Source of the DNA: Giardia intestinalis
Lineage: Eukaryota
Reading direction: 5' to 3' (one strand)
Assembly (NCBI GenBank): GCA_000002435.2
Contig: CM018792.1
DNA length: 64,000 nucleotides
Part shown: positions 1 through 64,000 of the stretch, piece after piece
Numbering within the stretch: the stretch's first letter is position 1
Layout: each line of letters opens with the position of its first letter
Program-made: the position numbers and the translations under genes
Notes under the pieces: generated by a model
The model's input: only the letters and a program-made list of their open reading frames with translations
Database searches by the model: none
What the model was told of the DNA's origin: nothing

Positions 1-1040
1 TCATTAGCATCATCTGAGTCTTGAAGTTGCCTTCTGAGCTCCCTTATAGTGTCGTTTGCTTCCTGGAGCATCATGTCTTTCTCCCGAAGCTCAGAATGCA
101 GAGCTTTGGCTTGGTTTCGATATTTTTCCACCTGGGACAGGTCAAATTTTTCTTGAAACTCTGCCAGCGATTCACCGTAAAGCGAGACCCCACTAAGATG
201 GTTGGTATAGGACCCAGGGCTTGGATCTTTGATGGAAAATGTTACTGATCCTTTTTGCTTGGCACTAGATACAGTGCTGCGCTGAACAGAATTTGCTCCC
301 AGATCAGCAATTCTAAGAGTCATGTCTTCATGTGCATGCTCACTCTGGTCCTCTCGCAATACATTGCTTCGGCCAAAGCTAGAAAGAGAAAGAGGAACTA
401 ATATGCGAAAAGATTTGGTGAAGATGTTGTTTTTTAGATTACCTGATGGGTCGATGATGTCCTTTGTTGTGATTTCGGGCGCTGAAAGCCCTCGTTTGCG
501 AATTATCCGGTTTAAATGGCGCATGTCGGAAATGTACAGACATATGATCTCTTCTGCTGCCTTGTTATATGAGTAAATATCATCTCCAAGAGACCTCTCG
601 TGTCTGTTGACAAGGAAGGCCTCAGCAAGCTCCTCCTTTTGGCTGTGCGTGATGGGCGAATCAGAGACAAACTCCAGTGGAATTCTGGCTTCGCTTGATA
701 AGATGGCCATTATCTTTGACGAAAAGAGCTGGGCAAGCTCTCTTTTCTTGAGAATGCCTTGCAGGTCAACGTGGCGAAACGGCAGAAGCCCCTTCAAGTA
801 ACAGCACACTGAAGAAAGATCAGTTAAATATATGTCCATTGTGTTAAAGTACAGCCTCCTGGCAAGCTCCTTTTGATTCCTAATGAGCGACCTATTCGTC
901 TTGACATTATGGGCCTTGATTGCCTCCAAGATGTTAGTCTGGTCTAGGACGCCCCAGTTAACACTTACGGTGATGTCTGGAGTACGTGCGCGCGTGCTTC
1001 TTGACACTTGAGCACTTTCTGGCTTGTTAGACGATCGCAT
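1..1040 (-). CDS. Hypothetical coiled-coil protein, partial (ATG at 1040..1038; 3' end runs off the window start)
   Basis: The reverse strand was translated by hand from the ATG (plus-strand cat at 1038-1040) down to position 1 with no stop (MRSSNKPESAQVSRSTRARTPDITVSVNWGVLDQTNILEA...ELRRQLQDSDDAN). It is absent from the ORF track because it is truncated at the window edge. The plus-strand ORFs at 21..801 lie inside it. Confidence 0.5.
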   Translation of the reverse strand, partial: MRSSNKPESAQVSRSTRARTPDITVSVNWGVLDQTNILEAIKAHNVKTNRSLIRNQKELARRLYFNTMDIYLTDLSSVCCYLKGLLPFRHVDLQGILKKRELAQLFSSKIMAILSSEARIPLEFVSDSPITHSQKEELAEAFLVNRHERSLGDDIYSYNKAAEEIICLYISDMRHLNRIIRKRGLSAPEITTKDIIDPSGNLKNNIFTKSFRILVPLSLSSFGRSNVLREDQSEHAHEDMTLRIADLGANSVQRSTVSSAKQKGSVTFSIKDPSPGSYTNHLSGVSLYGESLAEFQEKFDLSQVEKYRNQAKALHSELREKDMMLQEANDTIRELRRQLQDSDDAN

Positions 1041-1734
1041 TTTTTGAGTTAACGTGTGGCCAACTCAATTAAAGTGAGCCTTCAATCTTCTCTGCTAATC
1101 TTCCATAAGATTGTGGCCAGCTCACCAGCCGCAGTGTCAACAGAGCTGAGGCCTTCGTCGAACGATCTGGGTTATTGTGTAAGGGTGCAGTATGCTAGAG
1201 TTGAGTGACCCATTGATCGTCTGACAACGTTAATGTAGACCGTCAGTATGTAATTAAACAAGATATGCAGACGAAGCGCCCCATTTCAGCCTATGCAATC
1301 TGCAATATAATTCAAAAAAGTATTTGAATAAATATGTTTACAAGTATCCATATTCTCCTTCAGCCCTTTATAGAGGTTTTAGTATGGTTTTCTAGTAAAC
1401 CATCGAGCTGAGCTCTCTACATTATACAGTGTCTCTATGTTCAAGGAGGTAACCAACCTGTCCATGCAAAAGCTCAAACCTTCCATGGCGACTTTATCTG
1501 TTGGCAATCAACAAGGACAACCCCGACGTCATCACTGTCTAAGGAAGCTGGTGCCGCATGATTTAACTTTCAAACACTGCTTGATCGGAAGTCAACAACT
1601 ATCGTTATCTTAAGTTAAATAAAATATTAAATTGTGTACATTTATCTCAATCCGTTATAGGACTGGGTAGGGCTCTTCTCAACGTCTATGAAAGTGGGCG
1701 TGTGCTGCCCTGGAGTGGTCAGTGGCAGGACCCT

Positions 1735-2580
1735 TTAGTTATTTAAGTGCATCTTAAAGGAGTGGAGCAGGCGGCGCAAGCTCCATCGAATAAAAAGCTC
1801 AGCGGCTCGTTTGACGAAAAGTGCCCGTGCAGCCACAGCTAGCACAGGATGGTTTGGGTCAAGAATCAAGGTAACGTCTAAATCTGGTTGTTCAAATGCT
1901 TGGAGGAAGAGTTCGCAGGTAGGAGCTGCCACACAAGGCAGCAGCTCCTTAAGATAAGAGTACTCCTCTGTTTCCGCAACATCATATAAGGACGCATCAA
2001 TGGGCCCTGCTGGGCCATGAGAATAAAAGATATCGTCGACAAGAGTACCCAGCGTGATCTCTGCGCGTCCTTGGAAGGATCTGAAAAGAATTACGGCTTT
2101 TAAATCAAAAGTGGTTCCACCAACTTCAAGCTGGAGTGAAAGGGTAACAGTGACGAGACCCGTAATGTAAATATTGGCTAATATTATGGACTGACCTGGC
2201 TCCAATCGCACATCAGGAGACGCAGCTCTGAGAGATATGTTTTCAAACAAGCAATCATCCACACGCAGAGACCAGAATCTGGTGCTAGAATGCAGCAACT
2301 CAGGTGAGTCAAGGTCTGAAAGCCGTAGAGATGCAGTTGGCGCAGAATCCGTGGGATTGCCGGCAGAAAGAATTGTATTGACGCGTCTGATGGCTGCAGC
2401 AATGTTTGGGCCCGTAAGGAACGTCCGTAGAAGCGCGTACAGGAGCCTATCGAGAACCGACGCGTCGCGAGGGAGTGGTGCGACTGTGTGCATGGCTGGA
2501 TGGACAGCGGAGCTAGACATACTATCAGAGAGCCCAGATAAAAGAAGCACAAACGAGGCGAGAAGAGCCGGCGTCTCCAT
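1735..2580 (-). CDS. Hypothetical secreted protein with N-terminal signal peptide
   Basis: ORF 1735..2583 begins with a TTG alternative start. The first ATG is at 2580..2578 and gives METPALLASFVLLLSGLSDS..., which is hydrophobic and signal-peptide-like. No recognisable family. Confidence 0.5.
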   Translation of the reverse strand: METPALLASFVLLLSGLSDSMSSSAVHPAMHTVAPLPRDASVLDRLLYALLRTFLTGPNIAAAIRRVNTILSAGNPTDSAPTASLRLSDLDSPELLHSSTRFWSLRVDDCLFENISLRAASPDVRLEPGQSIILANIYITGLVTVTLSLQLEVGGTTFDLKAVILFRSFQGRAEITLGTLVDDIFYSHGPAGPIDASLYDVAETEEYSYLKELLPCVAAPTCELFLQAFEQPDLDVTLILDPNHPVLAVAARALFVKRAAELFIRWSLRRLLHSFKMHLNN

Positions 2581-2592
2581 CAAGACAAAAAA

Positions 2593-4173
2593 ATGACCAC
2601 TTCTCTAAAAGCATCTAGGTCTGGGCTTCCTGACCTGGTCACACACGAAGAAGCTCTTGAGCAGGAAGAGTTTGACAAGCATTATCAACCCCTCCAAGTC
2701 ACTTCCACAGGTCACGTCATACGGCCAGGAGAACCCGGGTATACACCTCCAGAGAGTGCCGTGAGCAAGAGTACAGCATATTCACGATCGCGGTCGCGAC
2801 CGAGCACAGCAGAAAATAGACCTCTAACATATACGGAGCTTGTCCAGCGTAGCGAATCCCTGGCGGCCGAGGTTGCATCTCTGACCGCAGAGCTCGCCAG
2901 AAACCGCGAATACCTTGCATACCAGCAAGATAGCTTCACAGTTCGTGAACGTGAACTTCGTGCGACGATTGCAAAATTGGAAGAGAAGGTTGCAGGAGAA
3001 AACCGCGTTGGCGCACATCCTGAAATAGCCGAATTAGGGCACCTGCGGCGCTCAATTCGAGCACAAATAGAAGCAATGCAACACCGTAAGCGGCAGGAGC
3101 TTGCAGCCCGAGAAACCCAGACAAAGTCTGAATTCTTAATGAAAATCTGTCAACTCGAGAATAATCTAGCAGAACTTAGAAATGAAAACGGAACTCTGAA
3201 GGCTGAGAATGCTGACAAAGGTCTTTCTCGCGAGCTGTTGGCAGAGCTTCTCTTTTTGCGTCAGGAATGTAAGCGACTTTCCACCGTTCTGGATGCAAAG
3301 GAGGACATACTTTTCAATCTCAGGACTGCACGAGAACTTGATAGCGAAGAGCTAACTGCACTGCGCGTTCAGTTGGCGGTTGCCCAAAGGGATTATACTA
3401 ATCTTTGCCGTAAGGTGGAACTTGCACAAGAAATTCAGCGCATTAGTGCTCAATTCTCAGATGTCTCTGCGCTTGATGAAGCTATTATTGGTGCGCTGGC
3501 GAGTAGCGCACCGGGACCCGCGCGCCCCGCCTCTGCTGCTCAGTCTAGACCGTCGTCCGTATCACGTGTAGATGCTATCAATCGAGTTCTTAACCGCCTT
3601 ACAGCAGAAAACCATTATTATTCTGCGGATAATACTGTTAAGCACTCTACACCCAGTGACATACGGCCAGCAACAGCCAAGCCACCTAAGGAACCCGAGG
3701 GAGATATCCGATCCCGCATGTTTAAGCGCCGCGATCAAATACAACACCTCGAGGATGAAAATAGACAGCTCAAAGTCGCGCTTCGAGCGGCTATGATGCA
3801 CGCACGCCATGCACGTGAGGACCGCCTGCGACTAGCCACGACGCCAGCCCCCGTGAGAACCCTTGTTGCAGGGTGCTTCAAAGATGTTGAGCATGAGATC
3901 AATGAATTATCACAGAACCGGATACCCGAGGGATATGAGAAGAGCATAAACATAGATGGGCGTCATACCTTCCAGGGACTGAACCCCCGAGATAGAGACG
4001 CATTTCTTTTAAAGCTTTATGGTCAGCGGGATCTTCTTCGCATGGCCTCGCAAGCACTCCTTGTTGAGGAAAGCATGCTTCTGGCAGGGAAGACTCGTGC
4101 CCAGGAAGTTTTTGCTGACACTCGTATCCGCAGCGCATCCCAGTTTTCTCTGGATCCTGCCACCATGAAATAG
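2593..4173 (+). CDS. Hypothetical coiled-coil protein (526 aa)
   Basis: ATG at 2593 follows an A-rich stretch (caagacaaaaaaATG). Long heptad-like segments (LAAEVASLTAELARNREYLAYQQ..., NNLAELRNENGTLKAEN...). No enzymatic motif. Confidence 0.55.
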   Translation: MTTSLKASRSGLPDLVTHEEALEQEEFDKHYQPLQVTSTGHVIRPGEPGYTPPESAVSKSTAYSRSRSRPSTAENRPLTYTELVQRSESLAAEVASLTAELARNREYLAYQQDSFTVRERELRATIAKLEEKVAGENRVGAHPEIAELGHLRRSIRAQIEAMQHRKRQELAARETQTKSEFLMKICQLENNLAELRNENGTLKAENADKGLSRELLAELLFLRQECKRLSTVLDAKEDILFNLRTARELDSEELTALRVQLAVAQRDYTNLCRKVELAQEIQRISAQFSDVSALDEAIIGALASSAPGPARPASAAQSRPSSVSRVDAINRVLNRLTAENHYYSADNTVKHSTPSDIRPATAKPPKEPEGDIRSRMFKRRDQIQHLEDENRQLKVALRAAMMHARHAREDRLRLATTPAPVRTLVAGCFKDVEHEINELSQNRIPEGYEKSINIDGRHTFQGLNPRDRDAFLLKLYGQRDLLRMASQALLVEESMLLAGKTRAQEVFADTRIRSASQFSLDPATMK

Positions 4174-4229
4174 AGGCACCGATGCCAATCCGTCTGCGCA
4201 CATAAGCGCAAACAGTTATTGTCATTTTA

Positions 4230-7200
4230 CTAGTAGGTCAGGTCGTCATCCAATCCCCATGCAATCTCTCGAATTGTTGAACCTCCAGGTTCCATTGAGA
4301 TTTTGTAGGCGCGCGTATTGGTATTGTTAGTTGCTGCAATAAGAGCATCGCGAAACTCTAGACTGTGCGTGATGACAACAACCTGGGTGTTTTGTGCGCT
4401 AGATATAAAATCAGCCAGCACGTGGGCTAAGTTTTTGTTGTTTTCTTTGTCTAGATAGTTTGTAGGTTCGTCTAACACAATGAATGAGAAGGGCGACATG
4501 GAAATATAACTAAAAGATAGTCGTAGAAGAATGGAAAGAAGGACTTGTTGCCCTGACGAGCATGCTTCTCGAAACGAGCGAACCACAGGACAATCGGTGT
4601 CCGGGTTGGTGCATATGGCCTGCAGCTCGATTACGTCTTTTGCCTTGTCGCCTGTTCCTACTTGAGTGATTGCAAGGCGTACAGTTGATATTTCGTTTCT
4701 CGTGGCTCCTGTACGAGCATAGCACTGATTCCACAGTGATTGGAGCTTGCTGTTCAGCTTTTTCAGAAGCATGTGCTTGAACTCCTTCACAGTTCGCTGC
4801 ATGAGTATTGAAAGCGTACTTGCCCCCTTGACTATCAAAAGGGACGCCTTGCTCTGTGCATACCTTTCTACTGCCGTGTGCAGTTCTCCCTTTAGTCGTT
4901 CATGTTGCTTTTTCTGTTCTCCTGTTACTCCCTCCTTTTTATATAATTCCATTGCTGATTGGCTTCTTGCACTCTCATATAGAGAAGACATGGTTGTAAG
5001 ACCATTCAGCACATCCCCAAGCGTCTGGCACTTGTTGGTGAGCTCTTCCTCTGTTCTCTTAACCATGTTCAGCAGCTCTCCACAGCAAGTGTATTCTATG
5101 GATCCAGCAAATTGTAAGCGAACCCTATCTAACAATGCTAGCAGCTTTGATAGAAATTCATCGACAATAGCGTACTCTTCCAAAATAGCTAGTATTGTCT
5201 GCAAGCAAAGGGTTTTGTCGTGTGCTACCTGATAGCTGCTTGCTGCGGATTCAATCTCTGTGGCTGAAGGAGATTTTTTGATCTTCTCTAGTGCCTCCTT
5301 CATCCCTAAGAACTCCGCATGAGTAAGAGGCACAGTAGCAGACTCTGATAGCGAGATCTGCGTAGTATCAAGAATCAGCGCATCGACCTCCTCTTTCAAT
5401 GCGTCCATCTTTAGCGACAGCTTCTTTCGCTCTTCGCCATAATGCTTTAACTTCTCACCGATTTGCATGTCTTCTTTAACCAGTTTCTGTGCATAGTTTA
5501 TGCTGTACGGCTGCCCATCAATAGACGTCGCAAGAAACTGCTCCTTGAGCTCTGATATCTCTAACCGCATAGAGCTGGCGCGACTCTCTAGCTCTTCAGA
5601 CTCTTGCTTCACTAATACAAGGCTGTTCTCCTCGTCGCTAAGCTGTATCCTTAGGCTATTCAGTTCATTTTCAGAGTCGACACGTGTGCTTTCTAAACCC
5701 TTTGCAGCTAGGATAAGTTTATCAAAGAATGCATTAATTGTATCTATTATTGTGCAGCAATCTGCAGATTGGTACTCCAATTGAGGTATCAGCAATGGAA
5801 AGGAGTCACATGTTACCGTATTCGTTGGCACGCCGCAAAGTATCTGATAGAGTGTATCGTCTGCTCTATCACCACTGCTCGATATCTCATTGTTGTCGAG
5901 CATGATTTTATGCATGACCTGTCCGTTCTTTTCTAATTCAAGTAGCTCAACATGAGCTTTATCAAAAGGTATGTTTAAATTTTGGCAACTTAGTGCAATC
6001 GGTAGTATATTACTAAAGGCACCGAGTGCCGAAACTATCGCGTTGACAAGGTCTGCTTTTTGCTGGGCCATGTCTTGTTTATATTCGTCCAAAAAGCCTT
6101 CGAATAGAACCAGCATATTTTTAGCCATCTCCTCAGAAATCTTAGCACGCTTGTTAATGTAAACAGAAAAGTCGTTGCGGAGTGTAGGAATAACAGTGAT
6201 TATGTTCCCCGTTGTGGTAAGCCACTTTTGTAACGCGTCAGAGACGCTTCTCACCATTTTGGTAAGGCTTCCTGGCAAATCGTCAGAGGTAGAAAACAAG
6301 AACCTAAGCTCTATACCAATGCAATCTTTAATTTTGTTATTAATAAAATTAAGGGCATTGTTCAAAAGAGTTAAACAGTCAGACGAGATTCCCTCAGTGA
6401 TATTGGTTAAGATATCTATGTGGGGGTAGCCCATACAATCCAAGCATGATTTTAGCTTAGTCCAGTTTTCTTCCCACGTAAGCATGACAAGCCTACAGGC
6501 ACTCCCGATATCCTGTTCTGGATTTCTTTGATGGTTCAGCGTAACAAGGAGGAGTGCGGGAAGATATGTTAAAAGATCAAGTCCGCTGAGAGTATCTCTA
6601 ATTTTGGTTAATTCTTCTGATGACACGTAGTGGTTGGCACAAAGATACAGTAAGCGCTCGTGAACCTTTTGCTGTTGCGTAGCACTCGTTCTGAGGTTAG
6701 TGCATCTATTAGACAACTCTTGAAGTCTATTTCTTTTCGAGCTTTCTTCGTATTCAACATTCTGAAGCTCAGCTAACTTGTCAGAAAGAGAGCCAGACAA
6801 GGATACGAGTATCGATGTGGCCTCGCGGCTACGCTCTTCCGCAGTAACTGCGTTATCTAAAACAGCTATAGACTCCCTAATGGCCTCCAGATCGCGCTGC
6901 TTCTGTGCTATATTATCATTAATTACATCGTCAATGGCAGATACCTTCATGCAGATCATCGAAAGCTCTAGACAGAGGCTTTCAAGACCGCTGATATTGT
7001 CAAGGCTCTCGTTGGGTTCAAGACCACTGGGATAGTCTATAATATTTTGATAAAATGATTCTATCAGATTGCGCTTCGTATTAATGTGCACATTATCTGA
7101 CGTTGCTACAGCTGTGTAGACATCTCTGTGGCTGCTCTTTATCGTTGACAACTGTGCCAGCATAGCTCTGTACTTATCGACAAACCTTGGAATAGATTGA

Positions 7201-8393
7201 GGGTCACATTCTGCTTTAAGCTTCTCCCATTGTGCCAAAAGCATGCTTTCTTGAAGGAGTGAATCGCTTGCTAGCTTAGAAAATATGCTCTTGGCGTCGT
7301 CCAGCTGAACGTGAGAGCCAGAAATGTTGTGTGCTTTAAGAGTATTAGTGTATGCTTCTGCAAGTGCAGTATCTTCTGATCGCAAATTCAGGTACAGAAC
7401 TAGACTATCACCACTGGCGCATATTTTCTGAGAAAGGAGCGTAGAAATAGGAAGCTCGGCCAATTGCATCTGACGTGACTTACGGTCTTTGGCGATATCC
7501 CGATGATCGCTGTTTGCAGCACAAAGTCCAAGAAGTTTAGAGAGGTCAGTCCCAGCTTTAGCAAGGCTTGCAAAGTCAGTAGTAAACATGGTCAGCAACT
7601 CATGTTCCCTCCTCAGCTTGTCTCTGCACTGCTCTTCGTTAGCCATTTCCTTAGTAAGCTTGTGCAGTTCTCCTTCTTGATCGGCGACAGCCTTTAGTGC
7701 TGTGGTGTAACACACCTCGGAAGAAGCCAGCTCCTTTGGGGGCGGATGGAACTCTTTGGATAGCTTGGTGAAACGATCAAGGTTGAGTATTTGATCAGTG
7801 GACTTGCTAATTTCCTCCGGTGTCTCGAACATCCAGTGGCTTTTGGTCTCACTGCATATTAGGCAATATTGAAACAGCCCATCACACAGTTGCAGAGCAG
7901 AGGATAACTCAGGAGAATCGGGTGTTCTGTTTCTCCGTGTAGAACTTACCTTATCCCCTCCTCCACGCTTAATGGTTCGTGTAAGTTCAAGAAGCACCTG
8001 ATTGCTTTTCAGGGATGTCATGGGTATTCCCTTTACACTCTTTCCTCTGGTACTCTTCTTGCAATCAACCTTCTTGCAATTAACGGCCTCCTTTAAAGGG
8101 GGCTCAAAACCAGGATCTTCTATTGTCTTTGAGTTCGCCTCCGAAGTATTTGGTTCGTGTCTCAAAATACATTGCATAAGCATTACTGCGTTCTCTGGGG
8201 CAACCTTTGGCTCTATACGGTCATACACGGGTCTTTCCTGACTCAAAAGATATAGTAGAGCTTCAAGCAGGGTACTCTTCCCTGCACCATTATGACCGGT
8301 AATAATCGTCAAGTTAGGAGAAAAAACAATGGTACTAAGCTGGTCTCTGTAGCTTCTGATGTTCTTAAGCGTCAGCTGGTCAAGGTAGTACAT
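4230..8393 (-). CDS. RAD50: Rad50-like SMC-family ABC ATPase (1387 aa)
   Basis: ATG verified at 8393. The N-terminal LTLKNIRSY...IVFSPNLTIITGHNGAGKSTLLEALLYL is a Rad50-type Walker A lobe. The C-terminal CSSGQQVLLSILLRLSF...FIVLDEPTNYLD matches the Rad50 signature and Walker B (CSAGQK...LALDEPTTNLD). A long central coiled coil carries a CxxC (SCLDCMGY, aa 650-653, nt 6435..6446) at about the midpoint where the zinc hook sits. Confidence 0.75.
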   Translation of the reverse strand: MYYLDQLTLKNIRSYRDQLSTIVFSPNLTIITGHNGAGKSTLLEALLYLLSQERPVYDRIEPKVAPENAVMLMQCILRHEPNTSEANSKTIEDPGFEPPLKEAVNCKKVDCKKSTRGKSVKGIPMTSLKSNQVLLELTRTIKRGGGDKVSSTRRNRTPDSPELSSALQLCDGLFQYCLICSETKSHWMFETPEEISKSTDQILNLDRFTKLSKEFHPPPKELASSEVCYTTALKAVADQEGELHKLTKEMANEEQCRDKLRREHELLTMFTTDFASLAKAGTDLSKLLGLCAANSDHRDIAKDRKSRQMQLAELPISTLLSQKICASGDSLVLYLNLRSEDTALAEAYTNTLKAHNISGSHVQLDDAKSIFSKLASDSLLQESMLLAQWEKLKAECDPQSIPRFVDKYRAMLAQLSTIKSSHRDVYTAVATSDNVHINTKRNLIESFYQNIIDYPSGLEPNESLDNISGLESLCLELSMICMKVSAIDDVINDNIAQKQRDLEAIRESIAVLDNAVTAEERSREATSILVSLSGSLSDKLAELQNVEYEESSKRNRLQELSNRCTNLRTSATQQQKVHERLLYLCANHYVSSEELTKIRDTLSGLDLLTYLPALLLVTLNHQRNPEQDIGSACRLVMLTWEENWTKLKSCLDCMGYPHIDILTNITEGISSDCLTLLNNALNFINNKIKDCIGIELRFLFSTSDDLPGSLTKMVRSVSDALQKWLTTTGNIITVIPTLRNDFSVYINKRAKISEEMAKNMLVLFEGFLDEYKQDMAQQKADLVNAIVSALGAFSNILPIALSCQNLNIPFDKAHVELLELEKNGQVMHKIMLDNNEISSSGDRADDTLYQILCGVPTNTVTCDSFPLLIPQLEYQSADCCTIIDTINAFFDKLILAAKGLESTRVDSENELNSLRIQLSDEENSLVLVKQESEELESRASSMRLEISELKEQFLATSIDGQPYSINYAQKLVKEDMQIGEKLKHYGEERKKLSLKMDALKEEVDALILDTTQISLSESATVPLTHAEFLGMKEALEKIKKSPSATEIESAASSYQVAHDKTLCLQTILAILEEYAIVDEFLSKLLALLDRVRLQFAGSIEYTCCGELLNMVKRTEEELTNKCQTLGDVLNGLTTMSSLYESARSQSAMELYKKEGVTGEQKKQHERLKGELHTAVERYAQSKASLLIVKGASTLSILMQRTVKEFKHMLLKKLNSKLQSLWNQCYARTGATRNEISTVRLAITQVGTGDKAKDVIELQAICTNPDTDCPVVRSFREACSSGQQVLLSILLRLSFSYISMSPFSFIVLDEPTNYLDKENNKNLAHVLADFISSAQNTQVVVITHSLEFRDALIAATNNTNTRAYKISMEPGGSTIREIAWGLDDDLTY

Positions 8394-8414
8394 AATAAGT
8401 TTACATTGAGGTAC

Positions 8415-9359
8415 TCAAAGGAGGACCTGCTCTAACAGGTCCAGGTACATCTGTCTAAGCTCGTAGTAGTGGAGCTCAAGTGCCTGTTGTGGACCAGCTC
8501 CTGATGCAAGTCGATCTTTAATGGCGTGCATCAGTGTCATGATGCGGTCCGCTTCAGCAACTACATCTTGCGATGCATGAAACAGAGCTACTTGGGAGGG
8601 TCGTCCTGCTGTTCCAAGATATCCACTATATGGTCTCTGCCCCATATGCATCGACCCTGGATGCTGGTACAGAGCCAGTTGTGATACTGGGAGGGAAGAT
8701 CCATACTCCGTTGCAGGCACTACTCTTGCTGCTCTTCTGCTCTCTGGAGGCTGCTGGGATCCCTTATGTCGATGCCTAGTAGTCTGGACCCTGGAGTCAC
8801 CAACAGACCGCGTGATCCTGTTATCAAATGTATCGTCTAGAAGGATAGAGCTCTTTGTTTCTAAGGAGACGTTAGTCAGATCAGATAATAGAGTCATGTA
8901 GTCATCAGATGGGGTGGAAACTTGCGTAGCAGATGAGGGCTGTGGAATCGATGTGGTCGGCTGCCGGACTGGCACGTCCGACTGACTTTCTGTTACTGTG
9001 CTTACCTTCAGTGGATAGTTGAAGAGCTGCGTTGAAAAGTTCCCGTAGGACGGGGGAACGTCATTGGTCTCAAGGCTCTGTTGAGATTCAGTGACCGTTT
9101 TGCTTGGTGTGGGCAAGTACTGGGTCGTAAGAGATGGCTCTGGAAGGACAGAGCTTATCTTATCCGGAAGATTGACACTTCCTCGGATATAGGATGAGCT
9201 ATTGACGGGTATATTGGCAGGGCTTTCAAGACAAGGTTGCTCGTCATCTGGCTGATTACCGAGCTTTGCATCTCCTTTGCTAGTGTTCTGAGAACATGGC
9301 GTATAGTCTGGAAGCAGAAATACGGCCTTGTTATGCAGATAAGCTGACAGCGTATCCAT
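8415..9359 (-). CDS. Hypothetical Ser/Thr/Pro-rich protein (314 aa)
   Basis: ATG verified at 9359. Low-complexity S/T/P-rich centre with a helical C-terminus. Its stop is only 21 bp upstream of the Rad50 ATG. Confidence 0.45.
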   Translation of the reverse strand: MDTLSAYLHNKAVFLLPDYTPCSQNTSKGDAKLGNQPDDEQPCLESPANIPVNSSSYIRGSVNLPDKISSVLPEPSLTTQYLPTPSKTVTESQQSLETNDVPPSYGNFSTQLFNYPLKVSTVTESQSDVPVRQPTTSIPQPSSATQVSTPSDDYMTLLSDLTNVSLETKSSILLDDTFDNRITRSVGDSRVQTTRHRHKGSQQPPESRRAARVVPATEYGSSLPVSQLALYQHPGSMHMGQRPYSGYLGTAGRPSQVALFHASQDVVAEADRIMTLMHAIKDRLASGAGPQQALELHYYELRQMYLDLLEQVLL

Positions 9360-9362
9360 TTT

Positions 9363-11003
9363 TTACTCTGCCAGCAGGTCACAAATGTAAGCTCCGCTGA
9401 GCAGTGATCTGTCTAAGCAGACAATGATTCCTCCATATTGCTTCACAAACATCACGGCGTCCACATACTGACGGAAGCCCAAACTGCTGAGTGTGAAATC
9501 GAGAAGGTACTGGCGGGTCTGTGTGTTTGGTGGGACATGGGTAGACTCAGTGATAACGTACCACTGTATGGTTGACCAGGTGGAAACCTTTTGTCCAGAA
9601 AGTCGCATGAGGCGCTGCAGCTGACAGATTGGGATGGCGTCTATCCCATCTCTAGGGAAGATGTAGAGAGTTTTCTGCTGAGGTGAAAAAGGTGCAGTGT
9701 TTGTAGAAAGTCTGTCATGGGTGGCTCCCTCCTGTAGATGAGTGAGATAGTGAGTAAGCACATTTATATAGATGGGCAAGGGCTTCAGATCCGGGCCCAC
9801 AATAGAGCAGTATTCTCCGTTCCACGGGAAGCTGTGGATGTTGTTAGTGATGCGATATACGTCTCGAGACTCAGCCTCTGATGCTTCGTAGACAGGGCAG
9901 AACTCCCAGACAATCCACGGAATAGCCATACTAGTTAAGCGTCTTAGCTGCTTGTCCAGGATTGTCTCCCCTTCCGGTGCACCATAGGTAACATCACCTA
10001 GTTCTCCAATTACCATCCACGAAAATCCGCCAGTCTCTTGGGATCTTATGTGGTTCTGTACAATGCAATCTATGGATGGGCCAACATTCGTAAGCGGTTG
10101 GTAGCAGTGTGGTGCAAAAACAAGTCGCTTACGGTCGAATCCGGGAAGAACCTCGCACACTCTATTGCAGCACCCATCAAGTCCTATAGAGAACCTCATG
10201 AGGTAGCTCACGTCGTAGTTGAAGGGTTCCAGAAAGTAGTATCCATGGAATCCAGTCTTTTCTAGGCCAGCAATGGCGCGTGCGTAGAACTCTATCAGCT
10301 GTTCACGCCTGGCTCTGGTTTGCCACGGAACGAAAAGTAGCTGGCCTGCAAATACTTCTGGCAGGCAAGGCTCGTTGATTATGTCAATGGCATCAACGAA
10401 CAAGCCATCTCTTGCATATAATCTCTGCAAGATGGCAGTGACACAATAAACATACAACTCTTGCAGGGCCATGCGCGGCCAACCAGGCATCTCATCGATC
10501 AATGCGTTGTCCCAAAATCTCATCCAGCAAGTCCAGTACCGCCTGTCCGTCAAAGGTTGTGAACCCCAGGACTCTCCAAGTCCCTTGAAGACCGTGTGGG
10601 CAGTACGTAGGGATGCCGGAAGAAACACATCTGCAAGCCCGCTGCCTCCCAAACGTCTCGAATAGTTGTCTTGGTGAAAGTCTAAGACAACGAAGAATCT
10701 ATGAGCGTGCGCAGCCATGATGAAGTCCCCTACACCATCAACGTACTCATCAACAATGCCTCCTGATGTAGTGAAGCATGCTTCCAGAAAGACGAGTAAT
10801 CGGATGCAGTTGAAGCCTAGTGAGGATATACATTCAAGTCCTGCTGAGACACTGTGTTTACCAAACGGCTCAAACACATGTTGTGGGGGTAAGTAGCTGC
10901 CCTGTGGACCTGAGTCTACCGGGTTAAAAGGCATACCCTTACTGTGTGAAGAAACATTCACTCCACGGAGACAGGGGATAGGTATGGACTGTCTGGGCGC
11001 CAT
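9363..11003 (-). CDS. Glycoside hydrolase family 5 (cellulase / endoglycoceramidase-like) enzyme
   Basis: ATG verified at 11003. GH5 hallmarks: GFNCIRL near the N-terminus, VLDFHQD, the NEP acid/base motif (IINEPCLPE) and a nucleophile-type IGELG. No N-terminal signal peptide. Confidence 0.65.
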   Translation of the reverse strand: MAPRQSIPIPCLRGVNVSSHSKGMPFNPVDSGPQGSYLPPQHVFEPFGKHSVSAGLECISSLGFNCIRLLVFLEACFTTSGGIVDEYVDGVGDFIMAAHAHRFFVVLDFHQDNYSRRLGGSGLADVFLPASLRTAHTVFKGLGESWGSQPLTDRRYWTCWMRFWDNALIDEMPGWPRMALQELYVYCVTAILQRLYARDGLFVDAIDIINEPCLPEVFAGQLLFVPWQTRARREQLIEFYARAIAGLEKTGFHGYYFLEPFNYDVSYLMRFSIGLDGCCNRVCEVLPGFDRKRLVFAPHCYQPLTNVGPSIDCIVQNHIRSQETGGFSWMVIGELGDVTYGAPEGETILDKQLRRLTSMAIPWIVWEFCPVYEASEAESRDVYRITNNIHSFPWNGEYCSIVGPDLKPLPIYINVLTHYLTHLQEGATHDRLSTNTAPFSPQQKTLYIFPRDGIDAIPICQLQRLMRLSGQKVSTWSTIQWYVITESTHVPPNTQTRQYLLDFTLSSLGFRQYVDAVMFVKQYGGIIVCLDRSLLSGAYICDLLAE

Positions 11004-11074
11004 TACAAATTTAGAAGCAGTGATGGAAGTTTACTACCCATCTGAATGTAAGAGGTTTATCGGTCATATCTTGG

Positions 11075-11719
11075 TCAACATCCGCATCCACCACTCTCCT
11101 TGGAGGGTGCTTCAGTCTTCATGTTGACTGTGTTCTTTGACGTAGACGCCGCCTTCACACCACAGGATTCATCCGTAATGTCTATTTCTCCGGAATTAAC
11201 CTTGTCGAGAACAGCTTTGGCAATTATCATGAACGCCTCCTCAACATTGCTGTTCGTCTTGGCAGACGTCTCAATGAAGAAGAGGTTGTTTTCTTTAGCA
11301 AATTTCTCCCCCTCGTCGTAGGTGACCATGCGAGAGGACTCTCTGTCGGTCTTATTACCCACGAGGAGAATAGTGGTCTTGTCGCCACCATAGGTGCGGC
11401 ATTCTTCGAGCCAGTTTGCAACATGTTCAAAACTTGCTCTGCGGGTTATGTCGTATACTAGGAGGGCACAGCAGCTTCCACGATAGTAACTGCGCGTGAT
11501 CGAGCGGAAAGACTCTTGGCCACATGTATCCCAAATCTGAGCCTTGATCTTTTTCCCCCCGACCTCTATCGTTCGAGTACCGTACTCTACGCCTACTGTC
11601 ATATCGTGCGCGTTTTGGAAGCGCTGCTCAGTAAACTGCAGAAGCAGGCAGGACTTTCCTACAGCCGTGTCGCCGACGACAATGTACTTAAACAGGTAGT
11701 TGTAGGAGCTATCGGCCAT
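11075..11719 (-). CDS. RAB2: Rab2-type small GTPase
   Basis: ATG verified at 11719. G1 GDTAVGKS, G3 WDTCGQE, G4 GNKTD, G5 ETSAK, and a C-terminal GGCGC double-prenylation motif. The N-terminal YLFKYIVVGD is characteristic of Rab2. Confidence 0.9.
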   Translation of the reverse strand: MADSSYNYLFKYIVVGDTAVGKSCLLLQFTEQRFQNAHDMTVGVEYGTRTIEVGGKKIKAQIWDTCGQESFRSITRSYYRGSCCALLVYDITRRASFEHVANWLEECRTYGGDKTTILLVGNKTDRESSRMVTYDEGEKFAKENNLFFIETSAKTNSNVEEAFMIIAKAVLDKVNSGEIDITDESCGVKAASTSKNTVNMKTEAPSKESGGCGC

Positions 11720-11915
11720 GGACTATAAGTCTTCTTTGAATTTTTTTTGAATTTTAATTTTAAATATCATGTGTAGAGGAGAGAGCCATAGAGACGACGG
11801 TGGCCTTGAGAAACTGATCTTGACTGTCTGCAATACAAGTTGTAACGTGTAGAATCATTTTACTTTGCTTTGCAACTAAGCAACAAGAGCTTATGAAATT
11901 AGTAAACATAATAAA

Positions 11916-13160
11916 ATGCTTCTCATTGGTTCTTTGCTGGCCACAGTCCTTAGCTTTGGCCCTTGTCCTGCCGACAATCCGCCTGCTGATTGCTTGATGT
12001 GTATCTCGAACACTGTCCCCCTCTGCATCATGTGCGATAGACTTCGCCGTCCTTCGCTTGGTCCCGTGGACGGCGTTTGTACCAGTGATAGAGCGAAAAT
12101 CCACGACGCGTGCACTGACACGGGTCTCTACCAAGACTTTGGATTTTGCATGCACTGTGCCCCGGGATGGTTCCTCCACGGCTACAACAACGTCACAGGC
12201 GCTGAGGGCGGTTGCTTCAGGTGCGACCATGTAGCGGCAGGAGGTATTGACCACTGTGACACGTGCACCCCTGGGAACATGAACACTACTATCAATCAGG
12301 TTGTTCGCGTTATTTGCACAAAATGCAAAGCAGGATATCAACTCAATGGGGACGGAAGCGCCTGCACAGATGTCTCGGGCGAGGCTAAGTGCAAGGCAGG
12401 CCAGCAGAAGTGCAAGACTTGCAAATCTGACAACAGTGGATGTGCAACCTGTGATGACGGGTATGGTCTTAAGAGTGGATCGTGTGTAGTTTGCTCGGAG
12501 AAGTGTCTCCTTTGCAATAATGACGCTGATACTTGCACCTCTTGCACGCAGTCTGTGTTAAAGGACGGAAAGTGCGTTTCTTGCGATCAAGGCGAGAACA
12601 TGGCCGGGTGCTTCAGTTGCCTTTCGCCAGCAGATACGGGAACATCCACAGGCCGGTGCACGTTAGCATCAGGAAGCTACTGGGTACAGGACGATGGTAC
12701 GACAGCCAAGTGCACGATCACCAACTGCGTGCGCTGCATGAATCTGTTTGGAAAAGAATACTGCACCACATGCGTTAATGATTACTTCGTGTTGGACGGC
12801 GTCTGCGAGAAGTATTATAAACTGTCTGGCGAAGGCACAAAGGGGTGTTCGGACGGCGTTGTTGGTATGTGCCGATCGTGCGTGGGCAAGGACGTCTTTT
12901 GGTTCCTGAACACGTGTCTTACCATAACCGGTACAATAGGCAAAACGGTCTGTAGGGCTATGAACCAAACGAGCCATATCTGCACAGACTGCATGCCTGG
13001 GTTCCGCGCTACATCGTACGGTTGCCAGCAGTGCAATGTCATTAACTGCCAAGACTGCTCCCTGGACCTCCGCTTATGCTCTGCCTGTCTCTCTGGCTAC
13101 ACCCCCATTACGAAAGATGGGAAGATCGTGGCATGCAACAAAGCGAAGACTTCTCTTTAG
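11916..13160 (+). CDS. High-cysteine secreted protein (CXXC repeats, VSP/HCMP-related, no membrane anchor)
   Basis: ATG at 11916 follows an AT-rich initiator (gaaattagtaaacataataaaATG). Signal peptide MLLIGSLLATVLSF. Many CXXC motifs (CTKCKAGY, CKTCKSDNSGCATCDDGYG, CLLCNND...CTSC...). Ends ...ACNKAKTSL with no hydrophobic tail and no CRGKA. Confidence 0.8.
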   Translation: MLLIGSLLATVLSFGPCPADNPPADCLMCISNTVPLCIMCDRLRRPSLGPVDGVCTSDRAKIHDACTDTGLYQDFGFCMHCAPGWFLHGYNNVTGAEGGCFRCDHVAAGGIDHCDTCTPGNMNTTINQVVRVICTKCKAGYQLNGDGSACTDVSGEAKCKAGQQKCKTCKSDNSGCATCDDGYGLKSGSCVVCSEKCLLCNNDADTCTSCTQSVLKDGKCVSCDQGENMAGCFSCLSPADTGTSTGRCTLASGSYWVQDDGTTAKCTITNCVRCMNLFGKEYCTTCVNDYFVLDGVCEKYYKLSGEGTKGCSDGVVGMCRSCVGKDVFWFLNTCLTITGTIGKTVCRAMNQTSHICTDCMPGFRATSYGCQQCNVINCQDCSLDLRLCSACLSGYTPITKDGKIVACNKAKTSL

Positions 13161-13211
13161 ACGAACTCCATGCTTTCAGTGAGGCTTTACACGCCACAGG
13201 TGACCAAGTAA

Positions 13212-14015
13212 ATGGCTGCAAATGTCGAGGTGTCTACAAAAATGAAGGGCGTCCGGCGGCTCGAAGCCAAGGATCGTATGAACAGGATCCGAGAGGTGGA
13301 GCGCATGATGAAGGAGGAGATGCGTGCTGTACAACGGGAAAGCGAGGAGGCCATTTATCTGAAGCTCCCCTCCATTGCCATCAGTTTCTTTACGTACCAG
13401 AAGCAGACGAAAGAGTACATAGCCTCGCTCGTTCCACAGCTAGACGAGCGGTTCTACTCACTCATTAGAGTGCCCACAAAGCATACCAAACCTAAGAAGG
13501 ACGAAGTCGTTCACAGCGTCCTCATCAACGAGGCCTTCCCAATCATGACCAACCCTGACATCACAAGCAGCCCGGTGCTTCTCTTTCCAGCAGAAGAGAT
13601 CCTTGAGCTGGAGCAGAATTTAGAAGCACAGTGTCGAGACTTGGCGACCGCACTGCGAAGCATCAAGAGATGGATGGCGGTGCTCGGCGCTGCAGACAAC
13701 CTTACCGTGATGGCAGAGGAAGCCGTGGGGATATCTATGGAGGTTATCGAGACCATAGACACGTCCGCTATGTCCTTGCGCAACCTCTTTGTCGACTACC
13801 ACGCAAAGCGTTCACGGGCAGTGTGTAACTTTCAGAAGCACGGTTCACTGGATTACTTCCAGCTGGTTGTTCTCACAGACAAACAGATGTTCATGTCTAT
13901 CTCAAACTTTGTGGAAGAAATGTATGATATCGTTTGTATGTGCTACGAGATCTTAGATCAAAACTTTGACAAGTTCATAAATCCCCGCATGTCCGTGGAC
14001 AGAGGGTACCACTGA
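13212..14015 (+). CDS. Hypothetical protein (267 aa)
   Basis: ATG verified at 13212. An ORF with no recognisable motif; the charged, helical N-terminal third is followed by a mixed region. The overlapping ORF 13076..13468 is in another frame and judged spurious. Confidence 0.45.
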   Translation: MAANVEVSTKMKGVRRLEAKDRMNRIREVERMMKEEMRAVQRESEEAIYLKLPSIAISFFTYQKQTKEYIASLVPQLDERFYSLIRVPTKHTKPKKDEVVHSVLINEAFPIMTNPDITSSPVLLFPAEEILELEQNLEAQCRDLATALRSIKRWMAVLGAADNLTVMAEEAVGISMEVIETIDTSAMSLRNLFVDYHAKRSRAVCNFQKHGSLDYFQLVVLTDKQMFMSISNFVEEMYDIVCMCYEILDQNFDKFINPRMSVDRGYH

Positions 14016-14085
14016 CTGCCAAGAAAGCTTAATAAATAGATGCCTTGTTTACTCTTATCACATTCTGGGAACATGAATTAAATAA

Positions 14086-15144
14086 ATGTCGAGCGACAAG
14101 TCTGCCCCAAACGACGGGATTCCGCGTTCATTTGTCTTCAAGAGAGGAAAGGTGTCCATTGCAGCCGCAGATTTGGTCAAAGATATACGCCAGGTCTTTC
14201 AGCCATACGGGTTCATTCAGTTGAAGGTTCGAAAGGGAAACAATCTTAGGGACTTCACTGCCGTCTCAGGTATCTTGGGGGCAACCCACATGACAATTTT
14301 AACTTCGTCTGGGGAGGGGACGACGATGAGGATCATCAAGCTTCCTGCGGGTCCTACACTGACCTTCCGGTTAAAGGATTACAGCACTATGGTTGATATG
14401 CACAAAGCCTTTAAAACGGAGCCACTCCCACAGTTCGCCATGAATTACCCCGCTCTTTGCATCACAGCTGGTTTCAAAAGTCAAGCTATCAAGGATGCCA
14501 ACCCTGGGCTACTTAAGGCCTTAGACCTCTGCAAGATTACTATTCAGGGGATGTATCCAGAACTTAATGTTGCAGAGGTTTCTCTTCGCTCCCTCAAAAG
14601 ATGCGTTTTGTACTCAGCGAACGACACGGGGGCCATTACATTCAGACACTACCTCCTTCGGCATCCGCTGGATGCTGAGTCTGAAAGCCTAAAGGTCCTT
14701 CTAGGAGAGAAGCGTCTGTCTCTCGGTCATCTGGATACCATCGATGACATTTCCACTCTTAAAGTAAGGGACCCGAAGACGGACCTGGATCGATTCTTTA
14801 AGGACAAACCAGTAAGGCTCATTGAGATGGGCCCTCGCTACACGCTAGAGCTCATAAAGATAGAGAGTGGGCTCACGACAGGATTGGTGTTATACCATGC
14901 ATATATAACAAAGACAGAGGAACAAATAGCACAGGCAGAAAAGAAGGCCAGACAGACACGGGGAAGGCTGGACAAAGAGGCGAAGCGCGAGATACTGCGC
15001 AGACGCTTGCGCGTGGAGCGGGAGAAGAAGGAGCATGCTAGAATCACAAAGGAGCACGAGAAAACTGCAGACAATCTGGCATCTTATGCAGCGGAAAAGG
15101 CCGGGGAGCTCTCAGAGCCGTTCATGGAGCCCAGCGGAGAATGA
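14086..15144 (+). CDS. SSF1: Brix-domain ribosome biogenesis protein, SSF1/Peter Pan-like
   Basis: ATG at 14086 follows aattaaataaATG. The N-terminal PRSFVFKRGKVS...LVKDIRQVFQPYGF.QLKVRKGNNLRDFTAVSGILGATHMTIL matches the SSF1/PPAN Brix signature (SFV.RG..G...L..D.R.VMEPYTA..LKVRK.N.LKDFV.V.G.LGVTH). Lysine/arginine-rich C-terminal tail. Confidence 0.8.
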   Translation: MSSDKSAPNDGIPRSFVFKRGKVSIAAADLVKDIRQVFQPYGFIQLKVRKGNNLRDFTAVSGILGATHMTILTSSGEGTTMRIIKLPAGPTLTFRLKDYSTMVDMHKAFKTEPLPQFAMNYPALCITAGFKSQAIKDANPGLLKALDLCKITIQGMYPELNVAEVSLRSLKRCVLYSANDTGAITFRHYLLRHPLDAESESLKVLLGEKRLSLGHLDTIDDISTLKVRDPKTDLDRFFKDKPVRLIEMGPRYTLELIKIESGLTTGLVLYHAYITKTEEQIAQAEKKARQTRGRLDKEAKREILRRRLRVEREKKEHARITKEHEKTADNLASYAAEKAGELSEPFMEPSGE

Positions 15145-15152
15145 GGGTGTTG

Positions 15153-18100
15153 TCAGAGGTATTTGCGAATGCTTTCCTCAAGTATTTGAACGTACATATT
15201 AGTTTGCTCTTCATTCTCATAGAAAAATAAATCTCCTGTTGTTTTTATGACCGCTTCATCGGGACAGACCAATCTGTACTTCCCATTTCCCTTGTCTTGG
15301 AGGATGGCTGCCTTTATTGTGAGCTTTGCTAGCTTTCTAGGAGAAGTTCGAAACTCGATGGCCTCATTCTCCGATGTCTGCTCCTTGATAGAGTGGACGA
15401 AGATAGTACTCATATTTGTACTTTGAATCACTTCGATGAGGTCAAATATGCGGGAGCTGTCATCGCTTAACCGGAAACAATACATGGGAGGTATGGTTGC
15501 ACTGGTACCGAGGCAGTAAAAGAAGACGGTATGGTCACAAAGTAGTTCCAATCCGCCTACTGTGTTGTGAACGAAAAAGAGGTAATTTTGATAGCAGCTG
15601 TTGAGGGCACTGTGCAGCTCACGGGAAGTAGAGGTATTAGCAGGTTGAGAGCAGATGATAGCCGAGGGGGATAGTTGCAGATAGGATCCCGATGGAGCTC
15701 CTTCAGTCCCTCTACCATGGGGGCTATACCGTTTAATTTCGGTAGAAATAAGTTCTATCTGAAGGCCTGGCTCGAAAGACTCCATAACACTGGCTTTGGA
15801 CCCAAACTGATGCAGAAAAAGACATGGAAACTGTGGAAGGCTTGACGACGATGATTCCAAGTCTTTCGAGAACTTTGAGATGGCGTCTATGTCGATGCAA
15901 CTCGGGTCTATCACGAGTGCACGCCTATAGCAATACGACCTGGTCTCCTTCTCCACAGTAGCTTCAGAGCCAGCAGCTGCTTGCTCCTGGACCTTCTTTA
16001 TAACAATGGTTGGGTCAAACACTTTGAGAACAAGTGCTGACATGTGCGGAACCAAATTGGAGTTGCTTGCTTGATGACTGCATAGTCTCGTCTCCAGAGC
16101 ATAGCTTACAGCATGTGAAAGAGACATAGAAATAAATGGTCTATGAAAACGGCCTAGAAAACACGATCGCGGAGCTGGCCGAGTATTGTAATATGTCAAT
16201 ACAAGTGCCCCTTCTGTGCCCCAATCAGCTCGAATGGGTGGCTCCTGAGCTGATCCAAAGTTGATAGTCTGCGGGAGTGATACCAGTATCTTTTCGTGTT
16301 TGTAAAGAGATATCTTATTCTTAGTTAAAAAGTTGAAAAGCAAAGGATCGACCGAGGCCTTAACAAGATAAAATCCGTCTGTGACAAGCATCTCCAGCGG
16401 CTCCGCTGAGGCACTATTCTTATGGCACACTGCCTTCTCCTGCGATTTGATTGGTGGTGTTGTTTCTGCTACTACAACTCCGGTGGAATTTATGCCAGGA
16501 TTCAGAGTGGTAGGCGCATAAGGCCTTGAACTAGCCTCTCGAGATGTATCTGGCTGAGACATGCGAGTATCAACGATTAAGTAAATTCCTGTGCAGGAGT
16601 TGGCGGCGATGTCCTGCCGATGAATTCGTTTTAAAAGCGGAACAAAATCGGAATCAAACTCCAATTTGTATTTTAGCATACAGTGAATAAGGACAGTATA
16701 TGGATTGATGACGCTCTTGATGGGATCTCTTGGACCTGGCCTTGCAATATTGATGATCGTTATCTGTGTTTTGGCCAGTCTGAAGATTGAAAGTTGATAT
16801 TGGAGGAGGAACCACTCATATCCTGCAAGAGTTGGGTTTAGTCCTAAGGCGATTAAAATAAGGTATAGCCTGTTGGTGGTTAAGGCACCGTCTGCATATC
16901 GACACATCTCAGTGTAAAGAAGAGTGATGAGGTCGATGTGCTGGGAGATGGTCGGATTGTAGTAGAAATTAGTGTCGTCGGATCCTGTGATAGTGGAGTC
17001 ATAGAATTGTGAGCCACAAAAGATCAGCTCCTCCAATTCGTGAGAGTAGGGCAGCACTATCATGCCTGCCAATTTGTTATCCTCTAGAGTACCCGAAGAC
17101 GTGTGAGCAAAAAGCTCAGCATCTAATTTATACATCGTACAGCCAGTTATTACTTCGTCATCCCGGTGCATCAACAGCGTGTTATCCGCTGCAGCAAACG
17201 CAACAGCCTTGCAAACGCTAAAGTCCTCTGCAAGGGTTCCTGCAAGAAATGCTAGCCGATGGAGTTCGTACTCGCGAGAAGAGTCGTAGAGCATCGAGAA
17301 GGAGTCTCTATCATCTGAGACAGCATCAAATGCCGGAAATACGGTAGCACCGTGTATTATCGATAACTGCTCAAAGGCTCGTGGTTCCATCCGTGAAGGT
17401 ATGTAAGTGCAGAACTTTGGGCTTCCGAGCTCCTTGTGCCGTAAAAGAGCCTTCTGCTTCCCAATGAGGGCATCTGAATAAGGATTGTAGAGAAGAGAAT
17501 GAGATTTGTAAGCTATTAAGAGACGCACAAAGCAGGGAATAAGCAGTTCTAGAGAAATTGGACGCTGCTCGCGAGTTGACATTAGCGCTCTAAGTAAGAT
17601 GTGGGGAGGAATCAGGGGAGATGGGAACAAGGTGTGAGAGTTGTGTGAGGGTAAGGACTGAAGAAGGTGTTGGTGCAATAGAAGCCTGTGGGTGAATTTT
17701 ATCATGTCAAAATATACGTCGTTGCAATCTAGTAATTTTATTAATGTATGAACGGTAGATTGACATTTTTTGCCGTCACAATTGATTAAACTAGTCCCCA
17801 GACAGTTGTATATTTTATTAGTAACTAGAAGGTCCCATAGTTGAAGCACCTGAGGATCAATACCGTCAGTAGAGCTGTGGCGCATGGAGCTAGAAATAGA
17901 GCTAGAAAGTTTCGGAATGGAAAGTGCATGGTCACGAAGTAGCTCAGCGGGGCTTTTTTGTGCAGACAATGCATCCTGACCATTGGACCTGAGCTGTCGG
18001 AGTGGAAGGATGTGCAAATTGGTCCTGTATGTGCTTAGATCAATGCTTCGACATTGCCATATATTGTTTGAAAGGCGCTCCCTTACTGCGCCTAGCAAGC

Positions 18101-18392
18101 GGACAACTGAGGGAGGAACACTGTCAACAGAGGTTGCGAGTCTCTTAACAGGACTGCACTGCACAGCAGCCTTAGTAGGCCCCTGATTAACTGAGGCAGG
18201 CTTTAATTTGACCATGGGTGCCTGCTTGGATGTAGGCTCTACAGAGCCTGTCACCTGCAGAGTTGACAGAAAGCCATCCACACCCTTTCTATCTGCCTCG
18301 TCAGTAAAGCAATTGGCTGCAGAAACAAAAAGGCTTGAGCCAGGATGCTCCTCAGGCTCTCCGCCAGCAATCTGAGCGGCGGTTTTAAACAT
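15153..18392 (-). CDS. Hypothetical large protein (about 1080-1104 aa)
   Basis: The ORF runs to an ATG at 18467 (MCVFLCAAREAGKLLK...). The second ATG, at 18392 (MFKTAAQIAGGEPEE...), has an AT-rich initiator-like 5' flank and avoids most of the overlap with the divergent plus gene. No recognisable domain. Its stop lies 8 bp from the SSF1 stop. Confidence 0.5.
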   Translation of the reverse strand: MFKTAAQIAGGEPEEHPGSSLFVSAANCFTDEADRKGVDGFLSTLQVTGSVEPTSKQAPMVKLKPASVNQGPTKAAVQCSPVKRLATSVDSVPPSVVRLLGAVRERLSNNIWQCRSIDLSTYRTNLHILPLRQLRSNGQDALSAQKSPAELLRDHALSIPKLSSSISSSMRHSSTDGIDPQVLQLWDLLVTNKIYNCLGTSLINCDGKKCQSTVHTLIKLLDCNDVYFDMIKFTHRLLLHQHLLQSLPSHNSHTLFPSPLIPPHILLRALMSTREQRPISLELLIPCFVRLLIAYKSHSLLYNPYSDALIGKQKALLRHKELGSPKFCTYIPSRMEPRAFEQLSIIHGATVFPAFDAVSDDRDSFSMLYDSSREYELHRLAFLAGTLAEDFSVCKAVAFAAADNTLLMHRDDEVITGCTMYKLDAELFAHTSSGTLEDNKLAGMIVLPYSHELEELIFCGSQFYDSTITGSDDTNFYYNPTISQHIDLITLLYTEMCRYADGALTTNRLYLILIALGLNPTLAGYEWFLLQYQLSIFRLAKTQITIINIARPGPRDPIKSVINPYTVLIHCMLKYKLEFDSDFVPLLKRIHRQDIAANSCTGIYLIVDTRMSQPDTSREASSRPYAPTTLNPGINSTGVVVAETTPPIKSQEKAVCHKNSASAEPLEMLVTDGFYLVKASVDPLLFNFLTKNKISLYKHEKILVSLPQTINFGSAQEPPIRADWGTEGALVLTYYNTRPAPRSCFLGRFHRPFISMSLSHAVSYALETRLCSHQASNSNLVPHMSALVLKVFDPTIVIKKVQEQAAAGSEATVEKETRSYCYRRALVIDPSCIDIDAISKFSKDLESSSSSLPQFPCLFLHQFGSKASVMESFEPGLQIELISTEIKRYSPHGRGTEGAPSGSYLQLSPSAIICSQPANTSTSRELHSALNSCYQNYLFFVHNTVGGLELLCDHTVFFYCLGTSATIPPMYCFRLSDDSSRIFDLIEVIQSTNMSTIFVHSIKEQTSENEAIEFRTSPRKLAKLTIKAAILQDKGNGKYRLVCPDEAVIKTTGDLFFYENEEQTNMYVQILEESIRKYL

Positions 18393-20411
18393 TGGATAAA
18401 AGTTATATCGCTGTCCGCGCTTAAGAAGCTTTCCTGCCTCTCTTGCAGCACACAGGAACACACACATGCCTTTGAAGGTCCAGCTACGTGTGAAATGTTC
18501 TCCAAATTCCTCAGAAAGCCTTCAAAAACTCCTCTCATAGCAAGCTCTCTCCCAGTACTGCCAATGGTCGAAGTTGATGTTGATACGTATCTTAGAGCAA
18601 AGAGGATGATCTTCTCACACAATGAGTGTAGATTGGTGCTTTCTCAAGACCCGGAGAACTTCCCGCTCTACACATCATCTATACTGCTTTACCTGGCATC
18701 TTCGTTTCTCGTAAAGTCTGCAATCTATGACACTGCAGTGCTTCTTAGCAACGTTCTCAGGGTTCCTATCATTGCTGTAATAGAGAATCCAGGACCGTGC
18801 TATCACCGACTTTACCGTTTTCTCTATGGCACTTACCGGATAATAAGTGTAGGAATCAATATGCATAAGACTACTTATCAACCAAAAGATATAATTGCGC
18901 ATTTCAATGTTTACTATTCTGCAAACATTGTGTTGACGGAATACTTTCCCACACTTGTCAAGAACGAACATCAGCTCCTTACCCCAGCACACGAGCTATC
19001 GCTAACATTTTCTTTGCTCTTGCGAAACGTCGGGGTCTTCTACCTGTCCCCATATCCATTGCGACTGCGTACGGGGCCCCTCCAGGTGGCACAGCTTTCC
19101 AACTCTGTGCTTTCCTGGGATGTTCGGTCACAAGCAGTCCAGCAACAGGGGGTACCACCAGACCCAGCATTTACAAATGCCACCAAGCGGCTGCCATCTC
19201 ACAGCACAAACTACCCGCAATACCCCTGGATCTCCCCTCTCATCTCCACATGCGTGCTTGTTTATGACACTGGACTTAAAAAAGAAAAATACGAACTCAA
19301 TCTATCTTTACGAATGAAAGATTGTATGGATCTGTGGCTGGCTGAAAATGCCTCTTGTCTGATACGAGAATTATACCACTCAACTGATGTTTATTCCATG
19401 CTTAAAGGCATTCTTCTTCTTATGATCGTCAATTCTGGCCTATCTGCATATCATGCAGGTCTCCATTCATCAACAAAACAATACACAACCGAGACTCCTG
19501 TGCGTACAAGCCAAAGGCAGAGGAAGTGGAGAGATGTAGATGCTCAGTTTGAGGCATTGTCTCTGGCTCTAGAGACAGCAGACAAAAGCGTTGATCACTT
19601 GGTTGGAAAAAACCTTCAGGCGTGTTCGGAAAGCCTGACACACACATGCTCCGACCTTCTGAATCAGCTGACAAGCGATAGTGGCCAAGAGACGATATCG
19701 CATGTCATTATTGCAACCTACCTGGGATACATTTCGTTAGAAGCCTTCTTATTGTTCCTTTCTACACAGAAAGCAAGTGCAGCACGCCGCCAAAACAGTC
19801 AAAATAGTCAAAACAGTCAAGACGGTAGAGAGCAGGACAGTGAAGACACATTCACCAAGATATACACATTTGCACTGCTTGACGTAAAGAGCTCTAACAA
19901 GATAGAAGAGGAGAACACAGTAACTCCTCAGTACTTATTATGGGTACTTTACAACAATCACGTGCGAAGATTGTACTTTGAAATGCTGCACTCGTTAGAC
20001 ATTTCCCTGTGCCCAATAGCCAGCCAAGGTGGATTTGTCAACTTTTCTGAAAAGGTTCTTAGTGTGCTTCAGATCCAGTTGCTCTTTGCCCTGTGCTCTC
20101 CTAGCTCGCTTGATCAGTACCTCCTGTTTGTGTTCAGAACTAGTTTTCAGTATGCTCGGCCAGAGCTCGTAAGCCCTATGCCTCTAGTTTCGCGGCAATA
20201 TTTAGCGTATGATCTCACGATAGTGGACATAATCGCTATACTTAGCCCAATATATCGAAAGATGGTCTACCTGTACGCTTTACGGTACATAGAACGTACC
20301 ATCTTCAGCGTTTATGGGAGGAATGTGTCTCGGAGTGCATCCCGACGGCCAGTAGGCTTGCTTCCAAATTTTCGTAATGCGAGTAATCAAATTCATCCAG
20401 GACAGGGATAG
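18345..20411 (+). CDS. Hypothetical protein (688 aa, or 638 aa from the ATG at 18495)
   Basis: ATG verified at 18345, preceded by aaacaaaaagg. An alternative in-frame ATG lies at 18495 (MFSKFLRK...). Contains a short (NSQ)3 tandem repeat encoded at 19795..19830. No recognisable family. Confidence 0.5.
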   Translation: MLLRLSASNLSGGFKHWIKVISLSALKKLSCLSCSTQEHTHAFEGPATCEMFSKFLRKPSKTPLIASSLPVLPMVEVDVDTYLRAKRMIFSHNECRLVLSQDPENFPLYTSSILLYLASSFLVKSAIYDTAVLLSNVLRVPIIAVIENPGPCYHRLYRFLYGTYRIISVGINMHKTTYQPKDIIAHFNVYYSANIVLTEYFPTLVKNEHQLLTPAHELSLTFSLLLRNVGVFYLSPYPLRLRTGPLQVAQLSNSVLSWDVRSQAVQQQGVPPDPAFTNATKRLPSHSTNYPQYPWISPLISTCVLVYDTGLKKEKYELNLSLRMKDCMDLWLAENASCLIRELYHSTDVYSMLKGILLLMIVNSGLSAYHAGLHSSTKQYTTETPVRTSQRQRKWRDVDAQFEALSLALETADKSVDHLVGKNLQACSESLTHTCSDLLNQLTSDSGQETISHVIIATYLGYISLEAFLLFLSTQKASAARRQNSQNSQNSQDGREQDSEDTFTKIYTFALLDVKSSNKIEEENTVTPQYLLWVLYNNHVRRLYFEMLHSLDISLCPIASQGGFVNFSEKVLSVLQIQLLFALCSPSSLDQYLLFVFRTSFQYARPELVSPMPLVSRQYLAYDLTIVDIIAILSPIYRKMVYLYALRYIERTIFSVYGRNVSRSASRRPVGLLPNFRNASNQIHPGQG

Positions 20412-22983
20412 GGATGCTTCTGCAGCGCTGTAGGCAAGTGATCATCGTGTTTAGCTCTGTGTTGAAGCTGCGGACGTATGCGTCCAGGAAGTTCGCTGCC
20501 TCCTGAAGCTTCATGGTAAAGTCCTGAGTAAATATGCTTTGAAAGTTAAATAACTCAGCCACACTGCCATGCAGTAGAGCAATCTGTGCACAGATTTTTA
20601 CCAGTGAAGTGTGAAAGTCTGAAAATATTGAGATTGTCTTATCGGTGAACATCACCTGCCCGTTATATATGTCGCAGCTGCGCAACTGGCGCGGGTGATG
20701 GCCAGACGACTCCTTCGGTGCGGGTAGTGGGGCGTCGGCCATCTTGTGGTAGTTAATTGAGATAAGCATTTTGTAACAAATCGTACGCACTGCAATATCG
20801 TGGTAATAAATAATGTCCTTAATTGTTTCCGCTGCTTCCAGATTGGCGAATAGGGTCATGTACTCTGGGGCAATGCAATCGTGACTGATGTAATTAAGCA
20901 AAGCAAGCACGAGCTGCTTGGTCCTATTTCTAATACATGAAAGCCGTGCGACATACAGGGTATACGCTAGAGGCACCTCTTCAGTGAGCGTTCGATAGTG
21001 AAGGCGGAATATACCCACCCGGCCCGCATTGGTAAGAATCTGCTGTGTGTTTCTTCTGTAAAAGAAGTTAGTGAGCAAGATGATCTGGTCAAGCTTGTCA
21101 TCTGCTGACCGGAGGCGCCACTGAATCTGAAAGATTGTTTCGTAAATCCGGATTTGCCCGGGAGTAATGATAGAGGTCAGGGGGTCCTTTATAGAGTATG
21201 TCACATAGAAATTGGACTTGGAGTTATCTATGCGCACATCCACACACCCCAGGACGTGTGATGGAAGGTTAGAGACATTGCAGCTCATCATTGCCTGTTC
21301 TATCTTCTCAAGCATTGACAGCTTGTACTTATCTCCTCCTGATGTCGAGGACAAGATGGAGCAGAGGGAAGGAATGAAGTCTCCCTGCATGCCCAGTAAA
21401 ATGTACAGAATCCCGTTCAGGTGATCAAAGAGGAGAAACTGCCGTTTTATGATTGCCACAACTGCCTTGGAAGATAGCATGTGAATAGATCTGATGAGCT
21501 TTACCGTCCCCTCACTGGCATCTGACGAGTACGAGGACAGAAGCTTTGCAAAGTTCGCCTCTCGGATGAGAGCCACAATGCTTTCTGGAAAGCGCCATGT
21601 TATGTTATTGCAATCTTCTCTCAAGAAGGCGGAGGCCCGGCCTATTTCAAAGCAAAGCTTGGTCACGTAGGGGCTCAGCAAGGGGTGTGTTTTTAGATCT
21701 GGGGATGAACTGATGTGGAACTTATTGTACCAGTTACTATTGATGAAGATTGAGCGGCTGACCAGGAGGTTATTTGTCTGCAGAATGAGGATGTCAGTCG
21801 AGTTGCTTGTGGTTGGCTGAATAAAGTATTCAGTGCTCAAGAGGCTTCCTTCAATTATCCAGTGCTTCAGATAGTCGAAGAAGGGTTCAGATGCTTTGAT
21901 CAATAACGACTGCCCGATATGGTGCATCTTCCGATCACCATGGAGACTGTACCCAAAGATTATGTTTAATATCTGCGGAGAAGTAAGGCTCTTATCATAT
22001 AAACAGTTATCTGCTATGACCGCCAACGTAGAAATCTCCTCTCTGATCAAGTTGGCTACTGCAGTCAGCTCTACCAGGGTCATTTGCTCCTCAGTGAGCT
22101 GACTGTCTAGCAAACTTATCCTCTGCCTGTACTCACTGAGGCCTGTGTGAAGTGCCTCACAAAGAGACGCTCGTGTCTTGCCCATGTTTGTCTTAGTAAC
22201 GGCATTTAGCAACTCTGTGCAACGAGTGTAGAAGAAGCCGCACGAAGCTATCCGCTCGCAGAAGGTGGCGGCAGTTTGGCTCACAGACAGGCTCTGGTAC
22301 TGTCTCTGAAGCACAAAGTGGGAAATCCCAGATGTTGGGTCCTTTATAAGCTCAAAGTACTGGCCAGGAAGCCCTTGCATGGCGTATATGAGGTCCCTAA
22401 CTATGGCATGCTCTAGTATTGTATCCTTAGAGAGCTTTCCACTGCTTTCATTTGGGATAAGGCGAGTGCTAGTTTCCTTCTGGTCAATTCTTGCCATGCA
22501 CGCTTCTACTGCGCTAGTTTCTGTGTCTGACTCCTCTGATGTGCTGTCAAAATCTTTAAAGAGAATCGATCGTATGCTCTTTTTAGATTTGTGCTTGCTT
22601 TTACCGTGCAATTTATTGGTTTTAGTAGTGGTAAGAGGTGCGCTTTGCATAGTAGTTTGTGTGTTGTCCTGGACAAGTAAGTTATGCGGGGTTGCCAGAA
22701 CAAAAGCTTTGGATTGATTTGCCAGCAGCCGCAAGACATACAAGGTGCTGCGGACATTCTTCAGTGCCTTGTTTTCTGAAAGCTCTTTCAGGCAGCTATC
22801 TACTCGCCGAGATTCCACTGGATTTCCAAGGACCGCTAGCCTAATCCCTGCAACAGTATTCCAGTCATCAAGGGGAGGTACGGGAAAATTGGAAGAAAGC
22901 AAAGTGAAAAACAGTTGTCTCTCCTCTTTGGACGGCTCACGGTGAAGGATTTCTCGGAGTAAAGCGAGGATTGTCTCTAGCAT
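20305..22983 (-). CDS. Gamma-tubulin complex protein (Spc97/Spc98 GCP family, GCP2/3-like)
   Basis: ATG verified at 22983. Contains the GCP N-terminal signature EHAIVRDLIYAMQGLPGQYFEL (family consensus E..LVRDLLY.LQGIDGKY). Size (892 aa) and helical GRIP-like C-terminal half fit GCP2/3. Confidence 0.7.
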   Translation of the reverse strand: MLETILALLREILHREPSKEERQLFFTLLSSNFPVPPLDDWNTVAGIRLAVLGNPVESRRVDSCLKELSENKALKNVRSTLYVLRLLANQSKAFVLATPHNLLVQDNTQTTMQSAPLTTTKTNKLHGKSKHKSKKSIRSILFKDFDSTSEESDTETSAVEACMARIDQKETSTRLIPNESSGKLSKDTILEHAIVRDLIYAMQGLPGQYFELIKDPTSGISHFVLQRQYQSLSVSQTAATFCERIASCGFFYTRCTELLNAVTKTNMGKTRASLCEALHTGLSEYRQRISLLDSQLTEEQMTLVELTAVANLIREEISTLAVIADNCLYDKSLTSPQILNIIFGYSLHGDRKMHHIGQSLLIKASEPFFDYLKHWIIEGSLLSTEYFIQPTTSNSTDILILQTNNLLVSRSIFINSNWYNKFHISSSPDLKTHPLLSPYVTKLCFEIGRASAFLREDCNNITWRFPESIVALIREANFAKLLSSYSSDASEGTVKLIRSIHMLSSKAVVAIIKRQFLLFDHLNGILYILLGMQGDFIPSLCSILSSTSGGDKYKLSMLEKIEQAMMSCNVSNLPSHVLGCVDVRIDNSKSNFYVTYSIKDPLTSIITPGQIRIYETIFQIQWRLRSADDKLDQIILLTNFFYRRNTQQILTNAGRVGIFRLHYRTLTEEVPLAYTLYVARLSCIRNRTKQLVLALLNYISHDCIAPEYMTLFANLEAAETIKDIIYYHDIAVRTICYKMLISINYHKMADAPLPAPKESSGHHPRQLRSCDIYNGQVMFTDKTISIFSDFHTSLVKICAQIALLHGSVAELFNFQSIFTQDFTMKLQEAANFLDAYVRSFNTELNTMITCLQRCRSIPIPVLDEFDYSHYENLEASLLAVGMHSETHSSHKR

Positions 22984-22996
22984 TTTTTAAACAGTT

Positions 22997-24004
22997 ATGA
23001 GTGAGCCCCTCAACTTCTTCTGCCAGACTCCCAAAAATGAGTTTACCCCTGAAGACCTTGGAATGGTAAACGCATTTTTTGAATCTTCCAAGTTCAAAGA
23101 GCAGGGCCTTCACCAGCAATATATAGAACGGTGTCGTCCAAGAAGCCATTCCCTATCGGCCCGCACAACTGCGTTAAGAGCTCTTTTAGAGCCGCAGCAA
23201 GCTCAGCCCCCAAGCGACGTGGCGCATAATATACCCTTTAGCTCTGACGGACTTAACCAGCCAGCACTAATTGCTCCAAGCGCATTGACAACCCTTCCTC
23301 GAAAGCGAACAATAAAGCGTAGGCGCCGTAGCTTGCGGCTTACTATTGAGAGCATGAAGCGTAGCTTGCTAAAGCAGAACCTCGCCAAGCAGACACACAG
23401 GCAGAGCTTTCATTCGGCAGAGACCATAATGGTGAGCGCCCTTGGTCCGTCCCCGCAAACCCTCGTGCGTGCTGATGATGAAGCCCCCGGCGTGTATGTA
23501 TTACCAGAGGGAGCACAAACAGAGGAGTATAAGGTATGGTGCAAGGCAGAGGAAGACCTAGTAAAGCTAATGGAAGCAGACAAGGGGTTCAGTCGTCACT
23601 TTATTAGGCAGACCATGCTAGTATTAGTGAGGTTTCCAATTCTGTTATCTCCACGCATCAAGGCCAAACTGCAGGCCACCGGGGGCATCTTGGTCTTCAG
23701 TGAAAGCAATGCGGCGGTGTTCTGCACTATTTTCGATACACCGTTGAAGTTTCGAAAATTCACTATCACCCTTTCCAAGCTGTGCAGTGCTGAGTATCAC
23801 CAGTTCACAACGATATTTGCTGGAAATCAGTATCTATTTTCCGCCTCCTCTAATACCCGGCTGAACTTTGTTGCACTCCAACGGAAGAGGTTAGAGGAAC
23901 GGACAGTCTATACCATCTTACACTTAGACCCAAGCCTTAATGCCAACAAAATTGTTGCAGCCAGCATTGAAAAAGCTATTACACTTGCGCTTGATGAGCG
24001 CTAG
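22997..24004 (+). CDS. Hypothetical basic protein (335 aa)
   Basis: ATG verified at 22997, only 13 bp from the divergent GCP ATG. Arg/Lys-rich segment (RKRTIKRRRRSLR). No recognisable domain. Confidence 0.45.
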   Translation: MSEPLNFFCQTPKNEFTPEDLGMVNAFFESSKFKEQGLHQQYIERCRPRSHSLSARTTALRALLEPQQAQPPSDVAHNIPFSSDGLNQPALIAPSALTTLPRKRTIKRRRRSLRLTIESMKRSLLKQNLAKQTHRQSFHSAETIMVSALGPSPQTLVRADDEAPGVYVLPEGAQTEEYKVWCKAEEDLVKLMEADKGFSRHFIRQTMLVLVRFPILLSPRIKAKLQATGGILVFSESNAAVFCTIFDTPLKFRKFTITLSKLCSAEYHQFTTIFAGNQYLFSASSNTRLNFVALQRKRLEERTVYTILHLDPSLNANKIVAASIEKAITLALDER

Positions 24005-24018
24005 ATTGCAATTGCAAG

Positions 24019-27000
24019 CTACCGGTTTCTCCTGATCGTTCTCTGCTTTTCTGCTTCAACAACCATTCCTTGCAAAACTAAGAGTCCCTTGTCCTTCTTC
24101 ATCATTTCAACCAAGCGCTTAGCATTATTGAATCCAGAATAGTGAAGACCAGTCGAGATTTGCAGTCTGCGAGACAGATACCTTCCGCAAACAAAGCTTA
24201 ATGCGTCTTTTCGCTTGTTCTTGTCTTCATCATTGGTCAAGAGCTCTCTGTATCTTCCTTGCTGTCCCCACTCTATTAGCTCCTCATCATCTAAAGCTAT
24301 GTCACTGTGACGTGGATCCTCTTTGAGCACTAAGTATTTGTAAGGCTGCAACCCCAGGTTCAATCGCCCGCTGCTCTCCTTTCGAAGCTCTATTTGAAAC
24401 AGTAAGGAGTTTGAGCTAGGTACATACACTGTGAACTCTGAGCTGCCATTCGGTTTGAAGTCAACGTAGTCCTTTATGCACCGCATGCGTTCAAAGCACG
24501 CCAGAAGATTCTGAATATTGAATTGCGGGGGAGCCCTTATGATAGCCTTGATAAATGGCTCTGCTATCCCGACATTGCTGTATGCTAGAGCACTCTGCAT
24601 GACTCCTAGAAAGCTCGGGATAACCGCTACGTAAGACAGTGAGGATCGTATGTGAAACTTATCTAAGAAGGAGGATAGAAACCACGACTCGATGGCACAA
24701 GACTGATACTGCTCTAAAAAGTCTGTCATAAGCATACTCTTTACGTCAACCACGTTATGCAGTGCAATAAGAGCAAGATTTGTCACCGGCTCCTCACACA
24801 AAGGACCTGCGCTGATCAGAATTTTGAACGCTTCTATGAGTGCTACGCTCAACCCTGCGTGGAGGTCTCCAGATAGTGAGTGATAGAACAAGGCACACTC
24901 GTAGTCATCTATCTCACCGTTCGAAGAGGTGTCAATGTATATGGGTACTATATTGGGCTCCTCAGGGCTCCGAGAGGAAAGTACTGCTTTTATGTGGCTA
25001 TTTGCGGTACAGATGAAGGCAACAGTGTGGCGCGTCAAAACAACCCTGTCTTTAAACACCTTGATTTGTAAAAGCTCTGCTCCCATAGGATGCCCACACT
25101 TGGAGAAGCTTAATCCCGGTATGAAGGAGGATAGTACGGGGGCTGTTACTAGATTCTTGCCGCACAGTTGGTGATAATACTTAAGGATATCAAGATTTTG
25201 TATTTGAACAAAGCGATTGCATACTTTTACCACAGATTGCAGAGCATCCATATCGCAGCTTTGCTCCCTGGATAGTGCTGCTGAATGCACATCTATTTTA
25301 TTGAAGATTTCCTTCAGGGTAATGTCAGTACTTGCTACTGCTGCACACATGCTATCATAGTCAGGTGCACCTTTGTCCAACGAATTCTGAGAATGCTCAT
25401 GGGGATCACTACCTTGCTCTGATGATATTTGGACAGTAGCGTGTCCTTCGTCTATGCCTACTCCGAAGCAATCATCAAAAAAGGCGTCCTCCAAAGAAGT
25501 CTCAAGAACTACTGCAGCACCTCCCTCACCTGCATGTGCACTCTGTAGTGAAAGAACGTGGTCTGTAAGGGCTACTTGCAAAAATTCCGGAGGCTCGCCA
25601 AAGGGAGTAACTGACGCACACTTTCCAGGCATGACGTGTTCTTTTAAGTGCAGGATACTATCTCTTATCACATAGTAGCCCTCATCACAGTCCCTGCCGT
25701 AAATGTCAATGAGAAAGCTGTCCAATTGCTCACAGCACCGATCCAGGTGCACGTCTCCCGAAACAGCAAGGATGATTTCGCCGTTGACACTAGAAATACT
25801 ATAAATGGCGCTACTATCAATGGTGCAGAGCAAGTTGAGAGCCGAAATGAGCTGGGGATAGCCCTTTAGTGAAATCGGAGCAATGGAAACATGAATCAGC
25901 GGTGATGGCGCTTCTATGTACCGCAATCCATCCAATCGCTTTACTATGCGCTTCAGAGCCTTCAATTGGTTTTCCTCTAAGCCCTTTTCTGAACGTTTTC
26001 CAGAAGCAGCAGACAGACCTAGGTCCGAAGTATCACGGTGCGTCGTTTCTGTCAATATATGTTGTGACTTGTAGCTAGAGAGTATAGCATCCATTTCTTT
26101 ATCGATGTGAAACGCAGTATTTAAATCAGTCAGTAAGGAACCGAATGGAACAGTAGTTGATACCTCTACTATGCATATATTTCCCTCGTGTGGAACCGTA
26201 GCGGTGTAGGGAACGATGGACTGGATCATGGGGCAATAAAACCCCTTTAGGACCGTGCTAATTCCGAGCTTGCACGTGCTCTCCTTTTCGGTGTAAGCAA
26301 GAAGAGTAAATGATTGATCGACAGCCACAGACCCTGCCAGTATCTTGCAGAGCAAAAAAGAGCGTCGGTCCTCGGCACTGAGACGAGTCTTTTGAGGTAA
26401 ATCCAGATCTTTTTCATTCAAGACCTTTCCGCAAAGTATTACAGTTGGGGTCACTTTATTAAATAAATCTAGGGAACGTGTGTCTAAGGCAGTTCTTACT
26501 CCTTTAGCGATGATGTTATTAGAGAGTAAAGGATTATGGATGCTTATCACTGCTGCATTGAAGATAACATTACTCAAGGAAAGCCAGTCAGAGAGAAAGC
26601 TCTTGATCAATTGTGCCGTGCTAGAATTATTTATGGTTACCTGCTCAAGTGGCTTGCCCATGCATTTGCGGTACATCTTCGAAAGCTTTTTGAATGCTGC
26701 TTCAGTGTCCAATTTGCTGCACGCCAGTACGGCCCAAACGCTTTCAAGTATGAGGGTCACGAATGCTGGTGCGAGGGACTTCTTAACCGTTCGAAAACAA
26801 CCGTTGGTTAGATCCACTGCAACAGCAGCATCCCAAAGGTTTTTGTAAAGCAAGGTCCTGTCATGATTAGGGCTGGCGATAAACGGATATTTCTCGGCTA
26901 ATATTTGTGCAAAGGAAGAGATGGTAAATCCCCAACCTCCAATGGCAGATGCAAAGACGACGTTATCTTTAATAGGAGAGAAGTGGTCTTGTTGTGCAGC

Positions 27001-27615
27001 AGGCTTCCCCTCTACTTCCGTCCATACACTATTGTAGGCTGCATTGCTCTCGTCTATCAATTTTAGAAGGTGGAAGTAGGCCTCAAGAGGTTCCATATTC
27101 AATTCATTGTACAACCGATCCAACTTGTTGATGACCAGGACGATGTCGATCTGCAGTTTAATCAAGTGCTTGAGCACTCCTAGCGTCTGGGAGGCAACGC
27201 CCTCAATGGCATCAACAAGAAGAAAAGCGCCATCGCAAATGGAAACGGCCGCCAAAACCTCGTGGGAGAAGTCACAATGCCCCGGCGTGTCAATGACATT
27301 CATCAACAAGGGTACTCGCATGGCCTTGGCCGAATCCGTACTCTGGTCTTTAAAGAGGTCGACAATCATCTGATTATCTGACAGGTGAAGTAGAGAGACA
27401 GCTGAGGCTTTCATAGTAATGCACCTCTCCTGCTCTGTGTACAGATAGTCCATGTACCGCAGTTGCCCGCTGTGCTCCTTGGCGATTAGGTTGTTGGATG
27501 CCAAAAGGGTATCGACTAACGTAGTCTTTCCGTGATCTATGTGCGCGCAGACACAAATGTTCCTGACATGCTGTGGCTTGGACTGAATGGTCATTGCAAG
27601 GTTCGCATGATCCAT
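24019..27615 (-). CDS. EFL1: EF-2 family GTPase, EFL1/Ria1-like (60S ribosomal subunit maturation)
   Basis: ATG verified at 27615. The G domain starts at the N-terminus: RNICVCAHIDHGKTTL (G1), NVIDTPGHCDF (G3), VINKLDRL (G4). Length 1198 aa with a large insertion, and no N-terminal acidic extension, so it fits EFL1/Ria1 rather than Snu114. Confidence 0.8.
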   Translation of the reverse strand: MDHANLAMTIQSKPQHVRNICVCAHIDHGKTTLVDTLLASNNLIAKEHSGQLRYMDYLYTEQERCITMKASAVSLLHLSDNQMIVDLFKDQSTDSAKAMRVPLLMNVIDTPGHCDFSHEVLAAVSICDGAFLLVDAIEGVASQTLGVLKHLIKLQIDIVLVINKLDRLYNELNMEPLEAYFHLLKLIDESNAAYNSVWTEVEGKPAAQQDHFSPIKDNVVFASAIGGWGFTISSFAQILAEKYPFIASPNHDRTLLYKNLWDAAVAVDLTNGCFRTVKKSLAPAFVTLILESVWAVLACSKLDTEAAFKKLSKMYRKCMGKPLEQVTINNSSTAQLIKSFLSDWLSLSNVIFNAAVISIHNPLLSNNIIAKGVRTALDTRSLDLFNKVTPTVILCGKVLNEKDLDLPQKTRLSAEDRRSFLLCKILAGSVAVDQSFTLLAYTEKESTCKLGISTVLKGFYCPMIQSIVPYTATVPHEGNICIVEVSTTVPFGSLLTDLNTAFHIDKEMDAILSSYKSQHILTETTHRDTSDLGLSAASGKRSEKGLEENQLKALKRIVKRLDGLRYIEAPSPLIHVSIAPISLKGYPQLISALNLLCTIDSSAIYSISSVNGEIILAVSGDVHLDRCCEQLDSFLIDIYGRDCDEGYYVIRDSILHLKEHVMPGKCASVTPFGEPPEFLQVALTDHVLSLQSAHAGEGGAAVVLETSLEDAFFDDCFGVGIDEGHATVQISSEQGSDPHEHSQNSLDKGAPDYDSMCAAVASTDITLKEIFNKIDVHSAALSREQSCDMDALQSVVKVCNRFVQIQNLDILKYYHQLCGKNLVTAPVLSSFIPGLSFSKCGHPMGAELLQIKVFKDRVVLTRHTVAFICTANSHIKAVLSSRSPEEPNIVPIYIDTSSNGEIDDYECALFYHSLSGDLHAGLSVALIEAFKILISAGPLCEEPVTNLALIALHNVVDVKSMLMTDFLEQYQSCAIESWFLSSFLDKFHIRSSLSYVAVIPSFLGVMQSALAYSNVGIAEPFIKAIIRAPPQFNIQNLLACFERMRCIKDYVDFKPNGSSEFTVYVPSSNSLLFQIELRKESSGRLNLGLQPYKYLVLKEDPRHSDIALDDEELIEWGQQGRYRELLTNDEDKNKRKDALSFVCGRYLSRRLQISTGLHYSGFNNAKRLVEMMKKDKGLLVLQGMVVEAEKQRTIRRNR

Positions 27616-27937
27616 TGCTCAACAGGTAAGATGTGAAAGAATCAAATTTATAGCCTTGTCACACCGGTATGTTTGACTGAGAGTTGATTGTTTATGCCGT
27701 CAATACCCATATGTCTCCATCCACAATGAAAACTAACACCCCATCAGGTGATATTCTTTGAAACCGGAGCCATTTGACATGGAATAGCAAGATTAAGTAA
27801 TGCACAAGAATGTCTTACGGGTGTCATAGACATTATTATAACTACAGTAGCATGCAACTCTCTAGTCTACGGCGCTGAATCTGACTATACCTATAACGTA
27901 CACGAGTTAATCCTCATGCTTGAAGTAAGGCGGATGA

Positions 27938-28267
27938 ACGGGGACAAGGTGCTTCACATGCTCCACAGACAGATGTAGTAACTGTAGTGAGAATGGCGTG
28001 TGTGACGCATGCAGTGCTGACAAGAAGGTGAGTCCCGGGAAGACCTCGTGCATGGACGCTTGTCCTGAGAACTCTGCCGAGAACCCAGCTAGTGCCTATG
28101 CATGCAGCAGCGGGTACAGCCCAGACACCAATGGAACCTCTTGTGTGAGTACGGATGTCAGGCTCTCCACGGGCGCCATCGCTGGCATCTCTGTGGCTGT
28201 CATCGTCGTTGTAGGAGGCCTCGTCGGATTCCTCTACTGGTGGTTCATCTGCCGGGGGAAGGCGTAA
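27938..28267 (+). pseudogene. Variant-specific surface protein (VSP) 3' fragment: CXXC tail, transmembrane segment and CRGKA, with no 5' half
   Basis: The reading frame opens right after a TGA at 27935..27937. There is no ATG and no signal peptide; the track's start at 27998 is a GTG. Translation is [30 protein letters not shown]...[31 protein letters not shown], the canonical VSP membrane anchor and invariant CRGKA tail. AGTAAAC is at 28285..28291, 18 nt after the stop. Confidence 0.7.
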
Positions 28268-28284
28268 GTGGCATCCACTTAGGT

Positions 28285-28291
28285 AGTAAAC
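28285..28291 (+). promoter_or_regulatory. Giardia polyadenylation signal AGTAAAC downstream of the VSP fragment
   Basis: Exact AGTAAAC (AGTRAAY consensus) 18 nt after the TAA at 28265..28267. Confidence 0.6.
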
Positions 28292-28354
28292 GCGTCATCG
28301 ACGGATCCCGCCGGGTGCTCCCTCAAGACGGACTGTCGAGATATGGTTCGCAAT

Positions 28355-29275
28355 TCACTTAGAGGAGAGGAAGAGCCCGCTATACACGGCGCTCTCGATG
28401 TCGCACTCGTTCGACCCGCGGACTATGTTGAAGTAGCCCTCCTCGCCCCAGTTGGGTCCGAGAGAGTTCTTCACGATCCAGTACGGGATGCGCTCCTCGT
28501 CGTCAGTCGTCCCGTAGCCGATGATCTCAACCGCATGGCTGGAGATCTGGATCCCGTAGACGTGCTTGTAGACGCCTCCTCGGTAGTAAAGGAAGTCACG
28601 ATAGACGCTCATGACTGCCTGCACAGGCCCGTCGTTGGCGAGGGTCTGCATGATGGCGGTCACGTTGCCGCTGTAGTCGAGGCAGCCGTCGGCCTTGACG
28701 AGTTGAATCTCGGACCCATCGTCGCATAATGCGGGGCATGGAGACGAGAGGTCCTTATCGGCGTCTGTGTAGCGGACACACTCGAGAGTCGTGGTACCGT
28801 GCTCCGTAAGGAAGGTCCAAACATTGAACGAAGTCCCTCCAGCGCACCCGAGATCCAAGTCATCACACGAGACCGTGTACTGCTGTGAGTAGGGCACGCC
28901 AACAGGGTCAAGCCACTGCATGCATCGTCGGTCACCGAACGCCCCAGTCGCCGAGAACGCCCAACAGGCGCCGCAGTAGCCTTGGTCATAGACCGGGGTG
29001 ATGCACTGCGGGTACTCTTCGCGGAGGTCAAACGCGTCGGGAATGGGTCCTGATGGTTCAGCGCGCGGACACTCTGCGGACGGACGGGTGGGCTGGCCAT
29101 GGCGAGGGAACATGGCGCGCAGGTCGTCCTCGGAGAGGCCCACAAGCCGGTCGGAGATCCCAGCGGTCCAGGGTGGTTGCAGGGCGCGGATCTCCTGTAA
29201 CTCCCTTCTGGAGAGAAGGGGCTTGGAGAGGGCCACCCCAAGCCCAGCTAAGAGATACGTGATCACAGACAACAT
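28355..29275 (-). CDS. Cathepsin B-like cysteine protease (papain family C1)
   Basis: The ORF track's start at 29380 is a TTG. The first ATG, at 29275, gives MLSVITYLLAGLGVALS (signal peptide). Catalytic Cys motif QGYCGACWAFS, and HAVEIIGYG...WIVKNSLGPNWGEEGYF (His/Asn region). Strongly GC-rich codon usage. AGTGAAT overlaps the stop on the minus strand (plus 28353..28359). Confidence 0.9.
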   Translation of the reverse strand: MLSVITYLLAGLGVALSKPLLSRRELQEIRALQPPWTAGISDRLVGLSEDDLRAMFPRHGQPTRPSAECPRAEPSGPIPDAFDLREEYPQCITPVYDQGYCGACWAFSATGAFGDRRCMQWLDPVGVPYSQQYTVSCDDLDLGCAGGTSFNVWTFLTEHGTTTLECVRYTDADKDLSSPCPALCDDGSEIQLVKADGCLDYSGNVTAIMQTLANDGPVQAVMSVYRDFLYYRGGVYKHVYGIQISSHAVEIIGYGTTDDEERIPYWIVKNSLGPNWGEEGYFNIVRGSNECDIESAVYSGLFLSSK

Positions 29276-29392
29276 TTTAAACGATACGCGTTCGGGGCTG
29301 TACATACGTCTATCTCTAGACCGACAGCGCCACCAGAGGATTCCCGCGCGCATGGTGCCGTCTGACCATAAGATGAGCAAATAAATAAAGCC

Positions 29393-31603
29393 ATGCTAGG
29401 CCTGCTATTTTTGGGGGCCGTAGTCAGCTCTACCGCCGACGTCTTCGGACAGGAGTGTACGACTGCGGCGCAAAAGGACACATGCGCGACCAAGAAGTGT
29501 ATAACGGTCAGCGGCACCGAACTGTGCCGCGAGTGCGTTGGCGGAAAAGTCCCTATCGACGGGATTTGTAAGGACACTACTGATTCCAGTGTTAGTTTAT
29601 ATGGATGCGAGCATTCTAGTGGCACTGGATTTTGCACCTCGTGCAAGGATACCGCCTTCCTCTTCTACGGCAGCTGTTACGCTATAGACAAGGTTCCGGG
29701 AAACCTTGTTTGTAGCAAAGCAGAGAGTGGCAAGTGTACGGAGTGCAGACAAGGATCAAAGTTTCTGTTTACAAACCCCGACGACAGTGCGGCGGAACGG
29801 TGCATATTGTGCTACGACAACGTCGGCTTCGGCTCATATAAAGGCGTCGATGGCTGCAGGTACTGCCTGCCTCCGCTCACCGGAGAGACATCTGCAGAGT
29901 GCAACTGGTGCCAGAATGAGAAGTATGGCCCGATAGACGGAGTATGCAAAGAGCCGAGCAGGCACTTGTGCGCCGACGGGGCCTGCTCAAACTGTTACAT
30001 GACTCACATTCAGCACAACGGAGGGTGCTACACAAAGACAGAAACCGTTGCACAGAAGATATGCACCACCGAAAACCAGTTCCAAGTAATTAACATCACT
30101 GCCTGCAAGAAGTGCGCCATTAAAGGGGAGGTCCCAATGGACGGGCGGTGCATAAAGGGCTTGCTCGAACCAAAGTGCAACCCGTATCCTAACACGGATG
30201 GTAGCTGTACCAACTGCACAAGGAGCGGGGTCAACTACAACACGTTCCTGTTCAACGGGGGTTGCTACAACATGAGTGACTACATCGGGTCCCAGATCTG
30301 CACCAAGGTCAACGATAGGGCAGAATGCGACGCTTGGAACACGGGAGATTACGGCGTCTTCAAGCTCCCAGACTATCACATGGCCTACCCGTGCAGTAAC
30401 ACGTCTGCTGGTGGAATCCAGGGTTGCTCGCGCTGTCGCTACAACAATACAGAAAAGAAGGTCATCTGCTACGATTGTGAGTATGACACGCTAGCCTTTG
30501 ATGGGATGTCATGTATTACTGAGACCAACTGCAATGGGGATCACAGGCAGCGCAAATGCCCTGGGAGCTCCAAAAGAGGATGCAGATGCGAGTGCATGGA
30601 CAAGTACTACAGGAGCGGCGAGCAGTGCTCTGCGTGCGCAAGCTCATGTTTGAGGTGCAATAACCAGGAGGCGAATTCCTGTACGTTGTGTCCCTCCGGC
30701 CAGGCACTTGCATACAATGGCGACGGGACTACAGGGACGTGCAAGGCCGGCTGCACGCCAGACAGCACTTGCGAAGCCTGTGGTCTGGAGGTCGACCAGA
30801 CGAAATACTGCTCTAAATGCAAAGATTCCGCCCAGTACCCCCTGAATGGCGCGTGTACACCGGCGAGCAATGCCAGGGCGTCTGCTTGTTTGCGGCAATC
30901 CGATGGGGCGTGCCAGCAGTGCTCGTCAGGCTACTTCCTGATGGGGGGCGGCTGCTACCAGGTCAGCAAATACCCAGGCCGGTTTGTGTGCAAGCGAGCT
31001 GACGGCGGAAAGTGTGTGGACACCACGGACGAGTACAACATCAACAGTAAGGGCGAGCTTGTAGACTGCAACTCCAACTGTGAGACTTGCGTGAAGGGCC
31101 AAAAGACGCAGTGCCTGTCGTGTCATTCGAACAAGTACCTCAAGAAGGAGGGGACAACCTCTTACGGCACCTGCGTGAGCCGTAACGACTGCAAGGACGG
31201 ATATTACGCCAATCATGACACCATGGAGTGCCTCCCGTGCAACATCAACGACTGCGTCACATGCCATCTTATTGACAAGTCAATTTTGTGCAGTCTATGC
31301 CGCGGGACCAGCCTTGTGGGCCTCGACAAACGCTCGTGCACGACGATCGCCCCGGAGAACGCTGTCGAATTCTGGGGCAGGTATGTGTGCAACGAGGACT
31401 CGGTCCTTTCAGGCAACGCGTGCGTGAGAAAGGACTCTCAGGACACTGGAAGGCTTTCCAACAAGGCGTCCATTGGGATCGGAGTCGGAGTCAGCGTGGT
31501 CGTGCTTGTCTTGATTGGCGTTCTGATTTGGTGGCTAGTCTTTCAGAGGAGAAGGGGTTCTGGTTTTGGAGGCAGCAGAGATATGCTGACGTCCAGGGAC
31601 TAA
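29393..31603 (+). CDS. High-cysteine membrane protein (HCMP, VSP-like CXXC repeats, C-terminal TM, no CRGKA)
   Basis: ATG at 29393 follows caaataaataaagccATG. Signal peptide MLGLLFLGAVVSSTADVFG. Dozens of CXXC motifs (CRECVGG, CTSCKD, CTECRQG, CRYC, CSNC, CKKC...). C-terminal TM segment IGIGVGVSVVVLVLIGVLIWWLVF with a cytoplasmic tail QRRRGSGFGGSRDMLTSRD. AGTAAAT lies at 31650..31656. Confidence 0.85.
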   Translation: MLGLLFLGAVVSSTADVFGQECTTAAQKDTCATKKCITVSGTELCRECVGGKVPIDGICKDTTDSSVSLYGCEHSSGTGFCTSCKDTAFLFYGSCYAIDKVPGNLVCSKAESGKCTECRQGSKFLFTNPDDSAAERCILCYDNVGFGSYKGVDGCRYCLPPLTGETSAECNWCQNEKYGPIDGVCKEPSRHLCADGACSNCYMTHIQHNGGCYTKTETVAQKICTTENQFQVINITACKKCAIKGEVPMDGRCIKGLLEPKCNPYPNTDGSCTNCTRSGVNYNTFLFNGGCYNMSDYIGSQICTKVNDRAECDAWNTGDYGVFKLPDYHMAYPCSNTSAGGIQGCSRCRYNNTEKKVICYDCEYDTLAFDGMSCITETNCNGDHRQRKCPGSSKRGCRCECMDKYYRSGEQCSACASSCLRCNNQEANSCTLCPSGQALAYNGDGTTGTCKAGCTPDSTCEACGLEVDQTKYCSKCKDSAQYPLNGACTPASNARASACLRQSDGACQQCSSGYFLMGGGCYQVSKYPGRFVCKRADGGKCVDTTDEYNINSKGELVDCNSNCETCVKGQKTQCLSCHSNKYLKKEGTTSYGTCVSRNDCKDGYYANHDTMECLPCNINDCVTCHLIDKSILCSLCRGTSLVGLDKRSCTTIAPENAVEFWGRYVCNEDSVLSGNACVRKDSQDTGRLSNKASIGIGVGVSVVVLVLIGVLIWWLVFQRRRGSGFGGSRDMLTSRD

Positions 31604-31762
31604 GAGACCAGCTACAGGTGGAGGGAGAGAAGAGAACCCTGCGGCGCTTAGTAAATGTTTTTGGATACCCTTCGGCACCCTTCTTTGAGGGCCCATTCAT
31701 CGCTCTGCAAACAGAGGGCGGACAGGAGACCAGCCATTTTTTGACATATTGCCGGTCTGACC

Positions 31763-33412
31763 ATGCGGGTTTCGGCCTCTGCGTCTCCCAGGTGCTGCGA
31801 GTGCTGCCTCCAGCAGGCCCCGAAGTCCATGCGGTGCGCTGCGTGCAAGTCTAGCGTGTACTGCTCTCCGGGCTGCCAGGCTCAGGACTGGGCGATCCAC
31901 AGGCACCTTTGCAGGTTGGACCGCACCGTCCCACCGGATTTATGCACTATTTTCATGAATGAAGTCTCGGCGCTGCCGTCTTCGTTATCACAAACGTTCT
32001 TTTTGTTGATACGGAAGATCCTCACCCATATTCTTGTTACACAGAGTGCCCCGGACCCTTTGCGCATACGTTCACGCTTGAACATAGAGGACATACAAAG
32101 GAGCAGCCCAGCATTACTGGATGTGATCCGTAATTCCATCAAAGTGATCTCTTTATCTGTCTTTATCCGTGTCCAACAGAAGGTTTGTCCCAGGCTCACG
32201 TGGCTACTCCCATTCGTTCCCTACGCTCATATACTCTTCTTACTAGATGGATGCGAGGCACAACATGTGCAATACTCGTGCTTAGGCCTCTGTTTCAACT
32301 CCGTTAATGTTCCACCTATCAGGTATTCTTTATCGCTCTCAAGCTCAAACAGCTTTATTCAGAACAGTCCAACAAGCGTGACACTGAAGGAAAATAAGCC
32401 AGAGGTTCTTCCTCCCTGTTTGCCATCATTCTTCGAGCTGGGAACATCTCCTTTGGAGCCTTCTCTCCGCGACATACTTACGCAATTCTCGCCCGATACA
32501 AGTCTCCTGGGTCATCTGTTTTTACTTCCTACGTGCGCTCTGGTTAATAAAGCATGCGCCTCTCACGCTGCCTTGAAGGATGGGCATCTTGTGTGTGAAG
32601 CAGGTACATGCACAGCTTGGAAGGCTCCCAGCCCCAGTCTTCTTCAGGCCCTTCAGGTGTATGCAAAACAAGTACATGATGCCCTCCTTCTTCTCAACGG
32701 AGTAGAAGCAAGAGTACTCAAGGAGCCTCAAACGTGTGCTAGAGCCAAGTTGACCCAGCAACTGACAGAAATACTCGCTGATTTAACATTTGCGTATGAT
32801 GATGTGTCTGTCATACTTCCGTTTTATCGTGATACAGCTCCCATTTTGCACCTAAAGCACGCCTATCTTGCACTCATGCAGAGCACTAAGATCTGCAACC
32901 ACTGCTTCGGGGGTTCCGTTGTTGTGCAGGTAGAGGCAATCCTTAGCCACTCTCCATTTACAGAGACAGGACTTGTAGATATGGTTCTGAGCTTACTCCG
33001 TACATGGGTCCGGCTTGAAACCCAACACTCCTACAATGTGGTTATAGCGATGTTCGAGCCCATATGCCTGTGTAACGCATACTTACTACAGAAGTTGGAG
33101 AGGATGGCGCCTCCTCCTATCAAAAGAAGCGCGTCCGAGAACCCCTCCGACGATGCGCTACAAAGGTTGAAGCAAGCAGCAGATGCACTGGTCCCACAGC
33201 ATATTAAGCTATTAGGAGTTATAGAAGAAGTGTACGGGTTCGCTGACACACTTCAATTGAGAGCAAAAGAAGGCCCGCTAATCACAGCATACGATTGCCT
33301 TGAAAAGCTCATAGGTCAAGTTGAGGCACGGCTGGAGGACATAGAATCGTGGACAGACGCGGGCCAGGCTGAGGGTCCGGACTTCGAGGTCCGCGGAATT
33401 CCCATCGCGTAG
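31763..33412 (+). CDS. MYND zinc-finger protein (549 aa)
   Basis: ATG verified at 31763. N-terminal CCECCLQQAPKSMRCAACKSSVYCSPGCQAQDWAIHRHLC has MYND spacing (C-x2-C...C-x2-C...C-x3-C...H-x3-C). Remainder helical and unassigned. Confidence 0.65.
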   Translation: MRVSASASPRCCECCLQQAPKSMRCAACKSSVYCSPGCQAQDWAIHRHLCRLDRTVPPDLCTIFMNEVSALPSSLSQTFFLLIRKILTHILVTQSAPDPLRIRSRLNIEDIQRSSPALLDVIRNSIKVISLSVFIRVQQKVCPRLTWLLPFVPYAHILFLLDGCEAQHVQYSCLGLCFNSVNVPPIRYSLSLSSSNSFIQNSPTSVTLKENKPEVLPPCLPSFFELGTSPLEPSLRDILTQFSPDTSLLGHLFLLPTCALVNKACASHAALKDGHLVCEAGTCTAWKAPSPSLLQALQVYAKQVHDALLLLNGVEARVLKEPQTCARAKLTQQLTEILADLTFAYDDVSVILPFYRDTAPILHLKHAYLALMQSTKICNHCFGGSVVVQVEAILSHSPFTETGLVDMVLSLLRTWVRLETQHSYNVVIAMFEPICLCNAYLLQKLERMAPPPIKRSASENPSDDALQRLKQAADALVPQHIKLLGVIEEVYGFADTLQLRAKEGPLITAYDCLEKLIGQVEARLEDIESWTDAGQAEGPDFEVRGIPIA

Positions 33413-33462
33413 GGTAGTGTAGGGTACGCATCCATCTAATTGCATTTTAAAAGTAAATCACT

Positions 33463-36400
33463 ATGGAGCCTTGTGCATTGTGCGGCTCGTTGGCAGAACC
33501 CCTCGTAAGATGTGGGGCATGCAGAGAGGTCTATTGCAACAACTTTGACCACAAAACGAGCCATATAGTACGGCATTTGCAGCTCACAGGTCACGATCAC
33601 ATAGAGCCTGTCTCCGAATTCTATATCCCCTCAGATGTACTCTATTGTAACGACTGTGAGACCAAGGGAATAACCAGTTTGGGCTTCCTTCCGACAAAAG
33701 CCGACGCATGCTCCGGGATAATATGCTGTGTGAACTGCCGGATGTACCACGACCAGACCCATGATACCTCCGCGTGGCGTCCCATAATTTCCACACACAT
33801 AGATTCCCGCTTCTTTCCTGGACACGAGGAGGCCGAAAACCAAGGTGATGAGCCTAATGTTGGAGATTGCACCTTCACGGGCGTTGAAAGTTATTACACT
33901 CCCCTGCCTAGCACAGAGATGACGTCGAAGGATAGCATCGTTCCCTCTGTGCATGACATTTTGAACGACGATCTCCTGTTTACAATGGACACTTACAGGT
34001 CAAATCTCTTTTCATCACTCTCTCCTATGGAAGCCCAACCGCACGAGCGTCAGACATTTTTAGAAATGATAGAGGATAGAGCGGCAAGCAAAGTTAACGA
34101 CCATTTGAAGCTAGTTGATGAGGATGTACCCGTCGTGACAGACACTGCCCTGGAGAGGCTGACCAAGCAATCAGATGCAACCCGCAATCGCAGACGCATT
34201 ATCAAGAAGTCATGCATCGATGATGAGACAGCGCGCCAGGAGATTCTGGCGAGCATAGTACTGGCCATTCCCTACAACATGGAGCCTCAGACACTAGAGG
34301 CTGTCACGGCTAGAGGATGTCCTGCAATGGTTATGTGGGCTATTATTGATGGCCTACTCCCCGGCTTTGACTTCGCCATTCCTCGCGACAAGAGCACTCA
34401 CGTCAGGACGTTTGTTTCGAAGACTGATCGTTGCCACATTCTTTCTCACTTCTACTGCAGAAGAAAGCTACATTATTTCCACTACATGCTCCCGATTTTG
34501 GCCCTAGAGCGTCTGATCACCCGCGATCAGCTAGAGAAGAACCAGGTGCCAGTGAAGGGCGTGCAGTTCAGATGTCTTCGAGGGCGATGGTCTGTCAATA
34601 ACTTTGACAAAAGCGGCCTCGCTACCATCTGTGGTGCGATGTGGGAGGTGCTAATTCCCATACAAGATATCTCTATGGACATCAAGATCTATAAAGGAGA
34701 GAACTTTATTTTGAGAATTATCGATTATCAGGGTGAGAACCCGAAGGGCTTTACCCTATATAATGGCATACTAGAGATTCCGCTCTTATGTACGTCTGTC
34801 AACGGTGACAATGTCGCCTTTTTTGTTCACCAGAATTCGGAGTTGCAGACTTCTATGCCATATAACTGCGTCAACTATGAACTTATGGTGAAGGAGGATG
34901 TGGTAGAACCCCTCACCAGCGAAATGGCTATCGATCTCAAGTTTACCGACATTGCGTCTCCCGCCTCTTACAAGCACTCTCACTTTATTTCTAAACCAAA
35001 TTTGCAGTATGAAATTGTAAAGTGCGACAACGATGCAACGTATAAGCGACACGTTTCTGCCATTGCGCGATTGTGTGCTTACAACCCGTCTGTATGGAGT
35101 TATCTTACCTCTAAGAAGTGGACCCGTGTGTTGAATTTGTCTTCCGAAGACTTCGTGGACTCTTCCAGTGAGAGAGTTCGACTGACTTCTTTTGACTGTT
35201 TTATCCGCTTTATTCTCCTAGCGGACTACCGCATGGCACATGCGTTTATGGACCTTTATAAGCAGGGAGTTGTCACCAGATACGGGGAGGTGTTGGACGG
35301 CATTAAGACAAGGACAACTGACAGAAAAGCAGTCAAGGATGTCATTCCCCAGGATAAATATTCGGCCAACTCCGATCCCCTTATCGTCCACAAGTTTTTC
35401 AATCTCGAGGAGCAATTTAAGCAACTTAACATGGATGTTACTGCAGAGCTGGATCGTAATGAGCAGATGCTCATTGAAAGCCGAGGCAACTCGCGCTCTA
35501 CTAAGGGACTTCAAAGCTCTTCAGGCTCTAGTTCTTTCTGCCGCGAGGGGATAGATGCATTTCAAATCTTGTCCTTTGCTGCGACTAACCAAAAGAAGAA
35601 GCTCTCTACGTTGCCCTGGAATACACCGTATAAAGCGATGGAAGAGGACAATCTAGACCCAGGCTTGATTGAGAAGTATGCAAACAACTTTGCTCATCTA
35701 ACCAAGGGCGTTAAGGTGCGCTCTTCCGAGGATTTTGATATCAACGAGGTTCTTAAGCGTGCAAGCTGTCTCATGCCGAAAACTCTAAGATCCAAAGCTG
35801 ACACTGAACGCTTGATTAGTGAGTTGTCGGCTTTTCTGGACACACTAGAGGAAAAGGTGACCTTGAACTTTTCACAGAAGGATGTTATCCAGTATGTTCT
35901 TTCTCGACCTATTACGCTAGTACAAGGCCCTCCGGGTTGTGGAAAGACCTTCATTGGCGCGTGCCTTGCTTGGCTCTTCAGCAAGGTATACGGGTCATTA
36001 GACCACGATTCAGGCTCTTTTCGTCAGGCCACGCCAGTACCTGTGCTTATCTGCTGTCCCTCAAACACGGCTGCTGAAAGTTTAACTCTTGCACTGGAAC
36101 CCTTCGGCCTACCTGTTGTGAGGGTTGTGAGCCTTGCGCGACAGCGCTTGGCAGAATATGAAGAGTCGCCGAATACGTATGCAGACAGAGTGTGCCTTCA
36201 TGTACTGTTCGAGGAGATCCTCAAGCTGACCTTGGGTGATGACGCTCCATCCGATTTTACACCTAGCAAAGAAGCGCGCCTAATCTACGAGAACATGTTA
36301 GATGAGATTCCTGTCAAACAGTTTAACGAAGTGTACAACTACCTGCAGATGAAGAAGAAGGAGAATATCGACGTTGCTCTAAAGCAGTCTGCGGAGGAAG

Positions 36401-37377
36401 AGATATCCAAGGCAATGTTTGAGATAGAAAACATAATTATTTCATCCGCCAAAGTTGTTGTCTGCACTTGCAGCACGTCATACGACAATCATCTATCTCG
36501 CGTTCACTTCTCGTCACTCATCGTCGATGAGTCAACCCAAGCTATCGAGCCAGACACCCTCTGCGCCATAGGCCACGGCTGTTCACACATCGTCCTTATG
36601 GGAGATCACAAGCAGCTTGGGCCGATTGTAGCAACGAACATTGCGAGACACTCTAAACTTGATCTGTCGCTTTACGAAAGGCTCCAGCGAGCCGGGATTG
36701 AACCGCATTCCTTAACAGTGCAGTATCGTATGCATCCGGCTTTATCAGCCTTTCCATCTAACACATTCTACAATGGAATGCTACAGAATGGAGTCACACA
36801 GGCGGACAGGCAGCTCATCCCCAAGCCCTTATCAATTGACTCGTTCCCGTGGCCCATTCCCTCAACTCCGTCATTCTTTTGGCACGTTCAAGGAACACAT
36901 GAGATAGGCCACGGTACATCTCTTCGTAACGATACTGAGATTCTGTGCGTAGAAGCCATTGTTGACCAGCTACTAAAATGCTACGAATTAAAGCAGAGTG
37001 ACATTGGTATAGTGACCCCTTATGACTATCAGAAGTGTCAGATAGAGATGCAGCTCAAGGACGCTGGGTATTCAGAGGTTTTCGTCAACAGTGTTGATGC
37101 GTTTCAAGGCCACGAAAAGGAGGTAATCATCTTTAGTACTGTCAGATCGGTTGATAAACATATAGGATTTTTGAAGGATCAAAGAAGGCTTAATGTCGGT
37201 CTGACACGCTGCCGCTGCGCGCTCATAATAGTTGGCAACGCAACTGCTCTCGCCATTGATAGTACTTGGCGTTCGTTGATTCAACATTACTATAACAACA
37301 AAGTTCTTGTGATGGGGAGAGATCTGGATCAGTTATTCCAGATTGAGTCTCTCGACGAGGTAATTCCTAAGGCATAG
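33463..37377 (+). CDS. UPF1: UPF1 RNA helicase (nonsense-mediated decay, superfamily 1)
   Basis: ATG at 33463 follows tgcattttaaaagtaaatcactATG. N-terminal CH (Cys/His) domain CALCGS...YCNNFDHKTSHIVRHL...LYCNDCETKGITSLGFLPTKADACSGIICCVNC, which aligns to the Upf1 CH domain (SHIVNHL...LGFIPAKAD). Helicase motifs GPPGCGKT (I), LIVDESTQAIEP (II), VDAFQGHEKEVIIFSTVRS (V), RRLNVGLTRCR (VI). Confidence 0.85.
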   Translation: MEPCALCGSLAEPLVRCGACREVYCNNFDHKTSHIVRHLQLTGHDHIEPVSEFYIPSDVLYCNDCETKGITSLGFLPTKADACSGIICCVNCRMYHDQTHDTSAWRPIISTHIDSRFFPGHEEAENQGDEPNVGDCTFTGVESYYTPLPSTEMTSKDSIVPSVHDILNDDLLFTMDTYRSNLFSSLSPMEAQPHERQTFLEMIEDRAASKVNDHLKLVDEDVPVVTDTALERLTKQSDATRNRRRIIKKSCIDDETARQEILASIVLAIPYNMEPQTLEAVTARGCPAMVMWAIIDGLLPGFDFAIPRDKSTHVRTFVSKTDRCHILSHFYCRRKLHYFHYMLPILALERLITRDQLEKNQVPVKGVQFRCLRGRWSVNNFDKSGLATICGAMWEVLIPIQDISMDIKIYKGENFILRIIDYQGENPKGFTLYNGILEIPLLCTSVNGDNVAFFVHQNSELQTSMPYNCVNYELMVKEDVVEPLTSEMAIDLKFTDIASPASYKHSHFISKPNLQYEIVKCDNDATYKRHVSAIARLCAYNPSVWSYLTSKKWTRVLNLSSEDFVDSSSERVRLTSFDCFIRFILLADYRMAHAFMDLYKQGVVTRYGEVLDGIKTRTTDRKAVKDVIPQDKYSANSDPLIVHKFFNLEEQFKQLNMDVTAELDRNEQMLIESRGNSRSTKGLQSSSGSSSFCREGIDAFQILSFAATNQKKKLSTLPWNTPYKAMEEDNLDPGLIEKYANNFAHLTKGVKVRSSEDFDINEVLKRASCLMPKTLRSKADTERLISELSAFLDTLEEKVTLNFSQKDVIQYVLSRPITLVQGPPGCGKTFIGACLAWLFSKVYGSLDHDSGSFRQATPVPVLICCPSNTAAESLTLALEPFGLPVVRVVSLARQRLAEYEESPNTYADRVCLHVLFEEILKLTLGDDAPSDFTPSKEARLIYENMLDEIPVKQFNEVYNYLQMKKKENIDVALKQSAEEEISKAMFEIENIIISSAKVVVCTCSTSYDNHLSRVHFSSLIVDESTQAIEPDTLCAIGHGCSHIVLMGDHKQLGPIVATNIARHSKLDLSLYERLQRAGIEPHSLTVQYRMHPALSAFPSNTFYNGMLQNGVTQADRQLIPKPLSIDSFPWPIPSTPSFFWHVQGTHEIGHGTSLRNDTEILCVEAIVDQLLKCYELKQSDIGIVTPYDYQKCQIEMQLKDAGYSEVFVNSVDAFQGHEKEVIIFSTVRSVDKHIGFLKDQRRLNVGLTRCRCALIIVGNATALAIDSTWRSLIQHYYNNKVLVMGRDLDQLFQIESLDEVIPKA

Positions 37378-37397
37378 CCCCTAGAATATGCTCATCA

Positions 37398-40300
37398 CTA
37401 GGGTAGCATGTTCAGTGCTCCAAGCAGTGCGGAGCATTCCTCCACACAAATATCCTTTTGCAGTGTGCTTTGCATTTTTTGCTCCAATTGCAATGCATAC
37501 CTTTTTACCAATGTTATAGCGTGGTGGTCTGCGCCCGCGTCCTCAGCTTGAGTGATTAAGTGCATGATTATTATTGTTAAGTATTCCGTAGCTGCGGGGA
37601 GCCCTGCCATGTCTGCTCCCGGGTTTGTATGCAGAGTTATATACTCGTACATCCCGCTAATAAGCACGTAAGCTTTAGTTTCTTTGATGTTCATTGTTAT
37701 GTAAGATAGATCCTCTGCTGTGATAACGACGTTGCGGAGAGTGAGGACCGCCAAAGTCATACACTTCTCCACTTTGGCTTGAAGTGGCGCGTGGATGGAA
37801 CTCTCTTGATTGCCTGCCAAGCATCTTTTATAGTACTGAGTTAGCTGCTGAAGAAACTCTGCAATCAGCACTAGCAAATGATTATTTGACTCACGGAATA
37901 TGTTAGAACATTCGCGGAGTAGAGCCATGTCGGCGTATATCGATAGGATCTCTCCTAGTGTCCCAGCCGCCATACTCCTATTGTCTAGATTGTCATCTGG
38001 TTGATTGAACGAATCATGCCTATCGTTCTTCAACTCATTCTCCAGAAGAGCTGCAACTAGCTTTTCAAAAGATGATATTAGGATATACATTGTGCTTTTC
38101 TTGATCAAGATGGCAGACACCTGCGTAGGTGCAGCACGCATGCTCAAGGCCAGTATCTCGGCTGCCATCTGAGCGTGGTTCCCATTGGGCTTTTGTATTG
38201 GGTTTGTGCACGATACCGGCGTTTCGTTGTCACTCATCTCGGAGTTGTTGGCGAAGCAGTGCAAAAGCAACGAAAGAAGGTATCTTCCAGGCCCAGTTGT
38301 AAACATTGATGTTTGCTCTGCTGGCTTGCGAACAAGGTGACTGAATACACAGTGCAGCACCTCCAGACTCATATCCGCCAGAGAGCGGACTAGATCTGTA
38401 AGACTGCGGGCACGCTTTATTAACCTAAACAGTGAGAGCCACAGTGATACTGCAGCGTTGCCCTCACTTTCTCTTGCTAAGTCCTCATACGGCTGAATAA
38501 GAGATTTGTAAAGTACCGGGTTTCTGACAGCAACAGCCAAACAGACACAAAGGAAGACCAGAAAATCATTTCCATTAACGAGCAGAACATTCGTTAAAGA
38601 CTCCTCAATAAACATAGAATGGCAAGGATTCTTGATAACATTAATGATTGCTTTGAAAATGCGCACGACGCACTTTATTTGTAAATCGTATTCTTTATCC
38701 TTATCAGGCGTCTGTAGCAGACCAATGTGCGAGAGTGTTCCAACATATGTGTAGAGCAGAATATACACGCAATCAGCTTCTGCAAACCCAAATTGAGAAA
38801 GACTATATAGGATTGAGATGGCTTTTTTGAACGAGATGTCGTTACTTTTGGGTGCAGTCTCTGAAATGCTCTGGAAGCAATTGAGTAGGATCGTGCATAC
38901 AGTAATAACCACTGTCCCCGCTCTCTCACTGGAGGTTTCGTCAACGGGTGTGGATAAGGCCAGGTGTGTAATGTTATGGGCAGTAACAGAAGGCCGTTTG
39001 GAGCCCTTCTTCTTCGAGATATTGTCTGGCATCTTAGCAAATGTCTCCTCATGCATGCACATGCAAAGATATGTGTAGAGGGTATTTGCTATCGAAAAGA
39101 GAAGGGGTAAAGGGTCACTTGTCCCCAGGATCTGTCGATAGTCGGGCATAGCTGTCTCAATTAAGGCATTGACAAGGGCACTAAACGGGGCCGAAAACTC
39201 TTTGAATAGGTTAAGACGATTGAAGAGAATCATAAGGCTGGTGAGGAATGAAGAGAGGCGGAGATAGAATGACTCAGTGATGCTTAGGTGGTCTCTAGAG
39301 ATAAGAGCAGTCAGTGTGGTGATCATCTTTAGATAACTGGTTTGATACTGCACAAGTGATGTCAGTCCTCTTCGTTTCTGTGTTGACATGGCTTCGACCT
39401 CGTAAAGAAATTGCAAGCCAATGTCAAAGACGTCCAGCACAGGCTCTAGTAGCTCCTTTGCTGTATCAATTGTGAATACAGAAAGCAGATGTGCACAGAC
39501 ATCGGGGCTGAATGCGAAGGAGAAAAGCTCCTCTCCTGAGATGCCCTTTAGGGCTATCACAAACATACACCGATAAAGAAGAGAAATCCCGAGCCTTTTG
39601 AGCCGCTCATCAGCGCTCTCTATAGCGGTGGAGAGAGCAGAGAGTAACAGAGGATTGCATCGCTTGCCATCAGGCTCTTTAAAGATGTAGAGTAAAATAA
39701 TTTTATTTTTGACCAGATTGCTGGCCTCCTCTAAAAGTACTTCACTGTATGCTTCATGGCCAGACTCAAGATAAATCCGTAAGTCAACTAGCTCATCAAT
39801 CTGGGTAACCTCAGACTGCAGTACACTAGTGGGTGCAATGCAGTCAAAAAGGGAGGCTATAGCAGATAGAATAAGCAGTTGGGCATCCACAGAAGACGGC
39901 TCTCGCTGGGCTACATATGAAAGTGTGGCAGAGAGATTATCAAGATAAGCCAGAATTGATTTTTGAGATACCTTTCTTGCAGTAATGGGGTAACTATTGC
40001 GTTTCTCTTTGCGGAAGAGTGGATAGGGTTGCGATGCGCAGGAGGACGTGATTGACGCAGATACCTCAGCATCACCTGCGAGTAGGGTGCCTCTACACAG
40101 CCTTGTAATAACAAGATTGAGTACGTTGTATGCTGCCGTCGTCTCTCTCAAAACATCAACGTTTCTGCTGAGCGTGCGGAAAATGATGCTCTGCATATCA
40201 ATCGCCACAAAAAGTATGCGAAGGTCTGCTGGAGAAAAAAGAGTGTAGAGACAATCTGTCTTAACAAGAGAAAAATATAATGTAAAAAGATCATTTGGTC

Positions 40301-43300
40301 TGTAGAAATCCGCTACTGTGCGTGCGACAGCAAGCTGTCTATACAGGGAAAGCAGCAGAAATCCCAAGATGGTGTGGGACAGGGTCTCCACTGCACTTGC
40401 AAAGAGCCTGTCTTCCTTAGTAAGAAAAGGGAAAACATCAGCAATAAGACATAGTGCTGTGTGCGCCACAGAATCTATTATCTTATTGTGAAGCTCTGGG
40501 TCCAAGTTACTCAGTATGCTTACCTGCTTAGTCTTGCGCATCATCTCAGTGGAATAGACTATGCTGTCTTTTGAAGCGTCAAGGAAGGAGTCTATAAAAT
40601 CTTGGATGTGCAGATGATCATAGAGGGCTACTAGATTGATTAGAAGAGCCTCTAAGTTCAAGTGCATGATCTCATGGAAGTGGTGTTGGTTGAGAGTTTC
40701 ACCACAGTCTAAATCTAGCATATTAATAGTCATGCTAGCCTCAGTATTCACCGGGAGAAGTGGTGGGAGAAAGGTGCTTTGCTTAGGTGCCTCGAGAATT
40801 GGAGGTAGTAGAGCGATGAATCGAGATAGCAGTCTAGCCTGTTCAGTGCAGCACGTTGTTACTACTTGTAGTATGGATTGTTCTTCCATCTTTCTCCGTG
40901 ACGAACGCGTCAGCAATGACGTTACATCGAGAGCAGTAATAATCTCAAGGCCTAAGGATAAAGACATGATTGAGTCTCTCTTATTCTCGGTAAGCCCGTC
41001 AGGAATCTGTGGTATAAACCTAACTACAATGGAAACAAGGCCGCTGGCAATGACGTCTTTGAGAGCTGTCAATTCAGTGCTAGACTCTGTGGTATCATTC
41101 AAGAACTCCGCTAGATATTGCGTAAGCATTAGATATGTCGACAGATCAAGGTAGGTTTGCACGCTGGCATCTGTTAATTGCTTGAATATGTGAATGATAC
41201 TATTCACGCATGTGCTTGTGTAGGTAGTGAGTGGAGCAGTAAGAGGAGACTCTTGTGCAGAGCGATAGAATCGCACAACCCGCCTACCTAAGTAGACACT
41301 GCCCAACAGAGCAGCCCGATAGCAGGATTGGCGGATGAGAGATAGTGGAGGAGAAGTTGCCAACAAGGAAATGGAAGTGAAAGCTTCTAGAATACTTGTT
41401 AACACGTAGCTTATTCGCTGAATAAAGTCTCGAAGCAAAGTCTCCATTACTAGAAGAATGTGGAGCCTCAAGGAGGCGTCATTGGCCTTGGAGTCTCGTT
41501 GGTTAAGTGCTAGATGTCGTTCAGCTTCTATAGCAATAGCTTGGTGTAGTAGATCAAGATGCTCGTCCATAAAGACAAGAAGGATACAATTCATAAAGTG
41601 CACACACAAATCAGGATCAAATTCAAATAGGAATAGCGCCGATGACTGGAAAATGGAAATAAGTGTGCGAAGCAACATGATTAGTGGTTGAGCATTAAGC
41701 CAAAAGCGCCTTGATGCGTTATAGACAACAGCATCAACAGAAAGTTCCATGTCATGCTCAGTAATATTCCTATTGTAGCCTGGACCAATTGATTCTGTTG
41801 ATATTAACCAAGAAACGTTTCCAAAAAGCAAGTCTCTAACCAACGAATCGTTTCCTGATTCATAAAGACTCAATGATAAGAAAAATATGGTAATCTGTGC
41901 ATCTAGCTCATGCAGAAGACCGCCAAAGAGAAGGCGAGAGTCCTTTTCGCTAAAATTGGGGATTACCAGCTGGGAAATAGATGCATCAAGAGTGGCAGCC
42001 TGGTTAAATGTATCAATGATAATGAATGAGAGATAGAGAAGATTATAGACCATATCCCTTCGATCCATGGGTTTTCTATGGGCATACACTATGGCCTCAA
42101 GAGTGTCCTTGTGTGACGGGTAAGATTTGGCTAAGCTGTCACCATTCTGTACATGGGTTAGGAAGTACTTACTAACAGCCTGGTAATCAAATGTCGGTGC
42201 AGCGTGAAAGGGACTAAACTCCAGCAGATGCTCAGACACTCCCCGAGGGAAGCACCCAGATAGAACAATAAAGATAAGCTTTAGAATCTCTTGAAGTTGT
42301 TGATACAGTGATGTGCTCAGGACTACGCTAAGCTCCACGTTGCTTGATGTACTAAAGAAGCGCTTGAGAGGCGCGAGGGCAGGTGCACCGAAAAATATCC
42401 CAATAAAGCTACATACACTATCAAAATATAGCACCAATGCGGTTATGATGCTTTCAGCAAGCCTTTCATCTGATAAAATAACGCATTGATGGGCGCTAGA
42501 GAAAGAGATAACTCGATGGCTGAGAATCTGTTGAAGGATGTCCAAGTATCGGATGGAGTGATAAGGGTAAGACGTTTCTTCGATTGAAAAGCTGTCCTTG
42601 GGGGTCTGTCCACGGAGGTGTGCTCCAGGAGAATCTGTTACTCGTATGTCGTGCGAAAGCAGTTCATACGACAGTGTCACATTGCGTAAGACGAAAGTGT
42701 TAACAACAGAGAGAAGGCCAATAAGATCGTGGGCATGAAGTCTAGTGTGCGTGGGATAGAGAGCATGTGCAGATAGGTTTGTAAGAGTCCGGTCCAGAAT
42801 GTCCTCCTTCATGGGTGACATCATCAGAGTAGTCAGCACATTGTTATTGAGGAGAACCACATCATAGAAGAGTCTGAACACATGACTAAAGGACTCATCG
42901 AATACAGACGTGTGCATATACAGACACAGAATCTCTGGGCTAAATGCACGACCAGCATCATTAGACTGTGCGGCAGACGTCTCTGTTGACAGGATAGTAG
43001 GGGAGTCTAAGTGTGAGTCCAGCTGATTAGCGAGCTCTGTTCTGCAAAGTGTGGACGTGCTTCTGTGGGGCAGAGTGAAACCTCCTGGGCCATCTCCATC
43101 AGCAGATGTGGATAACTGACAGAATAGCAGCTTTTCTTTGCACGTGGACCAAACCCCTGCGTCAGTAAACGATAAAGTGAAAAGACTAGTCTCCGAGGTA
43201 TAGACGGTGATCCTCAGATTAGAACTGCTATCAATCCCGTATGTAGTTATATCTTTCCAGATAATGGCGCCATCCTGACCTATAATGTGAGCAGAGAAAG

Positions 43301-43433
43301 AAGAAGTGAAAACAACAAAGGCATCGACAAGTCCCTTTGTGTCTTCATATACTGTTGGATAACAAGCATCCACCTCATCAGAGAGGCTAGAAAGTCCAGG
43401 TAATTGCCCAATTGCATTATCAGTTGCCAACAT
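37398..43433 (-). CDS. Very large (2011 aa) hypothetical protein, predominantly alpha-helical (HEAT/ARM-like) after a beta-rich N-terminus
   Basis: ATG verified at 43433. Uninterrupted 6 kb ORF with Leu-rich, repetitive helical composition and no enzymatic motif. Candidate scaffold (Blm10/URB1/Utp20/Mon2-type), but the family cannot be assigned by eye. Confidence 0.55.
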   Translation of the reverse strand: MLATDNAIGQLPGLSSLSDEVDACYPTVYEDTKGLVDAFVVFTSSFSAHIIGQDGAIIWKDITTYGIDSSSNLRITVYTSETSLFTLSFTDAGVWSTCKEKLLFCQLSTSADGDGPGGFTLPHRSTSTLCRTELANQLDSHLDSPTILSTETSAAQSNDAGRAFSPEILCLYMHTSVFDESFSHVFRLFYDVVLLNNNVLTTLMMSPMKEDILDRTLTNLSAHALYPTHTRLHAHDLIGLLSVVNTFVLRNVTLSYELLSHDIRVTDSPGAHLRGQTPKDSFSIEETSYPYHSIRYLDILQQILSHRVISFSSAHQCVILSDERLAESIITALVLYFDSVCSFIGIFFGAPALAPLKRFFSTSSNVELSVVLSTSLYQQLQEILKLIFIVLSGCFPRGVSEHLLEFSPFHAAPTFDYQAVSKYFLTHVQNGDSLAKSYPSHKDTLEAIVYAHRKPMDRRDMVYNLLYLSFIIIDTFNQAATLDASISQLVIPNFSEKDSRLLFGGLLHELDAQITIFFLSLSLYESGNDSLVRDLLFGNVSWLISTESIGPGYNRNITEHDMELSVDAVVYNASRRFWLNAQPLIMLLRTLISIFQSSALFLFEFDPDLCVHFMNCILLVFMDEHLDLLHQAIAIEAERHLALNQRDSKANDASLRLHILLVMETLLRDFIQRISYVLTSILEAFTSISLLATSPPLSLIRQSCYRAALLGSVYLGRRVVRFYRSAQESPLTAPLTTYTSTCVNSIIHIFKQLTDASVQTYLDLSTYLMLTQYLAEFLNDTTESSTELTALKDVIASGLVSIVVRFIPQIPDGLTENKRDSIMSLSLGLEIITALDVTSLLTRSSRRKMEEQSILQVVTTCCTEQARLLSRFIALLPPILEAPKQSTFLPPLLPVNTEASMTINMLDLDCGETLNQHHFHEIMHLNLEALLINLVALYDHLHIQDFIDSFLDASKDSIVYSTEMMRKTKQVSILSNLDPELHNKIIDSVAHTALCLIADVFPFLTKEDRLFASAVETLSHTILGFLLLSLYRQLAVARTVADFYRPNDLFTLYFSLVKTDCLYTLFSPADLRILFVAIDMQSIIFRTLSRNVDVLRETTAAYNVLNLVITRLCRGTLLAGDAEVSASITSSCASQPYPLFRKEKRNSYPITARKVSQKSILAYLDNLSATLSYVAQREPSSVDAQLLILSAIASLFDCIAPTSVLQSEVTQIDELVDLRIYLESGHEAYSEVLLEEASNLVKNKIILLYIFKEPDGKRCNPLLLSALSTAIESADERLKRLGISLLYRCMFVIALKGISGEELFSFAFSPDVCAHLLSVFTIDTAKELLEPVLDVFDIGLQFLYEVEAMSTQKRRGLTSLVQYQTSYLKMITTLTALISRDHLSITESFYLRLSSFLTSLMILFNRLNLFKEFSAPFSALVNALIETAMPDYRQILGTSDPLPLLFSIANTLYTYLCMCMHEETFAKMPDNISKKKGSKRPSVTAHNITHLALSTPVDETSSERAGTVVITVCTILLNCFQSISETAPKSNDISFKKAISILYSLSQFGFAEADCVYILLYTYVGTLSHIGLLQTPDKDKEYDLQIKCVVRIFKAIINVIKNPCHSMFIEESLTNVLLVNGNDFLVFLCVCLAVAVRNPVLYKSLIQPYEDLARESEGNAAVSLWLSLFRLIKRARSLTDLVRSLADMSLEVLHCVFSHLVRKPAEQTSMFTTGPGRYLLSLLLHCFANNSEMSDNETPVSCTNPIQKPNGNHAQMAAEILALSMRAAPTQVSAILIKKSTMYILISSFEKLVAALLENELKNDRHDSFNQPDDNLDNRSMAAGTLGEILSIYADMALLRECSNIFRESNNHLLVLIAEFLQQLTQYYKRCLAGNQESSIHAPLQAKVEKCMTLAVLTLRNVVITAEDLSYITMNIKETKAYVLISGMYEYITLHTNPGADMAGLPAATEYLTIIIMHLITQAEDAGADHHAITLVKRYALQLEQKMQSTLQKDICVEECSALLGALNMLP

Positions 43434-44368
43434 CCCGCCTTCTTGATTCAGGGGCAGGTTTTGTGTTAATTTAATTATAGACTTGTATCAGCCGAGATAC
43501 AGATTGAAACCGAGAATCACAATACTACGGAATCTACTACTAGTCAAAAGCTATGGGACGACTGTAACCATTTCCTCGGTGTTCAATCTTGTTGCCGAGT
43601 AAATAGAAATTGATATCTTTTCACCTATGTACAAATCATAATAACCATAGTGGATTTACGAAGAGATCTATTCAGTGCCTTTAGCAACTTGACAATATCA
43701 TGCAAAAGAGCTGAAGTATTCGTGAAGGAGGTGGCCACACTATGTGGTGCAAAAGCCAGACGTCGTTTCTAATCAGGTACCTCTCCACTAGTAGCTCCTA
43801 GTAACTCAAGTCCCACGAATAGCCGGTTCGCCAACGTGTCACGAAGATAGCAGATAATGAGGCCTACTGCCTGGATACCTTGGATACCTGAATCCTTATA
43901 GCAGCAACCGGCCCTCTGACTAGCAACCTCTCCAGCTTCTTCTGTACATTTTTACGGTGCCTCTTCACGTAATTACTTTGGCAGTGCATCCTTTCGTGCG
44001 TGCTTCTGAGCCACAATTCCAGACAGACATAAAGTGATGCTTTCCTTTGTCAATGAATTAGTCCAAGACTGCTTGCAAGTTTAGTCTTCCTCATTAGGCA
44101 CTGGGCCGATGACAATCCAGATTGTTGATACAATTGATTGTGTAATTACAATTGTGAAAACATTTATTTATATGTTTATCTACTAGAGCATTTCGTTGAA
44201 TAGAAGCTTTCTCATTACAACAGTATACAAGCTAATGCTTTTAGCATAAAAGATCTGTACATAGATTAGAGGAAAAAGTAGAGCCCTTGGCCTGGTAGAT
44301 CTCAAGACTGAAAGTCGCCCTACTCAAAGGCAAAGAGCAGCCCTCATCTGGAACAGCGAAGCTGCACC

Positions 44369-46096
44369 TCAAGTCTTCTGTGCATGCATTTTCTTTGCTC
44401 TTCGCAGCTTCAAGTTTTCTACCCTGATCCTTTTCAAACCGAAACCGAGGTGGACAATAGCAAGCAGAACAAAAACAGCAATGATTATAAATACAGTGAC
44501 GTAAACCATTGATGTGTCCGAGAAAACAAGCCGTTTGATCGGCATCGTGACGGAGATCCCTGACATGGGGTATGTGGCAGTGAAAAGTGCTTCTGTGAAG
44601 TGTCTAACAGCACCTATATTCCTATTCCGCTCTGATTGTTTGTATGAAGAAGTAAATGATTTCACTGCGGACTTACAGGATAGAATCCCCTCCACCTGCA
44701 CTGTGGCATAGTCATTACAGGTCCAGCACACAGAGTAATTTGCCAAAGAGAAGTAGTGGTTCTGGGTGAATGTGCCTAGGTCGGGTAGGGACAGACTCAA
44801 TGTGTATAGTAGGCTATACTTCAAGCTGATGGGGCACGTGTCAGATGTAGCGGAGGAAAAGTGGACACAGATGTCTGTGCTAGAAAAGGAAAGGTATGCG
44901 TCCTGCCAGCAGCCCAGCTGTTTATTGGTCACCTGCTGCTTGTAATAGAACGAAAGATCCCCGTTACTTCCTGTCTCTACTATTTCCAGAATTAGGATCA
45001 TAGAGTCCAAATTGGTTAGCCTAAATGCATTGGAAAGAAGCAACTTGCACGTCAGATCTCCATTGGCACATTGAAAGTCTATCGTTTGAGTATCTGAGAA
45101 GTTGAATGCAGAAAGTGAGATGCCCTCCATTGTGGCTTTTAAACCGGCATTAGTATAGAACAGATGGCAATTGAAGGCACGTTGCCCGTTGGCCAACACT
45201 TGGCAATCTTGGTTGCTAGGGTTGTTTGCTCCCTCAACAAGCATACGTATTCTATCTCCGTAGATTGATGCCGCGATAGACCTAGTACAGGAAGCCTTGG
45301 CTGAGCTATAAAGACTAAGAAGCTCCATTGATAAGGGAATTTCCACTGTTTTATCCTTCGCTGTACCTACCTTAATGGTGTAGTTTAGTTGAACGCTTAC
45401 CCAGGGATCTTTAACTGCCAAGAGGAGCGTGGTGAGCTGATCAGATGAAATGGTCGTCAACGGGAAGGTTAGATCTGCGGGCTGAATAGGTGGCTGCTTT
45501 ATATTGAAGGAGGTCGTTAGAATGAAGTTTCCGGCAGCATTTTTCACAGCCAGTGTGCCAGACACTACTTCTGGTTTAGCTGGATTATCACAGAGGCCTG
45601 TCTCAACGAGCTTGAGATTCCCCGATCCCGTTGTGTAGTCAAATGTGGCTAAGGATTGTGTCTCTGAGAAGCACTTTGTTAGATGCTCTCTGTTACCTGA
45701 TATGGATGCAAAGTTGACGTTGGCTCTGTAGCGAACGGTTTGAATGCAGAGTGATGCATACTCAGATGTGAAGAATGCCTCCATGCAGCGCTTTAGGACG
45801 ACATCGTCGGTCTGTGGACATGCAAAGGTGATTGTCTGGTCCATGGAATAATTGAAAGCACTTACGGAGGCAATGATCGTCTCATTGAACTTAGAAATAT
45901 TCAAGTGCATAGACACAGAGTCTGTGAATACCTTACAAGCAATGAGCATGGTGGGGGTAATTGTAACACTAATACTGGCTGTTGGGATGTCATAGATAAC
46001 TTCACTGAAGGGAGACCAACAATTGTGGACTTCCTCCTGCTCGACCCCGCCTCCAAGAAGAGGCCACAGCAGGCCCCCGATGACCAGTGTTGCCAT
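44369..46096 (-). CDS. Hypothetical type-I membrane protein (signal peptide plus C-terminal TM)
   Basis: The track's start at 46111 is a GTG. The first ATG, at 46096, gives MATLVIGGLLWPLLGGG. C-terminal TM VYVTVFIIIAVFVLLAIVHLGFGL followed by a basic tail KRIRVENLKLRRAKKMHAQKT. No family recognised. Confidence 0.5.
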   Translation of the reverse strand: MATLVIGGLLWPLLGGGVEQEEVHNCWSPFSEVIYDIPTASISVTITPTMLIACKVFTDSVSMHLNISKFNETIIASVSAFNYSMDQTITFACPQTDDVVLKRCMEAFFTSEYASLCIQTVRYRANVNFASISGNREHLTKCFSETQSLATFDYTTGSGNLKLVETGLCDNPAKPEVVSGTLAVKNAAGNFILTTSFNIKQPPIQPADLTFPLTTISSDQLTTLLLAVKDPWVSVQLNYTIKVGTAKDKTVEIPLSMELLSLYSSAKASCTRSIAASIYGDRIRMLVEGANNPSNQDCQVLANGQRAFNCHLFYTNAGLKATMEGISLSAFNFSDTQTIDFQCANGDLTCKLLLSNAFRLTNLDSMILILEIVETGSNGDLSFYYKQQVTNKQLGCWQDAYLSFSSTDICVHFSSATSDTCPISLKYSLLYTLSLSLPDLGTFTQNHYFSLANYSVCWTCNDYATVQVEGILSCKSAVKSFTSSYKQSERNRNIGAVRHFTEALFTATYPMSGISVTMPIKRLVFSDTSMVYVTVFIIIAVFVLLAIVHLGFGLKRIRVENLKLRRAKKMHAQKT

Positions 46097-46126
46097 CTCA
46101 GCAAAGAGCACAGGAGGTTTATTTAT

Positions 46127-49100
46127 TCAAAACTGGTATCTGTGCCTTCGTCGAGCGGCCTCGGCAGCGTCAGCTTCGCGTTTCCGATGAGCCAGCACGG
46201 ACTCCCTTTCTAGGCGGAGAAGCTCGTTGCCGCGGACTTGGGCGACTTCGACCTCACAGTCTCTATCGTATTGCCCAATATAGCTTGTGCCCTGGAATAT
46301 TGTGACAGCCTCGCCCAGTGACTTTACAAGCCCTTCTGAACGGCTTATGACAGATTTTGATAGGAGCTTCAGGTCATTCCGCAGCCCAGCGTCTCTCTTG
46401 ATCGTCTGCTCCAAAAGAGGAACCGTGTGGAGCAGAAAGGTCTGCGCCCATTCCATGCCAGCGCTAATATATGGAGTTTCTCGAACAAACTGTGCCAACA
46501 TTGTTATGAATTTCCGATAGTGCTTGGAATTTAAAAGCTGTATTGTGTGTAAAATGATCCTCTCAATGTCGGCTTTTAATTTAGACGCTTTATAGATGGT
46601 TGTTATGTAAAGCTCAAACAACTCCTTGTTGTGCAAAATCATGGCAATCTGAAGCCCATGGGCCAGACACGGTATGTTGTTATGATCAAATTTCTCCATT
46701 CTAAGAGAGCCGGACACGATACTGTTTGCGTGCTCTCTCTCGTAGCAATCTAAAATGATCCCTGCTGAAGTAGCCACTGTCACCTCAATTCCTAGATCAG
46801 CTATGTCTATATACCTGTTGTACTTGGTAGTCTCCCTAGTGTACTCCAATGCTCCAAAGGGCGTAAGGGCCAAGAAGCGCATTCCATCCGGAGAGACACA
46901 GAGGTCAATCACTCGTGCCTCCAGCCGCTTTCCAGTGACCTCCTGAAGCGAGTCAACGACTCTCCGTGACTCACGGTCCCGTATCTTTGTCAATTGCACA
47001 AGGCTGCGGACGGCCATGCCGGCCTCGTCATCACTGGAGTCTGAAATATGCTTGTCAAGTATCTCACGTGTATTCTTATCCAGAATGTCTCTCTTTCTAA
47101 CACCAGCTATGCCCTTATCGATGGTGATCTGATACTTTCCCACAAGTGTGTATGGCCATGTCTTGTATAAATACACGATTATGTACTTGGAGTCTCCAGC
47201 GCAAATAAGGAAGTCACCCACGATGCAGAAGTTCTTGCACGCTTTCCCATAAGAGCTTGACATATAGTGTCTATGTTCATCGTCTTTGAACCCACCAAGT
47301 ATGTCTCTCCCAACGTTAAATACTCCCGTTTGCTCTCCACCTTCCACGCTCCATATGGTGATCCTTCCGTTACTTGTCGAGGTCAAGAGCTGCAACCCGT
47401 CGGGGGTGAAGTCGACTTGCAACACCTCCACACCCTCGGGTAAGATCTCACACGGGATACTCGGTGAGAAGGTGCTCCATACACGCGTTGTTCCATCCCA
47501 GCTACTGCTTGCAAGCTCTCCTGTCCCCAAGGGTGAAAAGCTGAGAGACGTTATGGGACCTGTGTGGCCAGACAGAACTTCCAAGAGCTTAGATGTGCGG
47601 AGCTGGAATAGATATATCTCAAAGTCTCCATCCGAGCATCCCACTGCTATTATGTCCCCGGAAGGCTCTACCGCCAGGGCAGAGAAAGACCTAATGATTC
47701 CGCGGCTAATTGAATTGGTTAGCGCATTCAGATCGTTTGCAATTATCCTTGTATTAATAGAAAGTTTCCGGAATGTCACTTTCTTGGTTAAGTCAAATGC
47801 AAAGACCAAACCGTCGGCGCCTGCAGAGATCAGCACGCGGCTTGTCTTACTGAATCGCACCTTTGTCACAGCCGCTAAGTGATTTGTTACAACAGCATAT
47901 GAGAAGCCAGAAGCAAGGTCATATACGTGCACGGCTCCATTGACACACCCTATGGCATAAAATTCACCATTTTCGGAAACATCTGCACAGGTCGTTTGAG
48001 GGGGCGGTACCTCCTGGATGACAAACGTCTCGGCCAGATAATCGAACACGCACAGCGAGTGATCGTGGCTGCAAGCCAACATTAAGTAGTTTTTGTAGAT
48101 ACATGCTGAAGTGATAGGGTATGTGCAGGCTTTGAGATTATGAATGTGCTTGAAGTGAGAGATACGGGAGCTTGACTTCGAGCACTGTTCGTTCCAGAGC
48201 AGAACGTCCTCCACCGATAGAGACTCTCGCTCAATAGCAAGCTTAAAATACAAGGTATCAAATGCATATAGGCTATAGTGGCCATCTGCAAAGCCCACTA
48301 CGATAGTCCCAGCAGATGGTGCAATGGATTGGGGGTCGTCATTGTTTCCTATCTCAAATCCTGCTGATAGGATGATTGCTGATGCCTGCTCCTCTGCTCT
48401 CTTTCTATCATACCCAGTGTATACTTTTTCTGGTTCGAGATTGTAATCAATCACCGGATTCTCGAGTAGCTTTGTTGTCTCCAGATTATCAATAGATATC
48501 TTATTCCCATCATGATCTATGATAAAGTTCTTGGCATCCTCAGTCTTGCTTTCATCGTCCTTTTCATCCGTATCGGACCGCTCCTGCTCCTTGTCATATA
48601 AAAGCCGCGTGTCTCTGAGGATGTCCCTTTTCTCAATTAGATGCCAGGCCCAGGCACTTGTGGCCTCCGGCGCTCCTGATTCCTCGCTCGATTCTTGCTC
48701 ATGTTCCTCATCTTCGTGGCCAGCTCCTGGGGCCCACACATTTAGAAAGCCCTTTCTCGAAACTGTCACTATACTATATGAAGGCAAGGTGCCCTTTGCA
48801 GCCCTCTCTAGGTCGACGTGCTCCAAGTTCACGTAGGTATCAATCATGTCTGCAATGCGCGACGTTGTTCCCTCCGAGAACTCTGTTTGAGTAGGGTCCT
48901 CACTATCTAACTCAATCCCTGTCACCTGCAACTTCATAAACTCATACAGACTCATCTGTGGGTTCTTTATAAACGAGCGAATGTCAAGCAAGGATCCACG
49001 CTGGGCTGCATCCTCCGTCACTGCCTGGATGCAGTAGGCATCAGAGGACCCTCCACTGTGGCCACCCAGGTGAGCTGTGCTGTAGTTCAGTACTAGGCGA

Positions 49101-49645
49101 AGAGGATGGGTGGGGTCGAGCACCGAGTAGCACTTAACGTTATTGGAGTTTCCAGCCACTACTAGAAATAGCTCATCAGGTGTGAAGCGCATAGACATCA
49201 CGCGCATGCCACATGGCACGGTAGTTATTAGCTCGAATTTGGAGGAGCTGAGTGTAGTCACTCCAGAGCGTAGATTCATCAGCGGGGTTGCCCACACATG
49301 AATTGACCTAGACGATGATACAGCTAGAATGGATCCATCAGAATTGAAGCAAAGAGCCTCAACTGGATACCCGAAGGCCATACGGCACAAACTCAAGCCA
49401 GACTCAACGGAAATAAGTGATCCGTTGTTACGGTTATCAACAGCAAAGATAAAGCGCTCATTGGCCGTGATGGTGAACCGCTTGAGCTTGTATCTGGCCT
49501 CGTATGGAAGTGTGATGGATGTTTTGGAAAAGGGGTTGATTGAGCGAATGCGATTGTGTGCTATCGTATATATGTCTCCACTGGCACAATGTATCTTTCC
49601 AGCCGTGTGAATATCTGTTAAAAGGTTGTTGAAAGAGTACGCCAT
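46127..49645 (-). CDS. PWP2: Periodic tryptophan protein 2 (PWP2/UTP1), WD40 SSU-processome component
   Basis: ATG verified at 49645. The N-terminal MAYSFNNLLTDIH...TLPYEARYKLKRFTITANERFIFAVDNRNNGSLISV aligns to PWP2 (KFAYRFSNLLGTVY...TLPLATRYNVKCVGLSPDGRLAIIVDEGG.ALLVSL). Multiple WD-like repeats, then a helical Utp12-type C-terminal domain. Confidence 0.8.
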   Translation of the reverse strand: MAYSFNNLLTDIHTAGKIHCASGDIYTIAHNRIRSINPFSKTSITLPYEARYKLKRFTITANERFIFAVDNRNNGSLISVESGLSLCRMAFGYPVEALCFNSDGSILAVSSSRSIHVWATPLMNLRSGVTTLSSSKFELITTVPCGMRVMSMRFTPDELFLVVAGNSNNVKCYSVLDPTHPLRLVLNYSTAHLGGHSGGSSDAYCIQAVTEDAAQRGSLLDIRSFIKNPQMSLYEFMKLQVTGIELDSEDPTQTEFSEGTTSRIADMIDTYVNLEHVDLERAAKGTLPSYSIVTVSRKGFLNVWAPGAGHEDEEHEQESSEESGAPEATSAWAWHLIEKRDILRDTRLLYDKEQERSDTDEKDDESKTEDAKNFIIDHDGNKISIDNLETTKLLENPVIDYNLEPEKVYTGYDRKRAEEQASAIILSAGFEIGNNDDPQSIAPSAGTIVVGFADGHYSLYAFDTLYFKLAIERESLSVEDVLLWNEQCSKSSSRISHFKHIHNLKACTYPITSACIYKNYLMLACSHDHSLCVFDYLAETFVIQEVPPPQTTCADVSENGEFYAIGCVNGAVHVYDLASGFSYAVVTNHLAAVTKVRFSKTSRVLISAGADGLVFAFDLTKKVTFRKLSINTRIIANDLNALTNSISRGIIRSFSALAVEPSGDIIAVGCSDGDFEIYLFQLRTSKLLEVLSGHTGPITSLSFSPLGTGELASSSWDGTTRVWSTFSPSIPCEILPEGVEVLQVDFTPDGLQLLTSTSNGRITIWSVEGGEQTGVFNVGRDILGGFKDDEHRHYMSSSYGKACKNFCIVGDFLICAGDSKYIIVYLYKTWPYTLVGKYQITIDKGIAGVRKRDILDKNTREILDKHISDSSDDEAGMAVRSLVQLTKIRDRESRRVVDSLQEVTGKRLEARVIDLCVSPDGMRFLALTPFGALEYTRETTKYNRYIDIADLGIEVTVATSAGIILDCYEREHANSIVSGSLRMEKFDHNNIPCLAHGLQIAMILHNKELFELYITTIYKASKLKADIERIILHTIQLLNSKHYRKFITMLAQFVRETPYISAGMEWAQTFLLHTVPLLEQTIKRDAGLRNDLKLLSKSVISRSEGLVKSLGEAVTIFQGTSYIGQYDRDCEVEVAQVRGNELLRLERESVLAHRKREADAAEAARRRHRYQF

Positions 49646-49681
49646 TAGTGCAATTAAAAATTACCTCCGGAGTTTTTTCAA

Positions 49682-50908
49682 ATGTCCCGCTCGTCTGCTT
49701 CTCTCTTCAACATTATTGCCTCTCCGGCGGTGACTCGCATCGCTCGCTTTATCCTCTCAAGCAATGAGAATCAATTTATCCATTTTTTCTCGGCGTTGTA
49801 TCCGGCTGGAGCTCCCCATACAGTCATCGCAAGATCTGTCGACGGGTCTCACTACGTCATCGACATGAAGGCCCGAAAGATCCACAATACGTTTGGCCGC
49901 AAAGAATTCCTTGCTGCCACAAACACCAACACCAAGCTTTGGTGCAGCATCGACCCGGCGAAAAATGCCATCTTCATCCGCGACTGGGAGGCCCCCAAGC
50001 TACTAATATACCAAGAATTCACTGACAGAGTTCCTGTCTCGATAGCTTTGTCCAAGGACTATGTGGCTATCGTCAGCGTGCCGTACAATAGAAAGCACCG
50101 CGGCAAGGATGGAATCTCCGCTGAGCAAATCCATGCGCTTCCTGATGCAGCTACCTCCTTAGACAACGTTGAAACAAGCTCAGTTGCTGGCTCCTTCACT
50201 AGCGATGGCCAGTCACTGGCCAACTTCACCGGCCACATTGCGAGCGTCGACGTTGCGTACGCTCTGACAAAGGAAGGGGCCCGCAAGGGGCTGCCTGATT
50301 TGGTCAATCGGCCGGGTGTTGAAAAGAGTACAGAGTCAGGTCTCCTCAATTTCACGATCAGTATATATCGGTTTAGGAAGCTAGAAAGTAAAGATGCACA
50401 CACCAAGTATGCCGGGCAGGTGGTCTCTAAGTGTGAACTAGTGCGCCAATCACACTTAGACTTCGCTGCATCTGGCATTATATCGACGGCGTTCGACCAT
50501 GCAGACAGCTCACAGCTCTACATTGCACTGCAGAGTGACGAGCTAATTACTCTCGACACCACAACAAACGAACTGTATCGCGAGACGACCGATGGATACC
50601 CTTGGGAAGTTTTGTCCGCAGGATACGGCAAGGAGTACAGCATCCGTGTCCCTGTGGCTGGAAGGCGCACACAAGCCATGAAACTTTCAGTGCCCATAAG
50701 CTGCTATGGCACATACGTGGTAAGTTCAAACCGCGAGTCGTCCACTTTATACAAAAATGGAGAGCCTATCATTGAGGGATTCCCACCAGCGACCTGTGTG
50801 TCGCCAGACTCTGCCTTTGTGTGGTTCTACCTCAACGGAGTCTTCTACGAGCTGGATCTTCACAAGCTCGCTGAGATGAAAGAGACAATCCAAATTAAGT
50901 GCCTATAG
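49682..50908 (+). CDS. Hypothetical protein, member of a two-gene paralogous family in this window (408 aa)
   Basis: ATG verified at 49682. Conserved blocks shared with 53404..55065, for example ...LWCSIDPAKNAIFIRDWEAPKLLIYQEF...DYVAIV... and C-terminal ...VPISCYGTYVVSSNRESSTLYKNGEPIIEGFPPATCVSP...VWFYLNGVFYELDL. Confidence 0.55.
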   Translation: MSRSSASLFNIIASPAVTRIARFILSSNENQFIHFFSALYPAGAPHTVIARSVDGSHYVIDMKARKIHNTFGRKEFLAATNTNTKLWCSIDPAKNAIFIRDWEAPKLLIYQEFTDRVPVSIALSKDYVAIVSVPYNRKHRGKDGISAEQIHALPDAATSLDNVETSSVAGSFTSDGQSLANFTGHIASVDVAYALTKEGARKGLPDLVNRPGVEKSTESGLLNFTISIYRFRKLESKDAHTKYAGQVVSKCELVRQSHLDFAASGIISTAFDHADSSQLYIALQSDELITLDTTTNELYRETTDGYPWEVLSAGYGKEYSIRVPVAGRRTQAMKLSVPISCYGTYVVSSNRESSTLYKNGEPIIEGFPPATCVSPDSAFVWFYLNGVFYELDLHKLAEMKETIQIKCL

Positions 50909-53173
50909 TTTTATTGCCCTCCTGCTGTTGGATCCTTTTGTGCTCTTATTTGTCCTTGCAACGTTACTCACGACGCCACTCGTTTTCTTCGGTATGTCCT
51001 GAGAAGAAACCTTAGATGAGACAGCCCGCTTTTCACTTCTGTCTAAAGAAATGCCTGAAGATCCTCCTAACTTCAGCTCTCGTGGATGCTCTGTTAGTAG
51101 ATCGGCAACGTCTTCCTTTACCTTGGTGGCTGCTCCGACCAAGTGCATTGGTGGTCTTCTCAGCTTCGATAAGGGTTTGAGAGGCTTTGAAAGCAGAGAC
51201 TCTAACCGGGCCCTAGAGATCTTTATTTGCTCAGAGAGCTCTTGAGAGACGGCCTGTGCTTCAGGGTTATTTGTAAATTCTCGAAAGTCCCCATCTGACT
51301 CATCCGAGGAACTATTAAAGTTCTTCTCGTCGCGACGCTTGTACGACTGTCTCCTCATAAAGCTCTGGTTTTCGACAAGAGCGTCTGCCGCCTTAGAGGC
51401 CGCAAGCCAGATGTGCTTGATGCTTTTTAGAATGTCACTCTGGATGTCAATAGCTGGAGGCATTGTCTTCTGGGTGTAGCCACACACAGATGCGATTTGG
51501 ACAAAGCGACTGTTGTCAGCTGGAGAAATCAGAGAGACTGCCATTCCCACATGCTTCTGGTCAGCGCCCGATTCCACCCGTGCTGCACGACCAACCCGGT
51601 GGATATGACTGGAGGTGGAGTCCGGGGCCGAATGCTGAATAACAAGCGATACATGGGGAATGTCAAGGCCTCGGGCGCACACATCTGTAGTGATTAGAAC
51701 GGTATCATCACGGTCACGGAGTCTGTCCACATTCTTATATCTCTGACGCTGAGGCATCGACGCATGTACACACCACGCGGAGATGCCAAGGAGCTGGAAT
51801 ATGGTCGTGAAGTTCTTAGCCTGATCAATAGTCTTTACAAAGATGATCGTGGGGTAACGATATCGGATCACGAGATACGCCATTAATACGCTTTTCTCCG
51901 CCTCATCAAACACGTGATTCCACAGTTCAAAAACAGCCTTATTAACGATACAATCTGGAGATATGTCAACAATGACCAATTTGCTGCCCGAAAAGCCTAG
52001 ATTGCTAAGAACCTTCAACCACGACATGTATATCTGCCGCTGGCTTTCGGTTACTGATGCGTTATCAGCTATTTCGAGCACGAGCGCCTTCTTCGATGAG
52101 CGAATAGCTCTGTCGAATTTGTTGTCCTTGCGAGAACCCCACTTCTTCTCCTTCCATGTTCTTCCTTGATTAGATGGCTGCCCTGTCTCCTCATCGGGCT
52201 CTGAAAACTTTATATTCCGCTCTCTGAGCAGCGATGGAAGGCTCATAGTTGCTGAGCTGATTGTGACTTTTGCTGTACAACCATCGACCACGGTGCTTGT
52301 GAGAGAGCTACACAAGTCTATGAGCTCATGAAACCGGCCCTTCTGAAGCATCTTATCTGACTCATCTATGACCAGTCTGTCTATCAAGCTGGTGTCGGCG
52401 AAGAACGCATTAGACCTTGAAATGTCATACAAACGGCCCGGGGTGCCCACTAGTATGAGGGGCCGCTCCCGTATGAAGCGCTCCTGCTTCTGGGGAGAGA
52501 TCCCGCCCACAATGGTGTACATTATGCGAAAACACTTCTGGATGTCCCCAAATATTGTTGTCATCACAGTATTGATCTGCGTGGCCAGCTCGCGTGTCGG
52601 TGCAATGATAAGGGTCTGCAAGGCTCGCCTCTGGGCCTGGTCTGGGCGCTTGAGGGCATTGGTCACCAGGGTAAATGCCTTGTGAAGTGCTGGGAGCAGA
52701 TATGCAAGGGTCTTCCCAGAACCTGTTTCAGCGGCGATGACAAGGGACTTGTTATGGAGGGCAGCCCTTATTGTCTGAGTCTGAATGGCGCGGGGCTTGG
52801 TATATCCTGCTCGCACCAAATACTTACAGAGAACAGGATGAAGGCCCAGTCTAACCCATTCATCTATGCCCTCAACGTCGGCAAGAGAGCATATTTCATC
52901 AACAAACTCCTGCTTGTAACTGTGATCAGCCATAACATTCAGCTCATCCTCAGGAAAACTCTGAAAAGCATTTGAATCCTCACTGCTCTCTGCAGAAGAT
53001 GCCTTCTGCGGGGAGCTCTTGGCCTTATCGAAGAGGTTCTGCTGAAAAAGCTCCTTATGGGAAATTGTCTCCAGACTGACGAGCCCAGAATGTATGTCTC
53101 CGTTCTGGAGCTTGAGTGACGGGTCGGGCCGCCACTTTGCCCGGTGGAGGATGGACGTCGCGACAGGCCTCAT
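50903..53173 (-). CDS. DEAD-box (DESD variant) ATP-dependent RNA helicase
   Basis: The track's start at 53197 is a TTG; the first ATG is at 53173. Q-motif region GYTKPRAIQTQTI. Motif I AAETGSGKT, Ia APTRELA, II VIDESD, III SAT, VI HRVGRAAR. Long Ser/Lys-rich C-terminal extension. Confidence 0.8.
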   Translation of the reverse strand: MRPVATSILHRAKWRPDPSLKLQNGDIHSGLVSLETISHKELFQQNLFDKAKSSPQKASSAESSEDSNAFQSFPEDELNVMADHSYKQEFVDEICSLADVEGIDEWVRLGLHPVLCKYLVRAGYTKPRAIQTQTIRAALHNKSLVIAAETGSGKTLAYLLPALHKAFTLVTNALKRPDQAQRRALQTLIIAPTRELATQINTVMTTIFGDIQKCFRIMYTIVGGISPQKQERFIRERPLILVGTPGRLYDISRSNAFFADTSLIDRLVIDESDKMLQKGRFHELIDLCSSLTSTVVDGCTAKVTISSATMSLPSLLRERNIKFSEPDEETGQPSNQGRTWKEKKWGSRKDNKFDRAIRSSKKALVLEIADNASVTESQRQIYMSWLKVLSNLGFSGSKLVIVDISPDCIVNKAVFELWNHVFDEAEKSVLMAYLVIRYRYPTIIFVKTIDQAKNFTTIFQLLGISAWCVHASMPQRQRYKNVDRLRDRDDTVLITTDVCARGLDIPHVSLVIQHSAPDSTSSHIHRVGRAARVESGADQKHVGMAVSLISPADNSRFVQIASVCGYTQKTMPPAIDIQSDILKSIKHIWLAASKAADALVENQSFMRRQSYKRRDEKNFNSSSDESDGDFREFTNNPEAQAVSQELSEQIKISRARLESLLSKPLKPLSKLRRPPMHLVGAATKVKEDVADLLTEHPRELKLGGSSGISLDRSEKRAVSSKVSSQDIPKKTSGVVSNVARTNKSTKGSNSRRAIKL

Positions 53174-53403
53174 TGAATTAATTCCATCGCGGACCAAGCA
53201 TTTGTGTAAAATTACTGCTAAAAGTGAAATTAATACAAAACACTTAGACCAAATCTACCAGGATGGCAATCCTCGAGCAATAGACGCGACTGGCTGACTG
53301 TCTTGCCATCAATATTCTGTACTCTAGCTACCGGACGGGCAGTGGAAGGACCGACGAGCACTGACATTCAAGCAATGACTGCGGAAAAATTCTAGATTAC
53401 AAA

Positions 53404-55065
53404 ATGGAATCTCCCTTAAAAACCGGCAGATTGGCTTCCGATGACGCAAATGTATTCTCACTGGTAGAACTGCTGGAGACAGATGCGGTCAAAATGCTTT
53501 GCGAATCCATGGTCATTGATAGACGGAACGATTTCATTAACTATTACACAACCTTATTTCCAACGCACATGGATCGTGTGATCATCGGGCAAACGCTTAG
53601 CGGCTCCCATAATGTGGTAAACCTGAACACGGGAACAGTTATCAACACGTTTGAGCGCCGCCAGGCCCTTTCGTCATTTTCTCACGACTCGCAGCTGTGG
53701 TGCGCCATTGACCCGCTGAGCCAGTCACTTTATCTCCGTGACTGGGCCATTCCGCGCCTCCTCATCTTCCATGAGTTCCAAGATCACCTTGTGCTCAGCA
53801 CTGCACTGATGCAGGACTACATAGCGATCATTTACACCAAGCTTCCACCAGCAAAGAGGGCCAAGTCTTCGGGGAAAGCTTCTTCAAAGACATGTCTTAG
53901 CCGGGCAACAAGCGACCATGATATACAAGCCAATGACCCTGAGTCCGAGGTCAAGACGTTCGCAGATCACGGTGACAACATGGACGATGGGGCTATCGGG
54001 GACCTAAGAGACTCTGACCTGGACACCGCGCAGATTCCTGAGAAAGATGTCGATCCAGGGTTCTTAAGCAGAAGCCTTAGCCAACTGAATGTTATCAGTA
54101 ACACCGCGGGAGATCTTACCAGCGTGGAGCTGAACGATGACTCCGATGATTCGGAGAGCTCTGAACACTTAAAGAATTATACTTCTATGAGTCTTGCTAG
54201 AGACCGTGACTACATGCTCTCGTGTAGAAACACACTTGATAGTAAGCTGTCTACCCGTAAGCAAGGTGGCAGCCCCGTTGCTACCTCAATGGACGGGACC
54301 TCGTCCAAAGGAGAGGTATCATCGCTGAGTGACCAGCACAGGCTGGTGTCTACTGTCCCCCTATCGATTAATCAGAGTCCCCTTCTTTCCCAAAGTGCAA
54401 CCCTTTCCTTCCTTGACAGAGAGGAGGTCAGAACTCCTGTGGACCAGCTGACCCCTAATAAGAGCATAGAGCCCGAGTTCACCGTTAACATATATCGCAT
54501 AAACAAGAGCGTGCACGGAAACACTTTTACGGCTCCGTACTCCCTTGATAGGGTGGTGAGTCAGCGCCTCCGTGGATCGGTTGTGCTGGGAAGCTATTTC
54601 GAAACCGATCAAACACGCCTATATATTGTCATGCCCAATTACGAAATGTATATTATGGACCTAATTACATACGAAACAGAGTTTGTAAAAACGACTGCTT
54701 ATCCCCAACGCTTCGGACTAGGGCATGCAGGCGGAGAGTATCGCTTCACAATCTCATCAACAGGAAAAAATTTGAAACTGAGCACTCCGATAAGCACATA
54801 TGGGCAGTACATACTGACCTCAAACAAAGAATGTAGCACGGTCTATCGCAATGAAAAGGTCTACATTGAGGGGCTTCCGCCTGCAGCCTGTCTCAGCCCT
54901 AAGAAGCCAGTTGTTTGGTTTTACATAAGCGGGAGGTTTTGCGAGCTTAACTTATTAAAAGTCAAACGTAACCAAAGAACCCTAATACTTAAGACGAATG
55001 CAAGGGGCCAGATGCCAACTAATTCTAAAATTTCTAAACCGGCTATTGCTTATAAGGTAAAGTAA
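53404..55065 (+). CDS. Hypothetical protein, paralogue of 49682..50908 with a long acidic/Ser-rich insertion (553 aa)
   Basis: ATG verified at 53404. Shares ...LWCAIDPLSQSLYLRDWAIPRLLIFHEF...DYIAII... and C-terminal ...TPISTYGQYILTSNKECSTVYRNEKVYIEGLPPAACLSP...VWFYISGRFCELNL with 49682..50908. The central region of about 180 aa is D/S-rich low complexity. Confidence 0.55.
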   Translation: MESPLKTGRLASDDANVFSLVELLETDAVKMLCESMVIDRRNDFINYYTTLFPTHMDRVIIGQTLSGSHNVVNLNTGTVINTFERRQALSSFSHDSQLWCAIDPLSQSLYLRDWAIPRLLIFHEFQDHLVLSTALMQDYIAIIYTKLPPAKRAKSSGKASSKTCLSRATSDHDIQANDPESEVKTFADHGDNMDDGAIGDLRDSDLDTAQIPEKDVDPGFLSRSLSQLNVISNTAGDLTSVELNDDSDDSESSEHLKNYTSMSLARDRDYMLSCRNTLDSKLSTRKQGGSPVATSMDGTSSKGEVSSLSDQHRLVSTVPLSINQSPLLSQSATLSFLDREEVRTPVDQLTPNKSIEPEFTVNIYRINKSVHGNTFTAPYSLDRVVSQRLRGSVVLGSYFETDQTRLYIVMPNYEMYIMDLITYETEFVKTTAYPQRFGLGHAGGEYRFTISSTGKNLKLSTPISTYGQYILTSNKECSTVYRNEKVYIEGLPPAACLSPKKPVVWFYISGRFCELNLLKVKRNQRTLILKTNARGQMPTNSKISKPAIAYKVK

Positions 55066-55173
55066 ATGTGTACTAAGGATAAGATGTCGCCAGAAACTGC
55101 CACAAGACAGCTGAGTTGGAAACTGAGCTGGGAATTGATCTGAGAATTTAAAAATTAAAAGGGTGGCAGGACC

Positions 55174-56757
55174 ATGGTTGTAATCCGCATTCAAACTCCC
55201 GAGGGCCAAATAAGGGCAAATATGGAGAGCACTGCTACTGTGAAAGACCTCTTCCGCGAGATCAGCAATATGCTTTCGCTGTCCTTGAAGGACGTTGCAA
55301 ACGCTCTGTACTTTGACGTCAAGTATACTAACCTGGTTTATTCCCACGACATCCATTCAGCAGACCTATTATCTAAGCACTCATCTCTGCAGCATGGCGC
55401 CCTTTTATATTTGAAGATGGAGCGAGATTTGGGGAGCGATAGTGACAGTGACAGTGATAGCGTAAGCCCGGAGGCCTTGTTCCGCAACATCATGTCTCTT
55501 AAGGATCTCCCTCGTCCCCCAACAAAAGGGAAGCACTGTACACACGACTCTACCATGCGATGCACACGCTGCTACATGGAGTGGGAGGATGCGTTTCTCA
55601 AGTACATAGGGAAGACTCGCGAGGACCTCCAGATGAATGAGCACATCAGGGCCAGCGAAACTGACGCTATGGATGCGGCAGCGGCAGCCTTCGATCCGTG
55701 GTCTACATCTCCGGATTCGAAGTCGGGGACGCACAGTCCTCGAAAGGGCCTACAAAGCTATCAGAGCGTGAATAATATCCAGCACCTTAAAGATAACATA
55801 ACCAAGTTCCAGCTGAATATTGAGCGCCAGAAAAAGGCGCTGGTTGCGTGCCTTTCTGTGTCGGAAACGCAGATGATGGAGGTGCGCAAGCTGGTGGAGG
55901 AATCAATGTATAACCGGAACTTTTACGGAGTCATGTACGGCCGCTATGAATACCTTTCGGAGGCTAACAGGCTCGAGGCTAACGTGTTCATAGAGTGGAT
56001 CTACATCCCACCTCAGGAGTGCATAGCTGGGACCGTCGTTGTACTGTCGGACCCGTGCAGCAAAGCAAAGAATAAAGCGGCTGAGAAAATTGCCAATGCA
56101 TTTGGCTTAATAAACATGGGCCACACCTTCACCCATTTTAACGATCGCGGCTTTATCCTGTCTGGAGCCGAGATAGGCTCGCTTGCTGTGCGGACGGCAA
56201 AGTTAGAGGCCCGTGGCGCTGAGCACGCCAAGTTTATGACAAACTTGCGCGGCTGTATCGACAAGACCCGCAAAGAGTTAGTTCTCGACGCTTTTGCAGC
56301 ATCGCGACAGCTTGTGAACCTCGCGCGTAACAACATCCTCGTCGAAAACAAGGTGGAGGACCCTGGCAACTTTGTTCGCTTCAGTGAAAAGCAGATCTTT
56401 GAACTTAAGGCATCTGAGTTGGTGGATGCTGTATGTTTTCTTGTTCCCGTGGCTGTCACGACACACAAGGATATCATCACCACGATGAAGACCAAGATAT
56501 GCTCATCAGACTTTCCGAGCCTGGGGAGTCCCTGCCCACCGACTCTGCACGACGTCGCCAGCTATATCTCTATCCATAAGTCACAGAAGCTGAGTGAGGT
56601 ATATGCCAATTGTAACTACCTAGTTTATCTTACTGACATTATCTCTATTGAGGAGGTCATAATGTTGATAGATTTGATAAAGAGGGGTGCGCCTAATGAG
56701 TCATTTGAAGAAATTGATAATATCATAAAGGGAACGGTGAATGCAACCCTCGTGTGA
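55174..56757 (+). CDS. NPL4: NPL4 (Cdc48/p97 cofactor)
   Basis: ATG at 55174 follows tgagaatttaaaaattaaaagggtggcaggaccATG. N-terminal ubiquitin-like MVVIRIQTPEGQIRANMESTATVKDLFREI (NPL4 MIIRVQSPDGVKRITATKRETAATFLKKV). Zinc-finger region KHCTHDSTMRCTRC. MPN-like NFYGVMYGRYEY...NVFIEWIYIPPQ (NPL4 HFGYLYGRYTEH...AAIYEPPQ). Confidence 0.8.
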   Translation: MVVIRIQTPEGQIRANMESTATVKDLFREISNMLSLSLKDVANALYFDVKYTNLVYSHDIHSADLLSKHSSLQHGALLYLKMERDLGSDSDSDSDSVSPEALFRNIMSLKDLPRPPTKGKHCTHDSTMRCTRCYMEWEDAFLKYIGKTREDLQMNEHIRASETDAMDAAAAAFDPWSTSPDSKSGTHSPRKGLQSYQSVNNIQHLKDNITKFQLNIERQKKALVACLSVSETQMMEVRKLVEESMYNRNFYGVMYGRYEYLSEANRLEANVFIEWIYIPPQECIAGTVVVLSDPCSKAKNKAAEKIANAFGLINMGHTFTHFNDRGFILSGAEIGSLAVRTAKLEARGAEHAKFMTNLRGCIDKTRKELVLDAFAASRQLVNLARNNILVENKVEDPGNFVRFSEKQIFELKASELVDAVCFLVPVAVTTHKDIITTMKTKICSSDFPSLGSPCPPTLHDVASYISIHKSQKLSEVYANCNYLVYLTDIISIEEVIMLIDLIKRGAPNESFEEIDNIIKGTVNATLV

Positions 56758-56774
56758 CGCTCGTCGCAAGTCTG

Positions 56775-59700
56775 CTAATAGAGCTCCTCAGTGCAGAGAG
56801 TTTCTAGTGTAGCGTCTCCATTACGCTCATATGCTGTGCCAGCAGAACCTGGTGACCCCGCCAGGAGCGGCCGGCGGATTATGATGTGCACGCGTATTCG
56901 CGGGTCTTCGAATGTGAGATAAGATGGGAGCTTTGGAGAGCCTACGAAGTACTGGATTTGATCATTGTGAAGCGAACAAAGCATGTCGTGAGCTACCTTC
57001 TCGAACTTATCGTCGAGGCCCTGGTTTATCTCATCTACGAGCCTGAACCTGATGGAGCTCAGTGCCTTCTGGCCATATAGTGAATTGACAAGACAGAGAG
57101 CTACCACCGAGCTCTCTCCGCCAGAAAGAGTGATGCCTGTTAGTGTTTCGTTGGCAACGAACTGCGTCCTGAGCTCTAGGCCTGGCTTTAGGGAAGTCAT
57201 AAGCGGTACTATGGCTTGGATTTGGGGCTCCTTGACTACGGGTTTGAATGCCTTTGACAGGGCAATGAGCTGGCTCTCCTGGACTTCGTTTGTCAAGAAG
57301 GTAGACAAAGATACTCTGGCAGATAAAATGTGCTTGCTCTTTTGATACTTCCTTGAGAACATATCTACTGATGCATCGCTCGCTCGACTCGCTCGGGTAT
57401 CTTGCTTGTGATGGTGTGTATCACTGTCGGAAGACTCGTCGGATACATCGAGGTCAAGGTATGATGCTTGCTTCAACTTGTCGAGAAAAGGCTCCAGCTT
57501 TAACATAAGAATAGAGCCATCTTCACTAGCTTTTCGCTGAACGTAGCTGGCCGTCCTCTTAGCGCTAGGCTCCGCTGGCTCAGTGTTAGCAATAGAATTT
57601 TCTGACGCTGCTGTGCTGCTTTCTGAGTCGTTGCCCTCGTCCCCGGTTTTCTGGCCATTCAACACTAGTGCAGTATATGAATCTATTTCTAATGTATTAC
57701 TAGTAGATGAAATGGATACTGCTTTTAAGGAAGGATTCTCTATCAGGAAGGCGGTGAACTTATCCATTTCAAAGCAGCGTCGATGGTCCCCATCGTACTC
57801 CTTAAGAAGCGCATGTGCTGCGTCAAACTCTGGTGAGACTACGGATGCATTTCTCCTTCTGTCTGAGGTAAAAAGACCCGTGAGTACTGCCTCTCCGGAG
57901 ATTCCGAACTCCCTTATGTTATCTCCAAATCGTTTGCTCACCTCTGCTATCACCTCAGCTACGCTATCTTGAACTGTGCGGATCACCTCAAGCAAACGGA
58001 AAAGGTGGACAAGTATATACGCATTTGACGCAAACCTGTCACTTAGAAAGTCGCAAAACTTTTTCTTTTCCGTTAGAAAGGTATCTTTGATCGATTGGTC
58101 TTGCTTGGATTGCTGCAACTTAAACCTGTTCTCCAGATTATTGACAAAGGCTTTGAAACATGTTAAATCCACGGTATATGGGCTGGTAAGGTCCATTGCC
58201 GAAGCCTGTAGCTTTGCAGACGCAACGTGCTTTGTCAACTCTTTGGCAAATTCTCTGTGTGTTAAAAGATATGGAACTGTTGTTTCCAGCGACGAAGAGT
58301 CGCAAGGACTTTCAAGGGGAGGGTCAGGTGCCATGTCTGGACAGAGTACCTTTAGGATTGATAGTATGCGGCTCTTTCTGACCCTAAATACGTCCTCGAT
58401 ATTGCCTAACGTATTCTCTCTAAAGACACTGGCCCGCTTTTGTGCTAATTGATGCTCATCTTGCGCAGATGTCAAACTGATATTAAGATCATTCCCCCTT
58501 TTGTGGAGGTCTTTGACCTGTGTGGCAAGAGGTATAAGAACTTGAATATCAGCGAGCCTTGCTTTACTCTGGGCCAGTGCAGAAATGGCCGACGTGCTCA
58601 GTAAGTTGGACATATCTGTGTATGCATTTTCGGCGGCAAGGATGTCTTGTTCTGTGACGACTTTATAAGTTTTCATCCTGGCATCTAGGGTGTTGAGCTC
58701 CGAGCGACACTCACGCAGCAATTGATTAGTCTCAGTTAGCTTGACTCTGCTTTGGTTCATAAATAACTTAAGCTCCTCCATGCGTGATCTCGCTGCCTGA
58801 ATGCTATCGCTGTACGAGTCCTGCAGCTCTTTGACCTCCTTTTCAACGGCTCTCTTGTCTTCTAGAATCTTGTGCATAAACCGTGGATATCTCATTTGTT
58901 CTGCATAGCCTTGAACACATTCAGCATATGCCCTAGTAGGGTCAAGACCGTACGACGTGCGGGCCAGGAGCTGCCTCTGGTTATTAGACGTCCCGATATG
59001 CAGCATTCCATCATGACATAAGATGTTGAAGGTGCCCACATTAGACTCCATGAATCGGATGATCTCAGCATTTGTTAGCTTGGACCCTGATGAAGATTGG
59101 ACATACACTGCGACACTTAGCTTCTGGAAAAAGTGATTCAGTACGATGGGGTTTCCATCTAGGCAATCTATTAGAAACGCGATGTTAGCCATGGCGGATG
59201 CTTGTACTGAGGACCCCGACGCCGAAAGAGTTCTAATACCCGCCGTGTTGATGGTCTTAGTCTTTAGTGAAGCATATTGGTTTTCCAGCTCTCGATTAGC
59301 GCGATTGTATGCTTCTTGGTAATCCATCTCGAGATAATCTTGAAGGAGCTCGATGGTGGTTGCGCCGCCTCTATCCCTGTACTGATCAAATCTCCTACTA
59401 AGGTTTGATTGGTGTTCTATTGAGTTGGTTAGTACAGTATACAAGGATTGGCCGAGGGCGGATTGAAGCATGAACTTAACAATATTAAAAGGAATTGGCG
59501 TATCCGATTTTATGCCTATCCACTTTGCTATGGGAACAAATAAAAAATATCGCATTGAGCTATCAAGCTCTAACTCAAGAGAGGCCTGGTAGATATCTGC
59601 AAGCCAGCTATAATGGGGCAGACTCCTACATTGAAGCACCAGCTGCTCTCGCTGTTCTCGTTCATCTTCTATCTGCTGATGTCTGACCATCGCATCCTTA

Positions 59701-60938
59701 TATTCGGTCGACGCATATAGTGATGATGCTTCAAAGTTCATGTTGCATAGTGCTACTGACGCCTCTGACCTCTTTGCTTCGAGTTCGCTGATGGAGGTTT
59801 CATACTCGTGAATCTGGTCATTCAGCGAATTGATTCGCTGTTGTAGAGCGAGGTGATCCTCATCAGATTGGCTTTGTTTTTGGGTGATAGCTGCTTCATA
59901 TGCTGATTGGAGGTCAAGAAGCCGCTTTGAATTTGCTGTAATAGTTCGAGATAACCGCTCTAGCGAAACTATGGAACTTTTCATGACAGTAAACCTCCTC
60001 TCCATCTCTTCTGTTACCCGTTGTACTTCAAGCTGGGTCTTCTCAATGTCTCTCTTCAGGGTAATTAGTGGCTCTTCCTTTGATTGCATGTCGCTCACTA
60101 GTTTCTTGTATTCATGCAGTGTCTTGGTTCGCTCTGTGTTGACTTCTAGAAATTCTAACACTAACAAAGCCTGCCGGCCTAAATTGACGGTTTGCTTCAA
60201 GGATCCTAGCTCTATAATCTTCATTGCATTCTGTACCATTTTTAGAAAGTCGTCGTGCTTACTAATGTAGGAGGTCTCAAAGGTTTCGCGTGCGGCTCGG
60301 CAGAAACTCATTAAGGACATGGCCTGTGGCTGAAGGCTTTCCAGTGTATTGGTCAGATCGGGGAAAATAAGATCAAGGAACTTAATTAATCGCTCGCTGG
60401 GTGTCATCAGAGTTAGTCTCTGAGCATCAGATTGCATCATCGATTGGAAAGGGTTGTCTACCTGGATTTCAAAGTTCTTTCTTATGTCTCTGCATAGCTT
60501 ATCTTGCGTAATTGCCCTCCCATTTGCGTAGAATTGCACGTGCTTGCCTCTTTTCAATAGTACGTGTACAGTATAAATAGATTCATGCGTCAATCTACTC
60601 AGTACATAATTGTGTGTCTTGTGGCAAAACACGTCGGTAACTTTGGTAAACAGATTGTGGGCGTCTGGCACTGATAGCTTGCTAACATTGCAGATGGTCA
60701 CCAAAGCACATGAAAATAACTGATGCTCTTGTATCAATGAGTCTGTATCGCACAGATCTGGATGCCGCGATCCTAGACAAAGCGCCACCGCATAGAGGAG
60801 CGTGGTCTTACCAAAGCCATTAGGGGCGACAAAATAGTTGACGGTAGGGAGGGCGTATACTCTGGCGTGTCCAACACCTCTAAAGTGGTAGCATTCAATG
60901 CCAATAATCTGCCCAGAGGAAAAGCTGGGCTGCTCCAT
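56775..60938 (-). CDS. SMC5: SMC5-type structural maintenance of chromosomes protein
   Basis: The track's start at 61043 is a GTG; the first ATG is at 60938 (MEQPSFSSGQIIGIECYHF...). Walker A FVAPNGFGKTTLLYAVALCLG. The C-terminal LSGGESSV...FRLVDEINQGLD...QYFVGSPKL matches the SMC5-specific QSGGERSV...FRVVDEINQGMD...QYFFITPKL, unlike Rad50 (DEPTTNLD) or SMC6 (DEFDVFMD). Long coiled-coil arms. Confidence 0.8.
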   Translation of the reverse strand: MEQPSFSSGQIIGIECYHFRGVGHARVYALPTVNYFVAPNGFGKTTLLYAVALCLGSRHPDLCDTDSLIQEHQLFSCALVTICNVSKLSVPDAHNLFTKVTDVFCHKTHNYVLSRLTHESIYTVHVLLKRGKHVQFYANGRAITQDKLCRDIRKNFEIQVDNPFQSMMQSDAQRLTLMTPSERLIKFLDLIFPDLTNTLESLQPQAMSLMSFCRAARETFETSYISKHDDFLKMVQNAMKIIELGSLKQTVNLGRQALLVLEFLEVNTERTKTLHEYKKLVSDMQSKEEPLITLKRDIEKTQLEVQRVTEEMERRFTVMKSSIVSLERLSRTITANSKRLLDLQSAYEAAITQKQSQSDEDHLALQQRINSLNDQIHEYETSISELEAKRSEASVALCNMNFEASSLYASTEYKDAMVRHQQIEDEREQREQLVLQCRSLPHYSWLADIYQASLELELDSSMRYFLFVPIAKWIGIKSDTPIPFNIVKFMLQSALGQSLYTVLTNSIEHQSNLSRRFDQYRDRGGATTIELLQDYLEMDYQEAYNRANRELENQYASLKTKTINTAGIRTLSASGSSVQASAMANIAFLIDCLDGNPIVLNHFFQKLSVAVYVQSSSGSKLTNAEIIRFMESNVGTFNILCHDGMLHIGTSNNQRQLLARTSYGLDPTRAYAECVQGYAEQMRYPRFMHKILEDKRAVEKEVKELQDSYSDSIQAARSRMEELKLFMNQSRVKLTETNQLLRECRSELNTLDARMKTYKVVTEQDILAAENAYTDMSNLLSTSAISALAQSKARLADIQVLIPLATQVKDLHKRGNDLNISLTSAQDEHQLAQKRASVFRENTLGNIEDVFRVRKSRILSILKVLCPDMAPDPPLESPCDSSSLETTVPYLLTHREFAKELTKHVASAKLQASAMDLTSPYTVDLTCFKAFVNNLENRFKLQQSKQDQSIKDTFLTEKKKFCDFLSDRFASNAYILVHLFRLLEVIRTVQDSVAEVIAEVSKRFGDNIREFGISGEAVLTGLFTSDRRRNASVVSPEFDAAHALLKEYDGDHRRCFEMDKFTAFLIENPSLKAVSISSTSNTLEIDSYTALVLNGQKTGDEGNDSESSTAASENSIANTEPAEPSAKRTASYVQRKASEDGSILMLKLEPFLDKLKQASYLDLDVSDESSDSDTHHHKQDTRASRASDASVDMFSRKYQKSKHILSARVSLSTFLTNEVQESQLIALSKAFKPVVKEPQIQAIVPLMTSLKPGLELRTQFVANETLTGITLSGGESSVVALCLVNSLYGQKALSSIRFRLVDEINQGLDDKFEKVAHDMLCSLHNDQIQYFVGSPKLPSYLTFEDPRIRVHIIIRRPLLAGSPGSAGTAYERNGDATLETLCTEELY

Positions 60939-60977
60939 GAGAGCCGTGGCTTCAGTGTCAAAAGCTTTTAATGAATA

Positions 60978-62831
60978 ATGAAAAAGGCCAATCCGATCGC
61001 TAATCGTCCATCGTTTGCCGGCATTTTGGAAGCCATCCGGCACAACGACCTGGTCACTTTAAAAACGCTGATTAACAAAAGCGGAGTACAGCGAGATGCA
61101 GAAGGCCAAACAGCTTTAATGCACGCAGCCTTTCTCGGTAATGATGCAGCCTGTAAGCTCCTGCTTCCCCTGCAAGCGGGGTGCACAGACAATATGGGCT
61201 GCACAGCCCTAATGTTCGCCGCCGAAAGAGGGCATTTACAAATAGTTAAGGGCTTGCTCGGCCACGAAGCCCGGATGCAAGATGGTAACGGTGTCACAGC
61301 ACTGATGCTAGCAGCACGAGGAGGTCATCTAGCATGTGTGCAAGAGCTAATTCCCCACGAGTCCACATTGACAGACCGATCCCATGGCACAGCACTCATG
61401 TCAGCCGCGTTGTGCGGGCATTCTGACATTGTGCGGCTTCTCCTCCAGAAGGAGGCACGCGTTCAGACCGTGGAAGGGGTCTCTGCTCTCATGGTTGCTG
61501 CACAAGGCGGTGACTTGGCGACATGCAGACTACTTCTGGAGAAAGAGGCGGGGCTGCAAACACGAAATGGGTGGACAGCCTTAGCGTTTGCTTGTAGAGA
61601 GAAGAACTATTTAGTTGTTCAGCTTTTGAAGAGCAAGGAGGCAGGGCTCTGCGACAAAAATGGCACGACATCCCTGATGCGTGCGGCTCGTGCAGGGTGT
61701 ACACAATCAGTCGAGTGCCTCCTCAAAGCAGAGACAAACCGTCAAGATAAACGCGGGCGCACGGCTCTTATGTATGCTGCGAATGCGGGGAACATGGAGT
61801 GTGCCAAGCTGCTTGCAACCTATGAAGCTGGCCAACAAGATAAGCAAGGAGTCACTGCTCTCATGATAGCAGGTGATAAGAACAATGTGGAAATAGTTAC
61901 ATTACTGTTGGCTAGCGAGAGCTCTCTTACAACCAAGCAGGGTGCAACAGCATTGACTTACGGAAACATACCACATTACACTCCCATACTCAATACATTG
62001 AAGCACTACTTTATTATCACGGGAGGTGCTATTGATGTCAAGAAGATAAAGCGGCGAACTGTAATTGCATATCGGAAAATACATGCAGAGATGCCTGCGC
62101 TTCTCTCGTTCTTTGATAGGTTTTGCGCCTTGATTATGGAGAATCTCACTGGCTCGTCGGCGTATGTTGACACTGTGTTATCTGACTGTCTTCTTGAACT
62201 TGACGACCTTCTGGCAATCGATCTCGATGAAGGCAGCTGTGCCATCTGTCTAGACTCTCTGCCATCGATTGTGTATCTTCCGTGCAGACATCTCTCCATC
62301 TGTGAGCTTTGCAACAATCTATTACATGACCGGAAATGTCCGTTATGCACGACACCCATAACATCCTTCTTTTCGCTAAACTATGACCTCCCATCTAACA
62401 AGCCCCAGCAGCCAGCTTCTCCTGTGGCACCGCCACCAAAATCTAAGCAGGTGTCCAACACCCGTTCCTCCGTGACTTCTTCTTCTCATGCTTATACAGG
62501 TCCAGCCAAGCGTTCTGGAAGAGACCACAGGATACGTGCACGAACATTCCAAGAACTGGATGCGGAAACAGTTCCTGGTGGGCATTTCCTCCAGAGGGGC
62601 CTTATTCGTGCAATAATAGATGATTGTGAAGAGCAGCAGCAGCAGTTGCTACGTAACCGTCGGCCTTCCGCCATGCCTACTACGCCACAGACCAATGACT
62701 CCCCAGTTATTATCAGAAGAGGGAAGACAGCGTTTGAGCAGTTGATGGACGGCGAGATGGACCTAAATATGTGGCCGGGGTCTAGCGTTCAAGAAGGCTC
62801 CTCTAAGATGGGACCGCTGAAAGGGCATTGA
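60978..62831 (+). CDS. Ankyrin-repeat protein with C-terminal C3HC4 RING finger (putative E3 ubiquitin ligase)
   Basis: ATG verified at 60978. At least nine ankyrin repeats (G.TALM.AA..G.......LL). The RING, CAICLDSLPSIVYLPCRHLSICELCNNLLHDRKCPLCTTPI, has C-x2-C-x11-C-x-H-x2-C-x2-C-x7-C-x2-C spacing. Confidence 0.8.
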   Translation: MKKANPIANRPSFAGILEAIRHNDLVTLKTLINKSGVQRDAEGQTALMHAAFLGNDAACKLLLPLQAGCTDNMGCTALMFAAERGHLQIVKGLLGHEARMQDGNGVTALMLAARGGHLACVQELIPHESTLTDRSHGTALMSAALCGHSDIVRLLLQKEARVQTVEGVSALMVAAQGGDLATCRLLLEKEAGLQTRNGWTALAFACREKNYLVVQLLKSKEAGLCDKNGTTSLMRAARAGCTQSVECLLKAETNRQDKRGRTALMYAANAGNMECAKLLATYEAGQQDKQGVTALMIAGDKNNVEIVTLLLASESSLTTKQGATALTYGNIPHYTPILNTLKHYFIITGGAIDVKKIKRRTVIAYRKIHAEMPALLSFFDRFCALIMENLTGSSAYVDTVLSDCLLELDDLLAIDLDEGSCAICLDSLPSIVYLPCRHLSICELCNNLLHDRKCPLCTTPITSFFSLNYDLPSNKPQQPASPVAPPPKSKQVSNTRSSVTSSSHAYTGPAKRSGRDHRIRARTFQELDAETVPGGHFLQRGLIRAIIDDCEEQQQQLLRNRRPSAMPTTPQTNDSPVIIRRGKTAFEQLMDGEMDLNMWPGSSVQEGSSKMGPLKGH

Positions 62832-62882
62832 GCTGATAGTTATAGACTGCATCATCGTTACAGGCCTCACTGAACGGACTAT

Positions 62883-64000
62883 TTACATATTATCTTCTGC
62901 TAAAACGTTGAAGCTCCTCTTTACCAACGTACTCTCATTAGAATAATACCCTGGCCCGGGTGCAGTCCACATCCGATCTTCGAGCAGCACCCGCGCCGCT
63001 TTCGTTGCCGATGGGCCTGCTATCTCAGGACGCAAGGACTCGGGGAGAGTTGTGCTACTCTTAATTCTGTCGTGCGTATACAGCTTAGCAGCATTCTGTC
63101 GTCTTTCAGTTGCTGTATTGTATACAGCAACCCCTGGAATCGACATGTCGTACTGAGCCATAATGATTTCCGAAGTATTCCTGTCTGTACCGCTATTGTT
63201 GTACATCTTTTTGGGCCGACCCTCCATGTCGGTTGCACCATCATAACGAGCCTTTGCAAAGCTGACTGCGGTCTCGGCACCACCCATTGACCTCTTCTCA
63301 GTGTTGATTTCAGCAAACCGTTGTTGGTTTTCAGCTGCCAGTGTCTCCTCACGCTGCCTCTGCTCTGCGTCCTTGTGGATGGTATTCCGGGGAACAGTCG
63401 ATGCAAACGGACCAGATAGCGTCGTTGAGAAATCATGCTTCTTTGATATCGCCGAGAAGCTCTGGGTATCATTATAGGACCCCGGACCAAGGTGCTCTCT
63501 GTCCCGACCCAGCTTACACACTTCACTCACCTTATCTCTGTCAACTGCCTTCGAAAAGCTAGCCACATTGGCCGCGTTAGACACACCAGCCCTTATTGCG
63601 CTGAGATTATCCACATTACCAATTCTGTATGGTGGCGGTCTCTCCTCGATCTCCTCTGCTTCGCCGTCCACTATCACCTTCTCTGGAATGCTACTCGCTG
63701 TTTCTGGCCACTTCTGCACCCCAAATGTCTGTCTGAGCGCAAGCCGGTTAACTGCAAGCATAGATATATCGTTGTCAGCAAATGCCGTGACGTTGTTCTG
63801 GGACGCTATTTTGTCGAACTTGGAAGGTGGTACACTATACTGTCCGACAGGGGGGTTTGCTACTCTAGTCTTCTCCTCCATGGATAGAAAAGGTGGCAAC
63901 TTCTCTGCATTCTTCACACCCCTCAGGAACTCTGCCATCGCTTTGTTGCCCCCAGCACCATCCCCTACCGCAGACACAGACGGATGCAGCTTCTCAGAGA
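62883..64000 (-). CDS. Hypothetical protein with PG-rich repeats (GPGSY / PGPGYY), partial (5' end beyond the window end)
   Basis: The track's start at 63977 is a GTG, and the reading frame stays open to position 64000 (...SEKLHPSVSAVGDG...). The first in-window ATG is at 63938 (MAEFLRG...). The repeated motifs LGPGSYNDT and APGPGYYSNES resemble sperm-tail PG-rich (STPGR) repeats. Confidence 0.4.
   Translation of the reverse strand, partial: SEKLHPSVSAVGDGAGGNKAMAEFLRGVKNAEKLPPFLSMEEKTRVANPPVGQYSVPPSKFDKIASQNNVTAFADNDISMLAVNRLALRQTFGVQKWPETASSIPEKVIVDGEAEEIEERPPPYRIGNVDNLSAIRAGVSNAANVASFSKAVDRDKVSEVCKLGRDREHLGPGSYNDTQSFSAISKKHDFSTTLSGPFASTVPRNTIHKDAEQRQREETLAAENQQRFAEINTEKRSMGGAETAVSFAKARYDGATDMEGRPKKMYNNSGTDRNTSEIIMAQYDMSIPGVAVYNTATERRQNAAKLYTHDRIKSSTTLPESLRPEIAGPSATKAARVLLEDRMWTAPGPGYYSNESTLVKRSFNVLAEDNM

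What the first reader, a model, noticed from the sequence alone, without database searches (positions are those of the whole stretch)
27938..28291. Orphan VSP 3' end (TM plus CRGKA plus AGTAAAC) with no 5' half, in a housekeeping neighbourhood
About 110 codons encode a perfect VSP C-terminus: CXXC motifs, the membrane-spanning [12 protein letters not shown], the invariant CRGKA, and the VSP-typical AGTAAAC polyadenylation signal 18 nt after the stop. The frame opens immediately after a stop codon, with no ATG and no signal peptide. It is therefore either a truncated VSP pseudogene or a 3' cassette left by recombination. Such fragments are candidate donors for VSP gene conversion or templates for the antisense/small RNAs implicated in antigenic-variation control. 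Its position, convergent to cathepsin B and 320 bp from the EFL1 start, is unexpected for a VSP element.
Basis: partly seen in the sequence, partly recalled or inferred. Interest (0 to 1): 0.6.

Follow-up and report, generated by a model that had tools for sequence, protein, structure and literature searches.

The report
Known truncated Giardia VSP pseudogene
This is the dead 3' end of a Giardia surface-antigen (VSP) gene, already catalogued as pseudogene GL50803_29744; the one new point is that its membrane-anchor end differs so much between two assemblage A sub-lineages that it was probably overwritten from another VSP gene.

Summary
Window 27938-28267 (+) is a 109-codon frame that opens right after a TGA. 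It has three CXXC motifs, a VSP transmembrane segment, CRGKA, a stop, and the 17-nt VSP extended polyadenylation signal at 28277-28293. It has no start codon or signal peptide, and no VSP homology lies upstream.

It is not new. It is RefSeq pseudogene GL50803_0029744 (330 nt, 'pVSP', type I) and vsp no. 79 of Adam et al. 2010. That paper describes three short ATG-less vsp remnants, one of 329 bases, as inactive truncated pseudogenes.

The neighbourhood is not purely housekeeping. A 736-aa high-cysteine membrane protein gene lies 1.1 kb away. The EFL1-fragment junction was found only in assemblage A; assemblages B and E carry other DNA there.

Against a sub-assemblage AII orthologue, the flanks are about 97-98% identical and the fragment body diverges at about the neutral rate. 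The TM/CRGKA stretch is 24% different, then unalignable as far as the shared poly(A) signal. The two tails use different VSP codon flavours. That points to gene conversion of the tail, probably in the WB lineage.

No evidence supports a role as donor or small-RNA template. Low interest.

The parts
24019..27615 (-). EFL1/Ria1-type GTPase gene (annotated 'Elongation factor 2', GL50803_12055). It is the left neighbour, transcribed away from the fragment.
   Evidence: 1198-aa ORF. Pfam GTP_EFTU E 6e-42. Homologues are EFL1/Ria1. The gene id comes from the PMC3091692 supplement.
27616..27802 (.). EFL1 upstream intergenic DNA, still alignable with assemblage B (72% identity). Only 27616-27652 is alignable with assemblage E.
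   Evidence: blastn against the GS contigs L013/L014 and the P15 contigs L009/L020.
27803..27937 (.). Spacer found only in assemblage A, AT-rich, with no VSP homology. It ends with the in-frame TGA at 27935-27937. The junction created by the truncation or rearrangement lies in or at the end of this stretch.
   Evidence: No match in the B, E or dog-assemblage loci. No significant VSP hit. GC of 27616-27937 is 40%.
27938..28267 (+). 5'-truncated VSP pseudogene (GL50803_0029744 / ORF 29744 / vsp no. 79): 109 codons plus a stop, with no start codon and no signal peptide.
   Evidence: The 330-nt string is identical to the one in Table S7 of bioRxiv 10.1101/2022.03.07.483299. Adam 2010 Additional file 1 lists it.
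27950..28012 (+). Three CXXC motifs (CFTC, CSNC, CDAC), the remains of the Cys-rich ectodomain.
28082..28276 (+). Patch that is hyper-divergent between WB-type and AII-type assemblage A. Divergence is 14% at first, then 24% through the TM region. The CRGKA codons, the stop and the 9-nt spacer cannot be aligned at all. This is the putative gene-conversion tract.
   Evidence: for the TM stretch, P = 1.5e-5 against the highest neighbouring dS.
28175..28249 (+). VSP transmembrane segment [25 protein letters not shown]. It equals the TMD recorded for many WB VSPs except Cys to Tyr.
   Evidence: The motif [15 protein letters not shown] occurs 46 times in Table S1 of the preprint.
28250..28267 (+). 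CRGKA cytoplasmic tail and the TAA stop.
28277..28293 (+). VSP extended polyadenylation signal ACTTAGGTAGTAAACGC, containing AGTAAAC at 28285-28291. It is identical in both assemblage A lineages.
   Evidence: The motif definition is from PMC3091692. It is listed for this pseudogene in Table S6 of the preprint.
28355..29305 (-). Cathepsin B gene, convergent with the fragment. Its AGTGAAT poly(A) motif overlaps its own stop codon (28353-28359, read on the minus strand).
   Evidence: Pfam Peptidase_C1 E 7e-53..
29393..31603 (+). High-cysteine membrane protein (HCMP/CRMP) gene of 736 aa, with a VSP-type ectodomain and TM but a long non-CRGKA tail.
   Evidence: Pfam VSP E 2.6e-57. It is conserved next to the zf-MYND gene in P15.

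Best explanation
The element is a non-functional relic: the last 109 codons plus the 3' UTR signal of a variant-specific surface protein gene.

Origin (inferred): its 5' three-quarters, including the start codon, signal peptide and initiator, were lost when a rearrangement joined it to the upstream region of the EFL1 gene in the assemblage A lineage.

Evolution of the body (shown): the body drifts at about the neutral rate and has lost two Cys that all compared VSPs keep.

Evolution of the tail (shown in part): the TM/CRGKA/3'-spacer end differs between WB-type (AI) and DH-type (AII) parasites far more than drift allows. The two tails carry two different VSP tail codon flavours. I infer that the tail was replaced by gene conversion from another VSP. 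The nearly invariant TM-coding DNA upstream and the invariant ACTTAGGTAGTAAAC downstream would supply the homology. The more likely direction is that the AII tail is the old, decayed original and the WB tail is a recent copy. That would explain why the WB tail looks almost perfect.

Nothing indicates that the fragment is expressed or used.
For: Identity as a VSP 3' end:
- Pfam VSP E 7.9e-19, covering only profile positions 301-397 of 397.
- 105 VSP-family hits.
- The extended PAS is present and unique in the window (motif from PMC3091692).

Truncation:
- A TGA lies directly upstream, there are stops in all frames, and there is no VSP homology before about 27930.
- The nearest VSP relatives are only 60-64% identical, so no close parent was found.

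Already catalogued as a pseudogene.

Real, not an artefact: the same structure is present in 8 listed independent AII assemblies (23 contigs read) and in one further AI contig as far as that contig extends, to 28049.

Decay:
- CxC to YAC, and FLCWWF to FLY; the first is clearly shared by AI and AII, while the second lies at the edge of the AII deletion and is less certain there.
- The AII copy has Glu, Glu and Arg in the TM, a 15-bp deletion that removes WWFIC, and no CRGKA.

Neutral body: raw divergence is 9.0%, against neighbour dS of 0.059-0.076 (P = 0.25).

Conversion of the tail:
- 19 of 78 sites differ in the TM stretch (P = 1.5e-5 even against dS 0.076). The next stretch (40 nt in WB, 28 nt in AII) cannot be aligned. 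The following 78 bp are identical.
- At six third-codon-position sites, AII carries the state of the P0002 tail at all six. WB carries the state of the WB mini-VSP GL50803_00102178 at five of the six.
- AII also has about 10 private transitions, nearly all G-to-A or C-to-T.
- The WB spacer (TAA GTGGCATC) places the PAS 20-mer at offset 12. That offset and 20-mer are shared only with VSPs GL50803_00112113, 00137614, 0050370 and 0050375. Two of these have TMDs one or two residues from the fragment's, apart from the fragment's own Cys-to-Tyr change.
- The AII spacer TAGATGTAT resembles P0002's TAGATGT.

Synteny break: and the P15 supplement.
Against: - No donor sequence could be retrieved, because no Giardia DNA database was searchable here. 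The conversion is therefore inferred from only two haplotypes and two reference tails.
- The direction is not settled. AII could instead have been overwritten from a decayed pseudogene.
- 'CTCTA(C)', the Tyr codon, appears in both tails. That sits a little awkwardly with a wholly foreign WB tail, although it lies at the edge of the AII deletion.
- The 28082-28159 stretch is also somewhat over-diverged (14%, P = 0.04), yet both lineages keep the odd YACSSGY there. The tract boundaries are therefore uncertain.
- In the fragment body, differences lean towards synonymous sites (dN/dS 0.23; binomial P = 0.003, or 0.05 if transition bias is allowed for). This could mean imported paralogous sequence. 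Less plausibly, it could mean some coding constraint.
- Whether assemblages B and E have the fragment next to their cathepsin B is unknown, because the P15 contig ends inside cathepsin B.
- No expression data were available.
Confidence: 0.85

Rival explanations
1. The fragment is kept as a working part of antigenic variation. It would serve as a silent 3' cassette that donates sequence to expressed VSP genes. Alternatively, its transcript (sense or antisense) would feed the small-RNA pathway that silences VSPs, or would soak up the miRNAs that target conserved VSP 3' ends.
For: - It retains an intact VSP poly(A) signal, identical in AI and AII.
- The WB tail is near-canonical, so it would share small-RNA target sites with real VSPs.
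- It exchanges sequence with the family in at least one direction.
- Recombination among vsp 3' regions is documented (PMC2996952).
Against: - The AII lineage has let exactly the conserved part decay: no CRGKA, and charged residues in the TM. The tail is therefore not under constraint.
- The body evolves neutrally.
- No VSP closer than 64% exists in the protein search, so nothing shows that it has ever acted as a donor.
- There is no initiator and no AT-rich promoter before any ATG (Adam 2010 lists 'Inr: NO'; sequence).
- Giardia antigenic switching is described as epigenetic, not recombinational (PMC2996952 abstract).
- No expression data were found for it in the held tables.
Confidence: 0.07
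2. It encodes a small protein from the internal ATG at 28052 (71 aa) or the GTG at 27998 (89 aa). Without a signal peptide, this would be a tail-anchored membrane micro-protein with a VSP TM and CRGKA.
For: An open frame of 71 to 89 codons exists and was once annotated as 'VSP, putative' (XP_001707286.1). Complete mini-VSPs of about 128 aa do exist in Giardia (P0013, P0014, P0017).
Against: - The real mini-VSPs have signal peptides (MLLVLL...), and this one has none.
- The AII orthologue destroys the TM and the tail.
- The ATG context (GTGCATGGAC) is GC-rich and lacks the VSP initiator PyAATGTT.
- RefSeq now treats it as a pseudogene with no ORF.
Confidence: 0.03
3. Only the poly(A) signal matters. 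It would be retained as a terminator that stops divergent ('sterile') transcripts from the bidirectional EFL1 promoter before they run antisense into cathepsin B.
For: From 28277 to 28354 there are 0 differences in 78 bp between AI and AII, against about 3% in the other intergenic DNA. Bidirectional promoters are mentioned for Giardia in PMC3091692.
Against: The same 78 bp contain the 3' UTR and poly(A) motif of cathepsin B on the other strand, which explains the conservation equally well. Zero differences in 78 bp at a 3% rate is not unusual (expected about 2.4). There are no transcript data.
Confidence: 0.05
4. It is an assembly or sequencing artefact: a frameshifted or mis-joined full-length VSP.
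For: None was found. Short-read contigs of AI isolates do break inside or near the fragment (L012 ends at 28049).
Against: - The same junction and the same TGA occur in the 8 listed independent AII assemblies, in the DH genome (DHA2_150629), and in RefSeq record NC_051859.1, annotated as a chromosome.
- There is no VSP homology in any frame upstream.
- Adam 2010 noted an internal contig position and no evidence of mis-assembly for the three ATG-less remnants.
Confidence: 0.01

Closest known systems
vsp no. 79 / ORF GL50803_29744 (Adam et al. 2010, PMC2996952), which is RefSeq pseudogene GL50803_0029744, a 'pVSP' type I pseudogene (Rodriguez-Walker et al. 2022 preprint, 10.1101/2022.03.07.483299)
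   Same: It is the same element. The 330-nt string is identical. Both have 109 aa, 11 Cys, 3 CXXC, no initiator, chromosome 4 / NC_051859.1, and CRGKA in frame 1.
   Different: Nothing differs in sequence. Three points were not found in the parts of those papers that I read: the comparison with the AII orthologue, the replaced tail, and the position at a break of synteny with assemblages B and E.
Giardia variant-specific surface proteins (Pfam PF03302)
   Same: CXXC-rich ectodomain remnant, family TM segment, CRGKA tail, and the extended poly(A) signal 9 nt after the stop.
   Different: It lacks the start codon, the initiator, the signal peptide and about three-quarters of the ectodomain. Two Cys that are present in all compared VSPs are replaced by Tyr.
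Other orphan VSP 3' remnants, for example P0002 in isolate DH (158 aa, L084 10001-10477) and the 75-, 105-, 264- and 414-nt pVSPs in Table S7
   Same: They are short pieces made only of the C-terminus and ending in CRGKA. P0002 lies among housekeeping genes (CS-domain protein, ribosomal L16, Aha1, EMP24), 14 bp after an ankyrin/RING gene. P0002 is also the nearest full-coverage relative (64% identity).
   Different: They sit at different loci and are not recent copies of each other (71% DNA identity).
High-cysteine membrane proteins (HCMP/CRMP), such as the neighbour at 29393-31603
   Same: Cys-rich ectodomain and a VSP-like TM.
   Different: HCMPs have long, variable cytoplasmic tails instead of CRGKA (preprint). 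The fragment has CRGKA and the VSP-specific poly(A) signal, so it derives from a VSP and not from an HCMP.
VSG pseudogene archive of Trypanosoma brucei (an analogy only, from my own knowledge and the titles listed)
   Same: Both involve truncated surface-antigen gene pieces that exchange sequence with family members by gene conversion.
   Different: In trypanosomes the pseudogenes act as donors and build expressed mosaics. Here the fragment appears to be the recipient, and Giardia switching is described as epigenetic.

Membership tests
Giardia VSP gene (functional) | C-terminal CRGKA cytoplasmic tail | tested here: met
   CRGKA at 28250-28264, followed by TAA. It is lost in the AII orthologue.
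Giardia VSP gene (functional) | Conserved VSP transmembrane domain | tested here: met
   [25 protein letters not shown] compared with the catalogued [25 protein letters not shown]. There is one change, Cys to Tyr.
Giardia VSP gene (functional) | Cys-rich ectodomain with multiple CXXC motifs | tested here: met
   Three CXXC motifs and 11 Cys in 109 aa. Only the last quarter of the Pfam VSP profile is covered.
Giardia VSP gene (functional) | N-terminal signal peptide | tested here: not met
   The frame opens after a TGA. No hydrophobic N-terminus follows any in-frame Met or Val. Upstream frames are closed.
Giardia VSP gene (functional) | ATG start with the initiator/Kozak-like PyAATGTT | tested here: not met
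   There is no ATG at the 5' end, and the internal ATG at 28052 has the context GTGCATGGAC. Adam 2010 lists 'Inr: NO'.
Giardia VSP gene (functional) | Extended poly(A) signal ACTTAGGTAGT[AG]AA[CT]GC within 0-15 nt of the stop | tested here: met
   At 28277-28293, 9 nt after the stop, and unique in the window. The definition is from PMC3091692.
Giardia VSP gene (functional) | Mutually exclusive expression on the trophozoite surface | not testable with these tools
   No RNA or protein data could be reached. The id is absent from the held expression tables.
pVSP type I pseudogene (Rodriguez-Walker et al. 2022) | Similarity to VSPs (best BLASTx hit a VSP), with no ORF bearing a proper start | tested here: met
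   It is listed as such in Table S7.
Gene-conversion recipient | A sharply bounded tract of excess divergence between orthologues, flanked by normal divergence | tested here: met
   Flanks are 97-98% identical. The TM stretch is 24% different and the tail cannot be aligned. The next 78 bp are identical.
Gene-conversion recipient | An identified donor with near-identity to the tract | not testable with these tools
   No Giardia genome DNA was searchable. Only indirect candidates exist from the poly(A) offset and the TMD (GL50803_00137614, 0050370, 0050375, 00112113). K-mer searches of the held supplement text found only the fragment itself.

The most novel reading that the evidence does not exclude
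Orphan VSP 3' remnants embedded in core chromosome regions may still be wired into the family's recombination network. This one was repaired by gene conversion in the AI lineage. If so, such remnants could in turn act as reservoirs or donors of tail and ectodomain sequence, or could yield transcripts with a canonical VSP 3' end that feed or titrate the small-RNA silencing system. The recipient part is fairly likely (about 0.6). The functional part (donor or regulatory use), which is what would be novel, is not.
Probability: 0.07. Interest if true: 0.55.

Novelty: already known. Interest (0 to 1): 0.18.

Why it matters
As a genome feature it is ordinary. Assemblage A Giardia carries about 200 VSP-like pseudogenes, and this one has been listed since 2010.

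The modest added value is a clean natural example of a pattern. A dead VSP fragment far from VSP arrays differs between two close lineages in a patch bounded by the family's most conserved sequences, and each lineage's version carries a different VSP tail flavour. This supports ectopic gene conversion acting on VSP 3' ends, even in pseudogenes.

It also carries a caution. A 'perfect' TM/CRGKA/poly(A) end is not evidence that a VSP fragment is young or functional.

Finally, it adds another case to the known association of VSP-family sequences with synteny breaks between assemblages.

Tried and rejected
- Parent gene search. The 109-aa query against 5.8 billion proteins gave only the WB annotation itself, the AII orthologue (83%), and VSPs at 67% identity or less; the best hit covering nearly the whole query is 64%. 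No close parent exists there.
- Outgroup state. I fetched EFL1 and zf-MYND orthologues in assemblages E (P15), B (GS) and the dog assemblages. None has the fragment beside EFL1. The P15 contig that carries cathepsin B, HCMP and zf-MYND stops 116 bp into cathepsin B, so the state in E remains unknown.
- Metagenome scan with the extended poly(A) motif, meant to harvest VSP 3' ends. It returned 63 loci, all chance matches of 17-19 nt with no VSP tail.
- Donor search by k-mers in the supplementary tables of the 2022 preprint. Only the fragment itself matched, because the stored sequences are truncated.
- tblastx is not installed (one search returned nothing), so I used tblastn instead.
- Rfam scan of 27400-28600 found no RNA family.
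- Repeat search. Neither the intergenic DNA nor the fragment has another copy in the window or in the fetched Giardia loci, apart from the P0002 tail at 71%.
- Intron idea. An ACTAACAC...CAG string at about 27733-27748 resembles the Giardia branch/3' splice motif. The spacing is wrong and no open VSP frame follows it, so I dropped the idea (from the sequence and my own knowledge of the motif).
- Purifying selection on the fragment. I considered this because dN/dS is 0.23. I rejected it as the main reading because dN alone already equals the neutral rate, and because the AII tail is destroyed.

Full report
**What is there.** Window 27938-28267 on the plus strand is an open frame of 109 codons plus a TAA. 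It begins directly after an in-frame TGA at 27935-27937. It carries three CXXC motifs and 11 cysteines. It also has the VSP transmembrane segment [25 protein letters not shown] at 28175-28249 and the CRGKA tail at 28250-28264. Nine nucleotides after the stop lies ACTTAGGTAGTAAACGC (28277-28293). This is the 'extended polyadenylation signal' that the P15 genome paper describes as the only motif unique to VSP genes, located 0-15 bp after their stop (PMC3091692). It occurs once in the 64-kb window. Pfam's VSP model matches with E 7.9e-19, but only over profile positions 301-397 of 397. The 322 bp between the fragment and the EFL1 start codon (27615) are closed in all three frames. None of 105 VSP-family proteins aligns significantly upstream of about 27930. 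The one addition is an internal in-frame ATG at 28052 and a GTG at 27998.

**It is already known.** The protein search returned XP_001707286.1, 'VSP, putative', from Giardia lamblia ATCC 50803. This is the 71-aa ORF from the internal ATG, at 100% identity. The window is therefore WB-type assemblage A DNA.
- Table S7 of Rodriguez-Walker et al. (bioRxiv 10.1101/2022.03.07.483299) lists pseudogene GL50803_0029744 on NC_051859.1 with a 330-nt sequence identical to 27938-28267. It is classed 'pVSP' on the sheet of type I pseudogenes, with ORF 'N', inner stops 'N' and CRGKA 'Y, frame1'. Table S6 of the same work records its poly(A) motif.
- Adam et al. 2010 (PMC2996952) list it as vsp no. 79: ORF 29744, chromosome 4, no initiator, 109 aa, 11 Cys, 3 CXXC.
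[quoted passage not shown] At 329 bases, one of them matches this element in size.
- The 2022 preprint counts 217 Cys-rich pseudogenes in WB. About 89% are VSP-like and many lack the 5' part.

**It is real and truncated, not a mis-assembly.** The orthologous locus was recovered from eight independent assemblies (L001-L008) and corresponds to DHA2_150629 of isolate DH, sub-assemblage AII. The gene order is the same: GCP, a 335-aa ORF, EFL1, the fragment, cathepsin B, a 736-aa HCMP, zf-MYND, UPF1. The TGA and the spacer are also the same. The AII haplotype is invariant across seven of the eight loci; the comparison for L004 failed because of a 1-bp offset. A further AI contig (L012) matches the window up to its end at 28049.

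**The neighbourhood is not plainly 'housekeeping'.** An HCMP/CRMP gene with a strong VSP-domain match (E 2.6e-57) starts 1.1 kb downstream, with a cathepsin B gene in between. A 414-aa Cys-rich ORF lies at 11916-13160. More importantly, the junction with EFL1 was found only in assemblage A.
- In GS (assemblage B), homology to the window stops about 190 bp upstream of the EFL1 ATG, at 27802. It is followed by 2.3 kb of GC-rich DNA without genes and then a metallo-beta-lactamase-fold gene. There is no VSP, cathepsin or HCMP similarity.
- In P15 (assemblage E), homology stops at 27652 and an 8.6-kb segment follows (two ankyrin genes and a truncated GTP-binding pseudogene). The P15 paper lists this as an inserted gene segment. 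Its far side matches window 1-654, which is 27 kb away in WB.
- P15's cathepsin B, HCMP, zf-MYND and UPF1 block sits on another contig that ends 116 bp into cathepsin B.
- In a dog-assemblage contig, a kinase gene, not an HCMP, precedes zf-MYND.

VSPs, HCMPs and similar families are known to mark synteny breaks (PMC3091692). A rearrangement that cut a VSP gene is therefore a natural explanation for a 3'-only remnant here. That step is inference.

**Evolution of the fragment.** Across 12 kb, the window and the AII locus are 97.0% identical. The flanking genes are 97.7-97.8% identical and the upstream spacer 96.9%, but the fragment is only 83%.

Nei-Gojobori estimates for the neighbours give dS of 0.059-0.076.

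| Stretch | Raw divergence | Test against neutral rate 0.076 |
|---|---|---|
| Fragment body, 27938-28159 | 9.0% | P = 0.25, compatible with neutral drift |
| 28082-28159 | 14% | P = 0.04 |
| TM stretch, 28160-28237 | 19 of 78 sites (24%) | P = 1.5e-5 |

- After the TM stretch, 40 nt in WB and 28 nt in AII cannot be aligned. The next 78 bp, beginning exactly at ACTTAGG, are identical.
- The AII copy reads ...STEAIAEISVVIIVVVRGLVGLLYREKMQI*. It has charged residues in the TM, no WWFIC (a 15-bp deletion) and no CRGKA.
- One lost cysteine (CxC to YAC) is clearly shared by both lineages, so this decay predates their split. The second (FLC to FLY) is clear in WB but sits at the deletion edge in AII.

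**Why gene conversion.** The nearest relative of the fragment (P0002, 64% identity) is another orphan 158-aa VSP tail in isolate DH, and its DNA was retrieved. I made a three-way alignment and then compared it with the tail of the WB mini-VSP GL50803_00102178, whose sequence is quoted. Two codon flavours of the VSP TM emerge.
- At six third-codon-position sites where WB and AII differ, AII carries the P0002 state at all six. WB carries the mini-VSP state at five of the six.
- About ten further differences are transitions private to AII, nearly all G-to-A or C-to-T. This is what an old, unconstrained copy would accumulate.
- The 3' spacers differ in kind. AII has TAGATGTAT, like P0002's TAGATGT. 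WB has TAA GTGGCATC.
- The WB spacer places the 20-mer CACTTAGGTAGTAAACGCGT at offset 12. In Table S6 that offset and 20-mer are shared only with four VSPs (GL50803_00112113, 00137614, 0050370 'AS12' and 0050375). Two of these have TMDs within one or two residues of the fragment's, apart from the fragment's own Cys-to-Tyr change.

I conclude that the tails of the two haplotypes descend from different VSP sequences. One lineage had its tail replaced, with the exchange resolved in the family's conserved TM-coding and poly(A)-signal sequences. The more economical direction is that the AII tail is the decayed original and the WB tail is a recent import that has since suffered one G-to-A change (Cys to Tyr). 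I put this direction at about 0.6. The donor could not be identified, because no Giardia DNA collection was searchable with the available tools.

**Function.** Nothing suggests one.
- There is no start codon at the head of the frame, no initiator and no signal peptide.
- The context of the internal ATG is GC-rich.
- The AII orthologue destroys precisely the conserved tail.
- The body drifts neutrally.
- Rfam finds no RNA family.

The numbers are small.

**Verdict.** The 'unexpected position' argument does not hold. The only new observation is the lineage-specific replacement of the TM, CRGKA and spacer patch. It fits the recombination among vsp 3' regions already reported (PMC2996952). Interest is low.

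Noticed in passing
window 29393-31603 (+): A 736-aa high-cysteine membrane protein gene (Pfam VSP E 2.6e-57) with the tail ...WWLVFQRRRGSGFGGSRDMLTSRD. It is the fastest-evolving gene of the block between AI and AII (95.8% identity, with indels). It is conserved next to zf-MYND in P15 but absent from that position in a dog-assemblage contig (L019).
   Followed up: partly
window 11916-13160 (+): A 414-aa Cys-rich ORF with a sub-threshold VSP hit (30.6 bits against a cut-off of 31.4) and a cEGF hit. It is probably one of the secreted or tenascin-like Cys-rich proteins, which makes it a second Cys-rich family member in this 'housekeeping' window.
   Followed up: no
L020 1-654 and 1214-9963 (P15 contig ACVC01000118.1), compared with window 1-654 and 27652: In assemblage E, the DNA upstream of EFL1 is an 8.6-kb segment (two ankyrin genes and a truncated YchF-type GTPase pseudogene). 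Its far side matches window 1-654 at 88%, which in WB lies 27 kb away on the other side of EFL1. The P15 paper lists this as a simple insertion, but it looks like a larger rearrangement.
   Followed up: partly
L014 1-3277 and L013 1-3597 (GS, assemblage B): Upstream of EFL1, GS has about 2.3 kb of 55% GC DNA with no convincing ORF, and then a 269-aa metallo-beta-lactamase-fold gene. None of this is present in the window.
   Followed up: no
L084 10001-10477 (isolate DH, contig AHGT01000014.1): The fragment's nearest relative (P0002, 158 aa) is itself an orphan VSP C-terminal piece. It starts 14 bp after an ankyrin/RING gene and is surrounded by housekeeping genes (CS-domain protein, ribosomal L16, Aha1, EMP24). 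It lies on the same 169-kb DH contig as the AII orthologue of the fragment.
   Followed up: partly
window 28355-29380 (-): The start of cathepsin B is ambiguous. The first ATG (29305) gives MYSPERVSFKMLSV..., while the second Met (29275) begins a typical signal peptide, MLSVITYLLAGLGVALS. The gene's AGTGAAT poly(A) motif overlaps its own stop codon.
   Followed up: no
window 18345-18467 and 20305-20411: Neighbouring long ORFs on opposite strands overlap by about 120 bp and 107 bp (the BRCA2-like gene with the 688-aa ORF, and the 688-aa ORF with the GCP gene). Similar overlaps are called in the AII and P15 loci. I did not check whether the true starts remove them.
   Followed up: no
L012 (ends at window 28049); AI-type EFL1 cluster members with contig lengths of 28557-28717: Short-read (Logan) contigs of AI isolates end inside or just before the fragment, whereas AII contigs run straight through it.
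   Followed up: no

Follow-up and report, generated by a model that had tools for sequence, protein, structure and literature searches.

An old pair of lineage-restricted paralogues flanking a DEAD-box helicase gene in Giardia duodenalis, with a predicted WD40-like propeller fold

Two genes of Giardia duodenalis WB that are annotated as hypothetical stand on either side of a DEAD-box helicase gene, in the same orientation, and each begins head-to-head with another gene. The locus raises the question of what kind of protein the two genes encode, and whether their position says anything about what these proteins do. A first-pass annotation of the window (the 64,000-nucleotide stretch of contig CM018792.1, assembly GCA_000002435.2, analyzed here) proposed a local duplication within a lineage-specific family, possibly linked functionally to its divergently transcribed neighbors. 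The answer that we favor, with a probability of roughly 0.6, is that the two genes are old paralogues encoding soluble scaffold proteins, each built on a single WD40-like propeller bearing a loop, and that their position beside these neighbors is not functional.

The short paralogue of this putative orphan propeller family, gene A (GL50803_94654; 49682..50908, plus strand), encodes 408 amino acids, and the long paralogue, gene B (GL50803_3007; 53404..55065, plus strand), encodes 553; both open reading frames are present where they had been reported. Between them lies the helicase gene (50903..53173, minus strand), which is outside the family and is described for context only. Its product contains the Pfam domains DEAD and Helicase_C, and its start, the ATG at 53173, agrees with a 756-amino-acid database protein (P0028). 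Gene A is divergent from GL50803_94653 (46127..49645, minus strand), likewise context only, a PWP2/Utp1 homologue annotated as "Periodic tryptophan protein 2-like" that matches PWP2 chains with an E value of 1e-55. As read directly from the sequence, the divergent start codons of this gene and A are separated by an AT-rich spacer of 36 bp (49646..49681) and those of the helicase gene and B by a spacer of 230 bp (53174..53403), which bears out the head-to-head arrangement described earlier; A and the helicase gene overlap tail-to-tail by 6 bp. The description of both neighbors as ribosome-biogenesis genes holds for the PWP2 homologue; the helicase does belong to the DEAD-box proteins, yet in its case such a role is putative. 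A subfamily assignment for the helicase was dropped, as Prp28/DDX23, CshA, Has1, and eIF4A all match it at E values of 1e-30 to 1e-33.

In several respects A and B resemble other hypothetical, lineage-specific gene pairs of Giardia: they lack introns, lie densely packed among head-to-head and overlapping tail-to-tail neighbors, and have AT-rich initiator spacers and four-way orthologues in WB, AS175, P15, and GS; a poly(A) signal is found at the stop codon of B. Unlike those pairs, they are demonstrably paralogous, their fold can be inferred, and the conserved gene between them has a G. muris orthologue that is flanked by neither.

The relationship between the two proteins is clear. BLASTP aligns them in two collinear blocks, A 7-161 with B 19-173 (31% identity, E 8e-30) and A 224-406 with B 359-530 (34% identity, E 1e-29). 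The A-B alignment scores 108 bits, far above the 17.4 +/- 2.1 bits (maximum 25.8) obtained with 200 shuffles of B, the control by which the first-pass annotation had proposed that its claim be judged. Both motifs that it quoted, LWC.IDP......RDW..P.LLI..EF and YG.Y...SN.E.ST.Y.N......G.PPA.C.SP....VWFY..G.F.EL.L, were found. The N-terminal similarity is real, although weaker than the figure of about 45% over some 100 amino acids given for it: we measured 33% over 129 amino acids (A 7-135 against B 19-147) and 36% over 107, with 48% in a core of 48 amino acids, and the last 60 amino acids are 55% identical. BLASTP, Pfam, PDB, and hidden Markov model (HMM) searches returned no match to a named family, and no third copy was found either in the window or in a library of 1.84 billion proteins, which holds only A-type and B-type clusters. 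A and B are thus true and specific paralogues in a lineage-restricted family. Their duplication is old: it took place before the G. duodenalis assemblages diverged. A local origin is plausible and fits their common strand and close spacing (starts 3.7 kb apart, genes 2.5 kb apart, with the helicase gene alone between them); with only 32% identity between the proteins, it is not demonstrable, nor is similarity of the flanking DNA to be expected. At this site both copies are absent from the G. muris clade, and no single-copy intermediate is seen there.

Conservation within the proteins follows a common plan. In A, an N-terminal block (amino acids 7-135; 49700..50086, plus strand, within the first BLASTP block) with about ten predicted beta-strands (E36-134) is followed by a central linker (amino acids 136-221; 50087..50344) that is modeled as disordered, with pLDDT below 50, and has a dN/dS of 0.052. 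Some 11 positions of this 86-amino-acid linker are invariant across all eight family sequences (D175, L179, N181, T183, D190, Y193, L195, P205, N209, P211, and S216). The C-terminal block (amino acids 222-406; 50345..50899), with about 14 predicted beta-strands, corresponds to the second BLASTP block; nowhere is the family better conserved, and only here can it be aligned to a metagenomic relative described below. In B, also on the plus strand, the N-terminal block (amino acids 19-147; 53458..53844) is 94% identical between assemblages, with a dN/dS of 0.019, and the C-terminal block (amino acids 358-530; 54475..54993) has a dN/dS of 0.043. Between them is an expanded acidic, Ser/Thr-rich region (amino acids 149-356; 53848..54471), predicted to be disordered (pLDDT below 50), with 17% Ser, 12% Asp, a pI of 4.7, and ten S/TxxD/E (CK2-type) motifs. 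Two islands stand out in this region, the first (amino acids 221-275; 54064..54228), which includes DDSDDSESSEHLKNYTSMSLARDR, at 80% identity between assemblages with a dN/dS of 0.057, and the second (amino acids 316-357; 54349..54474), PLSINQSPLLSQSATLSFLDREEVRTPVDQLT, at 74%, versus 47% for the linkers flanking them. Island 1 can be partly aligned to A 175-195, and island 2 has P, N, P, and S positions in common with A 205-216. The earlier description of an acidic, Ser-rich insertion of about 180 amino acids in B is therefore right as to composition but not as to a clean insertion: A has its own linker at this place, and the net extra length in the middle of B is about 120 amino acids.

AlphaFold predicts both A and B to be all-beta, the two conserved blocks containing about 24 short strands, and Foldseek searches with both models returned WD40-type propellers only (E about 1e-8, with 6-16% identity to the matches), in keeping with the shared beta-rich fold suggested as a check. 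The models, though of low confidence, conform to a propeller, a fold of radially arranged, four-stranded antiparallel blades, and superpose on known propellers over most of their structured residues. The models were built from alignments of only seven to eight closely related sequences, with mean pLDDT of 50 (A) and 40 (B) and pTM of 0.48 and 0.40, so that blade number, closure, and loop position are uncertain. At the sequence level, the family has a weak NCBIfam match to the seven-bladed YncE propeller (E 7e-4; 18.5 bits, where the cut-off is 400), its only match of propeller type. At E <= 10, none of six family members matched a WD40 or propeller entry of Pfam, nor was there a recurrent meaningful match to another Pfam entry; searching PDB sequences with A, B, and the family profile produced chance-level matches only. 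In a profile-profile test against one WD40 protein, hhalign of the family with the PWP2 orthologue alignment gave a probability of 0.4% (E 0.14); the similarity of A and B is accordingly not the trivial product of a well-known domain, and an origin by partial duplication of the neighboring PWP2 propellers was rejected. We consider a WD40-like beta-propeller the most likely fold, on the basis of the models. In contrast to WD40 proteins such as WDR5, RACK1, WDR91, and the Utp-type processome subunits (Pfam clan Beta_propeller), A and B lack a WD40 signature at curated Pfam and NCBIfam thresholds, and their family is confined to one species complex and one environmental sequence.

Both genes are transcribed, with FPKM values in four isolates, and peptides of A occur in two proteomes. 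Estimates of dN/dS are 0.037 for A and 0.083 for B, compared with 0.060 for the helicase and 0.045 for NPL4; these are real, expressed genes under strong purifying selection. The proteins lack a transmembrane segment or signal peptide: a hydropathy scan (maximum 19-residue Kyte-Doolittle values of 1.28 for A and 1.19 for B, with peaks in beta-strand regions and not at the C-terminus) identified no membrane anchor in either of them, and for A both are reported as absent (0 transmembrane segments, no signal peptide) in Table S2 of Wampfler et al. (2014, PMC3986054). By sequence, the proteins appear soluble. Among the main texts that could be searched, that paper alone names the gene identifiers; the supplementary files of the G. 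muris genome paper and the encystation RNA-seq paper do not contain them.

In a secretory role, the family would supply a cytosolic propeller accessory, comparable to Sec13/Sec31-type or Rab-effector (WDR91-type) propellers, at endoplasmic reticulum exit sites or encystation-specific vesicles in encysting and growing cells. The structural matches include WDR91, Sec12, and PREB, and Gl94654 is one of 72 candidates, with Sec13 and Vps11, from the ESV-enriched fraction (Wampfler et al. 2014, PMC3986054). Against this, in the same study A has spectral counts of 1/1/1 in ESV and 1/0/0 in PV fractions and was not localized, B was undetected, and contaminants from ribosomes and cytosol are numerous in the ESV list (Wampfler et al. 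2014, PMC3986054); the structural matches, moreover, are indistinguishable from those to any other WD40 propeller. Sec12/PREB is a Sar1 exchange factor, and Sed4 is the yeast paralogue of Sec12. Sec12 belongs to the type II membrane proteins; A and B, in contrast, have neither a C-terminal transmembrane segment nor any other hydrophobic anchor of the kind that Sec12 would need; the structural match is no better than that to dozens of unrelated propellers, and no sequence similarity to Sec12/PREB was found. We regard a secretory role as unlikely.

The taxonomic range of the family is narrow. An hmmsearch of 1.84 billion representative proteins recovered the G. duodenalis A and B clusters and one metagenomic relative (P0027, from contig L001; 47.8 bits), which is 32% identical to the C-terminal block of A (E 3e-11). 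A further HMM match, P0026, is an artefact, consisting of an 18-fold tandem repeat of 54 amino acids. Word-index homology searches with A and B returned G. duodenalis orthologues and nothing else, and metagenome scans with the family alignment and with the L001 protein (two scans) found no match. The relative lies beside a DEAD-like fragment with a PTGTGKT motif I; this was rejected as evidence of a conserved helicase linkage, as the Walker A region alone is common to it and the helicase of the window (E 3e-5 over 40 amino acids). The family is thus restricted to the G. duodenalis complex, with one remote environmental relative, its absence from G. muris referring to the annotated proteome in the searched library and to +/-10 kb of synteny rather than to the whole genome.

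It could be argued that this restriction is only apparent, and that A and B are fast-diverging orthologues of a propeller conserved in eukaryotes, for example a nucleoporin or some other component "missing" from Giardia, with relatives beyond sequence detection. Giardia proteins are often extremely diverged, P0027 is a remote relative beyond G. duodenalis, and Gl94654 has been classed as "not Giardia-specific," its homologue being unnamed (Wampfler et al. 2014, PMC3986054). Within G. duodenalis, however, the family is not fast-evolving: A changes no faster than the helicase (dN 0.062 versus 0.087), and since the G. muris helicase orthologue is still 46% identical, an A orthologue in G. muris should have been detected. 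The family is missing from the G. muris syntenic sites and from the library, whereas the helicase, PWP2, and NPL4 of G. muris are readily found, and among Pfam, NCBIfam, and PDB profiles there is not so much as a weak match that recurs consistently. Hidden orthology seems to us improbable.

The contrast with G. muris also bears on the neighbors. Four G. duodenalis lineages have the same fixed order, PWP2-A-helicase-B-NPL4. The G. muris orthologues of the helicase and PWP2 adjoin each other, 15 bp apart (15-22 bp when a muris-like lineage is included), and no family member was found within +/-10 kb of this locus in either lineage; these partners therefore work without the family, the proposed functional link finds no support, and the helicase-flanking arrangement is not kept in these two lineages. 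Short head-to-head spacers are the norm in the compact Giardia genome, and the position of A and B beside the helicase and PWP2 looks like an accident of that compactness. A more elaborate scenario, to be taken as quite doubtful, is that the family was gained after the G. muris split, or precisely lost there, and that the copies flanking the helicase gene serve as alternative or heterodimeric scaffolds, one constitutive and one phospho-switched through its acidic loop, in a process particular to the species complex, such as encystation-vesicle biogenesis; in addition, the unusually long 3' untranslated region of A, which would extend antisense across the helicase gene's end, could couple expression of the two genes.

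We think it very unlikely that A and B are functionally coupled to their divergent partners, for instance as highly diverged single-propeller subunits of the small-subunit processome, or factors in its assembly, whose expression is shared with PWP2 and the helicase through common bidirectional promoters. Both G. muris and the muris-like lineage keep helicase and PWP2 adjacent while the family is neither nearby nor detectable in the protein library, and a sister species could not do without an essential processome factor. The pan-eukaryotic orthologues that would mark a UTP/processome component were not found, the search of 1.84 billion proteins yielding one metagenomic fragment outside G. duodenalis. 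About twenty propellers occur in the processome, so these would be common among generic propeller matches in any case, and WDR26, WDR91, spatacsin, COP1, and WDR5, which are not processome proteins, score equally. The ribosome-biogenesis role of the helicase is itself unproven, and four expression values cannot demonstrate co-regulation. Horizontal transfer into the G. duodenalis lineage after the G. muris split, followed by local duplication, is highly improbable: absence from the G. muris syntenic sites and a sole outside relative on a metagenomic contig of 58% GC would suit it, but there are no bacterial, archaeal, or viral relatives among the 1.84 billion representatives, the low-complexity Ser/Gly tracts of the L001 protein are eukaryote-like and its GC3 is within the range of G. 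muris-like loci, loss in the G. muris lineage fits the data equally well, and the GC3 values of A (0.59) and B (0.54) give no compositional argument either way.

For the soluble propeller pair that we favor, we can suggest how the proteins might work, by analogy with the general behavior of propellers. The conserved N- and C-terminal blocks would together form a single propeller of six or seven blades, from which a flexible loop, bearing short conserved motifs, would project between the two blocks. Like other non-enzymatic propellers, A and B would most likely serve as protein-binding platforms. A likely partner-binding site is the best-conserved surface, that of the last two blades, whose sequence motif is TPIS...Y(K/R)N....IE.(F/L)P.A...S....F..(N/S)G.F. 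In B, the loop has expanded into an acidic, Ser/Thr-rich region that is probably phosphorylated, and this would give the long copy a regulated or additional mode of binding. The two genes would lie where they do simply because the copies happened to settle there in a very compact genome.

Protist genomes commonly contain orphan beta-propellers and old local duplicates, and as a sequence-orphan, lineage-restricted propeller family the present one is, beyond the points that follow, ordinary. In one Giardia proteome, about 40% of organelle-fraction candidates are "hypothetical" proteins (Wampfler et al. 2014, PMC3986054). Here, two blank annotations become one family with a recognizable fold class and a testable hypothesis, that of a pair of soluble propeller scaffolds, the long copy of which has a loop predicted to be phospho-regulated. 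The locus also cautions against taking head-to-head neighbors in so compact a genome for functional partners unless comparative evidence supports it. The contrast with G. muris makes the family a candidate for biology particular to the human-infective species complex.

Both open reading frames proposed by the first-pass annotation are present on the plus strand in Giardia duodenalis WB, as genes annotated as hypothetical: a short paralogue, A (GL50803_94654, 408 amino acids [aa], 49682..50908), and a long paralogue, B (GL50803_3007, 553 aa, 53404..55065). Between them, on the minus strand and so opposite to both, lies a DEAD-box helicase gene (50903..53173); a PWP2/Utp1 homologue (46127..49645; PWP2 chains matched at E 1e-55) lies upstream of A on the opposite strand, and an NPL4 homologue follows B on the plus strand. 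The start codons of PWP2 and A are 36 bp apart, with an AT-rich spacer, and those of the helicase and B are 230 bp apart; the 3' ends of A and the helicase gene overlap by 6 bp in a tail-to-tail arrangement, and the stop codon of B is covered by the poly(A) signal AGTAAAT. Spacing around A and B is typical of Giardia.

In a mechanical ORF list the helicase begins at TTG 53197 (764 aa), but the true start is probably ATG 53173, giving 756 aa, on the basis of sequence context and of P0028, a 100% identical database protein of 756 aa. An unusually long insert of about 125 residues (aa 320-443, window 51577-52237) separates the helicase's Pfam DEAD domain (aa 137-319) from its Helicase_C domain (aa 444-541), and PDB matches gave no assignment to a DEAD-box subfamily. 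Elsewhere in the window, a region of GC 0.55-0.58 at 28-32 kb coincides with a variant-specific surface protein (VSP) gene (29393-31603; Pfam VSP, E 3e-57); a MYND zinc-finger gene comes next (31763-33412). Downstream of PWP2, a 580-aa ORF (44369-46111, minus strand) without a Pfam match has, at its C terminus, a hydrophobic segment and then a basic tail, and may encode another lineage-specific membrane protein; the matching position in G. muris holds a 1667-aa gene without Pfam hits.

Several lines of evidence indicate that A and B are real genes. Compared with L005, a contig from a divergent assemblage, A and B have dN/dS values of 0.037 and 0.083, comparable to those of the neighbouring helicase (0.060) and NPL4 (0.045), although these ratios are only approximate because dS is saturated (approximately 1.4-1.9). 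Within the central region of B, identity between assemblages is 74-80% in two islands (aa 221-275 and aa 316-357) but 47% in the intervening linkers. Table S1 of Franzén et al. 2013 (PMC3610916) lists both genes as four-way orthologues among WB, AS175, P15, and GS and gives FPKM values of 39/116/17/79 (A) and 77/96/37/196 (B). Peptides of A were recovered in a fraction enriched for encystation-specific vesicles (ESVs), with spectral counts of 1/1/1 (Wampfler et al. 2014, PMC3986054), and one peptide in a quantitative proteome (Emery et al. 2018, PMC5913674); B is absent from both datasets. The ESV-fraction detection hints weakly at a secretory-pathway role for A, since it consists of single spectra in a contaminant-rich list.

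The similarity between A and B is real. BLASTP aligns two collinear blocks: residues 7-161 of A match 19-173 of B (31% identity, E 8e-30), and residues 224-406 of A match 359-530 of B (34% identity, E 1e-29). The best score, 108 bits, is far above those of shuffled B (17.4 +/- 2.1, maximum 25.8, n=200). All of the motifs quoted in the first-pass annotation occur in both proteins, and the N-terminal block that it put at about 45% identity exists, but is 33% identical across 129 aa, with 48% attained only in a 48-aa core; the percentages given there were a little generous. Over the last 60 aa, identity is 55%. An acidic, serine-rich region had likewise been noted in B (aa 149-356; 17% Ser, 12% Asp, pI 4.7, ten S/TxxD/E motifs), but it is not a clean insertion, as A has an 86-aa linker there, about 11 positions of which are invariant in all eight family sequences. 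The stretches between these conserved linker motifs have expanded in B. No third family copy was found in the window.

The order PWP2(-) A(+) helicase(-) B(+) NPL4(+), with the 6-bp A/helicase overlap, is identical in the window and in the loci of divergent G. duodenalis lineages L005, L006, and L007, where orthologues of A are 85-88% and those of B 73-77% identical. This shared order, together with orthologues of both genes in three divergent lineages, shows that the duplication is older than the assemblage radiation. One A orthologue (P0003, 542 aa, L006 3840-5468) has a 134-aa N-terminal extension that is a gene-caller artefact reading back through PWP2; without it the protein has 408 aa, the length found in the other lineages.

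The helicase-flanking arrangement is not kept in G. muris (L002) or in a muris-like locus (L003), where PWP2 directly follows the helicase orthologue after a gap of 15-22 bp. The L003 helicase is 82% identical to that of G. muris, and the two are 46-47% identical to that of the window. VSP-like, Sec23/24-like, and small ankyrin genes occupy the G. muris NPL4-helicase interval in place of B, and no family member was found by hmmsearch --max in six-frame ORFs of these two loci or a third divergent locus (L004). The neighbourhood is also rearranged beyond NPL4 (G. muris CM016929.1, L002 1-10000, compared with window 55174-62831 and L007): a SHIPPO-repeat gene adjoins NPL4 in G. muris, and an SMC-like gene and an ankyrin-RING gene lie between the two in G. 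duodenalis.

When 1.84 billion representative proteins were searched exhaustively with hmmsearch, four hits were returned: the A-type cluster, the B-type cluster, P0026, and P0027. P0026 (978 aa) is an artefact, its E value of 5e-24 being the sum of 18 weak matches to identical tandem copies of a 54-aa unit. P0027 (47.8 bits) is a real remote relative and the only one found outside G. duodenalis. A low-complexity Ser/Gly tract leads into its C-terminal 140 aa, which share 32% identity with A (E 3e-11). It lies on a 2.8-kb, 58% GC JGI metagenome contig (L001, 1-2772, 3300010163), and its reading frame is already open at the first base. This compact contig also carries, all on one strand, a coiled-coil-like ORF of 218 aa and the beginning of a superfamily-2 helicase with PTGTGKT as motif I, and its stops have no Giardia-type poly(A) signal; the helicase-like fragment, 1.1 kb downstream, was rejected as an orthologue of the window helicase. 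Within G. duodenalis A evolves no faster than the helicase (dN 0.062 versus 0.087), so a G. muris orthologue should have been easily detectable in this search; its absence points to a family either gained in the lineage of G. duodenalis or lost in that of G. muris.

The first-pass annotation's reading of A and B as a lineage-restricted paralogous family is supported, but their functional coupling to PWP2 and the helicase, which it also raised, is not. A possible interaction of another kind, between sense and antisense transcripts, concerns A and the helicase: given their 6-bp overlap, the lack of an AGTRAAY signal within 500 nt of the A stop codon, and 3' UTRs mapped in four isolates at 375/375/288/237 nt for A versus 9-11 nt for B (Franzén et al.), the A mRNA should extend, in antisense, across the end of the helicase ORF (window 50903-51283).

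Neither singly nor as a profile did A and B match a Pfam or NCBIfam family at meaningful thresholds, or any PDB sequence, and neither contains a hydrophobic segment or signal peptide. Low-confidence AlphaFold2 models, built on a shallow family alignment (A, pLDDT 50, pTM 0.48; B, pLDDT 40, pTM 0.40), consistently render the conserved blocks of both as all-beta (about 24 short strands) and leave the central region unstructured. They agree with the suggested shared beta-rich fold, and we infer a propeller for the family, although no propeller subfamily stands out. The family has no profile similarity to the canonical WD40 repeats of neighbouring PWP2 (hhalign probability 0.4%), so this fold class does not make the A-B similarity trivial; an origin by partial duplication from PWP2 is unsupported by the same comparison.

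From the fold class and the conservation pattern we infer that A and B are best read as soluble, non-enzymatic propeller scaffolds. The most conserved surface would be that of their last two blades, likely the partner-binding site; the motif there is all that the family shares with its metagenomic relative. The loop joining the N- and C-terminal blocks bears short conserved motifs and, in B, has become an acidic, Ser/Thr-rich region that acidophilic kinases could plausibly target. The family would then add a new, as yet unnamed member to a structural class that is already very well known.
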